A DNA stretch of 48,634 nt, filler included, from Jimgerdemannia flammicorona (Eukaryota), in assembly GCA_003990765.1 (NCBI GenBank). It is 2 parts of 2 records of this genome, joined end to end, with 100 filler letters (N's around TTAATTAATTAA, not from the genome) between each part and the next. Parts side by side here need not be neighbours in the genome. Positions count along the whole stretch, not along the records: positions 1 to 24,273 come from RBNJ01000996.1; 1 more part is not named here. One strand, written 5' to 3'. Positions 1 to 48,634 of this stretch are shown in pieces. Each line of letters begins with the position of its first letter. Positions within the stretch are counted from its first letter, which is position 1. Position numbers and translations under genes: made by a program. Below the pieces are notes generated by a model, which made no database searches, was not told where the DNA came from, and saw nothing but the letters and a program-made list of their open reading frames with translations.

Positions 1-3000
1 GCTGGTAGAGAGCACTGGGGGGACAGGAGGGTATATACGCATTGGGCTGGAGGTCTGGGGACAAGGATTGACTGGATTCTGACAGCCGACTGTTGGGGCC
101 GCGATGTGTGGAAGATGCTAGAGGTCGAATGGTGTCCGTGGTCAGATCACTGGGGCCTCTTGGGACAGGGGTGTTTTGGGGGAGGTAGGGATGGGCCTGG
201 ACATTGGCGCCTAAATTCCTCATTGTTGGATGATGAGGCCTGGTGGGAGGAGTGGGCAAATGACATTCAGCTAAAGGTGGCGAATTGGCGACAGGAAGGG
301 GCCGCGATTGAGGTTCGGTGGATGAGGATGAAAGAGATGGCCAGGATGTATTGGAGCGAGGCTGGCAGAGTAGCTGGGAAACAGCGAAGGCAGAAAGTGC
401 GTTGGGCTTCTAGTAGACTGGCTAGGCTTCTGGAGGAGTGGGCGAGACTGATGGCAGTGGAGGGAGAAGAGGATTGGCGATTAAAGAGGGTGAGGATGGA
501 GGTGGGGGAACTGCAACAGGTACTGCGGGAAGAGGAAGAGTCAAGGGTACAAGGCCTAGTGGCATGGCTTCGTTGGCAGGGGCTGGAGGAAGGGGAGAGG
601 CCTTCCAAGTTTCTCACGAGGATACTTCGAGCGAGAAAGGCACAGCAGCGGTGGGAAGGGGTACTTGGCTCAGATAATGTACTAGTACATGGTGTACAGG
701 ACATCCTTAGAACACTGAAAGCGCAATGGAGTGGATTGTGGAGTGAGGAGGAGGGTGGGGCAGATGCTACAGCCATTGACCGAACATTAGAAGACTGGCA
801 CCCACCGCAAGCTGAGGGACTGGGTGAACTGGTGATGCCTGTAGAGGAGGACGAGATCCACCAGGTTCTTGCCGCGACAGCCTCGGGTACGGCGCCCGGA
901 GAGGATGGCCTCCCTTGGGACTTCTGGAAGCGAATGGTTGGAGTCCCGGGTATATTGGGGGAGTTGACAGCACTGTGTGACTCTATATTGCAGTCAGGGA
1001 GATGGGTGGGGGAGCAAGACCTTGGGCTGGTAATGCTGCTTTATAAGAATAAGGGAAGGTGAGAGGATTGGAAGAACTGGCAGCCGATAATGTTGCTAGA
1101 TATGGACAGGAAGTTGGTGACTAAGGTGGTGGTCACAAGGCTACAGAAGGTGGCCCAGCAGATTGTGGGTATGGAGCAGAGGGGCTTCATAGGGGGTCGG
1201 CTTATTAGAGATGGCACGGCCTGGGTATATGGAGTTATTGAAGGTGCTCGAGCCTGTGGACTGGATGGGCGTCTAGTCTTCTTGGATCAGGAGAAGGCTT
1301 ATGACCGGGTGCAGTGAGTCTAGCTGGCGAAAGTATTGGATAGAATTGGAGTTCCGGGCCCATTTCAGTCGGCGATGGTCAGCCTACTGGAAAGGAGTAG
1401 GGCGGCGCTCGTGTGCAATGGGCATCGAGGGGTGGCTTTCCCTCTGGGTAGGGGTGTGCCTCAGGGGGACCCGCTGTCTCCCATTTTGTATGCTCTTTCC
1501 TTGGAACCTCTGATGGACAGAATTCGGCGGAAGATCGTGGGGCTCTCCATCTATGGCATTGGCTGGAAGGTTGGAGCCTTTGCGGATGACATGGTGGTTG
1601 GTTTGGGCGTGAATGCAGATGTCGAGGAGCTCCGGAAGACAGTGGAGTGGTATGAGGAGAACTCTGGGGCAAAGCTGAATTGGCACAAGTGTGAAACAAT
1701 GGTGCTGGGCAATGGCTTGGTGGGCGGGGAAGTTATTGGAACGATTGTCCCCACCGGTGAGGCCGTGCGGTACTTGGGCATCTATTTGTCGGTCTATGGG
1801 TCTGTTTTGCCCAGGCTGTGGTGGGAGCAGAGGATTGGAATTTGGGAGGAGGACCTGAGGGGTTGGGGGGGTCGACACTTCTCTCTGGCAGGAAGGATCT
1901 CGATTTTGAATGTATACTGGATGCCAAAGCTGTGGTATTTGGCCTATCATCTGGACTTCCCAGTCTGGGTAGTGAAGCGATTGGTGAAGGTGGCCAAGGG
2001 ATGGATCTGGGCTGGCAGAAGGAGTCAGATTGGTTGGGAGACTTTGTCCTTACTGGTGGCGAGAGGCGGTCTTGGGCTGGTGGACTTCCCCAAACACCTT
2101 CACTGTTTGAGAGTTTGGTGGCTGAAGAGGGTGGCAGAGTTGCATGGAGGGGGCTGGGTCCCTCTGCTGCAGAAGATATGGGAGAGGCGGACATCGCCTA
2201 GAGGCTTGACTGGTGATCTTCTTTTGTTGGTTGGGCTTCGGAACACTGCGTAACTGAGATACAAAGGCTTCTGGTGGGGGATAGCCAAGGGGGCACACTG
2301 CATTGGTATTTGCTGGCGAGGGGATGAGGGGGAGAGGGCTTGGGACCTGGCGATGTGGAGATGGGATAGCATTCTGCTGAGAGGCATGCCTTTACTGGAG
2401 TTCAATATTAGTGATGGCATCGAATGCCAAAGGGGTCCGGGCCAGGATCTGTGGCCTAGTGGTTGGCAAGGTGTTGGAATTGGTGAGGAGTGGGACTGGC
2501 AGGGGGTTTGGACCTGGAGTGCCGCAGTGAAAATTTGGATGCCGCCGAAGTACTGGGTTGTCTGGTGGCGTGTTCTGAGGAGGAATGTGATGCTTAACTT
2601 CCGCTCAGGACACCTTGTGGTAGGGGGCTGCTTTGACTGCGAGGAGTGCCATGATGTCGGGCAGGAAGGGGGATTGGTACAGATGCCGGAACATTGGCTT
2701 GGGGAGTGTAAGGTGTTGGGAGACTTTTGGCAGGCCATTGGGGAACACTTGGGGGTAAGGCATAGGGGTGATGCTGTATGGGGGAGGTGGGAGGACCTGA
2801 AGGATCGATTGATAGGAGGGGTTGGGGGAAGAGTGGATTACTCTAGGCTGGGCGTTGGCTATTTGGGTTGGGCTGGCTGGCCACTGGTTATTTGTATTTG
2901 AGGAGGAGAAACATCTGAGCTTGGGGAGCTGGTTAGCAAGGTGGCAGTTTCTTATGGAGGATACCTTGACGGGCTGGTGGCTTGGTTGGGGGCTGCAGGG

Positions 3001-3127
3001 GGGTCGGAGGCACCGCTTGGTGGTGAAAATCTGTAGTCAGAGTGGTGGGAGAGTTGGAGTTGTCGGTGAGAGGGTGGTCTTTATACGTGACAAGGTGGGG
3101 TGGGGCCACCCGATGGGGATCGGATAG
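1..3127 (+). pseudogene. LINE ORF2 (endonuclease-reverse transcriptase), broken by stops and a frameshift
   Basis: ORFs 106-1062, 1090-1317, 1336-2253 and 2353-2901 are in one frame, with a frameshift into 2822-3127; collinear with the ORF2 at 40185-43830. Confidence 0.93.
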
Positions 3128-3186
3128 TGGGTGGGGATACTGTAAATTTATTCATAGACTGGTAATAAAGACGGAGTCCAAGGGAC

Positions 3187-3220
<34 letters not shown>
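1..3220 (+). mobile_element. L1/Tx1-like non-LTR retrotransposon (LINE A), 3' part, 5' end outside window
   Basis: APE endonuclease C-terminus (RIDWILT...SDHW), RT motifs (PGEDGLP, PIMLLDMDRK, GVPQGDPLSP, AFADD), C-terminal CxxC...H...C, AATAAA at 3164-3169, A31 tail at 3190-3220. Confidence 0.95.
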
Positions 3221-3222
<2 letters not shown>

Positions 3223-4914
3223 AGCCTTCTTTACTTTTCTCAATAAGAGTTTTGTCAGCTCTACAAATTTGAGTAACCTAGGACAACCAGCAGTCATCTT
3301 TTTAGTCTTAGTTCCTTAGGAAGCCTGAGCCTCTGTAGCCAAGTGGCTCAACTCTACAGACTATTACCATACTAAGACCAAGACTATCTTATATTACTAT
3401 TTTCAGAATTGCAAGACTCACTATATTCTTAAAGAAGAAGCCAGAGAAACTCTCTATCAATAATCTGACTCTGAACCAGAGATAGGTTCAGTATCAATTC
3501 TATCTAAAACTAAAGCTGATACTGAATCTGAACTAGTTTTTGAATTAAGCTTATCTGAAATCTGATATATAACCAATACCATCTACTTCAATACTGAGAA
3601 AACTCAATTATATAGAGACCAAAGTGAAGAAGAGGAGGAGTATCTCAGTGAATTCAATCCTGGATATACTACTGAAGAAGATATACTTCTCTCAGAACAA
3701 AACATATCTACAGGACAACAAATAGTTATCTATCAAGCTCTTATACCAGACCCACAATAGTTACTTTAGTAACTTATATAGACTCAAAGAACACTACTAT
3801 ATTCTACACCAATACTACAAGTCATATCAGTAACACTACTACCAGTAGTCTAACTACTTTTAGCAAACAATATAGCAAATCAACAGATTCTAGACCTTAT
3901 AGCTCAGATAGCCATAATGGTAGCAATTATTACTGCCTTAGCTGAACAAATCCAATCAATAAAAAATCTAAGTCTACCTACCTTCAATGGTACTGCACAA
4001 GAAGTCCAAAGCTTTATTAGTATAGTTGATATCAATTTCAAAGCCAACTGATGGACCAATGAGCAAGTTACTAACTACCTACTGATAAACAATTAAGACC
4101 ACACTCTGGAATAACTCTTTACTACTATTATAGCCTATGTCTGTCAAGTTGTTATATTCTTCTGAGGACCTGCTGAAGAATGGTAATGAACCCTTCCTGA
4201 AAAATCTCTCATATGAGACATCTGACCTACAGTTATTGTCTAAAATACAGCAAATAATACCCCTGAGTATAGAGACCACTCTGTGGCCCCTGAGCTCAAA
4301 TAGCTTATAATTGCTCAATATCACAGTAAAACTCTGATTGCCAAATCTCAAGCTAAACTCTACAATCTCAAATTTGATATATATAGTAAAGAGGAATTTG
4401 AAACCTTCTATACAAAACGTAAGTCACTTCTAAATACCATTGGTCTAGAATATATTACTAATAATGAAGCACAAAATAGTATAAGAGCAGACTATTTATT
4501 CTAAGAAAGATCTGAGAACAAGGATGCCCAGTTAGTTGTGATCACTAATAATAGTATCTGGTAAGAATCAAGACTATGGTTAAGTGAATCCTAATAGCTA
4601 GACCAATTCCGCCTCAAAGACAATTTAACAACAGGAAAAAGACTTAAACTAATAAAGAAGAACCCATGAAGCATCCTGAGCTCTCTCTACATCCACATTA
4701 TGGACACTCCAAAATCCTGAACTTATCCAGCTAAGTACCTTCAAGAAATTCATAGAAGGAGAAAGAAATGAACTCTGAAGAAGTAGAGTATGTATTTATT
4801 ACTGAAAGACAGAATATATAGCCAGTATCTACTCTAACCAAAAACCCCAAACAGCAATATGAGCAACCATTATCACTCTGCATTATCTCAATAATCTGAT
4901 CACCAAAATACTAG

Positions 4915-5320
4915 ACTTCATCAAGTTAAGGCCAACTGCCAAGATCTCGACCAAAGAAAGTCAAAAAGCAGCTAAATATGACCTATATGCAGTTGAAGAA
5001 GCTATAGTTTCCAACTGAGAAGTTAAGTAAGTCTATACAAGAATCAGCATTCAAATCTCTGAAGGATATATTGGAAGAATATACTACCATAGCAGCCTAG
5101 CATTAAAAGAACTTTCAGTAGAAGGAGGAGGTATTGATGAAGATTATATAGATGAAATTATTGTTCTCATCTGAAACTATAGTTGGACACTCTTCAAGAT
5201 CCCTATTGGTTTCTATATTACCCAGATCCTATTCAAGAAAAATTGAATCAACTCTAACAGTCAAGGAAGTCTCTGAACTACTGTCTACTATCCAAGGATC
5301 TAGAGGATTTGGCTTATCAA
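4915..5320 (+). pseudogene. dUTPase remnant between gag and protease of the chromovirus
   Basis: Manual translation: KLRPTAKISTKESQKAAKYDLYA...EGYIGRIYYHSSLALK..VEGGGIDEDY..EIIVL...QGSRGFG, matching trimeric dUTPase motifs 1-3 and 5. Confidence 0.82.
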
Positions 5321-8300
5321 ACAAGGCTCTAGCCCAATCTACTATAAGTAAGGAAGAATAATTCTATAAAAAAAATGAAGATGAATTTATACCAAGTGGC
5401 TGATGCCCCCATGGCATTGAAATATACTCTTTCTGAATAATCAACAATTGCTTCTTTTGTATCAATGAACTGGCCCAAAGGAGAATTAACAGAAGGAAAG
5501 CTTCTATAACTGAAATTACCACCATTAGATTAGACAAACTACTTATACTTCAAGCTTTTATCAACTAAGCACCTGTCAAGATTATGATAGACAGTAGTAC
5601 CTCAGGCAACTTTATCAATAAAGAAACAGCCAACAGACTCAAGGTCCTGACCTCTCCAGTACAATAGACTCAAGTAGTTGCTATAGCTAATAGAACCTCT
5701 CATATCATTAGTAAGAAAGTCTACAATCTATCCTTCCAAATTGGCAACTACTGAGTACATATTACTCTCTAGATTATACTACTTTCTGATAATGAAATAA
5801 TTCTTGGGACCCTATGGTTAAAATAAGAGAACCCTATAATTAATTGGGTAAACCATTTTCTGACCATTAAGAAAAGATGCTACAACTTCAAACTGTAAGG
5901 CAAAAAAGACTCACTCAGTTCTAGTAATCCAGGCTTAAAGATTACTAATATCAATAAACTATAACTTAAGAAATTGACCAAGAAATGCCCTCTCTTTGCT
6001 ATCTTCATCTGACCATCCAAAGGAGAATCTGAGAACCTCAAAGAAGACTTTTCCAAAGTTGACAGCCATGTTAGACCATTACTCTAGAAATTCTGAGACA
6101 TATTCCCAAAAAGAACTCTTAAAAGGCCAACCACCTAAATAAGTAGTGAACCATGCCATCAAGACCATTTCAGATACCAAGCCTACCTTTAAGTCAATCT
6201 ACTATATATCTCTGAGAGAAATTAATACACTCAAGAAAGAGATCAATGAACTCCTAGAATAAGGATTCATTATATCTAATATATTACTTTATAGTATACT
6301 AGTTCTCTTTGTTGTCAAGAAAGAAGAAGACTTATAAATATGCATTAATTACTATAACCTCAATGAATAAACTATCAAGAATTATTACCACTATCCCAAA
6401 TTGATAAAATATTCAATAGGCTTACTAATCCACAATTTATGAGCTCTTTTGATTTATGAAATAGCTATTAGCAAATTGTTATGAAAGAAGAAGACATCTA
6501 TAAAACTATCTTCCAAACTCACTATAGATATTTCAAGTTCTTGATTATGTCTTTTGGCTTAACTAATATTCCTATAATCTTTCAGATACTGATAAATACT
6601 ATTCTACACTTGCATCTGAACAAATTTATTATTGTCTATATTGACAACATCCTAGTCTTCAGTAAAACCCTGAAGAAACATTTAAAATATCTTGAACTAG
6701 TACTATTGAAGCTCTGAGAAAACTGACTTTTTGTAAAACTCAGTAAATGTGAATTCCTCCTGAAGAAAATTCAATTCCTTAGATATATTATCACTCCTAA
6801 TAGAATTAAAATAGACTTCAGTAAAATCTTCACAATCAAGGATTGGCCCAGACTCAAAAAGCTGAAAGACCTCTAGTTATTTCTGGAACTAGCAAATTAT
6901 CACTAATAATTTGTTATAAACTTTACCAAAATCACTACTACCCTTACTCAAATAACTAAGCACAGTAAAAAAGAAGAACAGCCTTGAACTACAAAATAAG
7001 AAAAAGACTTCAATAATCTTATAAATTAGAGATCTGAACAAGATATAGTCTTTTAAGCCCTGAAAGATACCTTGATAATTACTCTAGTACTTCAAGCAGT
7101 AAACTCTATTTTACTATATAAAGTTACTATAGATGCCTCTGATCTAGCTCTTAGAGCAGTGCTTATATAAGAAGAACACTCTATGGCCTATTATTCTTGT
7201 AAGTTCAATAATGTCAAAATCAACTATATGATCTATGAGAAAAAAATATTAATTATCATAGACACTCTGATTAAATAGTGACTATATCTAGAAGAAGTAT
7301 ACTTTACTATATTGATAGACTAAAAATTATTAGTCAATATCAAGATCCAGACTACCTTTTCCTAAAAGTAAGCCAGATGGATAAAAGTCCTTACCAATTT
7401 TAACTATAAAATCTAGTACTGCTCTGGTAAGGAGAATATTATTGCTGATACAATTTCTAGATCACTAATCAAAGAGGTTATCCAAACCTTCATCTTAGTT
7501 ACCAACTCTATTATAGAATAAATTATCACAGTATGTACTGATGATAAAGAAGCTCAAATACTCTAAGAAATTCTGAACAGTAATAATATTGACAAATACT
7601 CCTGATATCATTAATACCAACTGAAGGACAATACTATTTATTATAAGAATAGATTATATATTCCTAATAATCAAGATCTCTGAAGGACTATCCTATTTGA
7701 ATATTATAATATCCCTATAGCCAGATATTTAAGATTTGATAAATACTATGAAGTTATTTCCCAAAACTTCTATTAGCCCTATATGGCAGATCAGTTAAAG
7801 ACCTACATCACCTTCTATAATATCTGCTAATGTAACAAGTCTTCAACACTAGTAAAACCTGACCTACTCTACTCTATTTCAGTACTATCTGCCAATTAAG
7901 AATAAATCTTTATGAACTTCATTATATAACTACTCTAAACTAAGAATAAAAAAGATATAATTGTTATCTTCATAAACTATCTTAGCAAATAAGCTCACTT
8001 CATACTTACTACTATAACTGCAACAGCACCTGAAATTTCTATACTCTTATTTAATAACATCTTTTACTATTATAGTCTTCTGAAGATCATTATTAGTAAC
8101 CAAGATGCAAAGTTTACCAGTCACTTTTGGAAAGTTCTACATGTATACCTTGGAACAAAACTTATACTATCTACAGTCTTCTATTTTGAAACTGATGGTC
8201 AAACTGAAAGAATGAACCAAACTCTGAAACAAATGCTAAGAAACTATATTTTCTATAGATAAGATAATTGGTATGAATACCTTACTACAGTCAAGTTTGT

Positions 8301-8800
8301 CTATAATAACAGCAAACAAGCTTTTCTTAAAATGACTCCATTCTTTGCCAATATAGAACAAAACCCAAATACCTCTCTGACACTTATCAGAACTACTGAT
8401 AAATTCTCTACTATTGAAGCTGTGGAAGAATTTCTGCTCTAAATATACAATTTAAGTTAGATTGTAATCAAGAATTTATCTCAAGCTCAAGAACAATAGT
8501 TATAGTATATCAACTAACACTACTAAGAAGAAACTTTTGATATTAGAGAAAAAGTCCTACTAGATATTAGAGGATACTAAGTTGATAACCTCAAGCACAG
8601 ACTCTCTATAAAACTAAATAGCAAATTTATTAGATCATTTGAAGTCATTATATAAGTCTCTACAATTTTCTACAAACTGGTACTACTAGATACTATTAAG
8701 ATTTATTCACTAATATCTTAAGCAGTACAATAAAAATGATGACAAGCTATTCCTAAACTAAATTACAAAACTGCCTGTACTTATTATTATTAATGACCAA

Positions 8801-8950
8801 GAAGAATATAAAGTTGAATAAATTCTTAACAAATATAACCACAAGAACCATCCAGAATATCTTATTAAATAGAAAAATTATCTAATCTATAATATAATAT
8901 AGAAATCTAAAATCAATCTCTAGAATACTACTGACTTAGTTTAAGAATAT
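8801..8950 (+). pseudogene. Integrase C-terminal chromodomain remnant
   Basis: EEYKVE*ILNK...PEYLIK*KNY....*KSK.NL, a mutated form of YEVEkIL...YLVKWKGY....WEP..NL. Confidence 0.8.
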
Positions 8951-9211
8951 GATTCTCAGGCCTTTCTTCATTACTTTACCAGTCACAATGGTTTGGTAGG
9001 CAACCTTCTGAGTCTACTTTCCACAATTATTACCCCCTCTACCTCAGGTTGGTTTGCTGTACCTGTTACAGAGCAGTGAGAGTGAGGCAATGGTGATGAG
9101 TTGCCTCTTTATCAGTATCAGATTGGTGTCTTCTCTACTTTTTCACAGTTTCTAGTAGTGCTCTACAAACCTGACCCAATTAACCTGAAACCCAATCCAT
9201 AAAACAGCCAA

Positions 9212-9400
9212 CCCGGAATTAGATGTCACCTGTCTTTAACCCAACCCAGAATTATATGTCACCCATCTTTAACCCGACTCAGAATTATACATCACCCGTC
9301 TTTAACCCGACCCAGAATTGTACATCACCCATCTTTAACCCAACCTGGAAAGATACATTACCCATCTTTAACCTGACCTGGAAATGTATGTCACCTGACC
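9212..9400. repeat. About 5.5 copies of a 33-bp tandem repeat, in an AACCCGAC-rich tract (9160-9477); probable DNA-transposon subterminal repeats
   Basis: Unit CCCAGAATTATATGTCACCCATCTTTAACCCGA; lies just past the 3' end of the hAT transposase. Confidence 0.8.
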
Positions 9401-9509
9401 CGTTATTTACCCTTAATCCAAACCTGAACCTGATCCCTAAACCCGACCCTGAACCCGACCCTCTGAACTCTGCTCTGAAAAAATGATTCAGAAAATATTT
9501 GGATAATAT

Positions 9510-10044
9510 TCAGAGCAATTGAAAGTGAAAAATATCTGAAGATCACTAAGAATCCAAACACATGCATGCATGAATTATATTTATATACAAGCTGTTTCGA
9601 TGTTCAGTTACTAGCTCACCAGCAATAGAAAAAATACATTCAGATGGAACAGATGTCGCTGAAATAGCAAGATAATCGTGAGCCATTTATGAAAGATTAG
9701 GATATACCGACTGATTTTGCCACCACCAATCTAGTATATCTATACGAGGATCAGCTGGATTCTCTAACAAATAACTGAAACAGAGAAATATGAGTGAAAA
9801 TTAACCAAGCCAACCAAAAAACATAAAAACAACACCCACCATTCAAGCTTATCATCCACATCGACATGCTATTTCTTCTCATATATTGAGTTGATAAAAT
9901 CATCAGCATTATGAAATATTGAGGGTATAATGATAGCATTAACAGGCTTATACTCCTTTTCCCAGATACGTTCCATCTGATTCTTCCATTCATCAATTAA
10001 GGATTTTTTCCATTACTCATGACAGAAATAATACATGTTGATAC
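9510..10044 (-). pseudogene. hAT transposase, 3' part including dimerisation domain
   Basis: DILDWWWQNQSVYPNLS*MAHDYLAISATSVPSECIFS; GT-AG intron ~9776-9839; continues the 20142-21969 part. Confidence 0.9.
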
Positions 10045-11333
10045 TGTAATGTGCCAGCTCAATAGAGGCAAATTATAAGGTTGGGGGTTGATGTAGTTTG
10101 GCTTAAGCCCTCAGTTACTTTGTCAAAAAGCAACAAAATGTTCTAAGATTCCTGAGGTCCTTGGTGTTTAGTGGTATAATAGTCAAGCTGGATATCTGCG
10201 AGTGGTTTCCTTATTGGGACAGTTCTCTGGGTGTAGTGGCAATTTGTGTCTTTCCTTCTTGGGTCAACTGGAAATAGCAGAATTTGTGTGTAGCACGAGC
10301 GGTTTCCTTCTTAAGTGACAATCTCTGATTTCTGCATGACGATCTGGCAATTTAGTGGTTCTCCTTATGCGGTTTCTGCATGACGATCTCTGTGTAGTGC
10401 AACGATTTCCAAAAGTATGTAATTTCTGGCAGATAGCTCGATTTGGCTCACTGGGAATGTATGGTGTGAATTCTTCCATAATAGGCTCACTGGGAACAAC
10501 GAATAACTCGGATGTCGTGGATTCTTTCTGAATCGGCGGCTTCAACTGGGAATATGGCGGATAACTCAAAAGGCGGTAGATGACGCGGATTCTCCTGAAT
10601 CGGTGGGCTTCTTGAAAATGGTGGCTTAACTGGGAATTAACTCGGATGGTGCGGATTCTTCCTGAATCGGGCTCTTCTGGGAATAATAACTCGGGTTCTT
10701 GGCAAGTTACATTGAGACTGGCTTCGTTTGTGTGGAGTTGCATTGATAGATTGGCTTTACTGTGAAGTTGCATCAGAGACTGGCTTGTGGCAAGGCTCTC
10801 TGGGAATGTGGAAACTGGGGTTCTTCAGGCTTATCTGGCAAGCATACCAATAGCATGGCTTATTCCTTTAAGTGGCGGGTTCTTCAAAAGGTGGCGAAGT
10901 TCTTCCTTGAACTTGGCGGCAAATCTTTAAGCTTTATATCAGAAAGTGGACCGGAGTGGGAATAAGGGGACCAATTGCTCAATCTTTAGAGGCTTCTTTG
11001 GTTTGCACTTCAATTTAGACTGAGGTTTATTCACTCTTGTCTCTGGGGTAATTTATACAAGTTGGTTGCTATCTGGTTACTATGTGGCTAACTATAGATC
11101 TGCTACTTATGGCAGGTGTACAGAGTCTGTACGGTGTACAGGACCTATACAGTGTACAGAGTCTGTACGGTGTACAGAGTCTGTACAGGTAAACAGACCC
11201 TTTCTGGTATGTCTGGCTATTTATACAGTTTCCACAGCAATGGTTGCTGGTTACTATACTGTGTGTTCACATCATCTTCGCTAATTGTTTACGTCATCTG
11301 GTTAATTTGGGTGGTACATTTCGGTTTGTCACA
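10045..11333 (-). repeat. 3' LTR (1289 bp)
   Basis: TGTAAT...TCACA; direct repeat of 18915-20141 plus ~44-bp and 18-bp extra segments. Confidence 0.95.
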
Positions 11334-11372
11334 TCAGCCCCCACTGAAGGGTAGTCTGTCCCAGACTATTCT

Positions 11373-11888
11373 TTAGTCACCATTCCAATAAGCATAGGCT
11401 GCTTCTGTATCTATACCTGTTCCATCATCTTCATTGTCTGTATCAGGGTCACTCCATTCTATGGGCTCTTCTTCTTCTTCAGGGAATAGGATTTCGACAG
11501 AGTTGATGATGCTCAAATAGGTAACAGGGTTCATTCCTTGAATGTTATTCAGGGAGAATTGTGCCTGTGTCAGGGCTGTAACATTTTGTTTGTAGATGGT
11601 GTATAGTCTGTCTGCAGCAGTAGTGTCTCTTCTGATCAGACCTGTGGTGTTTCTGATGTAGGTCTGTTTGGGGGCTGGGAGGTTCTGCAATTGTTCACCG
11701 ATTGCATAATAGGCCTGCAGTTGGTGGACTTGTAGTAGGCATCTGGCCAGGGTGAGATTTTCCTGATGAGCTTGGATCCTTTGAAGGGGGCTTCCATTGG
11801 CTTGGCCAAATTGGGGTAGAGGGATGGGTAGGGCTTGGAAGGAGCTGAGGACCAATGTCAGGAGGCGCTGATTAATCCTTTGGCTCAT
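11373..11888 (-). CDS. Extra 3' ORF (171 aa from MSQRINQR), unknown function, acidic C-terminus
   Basis: Open frame between integrase and 3' LTR; its ATG overlaps the natural integrase stop (ATGA, 11888-11885). Confidence 0.65.
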   Translation of the reverse strand: MSQRINQRLLTLVLSSFQALPIPLPQFGQANGSPLQRIQAHQENLTLARCLLQVHQLQAYYAIGEQLQNLPAPKQTYIRNTTGLIRRDTTAADRLYTIYKQNVTALTQAQFSLNNIQGMNPVTYLSIINSVEILFPEEEEEPIEWSDPDTDNEDDGTGIDTEAAYAYWNGD

Positions 11889-12952
11889 GGTGTAGAGGGG
11901 AGATATAGTTTGAGGCGATTGATATATACTGGTGTTCTCAGGGTTCATCCATCCATACTTCTTAAATAGATGCTGGTTCCTCTGATATTGTGTACAAGAT
12001 AAGGTCCTTCCCATTTGGGTTCCAGTTTGGTGGCAAAATTCATTTCAATCATGCTTCTCCAAACTAGTACTTGATATCCAATCTTGATCTCCTGATCCTT
12101 CTGTTTTTGGTTATAGTACTTCTTTTGTCTTTCTTGGGCTTTGATAATTTGTCCTCGGGCTTGATTACATAACTGTTCTGTCTTTTTGAGGAGATCTCCA
12201 AGATTCTCATGGTCAGCAGTTCTGGTTCTCTTGGCAAACATCATTTCAAATGGCTTTTGTTTGGTGGAAGCAGCAGGGGTATTCCGAATTTCCCATAGGA
12301 TTTCAGGTAAGCAGAGGTCCCAATTGGTAGGATTGACTCGGGCAAGTTCTTTCTTGATGGTCTGATTCATCCTTTCTGTCATGCCATTGGTCTGAGGGTG
12401 GTATGATGTGGTCTGTTTGAGGTGGATTTTGTGAATTCGGGAATAACTTGTGATTATGTTATTGATGAATTCTGTGCCTCGGTCAGAGATAACTTCTTCT
12501 GGGGGTCCATATCTGAGTGTGAGTCTATGGAGGAGGCCTACAATGGTTAAGGCATCTGCAATTTCCATTGGAAAAGCCTCAGGCCACTTGGTCAGATGTT
12601 CTACAAATACAAGGATGTATTTGCTTCTTCTTGGTGTAACTAGTAGAGGTCCAATTACATCTACTCCCCATCTCTGAAAGATGTGAGTGGGTGGGGGAAT
12701 TGGCTGCAAGGGGGCTTGATAGTTCTCCTTTCCTTGATACTTCTGGCAAGTGTCACATTTCTGGATGATGTCTCGGACTTGAGTTCTGAGGTGAGGCCAG
12801 TGTTGATACAGTTTTCGAATCTTATCTTCTGTACTTATCTGTCCTTGATGGGCTTTCTGATGTTCTTTTCGAATGAGATCTTCTTGTGTCTTGATGGTCT
12901 GAGGAGCTTCTTTTAGGGTGTAGTTCCTTGGGACACCCTTCTTCTGGTTCAT
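11885..12952 (-). pseudogene. Integrase as a separate ORF (HHCC, DDE, GPY/F), one premature TGA at 11947-11945
   Basis: H..H...C..C, WGVDVIGP, ISDRGTEF, PQTNGMTERMN, KWEGPY; frame continues past the TGA as TLRTPVYINRLKLYLPSTP*. Confidence 0.92.
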
Positions 12953-14379
12953 TGGGGCTGGCGGGAAAGTACATCAACATTGTTGTAAGCTTTCCCTGCT
13001 TTGTGGATGATGGTGATTTTGTAATCCTGAAGGATAAGGATCCAGCAGGCTAGGATTCCGGTGGGTTCCTTATTGTTGAATAACCATTTGAGGGCTGCAT
13101 GGTCTGTGATCAGAGTGAACCTTTTTCCAATGAGGTAATGTTTGAACAGAGTGACCGCCCATATGACTGCAAGGCATTCCAGTTTGGTGCTACCATAGTT
13201 GGTCTGCTGCTGATTGGTAGCTCTGCTTGCATAAGCTATCATATGGTGCTGTTGATCAGGTCCTTCTTGGGCTAGAACTGCTCCAAGGCCATCTTTAGAA
13301 GCATCTGTATACAAAATGAATGGCTTCTGTAGATTGGGGCGCACAAGGATTGGTACTGTAGTCATACAGTTCTTGAGTTCTTTGAAGGCTTTTTCCTGTG
13401 ACTCTGTCCATTTGAATGGCACTCCTTTCTTGAGAAGGATTCGGATTGGGGCAGCGATTTGGGCAAAGTCCTTGATGAACCTTCTGTAGTAGGATACTAG
13501 CATCAGAAATGATAGTGTTTCCTTTGGAGTCTTGGGTACTGGCCAATTGTTGATCTTCTCGGTTTTCTTTGGGTCTGCATGGGTTCCTTCTTTTGAAACT
13601 ATGAATCCAAGAAATTCGAGTTTCTGTTTCTCAAAGTAGTATTTCTTTGCATTTAGTCTCAAGTGGTTTTTGCAGGTGAGCTTGAAGAATTCCTCTAGGT
13701 GGTGCAGGTGTTCTTCGAAATTTGCTGAATAGATGTTGGAATCATCCATGTATACAATCAGGCAGTGGTGGATCAAAGGGGCATAGACTGAATTCATCAT
13801 CCTCTGGAAGGTGGGGGGTGCATTGCAAAGTCCAAAGGGCATTTGGAGGTACTCAAACAGTTTTCCTAGAGCAAGGAAGGCTGTCTTTTGAATGTCTTTG
13901 GGGTCCATGGGGATCTCTTGAAATCCTGCGAAAAGGTCCATACTGCTGAAGTATCTGGCATCTTGTAGCTGATCCAAAAGGTCATCGATTCTGGGCAAAG
14001 GATAGGTATCCTTTTCGGTGACTGAATTGAGTTTTCTGTAATCCACACAGAGTCTCCATCCTCCTTTCTTTGGTACAATAAGTATAGGGCTAGCCCAGGG
14101 GCTGGTAGAGGGTTGGATAACTCCATTGTCTAAGAGTTCTTGAATGTGCTCCTTTTCAAATGTTTTCAAGTGATGGGGTATTCTATAGGGTTTCTGCCGA
14201 ATGGGTGTTGCATTTCCTGTATTTATGCTGTAGTGGTATGATGGATTGTATGGCAGGTTGCCATAATCAGTGGTGAAGATATCTTGATATTTGTTGAGTA
14301 ATTCTACTAGTTGTTGCTGTTGTTGAGGTGTCAATTCTTCTCCAATGTTGGTGGAAGGCTTCACTGTCTCCTGGGTCAC
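12949..14379 (-). CDS. pol: Reverse transcriptase-RNase H of the gypsy element
   Basis: RLCVDYRKLN, MPFGLCNAP, VYMDD, LYTDASKDGLGAVL, TDHAAL, DVLSR; 476-aa open frame. Confidence 0.95.
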   Translation of the reverse strand: MTQETVKPSTNIGEELTPQQQQQLVELLNKYQDIFTTDYGNLPYNPSYHYSINTGNATPIRQKPYRIPHHLKTFEKEHIQELLDNGVIQPSTSPWASPILIVPKKGGWRLCVDYRKLNSVTEKDTYPLPRIDDLLDQLQDARYFSSMDLFAGFQEIPMDPKDIQKTAFLALGKLFEYLQMPFGLCNAPPTFQRMMNSVYAPLIHHCLIVYMDDSNIYSANFEEHLHHLEEFFKLTCKNHLRLNAKKYYFEKQKLEFLGFIVSKEGTHADPKKTEKINNWPVPKTPKETLSFLMLVSYYRRFIKDFAQIAAPIRILLKKGVPFKWTESQEKAFKELKNCMTTVPILVRPNLQKPFILYTDASKDGLGAVLAQEGPDQQHHMIAYASRATNQQQTNYGSTKLECLAVIWAVTLFKHYLIGKRFTLITDHAALKWLFNNKEPTGILACWILILQDYKITIIHKAGKAYNNVDVLSRQPQ

Positions 14380-14770
14380 AGAAGGGTCTTTCCTTTCTTC
14401 TGGGACCTTTTGCCGTTTCCCGATAGGTTTAGTTCATAAACTTCTCTATGAGTTCAGTTGAGAAAAGGCACCAGATGTCCTATGATGGTTCCTTTCAGCA
14501 AGATGAGGGTCTCCTAACTTTGGTTGGTTCCTCGGGAGTGTACTGGATTCATCTTATCAGGGAATGTGTGTCCCTCTATGTCCAGGTGTGGGATATCTTC
14601 CTTGGGTTCAAAGAAGAGATTTCTGGGGTCGGGTGGTGCAAAGATTTCGAAGGTAGTTTGTTCTCTGGGCTCCAGGATGAGATTCTTGTGCAGTCTGACT
14701 GGTTGCTGGTACACTTGCTGGGGAACATTCCTCTTGAGATGGTTGACTTGAAGGAGATGTACTCCTTTCT

Positions 14771-15170
14771 ATCTGAACTTCCAAATCCCTTGGCTTGTCT
14801 TGTTCCTTCAGTTAGTCCAGAGACTTCCTGTAACTATGGGGTCTTGACCTTCATGAAGACTGCTTGGGTAATCTTCTGTCCTCTAATGATTTGGTGCCAT
14901 TCTGTAGTTATGTAGGATAACCTTGATTTCGCCTGTGTATCCAGGGTCAATGGTTCCTCCTTCTACAGTTATCCCTTGTCTGGAAAGTCCAGACCTTGAG
15001 GTCAGTTGAATATAAGCTCCTAGGGGTGGCTGCATGGCTAATCCAGTTCTAACCATGAAGGTTTTTCCAGGTTTGATGGATTCATCCTCCAGGCTGTGAA
15101 GATCATATCCTACATCCTCTAGGTGGGCTTTGGTCGGGGGTTTGGCCTTGGGGTGCAGCAGGACATACTG
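14771..15170 (-). pseudogene. dUTPase between protease and RT (frameshifted near C-terminus)
   Basis: DVGYDL, TSRSGLS, GGTIDPGYTGEIKV, then ITQAVF and TRQAKGFGSS in other frames. Confidence 0.93.
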
Positions 15171-16529
15171 GGCAATATCCTTGCTGAGTTCAGGCTTTCC
15201 TAGGGCTGAAGCTCCACTAGTAGAAAGCCTCCAAGCTCTAAGGTTGAGGTGTGGCCATCTGGCTCCAGTAGAGGGGTCTCGAAGGTAGTTGATTCCCCTT
15301 ATTCCTGTAGGGTCAAGGGCTTCCATGAAGTTGGTGGCATCTTCTGCCCATTCTTGGCGGGTTGCATGTCTGATAAGAGCTAGGATGTCTTCTCCCAAAT
15401 CATAGATCTTGAGGATTCTTCTTCCTGGCTTCTTGGTCTGGCTTTTTTTTATCTGGCTTTTTCAAATCTGGCTTCAGTTGTCTCCTTTCTTCAAAGTGTG
15501 CACTGCAACATCATGACTGAGGTGAATCTTCTGATGTCTGCAGTCTCGGCAGTCAGGGTGTCTCCCATGGTTGCAATATCCCATTGCCCGAAAATGATGT
15601 TCCCGGCTATGTATCTCTTGTTGTCTTGAGAATTGGTACCCATCTTGATCATAGGTTGGGGGAAGGGTAGACAAGGGGTATATTTCTGTTCGGGTGAAGA
15701 AGCCTTGCCCCCTAAATCAACTTTGTAACCTTGTAGTGACCTCTTGGAAGGTGGTGGACTGTGCAAGAGTAGTTGGGGGTTCTGGTCTCTGGGGTCTCTG
15801 TCTTTCTTGTTGGTCCAACAGATGACACTGATAGCAGTAGTCTCAGGGAGAGTGGAAGACCATTTGGTGTAGACATCTTCCTAGCTAAAAAGCTTTCTCT
15901 TGGTGGGTTTCTTTCTTGGGAATAATGGTGATGGTACTGGGTCCTTCCTCTGTATTCCAGGGGTCATTGTCTTTGAGTGGTGTCCAGTGAGGGTCATCCC
16001 AGGAGATGAGTTCAGGGACTTCTTCTTCATCAGGCACTTCTTGTTCAGGAACTTCTTGGTCAGAAGTTTCTTCTTCCTCAGATGATTCTTGACCCCAAAT
16101 CGCTTGTACTTCTGCAGCTTCAGTTGCAGGTGTTTCTGGAACATATCTGCATTTCTTCTTCTTCCTTCTGCACTCTGGGCAGGCTGTGCCAGGCGATTTC
16201 CTTATTCCCATGATCTTGGAGGAGTGCTCAGGACACTTGTGTCTCTTGAGGCACATAGGGCAACCTTTGATTTCTCCTGTAATGGCTCCAATGGTGATAG
16301 GGATGGTATTCTTGACCCACACATTATCTTCTGGTCTGTCATCCACCAGGTTGATTCGGGGATTGAGTCTAGGGTCATTTCCATCTTCGGATTCTTCTTC
16401 CTCTTCTGTAGTAGACTCCTCACTACTGGCATACTCTTCCTGAATGGTGACCTTCTTCTTCTTCTTTGATTGCTCATAACTGGTCACCTTAACTCTATAC
16501 TTCTTGCCTCGGTAGTCAAACTTGAGTAC

Positions 16530-16850
16530 TTGTTGGCCAATATCAACGACTGCATTCATTTCCTTCATCCAATTGGTGCCAAGAATCATGTCATAGGTGA
16601 CAGCTTCGGTGACAACAGGTTTTGGGATAGAGAACTGAATGTGTCCAAGAGAGATGGTGATATTTCGTACTTCTCTAAGGGGTTGAGTTCGGGCCCCATC
16701 TGCTACTATGATGCTGAGGTTGGATGGTCCATCAATGGGCCATTGGAGGGTGTCTAAGAATCATTTGGCAATGACACAGACAGCTGCTCCTGTGTCTATG
16801 AGGATTTTTGCTTTTTGTCCTCCAATATCTCCATATAAGTAGGTGCTGAC
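16530..16850 (-). pseudogene. Retropepsin aspartic protease
   Basis: ILIDTGAAVCVI and MILGTNWM motifs. Confidence 0.9.
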
Positions 16851-17289
16851 ATGTCTTTCAGCTGCTTGGACAGGAATGGAAGCTGGTTCTTGCTGTGGGA
16901 TTGGAACTCGGCCTGTGCTAGACCTGGTGGTTCTCAGCAGTTTGTTTCGGACTCCAGCTGGTGTCAGTTGCAAGAACTGTAGCAGAGGGACTTCCATTTT
17001 GGCTTCTTGAATTTTCTGCCAGGCTTCATTGTAAATATCTCTAGGCATGGTCTTTGGAGAATACTTTTTCTTGGGTTTTGGGGGTATAGGTTTCTGTTCT
17101 TCTTGTTCCATTTCTTCATCTTCTGGTGGCAGCTCATTTGTTTCAGGCACAAATGGTGAGGGAGTTCGGGGAGGTGTTTCTACCTGTTCCTCCTCATGCT
17201 CTTCGTCTTCTTCCTGAATCATTCTTCTGCTGACATTTCTGGATGGCCTTCCCACAGGTCTCTTTCTTTTCTCTGCTGGGTAGACTGTT

Positions 17290-18890
17290 TTTCAGGTGGT
17301 AACCTTGGTAGGGTACAGGTCTAGGTCACTGTAATCTTCGCTATTGCTTGCTTCCTCGAAATCTTCGACAGGATGGGCTTCAGTCTTCTTGTACTGAGTG
17401 TCATTCCTTCAGTTGGGTGGTTCTGAGTTCCTTCGGTCACTTCTTTTGTTGTCACATTCAGTGGCATAGTGTCCAAATTGTCCACAATAGAAGTATTGGA
17501 CTTGGGTTCTGTCTCGGACAGGATATCTTCTTTCTTCTTGCTGGTAACTCCTGTTATCTCTTGGTGGATAACCTTGGCTCCTCTGTGATGGGTATCCTCT
17601 GTTGTCTTGGTGGCTCTGATTGTCACGTGTAGTGAGTTTTTCAATCTGTCCAACCAATCGGTCCAACTTAGAGCTGAGGTCTTAGATTTCGCTTCTATCC
17701 TTCTTTCCTTCTTTGGCTGGCCTTCTTTCTTCAGATCTTTCTTGTCCTTGAAGGAGTCCTTGTAGGGCTTTGACCAGGATGTCTTCCTTCTCTTCTTTTC
17801 TGTCATGATCACTCCAGGTAGTTCCTTATCTGACATCAGAGTATTCTTGGGCTGCATCTACTTATTCCTCGGACCTTCTGATGCCTAGGGTGTGGACATA
17901 GTGAGCAATATTTGGGGGAATTCCATTCATGAAGGTCATTGGACCTATGATGTCTTGGTTGGTGGCATTGAACCTGGCAGAATGCATTCTCTTCTGGATT
18001 CTTGTGAAGAAGGCTCTGGGTGATTCTCCGAGATTCATCTTCATCCCCATGATGGATTCTTGAGCCTTGTGGTGGGTTTCATTTCCTACATACTTTTTGA
18101 TGAGTCAGTGGACCATGGCCTCATATTCTAGCTCATCAGAAAATACTGCTTGTATCTGTCTTGCCAGTTCTGTATCTGGGTTGTTTGCTGTTCAGTGGAA
18201 AATTCCTCGGACTGGTTCCCTGAGCTGAGCTTTATAGATGGCGATTTTTCTTTCATCTGAGAGATTTCTCAAGGCTGCAATTCCTTCAATTCCATCAAGG
18301 AATTCTCTGGGGTCTTCCTCTGGGTATCCTGCAAAGGTTGGCAATGAAGTGGCCATTTCTTCGTCACTTTCTTCTGATTCTGGTTTGGGTTCGGATTCAG
18401 ATTCTGATTCACTTTCTGAGCTGTCACTAGAGATGGGGGTGCTTGGGTATCTTGAGGATGGTGTTCTGGCCCTTGGATGGAGTAGAATAGGCCTAGGTAT
18501 TCTTGTAGGAACTACTTCCAGTTCTGCAAGGGGTTGTGGTAGGGGTTCTATTGGTGAAATTGGTGGGACTGGTGTGGGGTGTCTGGCTGTAAAGTATTGG
18601 GTTCATGTGATAAGATCTTCTAATTTTTGTGCAAGTTCTCCAAAATCTCTAGCAGGGCTGTCTGTATTGTCCAGTTGATCTGGTTGGGGATTTTGGGCTG
18701 TACTGCCTTCTGGTTCTGGTTGGGATCCTTCTGATGCTGGGTAATTGGCAAGTCTTGATGTAATTACTTCTCTTCCTGTCCAAATGCTGGTGATAACTGG
18801 TTCTTCTGTAGTAGCAGAGATTGGTGTTGGATCAAATGTATCCAGTTTGACTGTGGGTTCTTGTGAGCTGAAAAGTCATGTCAATTTTGA
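17290..18890 (-). pseudogene. gag: gag with CCHC knuckle remnant
   Basis: LPTFAGYPEEDPREFL, FMNGIPP, QYFYCGQFGHYATEC (first C mutated to Y); collinear with 46970-48349. Confidence 0.85.
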
Positions 18891-18894
18891 AATC

Positions 18895-18912
18895 TTCCCA
18901 GTTGAGCCCCCA
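18895..18912 (-). promoter_or_regulatory. Primer binding site, tRNA-Pro-like
   Basis: TGGGGGCTCAACTGGGAA, 2 nt inside the 5' LTR end; resembles the tRNA-Pro PBS TGGGGGCTCGTCCGGGAT. Confidence 0.85.
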
Positions 18913-18914
18913 AA

Positions 18915-20141
18915 TGTAACGTGCCGGCTCAATGGAGGCAAATTACAAGGTTGGGGGTTGATGTAGTTTGGCTTGAGCCCCCAGTTACTTTGTCAAAAAG
19001 CAACAAAATGTTCTAAGATTCCTGAGGTCCTTGGTGTTTAGTGGTATAATAGTCAAGCTGGATATCTGCGAGTGGTTTCCTTATTGGGACGGTTCTCTGG
19101 GTGTAGCAGCGATTTGTGTCTTTCCTTCTTGGGTCAACTGGGAATTGCAGAATTTGTATGTAGCACGAGCGGTTTCCTTCTTGAGTGATGATCTCTGATT
19201 TCTGCGTGACGATCTCTGTGTAGTATGATGATTTCCAAAAGTATGCGATTTCTAGTAGATAGCTCGATTTGGCTCACTGGGAATGTATGGCGTGGATTCT
19301 TCTGTAATGGGCGCACTGGGAACAATGAATAACTCGGATGTCGCAGATTCTTCCTGAATCAGCGGCTTCAACTGGGAATACAGCAGATAACTCAAAAGAT
19401 GGCAGATGACGCAGATTCTCCTGAATCAGTGGGCTTCTTGAAAACGGTGGCTTAACTGGGAATTAACTCGGATGGTGCAGATTCTTCCTGAATCGGACTC
19501 TTCTGGGAATAATAACTCGGGTTCTTGGCAAGTTACGTCAAGACTGGCTTCGTTTGCGTGGAGTTGTGTCGATAGACTGGCTCTACTGCGAAGTTGCATC
19601 AGGGACTGGCTTGTGACAAGGCTCTCTGGGAATGCAGAAACTGGGGTTCTTCAGGCTTATCTGGCAAGTGTACCAATAGCGTGGCTTATTCCTTTAAGCA
19701 GTGGGTTCTTCAAAAGGCAGCAAAGTTCTTTCTTGAACTTGGTGGCAAATCTTCAAGCTTTGTATCGGAAAGTGGACCGGAGTGGGAATAAGGTGACCAA
19801 TTACTCAATCTTTAGAGGCTTCTTTGGTTTGCACTTCAATTCAGACTGAGGTTTATTCACTCTTGTCTCTGGGGTAATTTATACAAGTTGGTTGCTATCT
19901 GATTACTATGTGGCTAACTATAGATCTGCTACTTATGGCAGGTGTACAGAGTCTGTATGGTATACAGGACCTGTACAGTGTACAGAGTCTGTACAGGTAA
20001 ACAGACCCTTTCTGGTATATCTGGCTATTTATACAGTTTCTGCAGCAATGGTTGCTGGTTACTATGCTGTGTGTTCATGTCATCTTGGCTAATTGTTCGC
20101 GTCATCTGGTTAATTTGGGTGGTATATTTCAGTTTGTCACA
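18915..20141 (-). repeat. 5' LTR (1227 bp)
   Basis: TGTAAC...TCACA; direct repeat of 10045-11333. Confidence 0.95.
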
Positions 20142-21969
20142 ATATGTAGATCTAAGGCTAAAGCTATGCTGTATAATGGTATCATCTTGCAGTAATACTT
20201 TAGAAGTTTCATACATACATTCTCAGCAGCAGTAAGCATTATCTATAAAAAATAAAAATATACACATATTACTTCCCAATTACTTACTAAATTAGTTCCT
20301 AAATTCACAAATAAAATTACTTTCAAAATCATATATATACCTGATTAAAATGTTCACCAGTTTGATATATATCGATGACATCTTCAAGATGATCACATAG
20401 CCAATTAAATAGTGGGATAACAGCCACTATTATAGGATACTTTGAAGCTGACATCACAGTTGTCACTTTGGCAAAAGGCTCAAGAAATCAGCAAATCAAT
20501 TCAAATTGTTGCCATGCATCTTCAGATATATCACTCATTTGCTTATCCATGGCACACAATATATCCAAACCCTATTTGGATGTAATATCAATTTATTTAG
20601 TACCAAAATACTTCCAAATTGTATTCCAAAATCTATACAAATAGATTCAAAATCTTACCTTATGAATCTCCAGAGTATGCGCTAACATTTCATATATAGA
20701 ACTCCATCTCATTATAACATCTAAGAGAGGCTTCAAAATGGGAATTCTGGAGAATTTACAGACCTTTGCTAGTTGTGCTTGTCGTTGCACTGAATTTTTG
20801 ATCTTCTTTATCAACTCCCATAGCTTTCCAATGGGCTCGCTAAGAGAACCAAGAGCATCATGAACAATGAGATTCAACACATACCTAAAACAGCATATAT
20901 GAGCAAGCAGATGATAGAGATTCTCAAACAGAGTATTGTTGTTACTGGCATTGTCACACACAACAGCAATGATTTAATTGTCACTAGGCAATAAATCATC
21001 TATTATCAGCTCCAGACTTTTCGCAAGATTGGCACCCATGTGTGTTATTTCACTAATATTTACAAAGTCTAAGATAATGTCATGTATCTTCCAATCACTG
21101 TCAATCCAATGGGCTATTATTCCAAGAAAGGCCTTGATGTTAATATCTGATATCCAACAATCAAGTATAAGTGACACCTTTGACTTGAGCCCTGCTAGCC
21201 TTGCTTTTACTTGAGTCCTCAATAGTTTGAATTCCTTTTGAATAACTCATGAAATCGTATCAGCCGATGGAAGGGCCAGATCAGGGTGTAATATATGAAG
21301 GAGATACTTGAAGCCAGTGTTTTTGATAGTGGAGAATGGCTGATATCTAGTGACAATGAAGTTGGCAATTAATCAACGGAAATTTTCATCACTTAAAGTC
21401 TTGCTAGTGTGTTCCTATTTGTAATAATAAAATTTGATCAATTATTTTTCTAATAACCTCCTAAGTACTTCCTGAATTCCATTCTATCTATACTTACAAT
21501 ATCATCTTTCTTAGACCAGCGAGAATTCTCAGCACGCTGGAGAGGTAAGAGCATGGCATTGTGATGCTTCCAGAGATGTCATTTAAGATTGTTGATATTG
21601 CCATCCTTCGATATATAGCTCCAAGTTATGCAATAGTTGCAACTGATGAGCTTACTTTGTAAATTCTATTTGAATAGAGAGATATGAGACTATATTAGAA
21701 CCTCAACCACTTACAACCAACTACCCACTCTTATGACTGATGAGACCAATCACCCCTATGAATTCAACCATTAGCACAATGTATAAAACTACCTTTGTGG
21801 TATGATTCCACACCTAGCTATCACTAGATTTTGTTTTTATTTTTATTCTTATGCTCGTTGGTGATAATGAACTGGTGGAGATATCTGATATATCCTCTGA
21901 TATATCCTCTGATATATCATCCAACAGTTCCGAGATTTCTCCTAAATGTACTTCTTGATCTTTAGACAT
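20142..21969 (-). pseudogene. hAT transposase, 5' part (BED finger, catalytic core), with introns
   Basis: VWNH..CNYC...NLK*HLWKHH BED finger; SLILDCW, CDNASNN, DVIMRWSSIYEML, KLLKYY...ALALDL; GT-AG introns, e.g. 20243-20340. Confidence 0.92.
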
Positions 21970-22310
21970 TTCGAATGTTTGATGATGGCAGAGACTGGGA
22001 GCTTGAGTAGGAGGCCGAGAGCTGGAAAGTGGCTAGGAAGTGGCGAGCTAGGGAGTGGTGAACTGGGAAATGAGCTGGGGGGGCAGTGAACTAGGGGGCA
22101 GGGAGTTGGGGGGAGGCAGCGAGTGGTGGGAAAAGCCAGGAACTATGGGGCCTGAAATAGGAGTCAGCAAGCTGGGGGGCAGCGAGAGAGAGAGCAGCGA
22201 GGTGGCATGCAATAGTCAATGATTGATTGTGGACAGAGGATGGATGAATAAATACACATGAGTGGTGAACTGGTACCCATCACACAACTGCAAACAGCAA
22301 ACATACTTTG

Positions 22311-22708
22311 GAGATTCAGCGTGTTCTGCATTAAGTAAGGTTTGCAATGACATTTGAACAAGATTTGTGGTGCATTTGAGCGAGATTTGCAGTGAGGTTT
22401 GAGCAAGATTTGCAAGCGAGATTTGCAAGCGAGATTTGCACATAAGATTAAAGCAAGATTTGCATAAGCCAGGCTTTGCAAGCCTTGCACTTGCAAGCCT
22501 GGATAAGCTCAGTCACAAGCTGATATGACATATATATAAGCTGATATCACGTGATATCAGCTATCGGCTGAGCTTGCAAGTGTAAGGCTTGCAAAGCCTG
22601 GCTTATGCAAATCTCACTTGCAAATCTTGCTCGAACCTCACTGCAAATCTTGCTCAAACACACCACAAACCTTGCTCAATTGGGGCTTATGCAGAACCTG
22701 CTGAATCA
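22311..22708. repeat. Long imperfect inverted repeat 1 with perfect 24-bp palindromic core
   Basis: AGATTTGCATAAGCCAGGCTTTGCAAGCCTTGCACTTGCAAGC and outer segments pair with 22571-22708; core AGCTGATATCACGTGATATCAGCT at 22539-22562. Confidence 0.92.
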
Positions 22709-22715
22709 CGCAGAG

Positions 22716-22928
22716 AGAAGTGGAACACAGTGAGGAAAGCTCCAGATTACAAGCATAAGCGTAAGCATAAGCATTAGCATAAGCTTTGCTTTGCTCAGTC
22801 TAACAAACTGATAATAAGCTGATATCACATGATATCAGCTATCAGCTGAGTGGAGCAAAGCTTACGCTTATGTATATGCTTATGCTTATACTTGCAATCT
22901 GGAGCTTTCCTCACTGCATTCCACTCTT
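22716..22928. repeat. Long imperfect inverted repeat 2 with the same palindromic core
   Basis: GTGGAACACAGTGAGGAAAGCTCCAGATT...GCTTTGCT pairs with 22854-22926; core AGCTGATATCACATGATATCAGCT at 22817-22840. Confidence 0.92.
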
Positions 22929-23040
22929 CTTGCATTCCACTCCTCTTGCATTCTACTCCTCTTGCACAACCCTCACGTATTCCTCCACCTCCCTCACTCT
23001 CATTTCTCAGATTGCAAATAATATGCAATTTAGAAATAGG

Positions 23041-23144
23041 TTTCGAAAGAGATTTTGAAGAGATTCCGAAAGAGATTTCAAAGAGATTCAGAAAGAGCTT
23101 CTGAAAGAGATTTCAGAGAGATTCCGAAAGAACTTCTGAAAGAT
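23041..23144. repeat. Tandem repeat of ~11-12 bp (TTCCGAAAGAGA-like)
   Basis: About 9 degenerate copies visible. Confidence 0.8.
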
Positions 23145-23276
23145 GTTATAGCTTTTGAACATTTAAGATATCAAAAGCTTACTTTCACCTCTCGTTCTTT
23201 TCACCTCATCTTTTACTTCACCTCATCCTTTGCTTCACCTTACTTAATTCACTACTATGTTGAGAAAATGTGGATA

Positions 23277-24273
23277 TGAGTGCCTGGCCAATAAGTATTT
23301 ACTTGGTCCCCCCCAAGCTCAATGCACTTCAGCTCGCTGTCCCAAAGCTTGGCACCCTAAAGATGCCTAGCTTGCTGACACCCAGCCTGCCGAGCTTGCC
23401 GACACCCAGTCTGCCGAGCTTGCTGACACTCAGCCTGCCGAGCTTGCCAACACCCAGGTTGCTGAGCTCACTGACTCCCAGCTCGCTGACCCTCAGCTCC
23501 CCGATCTCCAGCTTGACCGCCAGCTCGCCGCCGGTCCACAAGCACAAGGTCCCCCACCAGATCCCAATAACGCAGTTCGAAAAAGTTAGTTTTTTTTTTT
23601 TTTTTCTTTTTAAATCAATGTCCAAATATTTTTCCTAATAACATTTGAAATATACATATCCTCCAGCTTCTAAGCCTGGGCCAGAGTGTAAATCTTGCTA
23701 CAATTGCTATTTTTGCCATCAAGTTTGCCCAAACACTACCTGGAAGCATTGCCAAATCAATTTCCCAGATGCCCCAAACCTCACAGAGAAAAGGCCTTAC
23801 AAATCAGACATTAGGCATGCTTTCGCTGCGGCCAACAAACACATTAAGAAAGTACATGATGACCAACTGAGGCAAGAAGTCATAAGAGTGATAGAAAACC
23901 ATGTAAAAATTGTGGAATGTTTGTTATATCACACTGGCTTCAAGGTGAATGCCAAAGTGTAGAACAAGCGAGGTTGTCCAGATAGAATTGTCGTCATGGA
24001 TGAACATGAAAAACTACTGGCCATATTTGAATGAGTACTAGTGAAGAACGACAAAATGCTTTATACGCGACTAATGGATGGCAGACTTGTGCATTTTGTT
24101 GAGGGGGGTGGTGGTGGAGGAGATGGAGAGGTGGGAGAGGTCAGTGCTGGTGGAGGAGTCGGTGCTGGTGGAGAGGTCAGTGGAGAGGTTGGTGTGGGGG
24201 AGGTCAGTGCAGGGGAGGTCAGTGTAGGGGAGGTCAGTGTGGGGGAGGTCAGCATGGGGGAGGTTGGTGCAGG
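23277..24273 (+). pseudogene. Unknown Cys-rich gene remnant with repetitive N- and C-terminal tracts, cut by the gap
   Basis: 24-bp repeats 23350-23470; probable intron GTTAGT ~23585 to CAG ~23666; ORFs 23645-23962 and 24041+ share a frame, separated by TAG/TGA; CKSCYNCYFCHQVC motif; 15-bp repeats 24130-24273. Confidence 0.5.
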
Positions 24274-24373
24274 NNNNNNNNNNNNNNNNNNNNNNNNNNN
24301 NNNNNNNNNNNNNNNNNTTAATTAATTAANNNNNNNNNNNNNNNNNNNNNNNNNNNNNNNNNNNNNNNNNNNN
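24274..24373. other. Artificial 100-bp contig spacer
   Basis: N44 + TTAATTAATTAA (stops in all six frames) + N44. Confidence 0.95.
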
Positions 24374-24382
24374 TTTTAATAC

Positions 24383-26430
24383 CTTTGTGCATGTAAAGGT
24401 CGCTTCTCCCAGTAAGCCACCGTATCCATACTTATGGAGGCCTATAACTGAATGAGACAACCAAATTGCCGCAGGAGCGGCGCCAGGCTTACTATTGAAC
24501 GCGATGAGATAGTGGCGGTTAACATCAAAAACAATCAAAAGCATCGTTCAAGCAAACATGGACAACAATGGTTTACCTTCCCTCAATGCCATAGACTCCA
24601 ATATTTTCTTCTTCGTCTGACGTATACACAAGCGGGCTTTTCCAGGTCACCAGATACCTCATCCTCTCATCGCGATAACACAACCCGCCAGCCGGATAAG
24701 GGATATACCCACTCTTGTGCGGATCGATAGTGATCGAATCGCAGAACCCGTAGTGGCGGATCTGAGTCTCCGTATATGGCTGTAACGCCAGCGTGGGTAC
24801 GAACTCATTATCAGGATCAGGATTTGCATCCTTATCTCCAACTGGAAGAGGCAGACATAACATGGAAGCAAAATAGCCGCCCCAGGCCGCGTCGGCATGG
24901 ATCACGAAGGTCAGACCTCGCCTTTCATACTCCTTGCGCAGCTCCACGACCTTGTCTAACGGATCCACGGCACCTTGTTCGGTCGAGCCCATGATCACCA
25001 CAACGGCATAGACAGCTTGCTGATTTTTCAGGCGCTCGGCGAGGAGACGGTCCAGTTCTAATAAAATGATATGGTTTAAGTCTGTATTTGCATGTTAACA
25101 TAACCTTTTAATGCCTGCTGATAAACCGTCTAACCTGATATATCCATACGGGCAGCGTTATCAACGGGAACATCGATAACGTTGTTGGAACCGATGCCGG
25201 TAATAGCTAATGAATGTTGAATGGAGCAGCATTGTCAGTGATCGATTGCGGCTTTGCTTGGAGCATCCAATAGAAACTTTACTCTCACCGGCCGCCTTTG
25301 GCCACGAATAATGCTTGGTGGTGCCGATGAGATACTGAGTAGGATTTACGATGTCGAATTGTTTTTCTAGGGTGTCCTTGCCTACTGTGTGGATTGAATA
25401 GGCATGCGTGACGCTATGTAGGTATTCTGCAGATATGCCGTACTCGTCGAACAAACGCTGCGGGATACTAAGGACGGTCGACGGTTTCAAATTAAGCAGT
25501 TCCCAAGCGCTGAGGTCTTTGAAGAGCTTTTCCTGGCCGGTGCACAGCTCCACGTTGAACGTGTCGGCGATGTACGAGAGTGGCGCCGTTTTTCCAATGG
25601 CGTTTCTCAGCGAAAGAGGGTAGAATTTCAGATTGCGAGCTGCAAGGAAGACATAAAAAAATTAAAAAATTTTGTTTGGGATAATTTTTTTTTTTCTTTT
25701 TTTTTTCTCATTGGTTGAACATACCAGCCCTACAGAAATTGGTAATGTTACCGTAAGTAGATTTGCATCAGTGGATAAACTGCATAATTCATCAACATTT
25801 GAAATACGTACCAGACCGATTCCAAATTAGCCACAGAGCCACCGGACGTAATATGACCCCAAGCCACTGGCTTTTCCTTATTTTTCGGGTCTGTGTTGAA
25901 GCCTAGCATGGCACAGAGCTGCTTTCCGACTTCAATCTCGACCAACGTGGTCCACGGGCTGAGCATGGATGAGACGTTGTTCGGGTTATAAAGCATTGTA
26001 GCAATGTAGGCCAGGTTTCCCGGCAAGGAGGTGTCCATGATCATGCGGGCATTGTAACGGGGAGACCAGAAGGGGACCGAATATTTTGCGAGCATTTCGT
26101 TAAGGACCTTGAGCCACTTGTCGAGATTCCTCATGTTTTCCTGGAAGGCCGAAGAGGATTGCATGGTTGAAGTGATGAAATTCTATTTGGGTGGGATGAT
26201 GGACGAAAATGAGTTTCCAAGGTCGAAACCACGTCAATCAAAAACGAAAGCCGCGAATCGCTTGCCTCATCAGTTGGGTAGTACTCCTCTCGAGCTTTTT
26301 TTTGTTCATTGATGACATCGTGAAGGAACCTCTTCATATAGTCGAAGTTCTCGGCTCGAGGGCCTAAAAACCAGGCACCAACGGCGTTGTGCTGGGAATT
26401 GTAAACGGGGAAGGCTTTGTTGTTTGACAT
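24383..26430 (-). CDS. Group II PLP-dependent decarboxylase (tyrosine/aromatic amino acid decarboxylase type), 3' end lost in gap; exons 26430-26266, 26182-25812, 25729-25725, 25639-25289, 25206-25135, 25057-24577, 24491-24383
   Basis: FLGPRAEN, SVPFWSPRY, YNPNNV, GGSVANLE, HYSWPKA, GSTEQGAVD, HADAAWGGY, ITIDPHK (PLP lysine), EGSKPGA; manual splicing gives an uninterrupted frame. Confidence 0.93.
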
Positions 26431-26514
26431 CACTGGAAGAAGTTTACATGATGATACACAGTAAAGTTAACGACTTATATATACTTACGGAAGGTGAGTA
26501 TTCTGCAGACCACA

Positions 26515-26800
26515 TTTGGGTTTAGGCTGAACAGGGTGCGGTCGGAATGTGCACGGCAATATTAGGGTTTCGGCTGGACAAGGTACATATAGTCGGAATG
26601 TGCAGCAAAATGTTCGGACAAGTATGTACGGTGGGAATGTGCAGTCACGATGCTCGGCTGAAAGGGTTTCGTCCGGAAAAGGTAATACAGTCGGCAAAGT
26701 GTCCTTTCGCATAAAGTTCGAGTTGTATCGAGTTGTATGGAATGTAAAATAAATGTGGCGTGAAATGTCCTTTCGCTTAAAGTTCGAGTCGTAAATGTCA
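26515..26800. repeat. Degenerate array of GTTTCGGCTGGACAA / GTCGGAATGTGCA motifs plus a ~29-bp direct repeat
   Basis: Motifs recur 3-4 times; TGTCCTTTCGCwTAAAGTTCGAGT at ~26700 and ~26766. Confidence 0.7.
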
Positions 26801-27845
26801 CGTAAAAATGGGCCAATGGGCCAATGGGTTTGGCTAAATGGAAGCGTACGCTTCCAAGACCCGCCATTCTCGTTCATATACAAAGGGGCCGTTTATTACA
26901 CCTCGAGACCAAGAGGGATGGGCGGGAGGGATGCGCAAAACCGCTTGTAGATACGAAATTGCTAACGGCTAATCAATATGAACTAATCTCTCAGAACGAG
27001 GTTATGGGAATTTTGAACCTCAATAAATATTGAAGGTATAGAATGTAATAAATATATATATATATATATATATTAAAAAACTAATTCTGTAGAATGATTT
27101 ACTACAACTTGATAGAGTTAGATCTTTATTAAATTTATATATATATCTCCTTATAAAGAATTTTATTATGTTTAGCCAAAATTTGGCTCTATATAAATTT
27201 TATAATAGTGCGTCATTACAATTTATTTTACCAAATGATTGACAAGCACATGACTATTAATATGACGTTACTGATCCCAGGATTTGGCGGCAGACACACT
27301 ATTTAGTCATGTGGTGAGGTTTATATATTCGCCGAACTGTAGGAACGTGCGCTGAAAACTGGCATACATCTGAGTCGGGACTAACTAGATTAACTTGGGC
27401 GCAGGGGAAGCGATTGATACTAAATTGAGTTGACTTGGGCGCGGGGGAACCGAAACTGTATTTTAAATCCCGTCTTACTACTCCGAACCCCAACCTTCGT
27501 AAATAATAAATTGTATGAATATATGTTTGCGTATTGGACGAATGCATGCATGAGGAAAGTTCTGTCTCGAATGCGTTGCATCGGTCAGTTCGAAGAACCC
27601 GACATAAAAAGGTGTACAAGCGAGAGGTGGGTGGGACTGAAAGCCGTATGGTAACGATTTGAGTGGGATGGGAAGAGGCCAAACAATGATTGCATAATTG
27701 CTAATTATAGGTGCATATTGCCTAATCGAGTAATACACGTCTTTAACGCGCTATCCCTTCGGGATCCCTTCGGCCTTGCATGATTATTCCGCATCAATTG
27801 TTGAGCGGCTTCGGCAAGTTTGAATGTTCATAACTATATAATGTG

Positions 27846-28030
27846 GGGTTTCGACTGAACAGGATACACTCGGAATGTGCACGGGTTTCGGCTGGACAAA
27901 GTATATACAGTCGGAATGTGCACGAGTTTCGGCTGGACAAATTATATACAGGCGGAATGTGAGATTTCGACTGAACAGGGGACAGTTGGAATGTGCAGTC
28001 ACGCTACTAAGGTTTCGGCTGAACATGGTA
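27846..28030. repeat. Second array of the same bipartite ~38-bp unit
   Basis: About 5 copies of GTTTCGrCTGrACA-N~10-TCGGAATGTGCA, same orientation as 26515-26700. Confidence 0.8.
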
Positions 28031-29974
28031 CAGCCGGATGGTGGATCAACATCATCAACAAGTCAACAAGTATCAAACGGGATCGCTGGATTACAAAACA
28101 GGCGGCATCATCAAGCGGCAACAGGCATACCCAGAATTCTGGTATCCGTCCACCAGCTCCTGGTACTTCCTCATTCCACAAGTGTTGGGGCACCTCTTCC
28201 CAATACATTTACTGCTTCGTCAATTTATTCATTTCAAAAACAAAAATTGCAGCAGAGTGGAGCGGCGTGCGTCGGGTCAATAGTCTGAAGGTATTTGCGC
28301 AAAGGCTACATGCGTTCTCCCAAGGTCCGCCAGCAGGATGTACGCAAACAAGGACAAAACCGGCAAAGTTAGGTTCACCAATGACGACATATTTCGTTGC
28401 CTCATTTTGACAACTAGAGCTGCTGATATGCTGAGCAAGGGAGGTTTCTCGTGCCTCATGCTACACATATGATATAGCGACACACCGAAGCTTACAGAGG
28501 AACGTTAACAACACTCGAATTTCCCATTTTTGTTTTTCTACTCTGCAGGCTCAGGTGATTAATACATTATATTCGTGTAATATGATCAAACAATATCGCA
28601 ACCTGATATACAGTATTTTGTATAATTCTCCTACTTTGACATTATGCTCTATAATATTATAATATCTTTTTCTGATCGAAATATCAAAGTTTAAATAACT
28701 TACTTTCCTAATATAGTCATTGGTAATTATTGTATATTAAAACTTAGTAAGGTTGAAACTACTATAGTGTAGAATTCAGAAGTAGTAAATAGTTAGTTTA
28801 TATTTTATCTAGCAGATATATTGACTTTATATTATATATTTAGCATGATGACACCTTTGAAACCAGTGACATCAGAATTTGGAAGACTGTCTTTACTTTG
28901 CAAGCCACTAGTTACAAATTGTGACTCAACTGCGATCATCTTGATTCTACATCTAAACTCATAATGACTCATAATGAGCCCAATAGTATACTACCTCAAA
29001 TAAGGTGACCCTACTCTCTGGACCAAAGGAGAAGACCCTAAAGATGTAAGAGAAGTATTGAGAGAAGAAGTACAAAGTATTAACTACAAATAGTAGACTT
29101 ACAATAAAACAAAATGCATGCCATCTGCCAAATGGTAAGGTCAAGGAGTCTCTCTGGTCTATCAGTATAAGAACAGATGTTCAATGATATCAAGAGGGTA
29201 ATGAGATTGTATACAAGAAGAACTCTCAGTCAGAATCTCTATACAATGGACTCCTACTACTATACTCTCTACCACTATGAAATGGAGACAAGAATTACTA
29301 CTGCTGCTAAGTATCTTTAGATATAGTAAGAATGTAAGATGGAACATCACCTCTACTAAGAATTCTCACAAGCCAGCTCTCAAGAAATTGTGTATACTAC
29401 TTGTATAGATAGACATGAACAGAAATTGATCAAAAGAGTTCATCAGATCTTCAGATATATATCCTGGGCCATTCCCAATCTAGAATATATCAAAGTCTCT
29501 GATATTCAAGAACTGATAAGCTGCCATGCAGACTATCTCAAGGAAATGGTTACAGAAGAGATCCAATCTACTACATATTATAGTCAAGATTGATGAGGTT
29601 CAAGACCTTTGGAACCCTATCCTAGAGGACAATCTAAACCAATTCATTCATGGATTGGTTGTACTATTTCAAGGCCCTCTCTTGAGAGTCTGCTACTATT
29701 AGATTTCTATGAATATTTCCTACTTTATAGATAACATCACCATTGACTAGAGACCTCAAGAGCAGAATGATCTCACACTCTTTGTAATATCATCAATAAT
29801 TATATCACTCTCTCAGACAACTTAGAGAATTGTAGTAAATCACTTATCTTACTAGAAGATAATCTCAACAACTTCCTGAAGAATGCAAAAAATGATTTGG
29901 TCAGACTCTCTGAAGAAAATAAGAGAGAGGATGAGAATGATATAATTCTGATTATATTCAATTTTAAGATATAT

Positions 29975-32965
29975 AAGAACTGTTCTATTTGTCAAATTGA
30001 GTAAGTTAGTTAGTTGTACAATCAGTGACTACATATTAACTAGCCAAATTTATTATAAATATAAAACTAGTCTGTTTCAGTTAGTTAGTTACCTGAATTC
30101 CAAAAGTATACTAAATAGTATCTTCTAGTAATTGTGAGTTTAACCAATTATCTAGCCTTATATATCATCTGAAAACTATATAAATACTAGTGAATAAACC
30201 TCAGTCAGTTTGAGTTTGAAGTAAATAAAAAGTTTTACTTAGAAATATACTATCTCTAAGAGATTGGAAAAATTCTAAGAAATAAGATAATTAGAGTAAT
30301 AATTGCTCATGGTTTGAGTTGAAGAATTTCTCTTATTATGGAAAATTATCACAATACTCAAGATATGTACAAGTCCATCAGTTAACACTGCCTTCAAAAT
30401 TGGATATAAAACTCTCAGAACTCAAGATATAAGTCAGTTAGTTAAAATTGCCACTATGGAAAACTGCTACAAACCTAAGAAATTGGATACAAGACTATAG
30501 ACTGTATGAAATTAAGATAAAGTCAATCAGAAAAAGCTACCATGGAATTGGATTAAGACCACAAAAAACAGATACAAGACTCAGGAAATCCAGCTAAGGA
30601 ATATAGAAAATAATTATCAAATTATCAGAAATCTTATGCTTTTCTGACCTTTTCACCATTTCAAATAATCAGTCACATGACCAATGACTTGAGACTCATG
30701 AATTTCAACTTGATATGAATATATGAACAAATTGAACAATAGTTAAAAAAACATTGAGTCTGAAATATAATTGAAAACAAATAAAAGATACTGTATAGTT
30801 ATTCAGTAAAACATTGAGCCATATATATTAGTAACTAAGATATATAAATTATATACCATATTTTGGATTCAACTGGGAAAGTTTTCCAAAGACTTGATCA
30901 TTTGGCTCAAGAACCCAGCAGCCATCTACAGTAGATAATTCAGAAGAAACTAGCCAGCAATAAGATCAGAACCAGCAATAGTCCACTTCAGAAAGAGAAG
31001 TTCACACTATTGTCAGAACAGCCCTCACTCTGTTCTGAATCAATAGTCAGAGAACTGAATCAGAAGAAAGAAGTGATACAGATTATAGTTTAACCTCAAA
31101 AGAAACACAATACCTCAGAGGACAATCTGAGACCATTCAGACTCAAGATCTAGAACAAAAAGAAGATATTTAGGCAGTAGTAACTATATTACTACTATTA
31201 TCACCCAAGCCACTTCACTGGACTAAGCATATTTTGAAATATCTGAAGAAGAAGACTACTATTCTTACCTTCTAGAATAAGAGAAAGATGATGATTTGAG
31301 AAATCAACCAGATCACCCAAGAGATGAATTCAACCTTTATTACTATTTAGACAGTAATATAAACTCTTGGCAAGACAAACAAAACTCTACTACTTCACAA
31401 CAACTAGAGGCAGAAAAACTAAATATTAGCTACATCAGTCCTATTCCAATTGCCAGAACCTCAGTATCTTGGTCCTTCACACCTCAATACTATCCACAAG
31501 AGATAAGAAGCTCTAACCCTCTCAGAACCTCTGTATTTAGTGATCACTATTACTCAATTAGAGAACCACCACTATCAAGGATCTCTATACAGCTTTAATT
31601 AGAAGAGCTAGACTTCCTATACCCTCACCAAGACTCTGTCTCTTACCAGTACCATTAGTTCATCAAGCACCTCCATCATTTCCATCTTAAGAATTATCAA
31701 GAAACTTTATTCCAGAACCATATTCAAACAGTGAAGATAAACCAGAAATGAGTTATTTTCAAAAATTCCATAGTGTAGATAATGAAGATATTGTAGAATT
31801 CTTTAGAGAAATTAAAGTACAAGTAGTTGCTAAGTAGTGAAGTGCTCAGAGAAAGCTCTGAATTATAGAATCACTCCTAAGAGGTCCTGCCCTACAGAAG
31901 TACAACCAAGTAAAGTAAGTTGAAGGAGATATCTATAGAGAAGAATATACCAACTACCTTCAAGCAAATAGAAACCATGTGGATAGATATAATATCCATA
32001 AGACCTGACTCCATACCTAGTTCAATGGTCTTGAGCATTAACAAGAAGTATAAGAAGCTTTAACCTATATGAGACAAGCTACCAATGAAACTCCAAAAGG
32101 CTTCTACCATTGGATTCAAGCTCAGATAATTAAGGCAAACTTGCATCCTGCAATTAAACTAGCCCTGATCTCAACCACCCTCCTCAATAGAATATTTCCA
32201 GAGCTTCAAAGATAAGTCATTAGAATGGACTATCAAAGTATCCTGTATTACTTGTTGAAAAAAAAAGAGATGAGTCACCACCCTGCTCATTGCTATTGCT
32301 ATTACAAGAATAAGCTCTACCATTCTGTCATAGTGTTCCTGACCCCAAGATTAGGATTTATAACTTGGGCTGTAAGAAGGCTACTGTCAATAAGTTCCCT
32401 CTTTATGTCCATCTAATCTCAAATGAGTACCAGCAGATTTCGTCTGAGTCCCTTGAAGCTGACTACATTTGCTGTAACAAATACATCACCAAGATCTCTG
32501 GCAAGGATTTCTTCCACATGTGTGTTCACATGCATCCCTTTCACATCATCTGTATCAATAAGATACTGTCCTGTGCTGGCACTGATAGGCTGCAAACTAG
32601 TATGCATGGGGCTTTTGACAAGTCCCAGAGTATTATTGCATATGTCAACATTGGATAGATCATTTTCCCTGTCTATTCCAAGGACACCAACAAGGCTGTT
32701 ATCATTGAGGCCCTCCACTATTGCAAGTACAAGTTTGCTGGTTGCCAAAAGATCATTGTATCTAAGAAATGGGGTTTCACCAAGCTCTCATGTGAGAAGT
32801 ATACTGAGGTGAGATAGTCAGGCAAGCTCTGTCCTGATGGTTGCCACATCAAGTACCTTTCAACCCATTGTTCTCTCAAAAATTACTATGCTGATGCCCT
32901 CAAGGTTTAAGAATTTAGATAACCCCAGCTAGTTTTATATTTCAGAAAATAAAATTGAGCCATTT

Positions 32966-33060
<95 letters not shown>

Positions 33061-35220
33061 AGGATATTAAAGTATTGAGCAACAAGTTGCTGAAGCATAA
33101 GGATATTAAGAAGTATACTATAGATTACTCCAGTAAGTATAAGAACATTGAGAATCAGCTCAAACTAAAATCTCAAGGACTTATAGAATAACTCTAAAAT
33201 AAGAGAATGTTTACTTGAGAGTCTAGTTGGCCAGCTATGAAACCAGACCCCAACTCTCAAATCAGATTCAATACAGGCAACAATAGCAGCAACAGCAGCT
33301 CCCACTAAGAACTCTAGAAGACTATATGACAATGTTCACCAAATAAATGAAAGACCTAGCTATTATTATTGCTCAGTTAAAGAACCAAGGAGGAAGATAA
33401 AAATATTATCATCAAGATAATAGACCAGACTACCAGCAATAAGATAACAGAAGTTTCACTCAGGCCTCACTAGTTACAACCATAGGTTCACCAACACCAG
33501 GTTCCTATATTCCAACTTACTTCAACTGTATAAACCAATATCACATTCAGAGGTTTTGCCCAAAGAAAGGAACTCTATCCAATAATAGAAATATTAATCT
33601 CATTCAAGTGGATGAAGAGACTTGAGAAATGGAAGAAGAAGCTATCTGACTTTATAGTCAAGATGATATCTATCTATATTATGAAGCTTTCCCTCTAAAA
33701 TAACTTGGGACACAGCTTCTGTACAGACCAGAGGACAAGAAAAATATCTAAGGACCCCACTCTTACTGTGATTACCAGTAATCCTATCCATAAGCAAACA
33801 TTCAAGCCATGGTCATTCTTTCTCAGATACTTCTCAGAAGAAGGACAAGAGAGTCAGATGAGACACCCCTGAATCAGAAGCTGATCTACCAAGAGTATCA
33901 AGAAGTACCTCTCTGTCTGATCTTAAAGAAGATGAGAATATGAGTATAGAATCTTCAGCTGATAGAAAGGAGAGAATTTACTCTAAGAGATCTAGATATT
34001 AAAGGAACAGTAAGCCTCATAAAGCAGCATCATTTTGAGAATACCTCTTCACCCAGAATGTGAGTCTCACATTCAAATAAGTTCTCAAAAATATATCAGA
34101 AGTTAGGTGAAAATTCCACAAGAAAGCCAAGGAAGATATTAAGAGAATCTCTATCTAAGGATCACATATACTAGAGCTTAGCACTATTTATACAGTTCAT
34201 AAATACTGGTATCAAGAATATCAATCTACAAGGCTAGATAATAGAAAAGTATATAGTAAAAATACCAGAATTCTTATTGATACTAAAGTAGTAGTTTGTA
34301 TCATCACCTAGTGAATACTAGAAAGAATTATGTAGGGAATTGATGAAGAAACCAAAGTAAGAGTTATCATGGCAAATAGATCAGCATTCATCCCTCTTGG
34401 ACTAGTCAGAGATATATCTATTCAAGTTAGAAAGGCCTGCCTCATTTATCTCAAACTCTTATAACCCTGGTGATCTTCTATAATCTGATTTTGGAAACTG
34501 ACTGATTGTATCAAGTTGGAGCCAATGTAGATATCAATAAATAACTCCTAGTCTTTACTCTCCATAGATAAAAGCTTAAGGTACTAATTGAGTAAAGAGG
34601 AGTAAGGGAAATTAGTCAGACTTCTGAGATAGAATGATAAGGACATTGAGATATACCCACTACTATAGAGGATAAAAGTGAAGCAAATTTTCTACAAGAA
34701 CTAGGAAGTAATTTTGATATCTATAAAGATCTTAAAAGTAGTCAAGAAGATCTTTTTATTAGAGTTATTAATACTAAAAGCCTGGAAGAAAGTATTGATT
34801 AGGCTATCAGTAAAGAAGAAGTACTCAAATTCACAGAACCATCAATATAACTACTACCACCTCTGAAAGAAAATTGAATTATGTGAGTCTTCTATCTAGG
34901 TATGTATGAACACTACAACTGTTTTCACTCACTGAGGAATGATTGCAGTAACTGCCAAATTCTTAATTCTGAAAAGGTCTCAATACTAGCAATTAAAGCA
35001 AAGAATGAGATATAATAGGTCTCAGTACTCACACAAACACTATCTCTCACCTCAAAGGCTTTCAAGAAGACCTATAAGAGAAAACAGAAAATTCTCTCTC
35101 ACCAATCTTTGGAGACTCTCACAATTGAAGGTAATAATAACAGTATCTATACTATTACTCAAGCTCTCTAGATTAAGCTATCTACCAATAATAAATATTG
35201 AAAGATATATCCAATAAGTA
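29975..35220 (+). mobile_element. Highly degenerate Ty3/gypsy element (LTR-like region, PBS-like site, gag, protease); boundaries approximate
   Basis: TATATAAA..GTGAATAAACCTCAGTC at 30177-30206 shared with the other LTRs; TTGGATTCAACTGGGAAA ~30863; knuckle TYFNCINQYHIQRFC ~33516; ILIDTKVVVCII ~34270. Confidence 0.72.
32242..33057 (+). pseudogene. RPL10: Processed pseudogene of 60S ribosomal protein L10 (uL16); CDS remnant 32270-32910
   Basis: [57 protein letters not shown]; intronless; AATAAA at 32948; poly(A); degenerate 18-bp TSD 32224-32241 / 33058-33075. Confidence 0.96.
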
Positions 35221-38118
35221 AGATAGAATGATAGTAACATTCAGGTTACACAAACTTCTGATGACTCTCAAGACATACTTTTTGAAGAAAAGGTACTAGC
35301 AATAGAGCAACAGAAAAGTATTCTGAGGTATGTGCTGGGCAGAGCAGTCCTAGTGCATTTGACTGGCAGCATGTGGAGAGGAGTCATGGCTTGGGGAGAA
35401 GTATGTACAGCTTGCTGGCTAGAGGATATTGAAGGAGAGGAGGCAGTACTGGGGGACAGAAAATGAGCTTTGCAGACAAGGTGAAGGGGAATTGTCTGGT
35501 GACTAGACTGAAGGGCTGGCTGAGGAAGAAAAAGAAGATAGTGAGGACTGCTGGATCTGGTGGAGTTGCTTATAGCAGTGAGGGCAGTAGGGTGAGAGAA
35601 GTAGAGGCTGAGAGGAGTGGGGCTGCTGATAGTGAGGGGACTACTAATCTGAAAAAAAATCCAGATATAATGATTGATGGTGGACCTGAACAGGGGGTGA
35701 GCATGAGGCCTGCAGATCTGGCAGATGGTGTAATGGTGCTGCTGATGGCCCCATTACTCAAGAAATCAAGATCTGAGTTTGCCATCATGCTGTGCTTCTG
35801 TGGTCTGGTGGTGACCACAAGGATGATTCTGGAGCTTCTGACCCAGGAGGTGAAGGGTGTGGCCTTAGTGAAGTTCTTGAAGAGTCTCAAAGGAGTGGAG
35901 GTTGGATTCGAGAAGAAGGATGTATTATTGGAGGTGATGAAAAAGAGGGTGGTAGTGAGAGGGGTGGCAATTCCCATGGCCAGGTACTTATACTGGGACC
36001 CCTAGGTAGTGCAGTTAAAAGTGATGGATGTTCTGATAGTGTCAAAGAAGATGGTCAGAAGGCTGAATATAGAGGCCATCAAGAAGTATGGGGAAATTAT
36101 GGATGTTTGGTTTCAGGTCTGAGAAGGCATGGAGTTCAGGATAAGCAATGTGAACATCAGAGTATAGCTGGTGGGCAAGGAGAATATGGGGAGAGTGCAG
36201 GACTAGTCAGCAGTACTTAAGTGGGGACCAGTAGAGTGCAAAGTATTGAGAGTGAAGGAGATATAGGAGAAAGAAGAGAAATTGTTAGAGGTATTGGAAT
36301 ATTTGACTGAGGCTGTTGAGAGGAGGAGACTGGCCTGGAAGAAGTTTGAGCCTAAGACAGTAGTAGAGATCATGAATGGCAAGAAGGTGTAATTGGATTA
36401 GGCAGTCTGGGAGAGGGTATAGGGGAGGCATATTCAGAAGGATCTGCTGGTGAAGCTGGATGGGGGGGTAGCAAGGGGGACCATTACTGAAGATGAGAAA
36501 TCAAGAGTGAGTATATATCTGGGCTGAAGAGAAGGGAGCAGCTCTAGTAGTGGCCTAGAGAGAGGGGGGTAGTACTGGGCTAAGCATTATCATAGAGGAT
36601 GCAGAGATGGTCAAGGGGGAACACTCTCAGTATAGAGTGCCAGGAGGGGCTGCCAGTAAGGATAGGTTGTGCTGAAGAAAGATTAGGATGAGTTGGCAGG
36701 AGGAATGCTGTGGGGGGACAGGTGGAGGGGGGGAAGGAGGTGGCCCAGAGAGTTGAGGAGGGTGGATGAGAAGAAATGGCTATAGAAAATACTTGAGAAC
36801 ATGGCAGCTGAGGAGCTGGGAGGGGAGGACTTTCAGGTTCTGAGTGAGAGGTACTGGGCTGAAATCTTATGTAGTGAGGAGATGCTAAGGAAAATTCGAG
36901 ATGAGATAATGGTGACCCTGCTGGAGGCTGAGGAGTATCAAGTGGATAATACTAGGGAGGAGGTACTTTGAGTGATGGCAAATGACCAGACTACTTATGT
37001 GGGGGCAAAGAAAAGGGCTAGCAAAGTTACAGGTAGTGTATGAGGAGTACTGGATAGAGATAGAGACTGTGGATGGTGTAGATTATCAGGAGATCTTGGC
37101 AGTACTGGATGCTTAGCAGGGGGAGGCAGATGAGCTTGAAGCAGAGAGGAACTTAGATCTTACAAGTGAATAGATAAGTATGGAATTATAGAGTGGACAC
37201 TTCTTAAAAAAAATTATTCAATATGAACAGTATAACTAGAATATTCTCTTTGAATGTCAATGGACTGAGGAATATAATGAGATATCAGAATAGTGTTAGT
37301 TGGATGAAGGAACTAGATACAGATCTTTTTTAATTACAGAACATGGGTTGTGATATGGACTTGGACTTACTGGATTGGACAAGGAAATGGAGAGATATAG
37401 TGGTATGGCAAGGTCAGGTGGGTATTCTGGTTAGGGGGACATTGGAGACATTAGATATTGGGAAGAGGCTGGTGTGAGGAGTATGGAGGAGGCCCCTGAC
37501 TATTGGGTCATACTATTGCCCAGTGGAAAGGGGGGAATAGGTGGATTTGATCCAGGGAATATGAGAGGCTAGTGTTTTGATAGCTATGGGGCTTGACTGT
37601 TTGGGGCATAACTTTAATATAATATATAATAGCAGAATGGACAGAACCAATAGAGGGGAGGGATGAAATATTGGGAGGAGATTGAGAGACTGAGTTCTTT
37701 GGTAGATACTAGGCAACTTGGGTGAAAAGTTCATCCAGTCTATGCTCACTTGATAGCAGGGCTGAAATCAAGAATAGACTGAGTATTGATTGCTGAGTGC
37801 TGGGGTGCAGATGTCTGGAGTGAGATTGAGACAGTCTGGTGTCCTTGATCAGACCACTGGAGCTTACTGGGCAGAGAGAGGATTGGGGGTAGGGGAGATG
37901 GACCTGGACATTGGTGTCTGAATACCTCACTGCTGGGGGATAGTACTCTGTAGAGCAAATGGGTGGTAGAAGTGAGCACTAGGATTGTTAGCTGGTGGGC
38001 ACAGGGGTTAGAGATCGGGGATTATTGGCAGCAAGATCATCTTCTCTGGTAACATTCAGGTTACACAATCTTTTGGCAACACTTTCGACACAGTTTCTAG
38101 AGACAAGCTACTAGTGTC

Positions 38119-40153
38119 ATGGCAACCAACGAGCATCCTGGGGTACATACTGGGCAGGGTAGCCCTGGAGCATTTGAATGGCAGTAAGTGGAGAGAGGCT
38201 CCAGCTTGGGGGGAAGTATGAGGGGCCTGCTGGTGGGAGGGCACAGTGGAGGAGGGGGCGGAGCTGGAGGTCAAGGGTCTGGCTGAGCGAGCTTTGCAGA
38301 GAAGGTGAAGGGGGGTCAATAGAGAGCTGGACTGGAGAGCTGGCTGAGGGGGGGGGAAGGTGCCAGTGAGGGCTACTGGGTGGCAACCTCATGAGGGTAC
38401 CTCTCTGGAGGGCTATAGGGGGGGAGCTGGGGGGGTAGCGGCTGAGGCAGGGACTGCTGATGGGGGTGTGATGGGTGATCTGGAAAAAAATCTGGATGGG
38501 ACTGCTGATGGTGAGCTGAGCAGTGGGAAGGGCATGAGGCCTGGGGACCTGGTGGATGGTGTAATGGGACTGGCGGTGGCTCCATTACTCAAGAAGTCAA
38601 TCTTGGAATTTGCAGTTATGATGTGTTTCCGGGGCTTGGTAGTGATGGCAAAAATGGTTCTGGGGCTGATTGCAAAGCAGATGGGTGGGGCAGCATCTGT
38701 TAAGTTCCTGAAGGGCCTAGAAGGGGTGGAGGTGGGATTTGAGAAGGTTGGGCCACTGGAGGAGGCTTTGAAGGCTGGGATGAAAGTGGGCGAGGTGTGC
38801 ATACCAATGGTGAGATGTCTGTGGTGGGACCCAAGAGTGGTGCAGCTGCTGGTGAATGGAGTTCCCACTGTTACTGCTATAGAGATGAGGAAGAGAGTCG
38901 AGGAGATTATGGCAGAGTATGGGGAGGTAGTCAATAGTGAGTTCAAAGTGTGGGAAGGAACCTCCCTCTGGACAGGAGATGTGGATGTCAGGATTCAGCT
39001 GGCTGGGCAGGAGGCTACTGGGAAGGCTTGGGACTGGCCCTCAGTGATGATGTGGGGGGCTATCTTGTGTAAGGTGGTGAGAGTAAAGGGGAGCGAGGAG
39101 GAGGAGGAGGATTTGCTGGAAGCACTGGAGGAGTTGAGTGGGGCAGTTGAGAGGAGGGCGAAAGCATGGAAGGCATTCGAGGCAGTGATGCATCTTGAGG
39201 TGGTTGGAGGAAAGCGAGTCCACATCAACAAGGAGGTGTGGGAGAGGTCCCAAGGGTGCAGAAGGCAGAGGGAATTGTTGGCGAAAATGGGGGCAGAGGT
39301 GATGAGAAAGGCAAGCAATGGTGCAACCACTGGAGGTGCAGAGGCGAGTGTCTGGGCTACTAGTAGTGGATGGAATGAGGAGGGGGGGCAGGTGGAGGCC
39401 ATGAAGGTGCCGAGCAAAAATCCATATGAAGATGGCACACTGGAGGTTTGGGAGGAAACCTGGGAAGCTTCACCTTCTCCCTCTCTCCTTATCAGAAGGG
39501 GTCCAGTGGCGAAAGGTAGAGTGATGGAGGATGTGCTGATGTGCAGTACTCAGCAGGTACACTTTGGAGTCCCAAATGTAGAGAAGGGGGGATTGGTAGA
39601 GGCGACTGGGGAAGAGGAATTGGTGGATGTCCCAGAGGAGAGATGGAATGAGTCTGCAAGTATAGGGGCAGATACTATGATGTTGGATGGTGGGAGGCCA
39701 GCAACCCCAGGAGGGAAGGAGGTGGGAAACTTGCTCTGGATATGTCAGATGATGAACAACTTAGTGGCAGAAGAGCTGGGAGAAGTCGACCTCTGAGTGA
39801 TGAGCAATGAGCATTGGACAAGGATCCTGCAAGGAAATGGAGTGGTGGCAGCATTGAAGGCAGAAATTCTGGTGGTATACTTGGAGGAGGAGGGGTATGA
39901 GGTAGATAAGGAGAGGGAAGCTGCTCTGGCAGTTGTGGTGGGTGAGCGGGCTGCCCACTGTTGGACTAAGAGGCATCGACTGCAGCTTTGGCAGGAGGCT
40001 TGTTTGGAGTACTGTGAGGAGTTTGAGGAAAAGGAGGATGGGGAGATGGCAGAAATCCTGGCTGAATTGGAGGCTAAGAGGACCAAGGAGGCAGAAGCTA
40101 TTGCTGAGTACAACCTGGATAGGGCACAGGAGAAAGTGGATATGGAGCAGTAG
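38119..40153 (+). pseudogene. LINE C ORF1 (RRM-like core, acidic helical C-terminus)
   Basis: MATNEH...PGAFEWQ start; 478-aa and 118-aa in-frame ORFs split by TGA at 39794; no CCHC knuckle seen. Confidence 0.82.
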
Positions 40154-40184
40154 GGGTTGCATCTGAAACTATATAATTAATCTT

Positions 40185-43100
40185 ATAAATAGTACAACCA
40201 ACATTTTTTCTTTGAATGTGAATGGGTTACAGGGTGCTTATTAATATAAGAATATTTTTACTTGGCTGAAGGGATTGGAGGCTGATCTCTTCCTCTTGCA
40301 GGATGTCAGGTGTGAGGATGACTTGGATAGACTGGAATGGATGAAGGAGTGGGGAGGTGAGGCAGTTTGGAAGGGCAAGGTTGGAATTCTGGTGTGGAAG
40401 GGCAGAGGGGAGATATGGGATGTGCAGAGCTGGGGGGATAGATTGGTCTGGGGAGAGTGGATATGCACAGGTTGGGAGCCAGTCATGGTGGCCTCCTGTT
40501 ACTGCCCTGCAGTACGGGGCAAGTGGGTGAATTGGGTGACAGACCTACAGGAGAGTGGAATTCTTGTGGAGGCTGGGGTAGATGTGCTTGGTGGGGACTT
40601 CAATATGGTCCGAGACATATTGAGGGATAGAACTGATGGGGGATGAGGTGCTGTAGGGCAGAGTGGGGGACTGGCGGCATAGGAGGAAGTGGAAAGACTT
40701 AGTGCTCTGGTGGATACAGGTAGGGAATGTTGGGGGAATAGGAGGGTGTACACACACTGGGCTGGAGGCCTGGGGACAAGGATTGATTGGATTCTGACAG
40801 CCAGCTGCTGGGGTCTGGATGTTTGGAAGTCGCTGGAGGTGGAATGGTGCCCTTGGTCAGATCATTGGGGGCTTTTGGGGCAGGGTCATTTTGGGGGGAG
40901 TGGGGGTGGGCCTGGACATTGATATCTCAATTCCTCCCTATTAGATGATAAGATCCTGTGGGGTAAATGGGCCGAAGACATTCAAATACAGGTGGAGTGT
41001 TGGAGGCAGGGAGGCATGACAGTTGATATATGGTGGATGAGGATGAAGGAGAAGGCCAGGGCCTTCTGGAGTGAGGCTGGTATGGAGGTGGGGAGACAGA
41101 GGAGGTGGCGGGTGCAGTGGGCATCGCATAGATTATCTAGACTCTTGAAGGACTGGGCAAGACTGGTGATGTTGGAGAGAGAGGAGGACTGGTGATCGAC
41201 AAGGCTACAAATGGAGGTGGCTGAACTACAACAGGTGCTGCGTTATAAGGAAGAGGCAAGGGTCCAGGGTCTGGCAGCATGGCTTCGTTGGCAGGGGCTG
41301 GAGGAAGGAGAGCAGCCCTCGAAGTTCCTTACAAGGGCCCTTCAGGCGAGAAGGGTACAGCAAAGGTGGGAGGGGGTGCTTAATGCTGATGGTTCATTGG
41401 TGCATGGGGTACAAGACATTCTTGGATCATTAAAGGAGCACTGGAGTGGATTGTGGAGTGAGGAGGTGGGTGGGGCAGGTGCTGAGGACATTGAACAAGC
41501 TTTGGAGGATTGGTACCCTACTCAAGTGGCTGGGTTGGATGACTTAGTACTGCCAGGAGATCCACCAGGTTCTTGCTGTGACAACCTTGGGTACAGCACC
41601 TGGGGAGGATGGTCTGCTCTGGGACTTCTGGAAAAGGATGGTGGGAGTCCCTGGAATAGTGGGAGAGATGATGGCACTGTGTGATTAGGTTCTACAGACA
41701 GGGAGATGGGTAGGAGAACAGGATCTTGGGTTGGTGACATTGCTTTATAAGAACAAGGGAAACCAAGAGGACTGGAAGAACTGGAGGCTGATTATGCTAC
41801 TGGATATGGACAGAAAGTTGATTACCAAAGTGGTGGTCGCAAGGTTGCAAAAGGTGGCCCAGCAAGTCTTAGGTGAGGAGCAGTGGGGATTTGTTGGAGG
41901 CAGGCTCATCAGGGATGGTACAGTATGGGTACATGGCATTATTGAAGGGGCATGAGCCAGTGGACTGGATGGGCATCTGGTCTTTTTGGACCAGTAGAAG
42001 GCCTATGACAGAGTGCGTCAGGTCTGGTTGGCAAAAGTTTTGGACAGGATTGGGGTCCCATGACCATTCAGAACTACCATGGTCAGCCTACTGGAAGGGA
42101 GTAGGGCGGCACTCATGTGTAATGAACATAGAGGGGTAGCATTTCCCCTGGGTAGGGGAGTGTCCCAAGGGGACCCCCTGTCCCCCATTTTGTATGCTTT
42201 GTCTCTGGAGCCCTTCATGGACAGAATCAGGTGGAAGATAGTGGGGCTCTCTATCTTTGGGATCGGGTGGAAAGTAGGGGCATTTGCAGATGATATGGTG
42301 GTTGGTCTGGGATCAGTTGTGGATGTGAGGGAGCTCAAGGAGATAGTGGAGTGGTATGAGGTGAACTCTGGGGCTAGGCTTAATTGGCATAAGTGCGAAA
42401 TAATGGTGTTAGGCAATAGGCTAGTGGGCGGGGAGATTATTGGTACAATTGTCCCTACAGGTGAGGTGGTACAGTACTTGGGTATCTATCTGTCAGTATA
42501 TGGGTCGATTCTGCCCAGACTTTGGTTGGAGCAGAGGGTTAGCATTTGGGAGGAGGCCCTGCGGAGCTGGGGGGGCCAGCAATTGTCTCTGGCGGGTCGC
42601 ATTTCCATTCTGAATGTCTATTGGCTGCCAAAGGTAGGTATCTGGCTTATCATCTGGACTTCCCAGCTTGGGTGGTGAAGTGATTGATGAAGCTGGCCAA
42701 GGGGTGGATCTGGGCTGGAAGGTAGAGTCAGATCAACTGGGAGGTTCTATCCTTACTAGTGGCAAGTGGGGGACTTGGGCTGGTTGACTTTCCTAAGAGG
42801 CTGCACTGCTTGAGAGCTTGGTGGCTGAAGAGAGTGGTGGAGTTGAGAAGGGGGTGGTTGGGTTCCCCTACTGCAGAAGGTCTGGGAGATGAGGACCTCT
42901 CTGAGAGGTTCAATGGATGATCTCCTAGTGCTTGTGGGTCTTCAGAACTCTGGACAATTACAGTACAAAGGCTTCTGGTGGGGAGTGGCAGAGGGAGTAC
43001 ACCGCATTGGGATTAGGTGGCAGGGAAACAAAGGGGAGGAGACTTGGGACCCAGCAATGTGGCAATGGGACTGAGTGTTACTTGGTGGTATTCTCTTACT

Positions 43101-43830
43101 TGAGTTTGACATTGGTAATGGGATCGAATACCAGCGGGGACCAGGCCAGGATCTGTGGCCTAGCAGTTGGCAGGGTGTAGGAATTGGCGAGGAGTGGGAC
43201 TGGTATAGCATATGGGCCTGGAGTGCCAAAGTGAGGAGGTGGTTGCCACCGAAGTACTGGGTGGTCTGGTGGCATGTGCTGAGGCGAAATGTCATACTCA
43301 ACTTCTGCTCTGGTCACCTTATCGAGGGAGGCTGCTTTGACTGTGAAGAGTGTTATAATGTTGGGCTGGAAGAGGGATATATACAGATGTCTGAACATTG
43401 GCTAGGGGAGTGTGAGGTACTTAGTACCTTTTGGCAGAACATTGGGGATCATCTGGGAGTAGTGTGCAGGAGTGCTGATGTATGGGGGCATTGGGAGGAT
43501 TTAAGGGGTAGACTGGAGGAGGGGGTGGGGAAGGAATGGCTGATGTTAGGGTGGGCTTTAGCCATTTGGGTGGAGCTGGCCAGTCACTGGCTATTTGTTT
43601 TTGAGGATGGGAGGAAACTTGGCTCCGAGATCAGACTGATGAGGTGGCGTAGCCTTATGGAAGACACCTTGACAGGCTGGTGGCTGGGTTGGGGGTTGAA
43701 GGGGGGTCAAAGGTGTCATTTGGTAAAACAAATCTGTAGACAGAGTGGGGGGAGGGTTGGGGTAGTGGGTGCAAAAGTGGTCTTTGTTTATATATGTAAG
43801 AGGAGTGGTACTCCTATGGGGATTGGGTAG
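40185..43830 (+). pseudogene. LINE C ORF2 (APE endonuclease-RT-Cys motif)
   Basis: FSLNVNGL, LLQD, GGDFN, RIDWIL, SDHW, GVSQGDPLSP, AFADD, CFDCEEC; start codon reads ATA. Confidence 0.93.
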
Positions 43831-43889
43831 TGCAAGGATAAACTGTAAAATTATTAATAGACATAATAAATGGCAGAGTCTAAGTGACA

Positions 43890-43923
<34 letters not shown>

Positions 43924-45970
43924 ATTATTGGCAGCAGTTAAAATCTGATGCTCAGCAGTACTGGGGAGAAGCCAGGAGAGAGAGGAGAGCCCAGTGGAGG
44001 CAGAATGTTAGGTGGGCTTCACTAAGGTTGGAGAAACTATTAGAGAGATAGGTGGGGTCTTTTGCAGTATATGAGGAAGGGAACTGGAGGATTCAAAGGA
44101 TCTAGCAGGAGGTGGCTAAACTGAAGGGGCTGCTTAGACAGGAGAAGGAATTACAGGTAAAGGGGTTGGTGGCTTGGCTAAGGTAGTAGAGTTTAGAGGA
44201 GGGAGAGGGGCCTACTAAATTTCTATCAAGGCTGCTGCTGGTAAGGAGGATAAGGCAGTGGTGAAAAGGAGTATTGGATGAGGTAGAGAATATAGTAATA
44301 GGGATACCAAGATCTTGGGCCTACTGTGGTCTTGCTGGGGGTAGCTGTGGAGTGAGGAGAAGGGTGGTGAAGATACTCTAGGTATTGAATGGTAGTTAGA
44401 GGATTGGCACCCAGACCTGGCTACAGGTCTGTGCAGACTTGAAGCTCTGGTGCAAGGAGAGGAGGTGTGTCAGGTCTTTGTAACAATGAGTATGGAGATG
44501 ACTCCTGGGGAGAGTGAGTTGTCTTAGGATTTTTGGAAGAAGATGGCTGGTGTTGAGGTCATACTAGAGGAGATGATATAGATGTGTGATGAAGTTATTA
44601 CCTTAGAGACCTGGATCGGGGGTCAGCATCTGGGGCTTGTAGCTCTATTGTATAAGGACAAGAGAAGAAGGGAGGATTGGAAGAACTGGAGGCCAATTAT
44701 GCTTCTGAATATGGATTGCAAGTTGGTGACAAAGATTTTGGTGGCCAGCCTGCAAGAAGTGGCTCAGAAGGTGTTTGAGGCTGAGCAGAGGGGATTCATT
44801 AGTGGTTTTTTGATTTGAGATGAGATGGTATGGGTTTATGGTATTATTGAGGACACTCAAGTAGCTGGGGTCAATGGTTGACTAGTATTTCTGGATCAAG
44901 AGAAGGCTTATGACAGAGTTTGATATATATGGCTGAAGAGGGTGTTGAAATGAATGGAGGTCCTCCCAGAGTTTAGGAGATTATTGATTGGTCTATTAGA
45001 GAAGAGTTGGGCAGCTATTATGGTGAATGAGCACAGATAAGAGTCCTTCCCCCTAGGCAGAGGAGTGCTACAAGGAGATCCATTGTCACTGATTCTCTAT
45101 ACTCTCTCATTAGAGCCCTTGTTGGATAGGATATGGTGCAAAGTTGGGAGTTTGAATATTTTGAAAGTGAACTGAAAGATTGGGGCCTTTGCTGATGATA
45201 TGGTAGTTGGGCTGGACTCTGTAAAGGATGTGGTAGTACTGAAGAGTGCAGTGGAATGGTATGAGGAGTGCTTAGATACTAGGCTCAACTGGTATAAGTA
45301 TGAGACTCTGGTTCTAGGTAAAGGAATAGTTAGTGACAATATGATCAGAACAGTGGTCTCAGCTAGTAAAGCAGTCTGCTACTTAAGTATTTATTTTTCA
45401 GTATATAGTTCCCTACTGCCTCATGGCTGGTGAGAGTAGTGGCTATCAGTGTGGGAGAATATTCTCTTAAGAAGGAGAGGCTGGTATATCTCTCTAGCAG
45501 AAAGAGTGATGATGCTGAATGTGTACTGGCTGCTAAAGCTATGATATTTGGAGTATCACTTGGACTTTCCAGCATGGATGGTCAAGAGACTGGTAAAGAT
45601 AGCCAGATCATGGATCTGAGTAAAGCAGCAGAGCCAGATTAGCTGGGAGATATTGATATTGCCAGTAGACTCAGGTGGACTGGACCTGGTAGACTTCACC
45701 AAATGTCTGCACTACTTGAGGGTATGGTGGCTGAAGTGAGTGAGTAAATTGAGGGGTTGAGTGTGAGTACCTCTTATGCAGAGAGTGTGGGAGGCTCACT
45801 GCTCTCCCTAAAATATGATAGGTGATATGCTCTCTCTGGTGGCTCTTGAAGGGAGTAGGAAGATGCACTATAGAGGATTCTGGTGAGGAGTGGTGGATGG
45901 TGCCCATTGTATTCATCTCTAGTAGAGAGATGATGAGGGAGAGAAGGAATGGAGACTGCAGATGTGGAGA

Positions 45971-48349
45971 GAACACACTCATATCCTATGGACATACTCA
46001 AACATTACCAGAAATGGTCAATCTATAATTATCCAGATAGCAACCAGATAGCAACCACAATATATAAAATACCCTAGAGATAAGAGTGAATAAACTTCAG
46101 TCCGAAATTGAATCCAAAAAGCAAAAGACAAGCCTGCCTACTACACTTTGAGAGGAACTCTACAGTCACTGCTAGGAGATTGTGAGCAAAGTATTCCTTT
46201 TCCACTCCAGTCCACTTTCTGATACAAAGAATAAGTCCATTTTAGTTCACTTGCCAGATAAGCCTGAAGATTTGCCACCAAAAGTTCAAGGATGAACTTT
46301 GCCGCCATTTGAGTTAACCACTATTCCCAGAGAGCCTGCCATTCTTGCTACAAGCCAGTCTATCTGATGCAACTTTGCAGTGGAGCCAGTCCATCCGATG
46401 TAACCCCATGCAAATGAAGTCAGTCTTTGATGTAACTTGCCAAGAATCCGTGTCACCCAAGTTATTTCCCAGAACCCCACCAATTCAGGAAGAATCCGCG
46501 ACATCCGAGTTATCTGAGTTACTGAATTATCCACCTTCCGAGTCATCTGAGTTGTCCATCTGTTCCCAGTGAGAAGAATCTGCACCAGTATAATTCCCAG
46601 TGAGCGGATTCAGGAGAATCCGTGCCAAATCGAGTTATCTGCCAACCCGCTTATTAAAGAACCTGCCAAAATTGCTGAGATTGTCATGCAGAAATCACAT
46701 ACTTTTGGAGATCGCCAAGCTACACAGAGATCATCACACAGAAATCGTATACTTTTGGAGATCGCTATGCGACACACACACAAATCACTTGCAGATATCC
46801 AGCTTTGACTATTATACCACTAAACACCAAGGACCTCAGAAATCTTAGAACATTTTGTTGCTTTTTGACAAAGTAACTAGGAGCTCAAGCCAAACTACAT
46901 CAACCCCCAATATTGTAATTTGCCTCCATTGAGCCAGGCACATTATATTTGGGGGCTCAACTGGGAAGATTTCAAAATTGATATAACTTTTCAGCTCACA
47001 AGAACCCACAGTCAAACTGGATATATTTGATATAACACCAATCTCTGCCACTACAGGAGAACTAGTTATCACCAGCATCTGGACAGGAAGAGAAGTAATA
47101 ACTTCAAGAATTGCCAACTATGCAGCCTCAGAAGGATCCCAACCAGAACCAGAAGCCAGTACAGCCCAAAATCCCCAACCAGATCAACCAGACAACACAG
47201 GTGACCCTGTTGAAAACTTTGAAAAACTTGCCCAAGAACTAGAAGATCTTATTGCACAAGCATGAAATCCTGCAGCCAGATACCCCACAGCAGTCCCACT
47301 AATCTCATCTATTGAACCTTTACCACCAGCTCTTGCAGAACTGGAACCTGCTCTTTCAAGAATACCTAGACTCATTCTACTTTGTCTAAGGTCCAGAACA
47401 CCATCTTCAAGACACCCAAGTACCCCTATCTCTAGTAACAGTTCAGAAAGTGAATTGGAGTCAGAATCTGAATGAGAATCCAAACCAGAATCAGAATCAG
47501 AAGAAAGTGACAACAAAATGGCCACCTTATTGCCAACCTTTGCAGAATATCCAGAGGAATATCCTAGAGAATTCCTTGATGGAATTGAGGGAATCACAGC
47601 CCTAAGAAACCTCTCAGATAAAAGGAAAATTGCCACCTACAAGACCCAGCTCAGAGAACCAGCCAGGGGAATTTTCCACCAAATGGCAAGAGATCCACAC
47701 TCAGAACTAGCAGCACAAATATAAGCAGCAGAATCTTATGAGCTGGAATATAAAGCTATGGTCTACGGGCTTATCGAAAAATATGCAGGGAACAAAACCT
47801 GCCACAAGGCTCAAGAATCCAGAAGAGAATGTATGCAGTCAGATTCAATGCCACCAATCAAGACATCATAGGTCCAATGACCTTCATGAATGGGATTCCC
47901 CTGAACATTGCCCAGTATATCCACACTCTAGGCATCAGAAGGTCTGAAGAGCAAGTAGATTTAGCCCAAGAATTCTTTGATATCAGACAAGGAACTATCT
48001 GGAGTAACAATGACAAAAAGGATAATAAAGAAGACATCCTGGTCAAAGCCCTACAAGGACTCCTTCAAGGACAAGAAAGATCTGAAGAAAGTAGGCCAGC
48101 CAAAGAAGAAAAGAAGGATAGGAGTGAAATCCAAGACCTTAGTTCCAAGTTGGACTGATTTGTTAGACAGATTGAAAAACTTACTATATACAAAAATCAG
48201 AGTTATCAAGACAACCAAGAATATCCCCTGCAAAGGAATCATGGTTATCCACCAAGAGATAACAGGAACTACCAGCAAGAGGAAAGGAAAGAAGATACCC
48301 TGCCTGAGATAGAGCCCAAGTCAAATGCTTTTATTGTAGATAATTTGGG
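45971..48349 (+). mobile_element. 5' part of a second copy/subfamily of the 10045-20141 gypsy family: LTR ~45971-46947, PBS 46950-46967, gag to the CCHC knuckle
   Basis: U5, PBS TGGGGGCTCAACTGGGAA and gag are inverted homologues of 17480-19900. Confidence 0.92.
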
Positions 48350-48634
48350 TCAACATCTCTCTCCACTACAATTCATGTTACACACACTTTTCAACACACT
48401 TTCGAAGCATTTATTGGAGAAAGATACTAAGGCAATGTCAACCAGCAAGCAAGCCGACATGCATACTAGGTCGGGTGGACCTGGGGCCTTCGACTGGCAG
48501 ACTGTCGGGAGAGGGTATGGATTGGGGATGGGGTCTTTTGGTGGCTCGAGTGGGCAGGGCGGCTCGGGTAGTAGAGGTGGCACTGGAGGGGGGGCTGGAG
48601 GGAAGTAGGGGAGGAGCTTTGCGGACATGCTGAG
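48350..48634 (+). mobile_element. 5' end of a fourth LINE (LINE D) inserted in the gag zinc knuckle
   Basis: ATTCATGTTACACA 5' motif; MSTSKQADMHTRSGGPGAFDWQ is homologous to the LINE B/C ORF1 start; interrupts CFYCR*FG. Confidence 0.85.

What the first reader, a model, noticed from the sequence alone, without database searches (positions are those of the whole stretch)
11373..12952. Gypsy element with integrase and an extra ORF each coupled by ATGA stop/start overlaps
Seen: RT-RH ends DVLSRQPQ* and its TGA overlaps the integrase ATG (ATGA, 12952-12949). The integrase GPY/F tail reads through one premature TGA to NRLKLYLPSTP*, and that stop overlaps the ATG of a 171-aa ORF (ATGA, 11888-11885). 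Established: Ty3/gypsy integrase is normally cleaved from one Pol polyprotein, and AUGA overlaps drive termination-reinitiation in fungal victoriviruses. Inference: this family translates IN and a third protein by coupled reinitiation, a polycistronic design unusual for LTR retrotransposons.
Basis: partly seen in the sequence, partly recalled or inferred. Interest (0 to 1): 0.78.

Follow-up and report, generated by a model that had tools for sequence, protein, structure and literature searches.

The report
Retrotransposon with stop-coupled separate integrase gene
This jumping gene of the Ty3/gypsy type keeps its integrase, and a small conserved protein of unknown role, as separate genes that each start where the previous gene stops, which suggests that ribosomes restart there instead of making the usual single polyprotein.

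Summary
Confirmed, and a family trait rather than damage to one copy. The element (20141-10045, minus strand) reads Gag-PR-dUTPase, a -1 frameshift into RT-RNase H, ATGA, integrase, ATGA, ORF3. No long copy fuses RH and integrase (RH stop in 31 of 31).

Two distant families in this genome and three metagenomic relatives form one clade with it. All six keep the integrase ATG within 5 nt of the RH stop, though RH tails differ in length. More distant relatives are split by 12-524 nt spacers, or fused.

New here: a hairpin 47-9 nt before the ATGA, at the same offset in two families but over non-matching protein sequence. Also new: ORF3 is under purifying selection and belongs to a clade-wide all-helical family with no known match.

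Corrections: the 'premature TGA' is polymorphic decay, not readthrough. The second ATGA is not fixed; 9 of 24 unselected copies place ATG 14 nt before the stop.

Stop-restart translation is inferred (about 0.6); a subgenomic RNA is the main rival. There are no RNA data. The scan noted the split integrase four times before in this genome; ten literature searches found no description.

The parts
18915..20141 (-). 5' LTR (1227 nt, TG...CA)
   Evidence: 92.4% identical to the 3' LTR, 89 transitions and 4 transversions
18904..18912 (-). primer-binding-site-like TGGGGGCTC, 2 nt inside the 5' LTR end; its match to tRNA-Pro is recalled, not tested
   Evidence: sequence
14361..18356 (-). ORF1: Gag, protease, linker, dUTPase, tail; broken in this copy by scattered stops and two small copy-specific deletions near 14912 and 14768
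   Evidence: ATG 18356 in 24 of 24 copies; stop 14363 in 31 of 31; dUTPase E 1.8e-15, protease only weak; third-position excess in this frame; indels
14415..14421 (-). -1 frameshift heptamer G GGA AAC in ORF1 phase, followed by a predicted stem-loop
   Evidence: an in-phase X XXY YYZ site in 5 of 5 elements with an ORF1/pol overlap; 16 of 31 decayed family copies still fit the pattern
12949..14433 (-). RT-RNase H frame (494 codons, no ATG near its start), ending three codons after the LSR motif
   Evidence: best solved relative Ty3 RT/RH, E 1.4e-89; stop in 31 of 31
12961..12999 (-). predicted RNA hairpin 47 to 9 nt upstream of the integrase AUG (arms GGGAA[A/G] and [T/C]TTCCC)
   Evidence: z -2.5 here, -3.6 in L122, -4.3 to -1.7 in family B; in the minimum-energy fold of 60 of 60 family A and 26 of 26 family B junctions
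12949..12952 (-). junction 1: ATGA, RH stop over integrase start
11885..12952 (-). integrase ORF, 355 codons (HHCC zinc finger, core, GPY/F motif WEGPY); one polymorphic internal stop at 11947-11945
11885..11888 (-). junction 2: ATGA, integrase stop over ORF3 start (ATG-N11-TGA in another subfamily)
11373..11888 (-). ORF3, 171 aa, all-helical core (about residues 1-134) with an acidic tail; member of a clade-wide family of unknown function
11334..11345 (-). polypurine-tract-like AGTGGGGGCTGA
   Evidence: sequence
10045..11333 (-). 3' LTR (about 1289 nt); flanks ATAT and GTAT suggest a 4-bp target duplication with one change

Best explanation
A decayed copy of a high-copy Ty3/gypsy-lineage LTR retrotransposon, probably fungal, whose Pol is split into cistrons. 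Shown from sequence: four coding units (Gag-PR-dUTPase; RT-RH; integrase; ORF3), each under selection in its own frame, with integrase and ORF3 starting at their own ATG on or just before the upstream stop. Inferred, well supported: a minority of ribosomes shift -1 at G GGA AAC to make Gag-PR-dUT-RT-RH. Inferred, less sure: some ribosomes that stop after RNase H restart at the overlapping AUG and make free integrase, helped in families A and B by a hairpin just upstream of AUGA; ORF3 is coupled to integrase the same way. Because integrase is never joined to Gag, it must enter the particle in trans, by binding the RNA, Gag or RT. ORF3 (helical, weakly helix-turn-helix-like, acidic tail) is my candidate helper for that step or for target choice, but this is a guess.
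For: Family-wide split. A six-member clade with 100% SH-aLRT support on RH+IN (98 on IN; 94 on RH without family C) has ATG-to-stop offsets of -1, -1, -1, -1, -5 and +5. Its RH tails differ (3, 22, 13 and 11 codons after the LSR motif in A, B, C and L123), and this integrase starts about 40 residues closer to the zinc finger than most relatives. A second pair has TAATG (L127) and ATG-N5-TAA (L130). ORF3 is also stop-proximal in family C (ATG 8 nt before the stop in 27 of 30) and L123 (26 nt). These spacings fit the AUGA, UAAUG and AUG-nx-UGA pattern of coupled termination-reinitiation (PMC5972666, passages). The hairpin sits at the same offset from AUGA in A and B, although in B it lies in a 20-codon tail beyond the RH motif that carries it in A. 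The B tail matches A's last 60 nt at 31 of 60, the best of 451 in-frame windows (mean 16.4, next 28), and synonymous recoding folds as well in 21, 2 and 0 of 500 trials for the window, L122 and L217. AUGA plus an upstream structure is the victorivirus signal (PMC6631646, passages). No -1 slippery site at junction 1 in 7 of 7 tested. Overlap-type starts often lack a -3 purine (2 of 6 have one) while spacer-type starts mostly have it (12 of 14) (small numbers, related rows).
Against: No translation or RNA evidence. Fourteen of 19 split metagenomic relatives have spacers of 12-524 nt, 6 of them with ATGs inside, so the wider group must have another way to start integrase, and this family may share it. 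The hairpin is absent in family C, L124, L127 and L130, not significant in L123 (66 of 500), and absent before junction 2 (z +0.4). It was noticed after looking, and the control was only 3-8 windows per element. Chaining a frameshift and two restarts, each at a few to 20% (rates in PMC6631646), would leave ORF3 far below 1% of Gag. In L127 the ORF3 homologue lies two ORFs and about 1.6 kb past the integrase stop, and in family B at least 460 nt past it. Host 18S helix 26 has no CCC to pair with the GGGA arm.
Confidence: 0.6

Rival explanations
1. Integrase (and ORF3) are translated from a subgenomic RNA, spliced or started at an internal promoter, as retroviral env is. The overlaps are compaction, and at most ORF3 is coupled to integrase.
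For: Relatives with long AT-rich spacers and good Kozak context; five separate ORFs with 330-460 nt gaps in L127; it solves the low-yield problem behind a -1 frameshift; a pyrimidine run ending in CAG lies 5 nt before this integrase ATG.
Against: That CAG is not in L122, and the last AG before the ATG lies anywhere from 3 to 116 nt upstream across 20 elements. None of 120 family loci shows a recurrent splice-like deletion ending at either start; the three internal deletions seen are single cases (weak evidence). It does not explain why six lineages keep the ATG within 5 nt of the stop while tails change length.
Confidence: 0.27
2. Internal initiation or shunting: the hairpin or the AT-rich spacers recruit ribosomes to the integrase AUG independently of upstream termination.
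For: A structure fixed relative to the AUG in two families; unstructured A/U-rich leaders in spacer-type relatives.
Against: No shared structure across the clade; internal entry does not need the stop to overlap the start.
Confidence: 0.09
3. Recoding rebuilds an ordinary Pol polyprotein: a frameshift or readthrough joins RH to integrase, and the ATG is incidental.
For: The integrase frame is open for 7 codons before the RH stop in family A and 31 in family B; the element already uses one -1 frameshift.
Against: No slippery heptamer in 7 of 7 junctions, and 0 open codons in L127. Integrase lies in the -1, 0 or +1 frame in different relatives. The Met is kept at the integrase start throughout.
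Confidence: 0.04

Closest known systems
Canonical Ty3/gypsy (Metaviridae) elements such as yeast Ty3
   Same: LTRs TG...CA, order PR-RT-RH-IN, GPY/F motif; RT-RH is closest to Ty3 among solved structures (E 1.4e-89, against 1.4e-51 for the next entry)
   Different: These generally encode one or two proteins with IN inside Pol (PMC12440569, introduction read). Here IN has its own ORF and Met, protease and dUTPase sit in the Gag frame, and a conserved ORF follows IN.
dUTPase-bearing fungal gypsy elements (Postia PosPlaTy3-5, Phanerochaete, Tuber Tmt1)
   Same: dUTPase between PR and RT (PMC2864245, passages)
   Different: That paper describes one fused ORF or two ORFs; no separate integrase in the passages read. 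Its supplementary table of structures was not read.
Victorivirus HvV190S CP/RdRp stop-restart (also hypovirus CHV1)
   Same: AUGA or UAAUG overlap after a long ORF in a fungal host, with an RNA structure just upstream (PMC6631646, passages)
   Different: There an H-type pseudoknot within a 38-nt region is shown to be needed. Here a simple hairpin at -47 to -9 is only predicted, in two of three families, and the coupling is untested.
Non-LTR retrotransposon SART1 (UAAUG) and LINE-1 ORF2 reinitiation
   Same: Retrotransposons that make a second protein by termination-reinitiation, LINE-1 across a 63-nt spacer like the spacer-type relatives here (PMC5972666, passages)
   Different: Non-LTR elements coupling ORF1 to ORF2. 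SART1 needs a downstream structure, which was not found here (z -1.3 to +0.4).
Foamy virus Pol (recalled, from no call)
   Same: A replication enzyme made apart from Gag that must be packaged in trans
   Different: Whole Pol from a spliced RNA in a retrovirus; here only integrase is apart.

Membership tests
Ty3/gypsy (Metaviridae) lineage | LTRs with TG...CA ends | tested here: met
Ty3/gypsy (Metaviridae) lineage | domain order PR-RT-RH-IN | tested here: met
   (protease weak in this copy); clear in relative L123
Ty3/gypsy (Metaviridae) lineage | RT-RH closest to Ty3-type enzymes | tested here: met
   no tree with named reference clades was built
Ty3/gypsy (Metaviridae) lineage | GPY/F motif after the integrase core | tested here: met
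   WEGPY in the integrase tail
Ty3/gypsy (Metaviridae) lineage | 4-6 bp target-site duplication | tested here: inconclusive
   ATAT and GTAT, one mismatch, one copy
Canonical Ty3/gypsy expression scheme | integrase is part of the Pol polyprotein | tested here: not met
   RH stop in 31 of 31 copies, IN in another frame, no slippery site
Victorivirus-type stop-restart | AUGA or UAAUG overlap | tested here: met
   TAATG in L127
Victorivirus-type stop-restart | H-type pseudoknot just upstream of the overlap | tested here: inconclusive
   only nested folds were computed: hairpin in families A and B, none in C or at junction 2
Victorivirus-type stop-restart | downstream product is separate and depends on upstream termination | not testable with these tools
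   needs reporters, ribosome profiling or proteomics
Calicivirus/influenza B TURBS reinitiation | motif 1 (UGGGA) complementary to 18S helix 26, 40-90 nt upstream | tested here: not met
   a GGGA lies about 44 nt upstream, but the host 18S stretch reads AGTGACTCGTT there, with no CCC (placing helix 26 rests on recall and model position)
SART1-type coupling | stable structure downstream of the overlap | tested here: inconclusive
   window copy only: z -1.3 and +0.4 at junction 1, -1.2 at junction 2
-1 programmed frameshift (gag-pol type) at ORF1/RT | in-phase X XXY YYZ heptamer with a downstream structure in a short overlap | tested here: met
   5 of 5 elements have the heptamer; downstream folds are 1.0-3.5 SD below shuffles

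The most novel reading that the evidence does not exclude
An LTR retrotransposon clade that runs a eukaryotic operon on one genomic RNA: a -1 frameshift followed by two successive stop-restart events. The first is set by a movable upstream hairpin. Free integrase is packaged in trans, with a new helical protein family (ORF3) as its co-expressed partner.
Probability: 0.3. Interest if true: 0.86.

Novelty: new variant of a known kind. Interest (0 to 1): 0.72.

Why it matters
Integrase reaching the particle as part of Gag-Pol is a textbook feature of LTR retroelements. A widespread clade that dropped this link must have another way to make and package integrase. That makes two questions testable on short natural sequences: how eukaryotic ribosomes restart after a very long ORF without an 18S-pairing motif, and how integrase is loaded in trans. 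The clade gives a natural series, from fused through overlapping to spacer-separated, with a candidate cis-element present in some members and absent in others. It also means that short stand-alone 'integrase' gene calls in such genomes, and elements scored as dead because of a stop after RNase H, may be normal genes.

Tried and rejected
Copy-specific indel: rejected. Readthrough of the internal TGA: rejected, it is polymorphic. Frameshift at junction 1: no heptamer. 18S pairing: not found. Recent capture of a foreign integrase: the RH and IN trees both keep the window's clade together. Single origin of the split: neither shown nor rejected (p-AU 0.46; five fused rows fall among split ones on weak branches). 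Trees were quick searches without bootstrap; the careful search did not finish. One search left out 11 broken 'unclear' loci, rows lacking enough RH or IN, and 7 near-duplicates. Family B tail as a tandem duplicate of its own RH end: not supported (17 of 51 nt, against 25-26 of 51 to family A), so its origin is open. A coding extension upstream of the Gag ATG: not supported (39/41/48 by codon position). ORF3 function: no Pfam family at E 0.001; no usable ESM Atlas hit; no fold match (best Z 4.6 with the weak model and 3.6 with the better one; no Foldseek hit at E 0.001). Several helix-turn-helix domains (VirB, SopB, KorB, Mor) recur at Z 2.8-3.5, a lead only. The sequence searches found only close ORF3 relatives (8, 7); pairwise profile matches to distant 3' ORFs were weak alone (probability 0.6%, 33%, 43%). 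RNA runs: no RNA holder listed. Phage collection: no match. No tRNA gene in the window. Whether family B's ORF3 homologue lies inside its LTR stayed open, because the one long stretch read held no second LTR. Literature: searches (0 papers) gave no listing that describes a separate integrase ORF in a Ty3/gypsy element; one search was for the viral precedent. Listings only, except the five papers read in passages. Troyka was checked and is a single Gag-Pol. Repbase, GyDB, subscription papers and all supplements were not seen and could hold such a description. Earlier scan notes: none by 'hairpin' wording or by ORF3 sequence.

Full report
1. What is there. The finding lies in a 10.1-kb LTR element on the minus strand, 20141 to 10045, with LTRs of about 1.2-1.3 kb that are 92.4% identical. 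Pfam finds RT, RNase H, the integrase zinc finger and core, and a dUTPase. The RT-RH part is closest to Ty3 among solved structures. The family is large: first looks gave 1083-1622 candidates, which are not copy numbers. The host is probably a fungus. This is an inference: the one named integrase relative is from Entrophospora candida.

2. Family trait or lesion. I compared 32 long copies and about 90 shorter loci, partly overlapping them. The only indels private to this copy lie near 14912 and 14768. The RH stop is a stop in 31 of 31 copies. Among 67 distinct loci, the RH frame ends at ATGA in 55 and ATAA in 4, meets an earlier stop in 7, and has a private indel in 1. The internal integrase TGA is a stop in 19 of 31 copies, so it is decay. 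At junction 2, 62 of 75 distinct loci have ATGA (integrase tails of two lengths) and 3 have ATAA. Nine belong to a subfamily in which integrase runs on and stops 14 nt after the ORF3 ATG, and 1 was misaligned. All 9 came from the 24 loci not chosen for likeness at junction 2, so that form is common. The ORF3 start is therefore constant while the stop moves a little.

3. Four coding units. Shared variants fall on third codon positions in each unit's own frame: RT-RH 89/67/167, integrase 82/64/139, ORF3 100/49/150. The crude transversion omega for ORF3 is 0.31, against 0.78 and 1.68 in its other frames. ORF1 runs from ATG 18356 (24 of 24) to a stop at 14363 (31 of 31) and overlaps RT-RH by about 70 nt. 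RT-RH is in the -1 frame and has no early ATG. An in-phase slippery heptamer is present in 5 of 5 elements with such an overlap. Note e1-7556600 describes one Gag-to-RH protein; that fits L123 and family C but not this family.

4. Distant relatives. Family B in this genome (integrase 47% identical) has ATGA in 26 of 26 junctions read, after a 22-codon RH tail. Family C (36%) has ATG-N2-TAA in 21 of 27; the other 6 keep the ATG but have earlier RH stops. It has ATG-N5-TAA before its ORF3 in 27 of 30. Of 89 metagenomic and viral loci, 37 had no usable RH upstream, 22 were fused, 11 were broken or unclear, and 19 were split with a Met at the integrase start. Of those 19, 5 are within 8 nt of the stop (-1, -1, +2, +5, -8), 10 have spacers of 12-92 nt and 4 of 139-524 nt, in all three frames. 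L123 has unbroken ORFs of 1564, 418 and 230 aa with ATGA at junction 1, so the design is not a by-product of decay. On an RH+IN tree of 36 rows, the window, L122, B, C, L123 and L124 form one clade (SH-aLRT 100), all tightly coupled. One origin of the split overall is neither shown nor rejected (p-AU 0.46). Of 970 integrase-like proteins found, the best 120 were listed, and most are about 385-440 aa and start with Met at a common register. That search excluded fused forms by length and gene callers favour Met, so it is only supporting.

5. A candidate cis-element. The 60 nt before the integrase AUG fold into a hairpin from -47 to -9 in family A (z -2.5 here, -3.6 in L122) and in family B (z -4.3, -2.9, -1.8, -1.7). 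None of 3-8 upstream control windows per element reached these values, and the 14 spacer-type elements lie between -0.9 and +1.2. The stem appears in the best fold of 60 of 60 A and 26 of 26 B junctions (related copies, not independent). In A the arms are written into the conserved last RH codons. In B the same arms, at the same distance from AUGA, lie in a tail beyond those codons, and B's true RH end does not fold. The inner stems differ in sequence. Synonymous recoding folds as well in 21, 2 and 0 of 500 trials. Against a general role: no such fold in C, L124, L127 or L130, a weak one in L123, and none before junction 2. Pairing with host 18S helix 26 was not found.

6. ORF3. Close homologues (57-79%) occur in metagenomes. 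The ORFs that follow integrase in family C, L123, L124, L125, L129 and L143, and one distant protein hit, are the same family. Each of 8 groups, left out in turn, scored 11.9-50.4 bits against a profile of the others, while the best of 300 shuffles reached 7.3 at most. The profile also finds L127, L135 and family B. Adding the distant members raised the model's mean pLDDT from 61 to 82, giving an all-helical core with an acidic tail. No family or fold match was found. Its function is unknown; a nucleic-acid- or integrase-binding accessory role is my guess.

7. Mechanism. Recoding into a fused Pol is unlikely. Independent initiation at the integrase Met is close to certain from conservation. 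For this clade I favour stop-restart (0.6), because the start stays within 5 nt of the stop through changes of tail length and of geometry, and because AUGA with an upstream structure is the tested signal in fungal victoriviruses (PMC6631646, passages; PMC5972666, passages). The main rival is a subgenomic RNA (0.27). It fits the spacer-type relatives and avoids the low yield of a frameshift followed by two restarts. The two can be combined: a subgenomic integrase RNA with ORF3 coupled to it. No splice-like recurrent deletion or fixed acceptor was seen, and no RNA holder was listed, so nothing here measures RNA. In every version integrase is not tied to Gag and must be packaged in trans.

8. 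Known or new. By RT, domain order and LTRs this is a Ty3/gypsy-lineage element, but it fails the canonical 'integrase inside Pol' scheme (PMC12440569, first fifth of the text and passages). It works like victorivirus or SART1 coupling if the inference holds, and is a member of neither. The dUTPase position is known (PMC2864245, passages); Kuafuorterviruses have a normal Pol (PMC11673190, one passage). Nine searches aimed at this architecture listed no description of it. Repbase, GyDB, closed papers and supplements were not seen. The scan's own notes report the split integrase four times in this genome; these are not independent support. The hairpin, the ORF3 family, the variable junction 2 and the three geometries within one genome were not in the lines shown. 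Verdict: real, a new variant of a known kind, interest 0.72.

Noticed in passing
window 14433-14361: A -1 frameshift site sits after Gag-PR-dUTPase rather than after Gag. Relatives differ: L123 and L129 have one Gag-to-RH ORF, family C appears single-frame (one copy), and L127 shifts right after Gag.
   Followed up: yes
L127:7458-8258 and 8592-9176: An uninterrupted relative with identical ends carries two ORFs between integrase and the polypurine tract: a 266-aa protein that looks coiled-coil and an ORF3 homologue, five ORFs in all.
   Followed up: partly
L217:3104-3748 (family B): The ORF3 homologue lies behind a polypurine-plus-TGTGA signal, so it may sit inside the LTR.
   Followed up: partly
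L129:3496-4441: About 310 extra codons follow RNase H before the stop, with no Pfam match.
   Followed up: no
window 46008-48286 and beyond: A second, partial copy of the same family in the opposite orientation (LTR and gag part, 77-96% alike); it lies past the N gap near 24274, off the contig that holds the first copy.
   Followed up: no
window 1-3218 and 35400-45750: Several decayed non-LTR-type elements (RT-like ORFs, poly-A tails at about 3190 and 43900) with strong G skew.
   Followed up: no
window 24573-25661 (minus): Exons of a gene with a DPHK motif that looks like a PLP-dependent decarboxylase (recalled motif).
   Followed up: no
window 9175-9395: A 33-nt tandem repeat (five or more copies) about 650 nt outside the 3' LTR; with the transposase-like ORF at 20647-20973 on the other side, the element may have inserted into a DNA transposon.
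   Followed up: no
window 10264-10824 (minus): A 186-codon stop-free frame inside the 3' LTR.
   Followed up: no
family copies: Decay is almost all transitions (89 of 93 LTR differences), concentrated at CG sites, which creates recurrent stops and false ATGs.
   Followed up: partly
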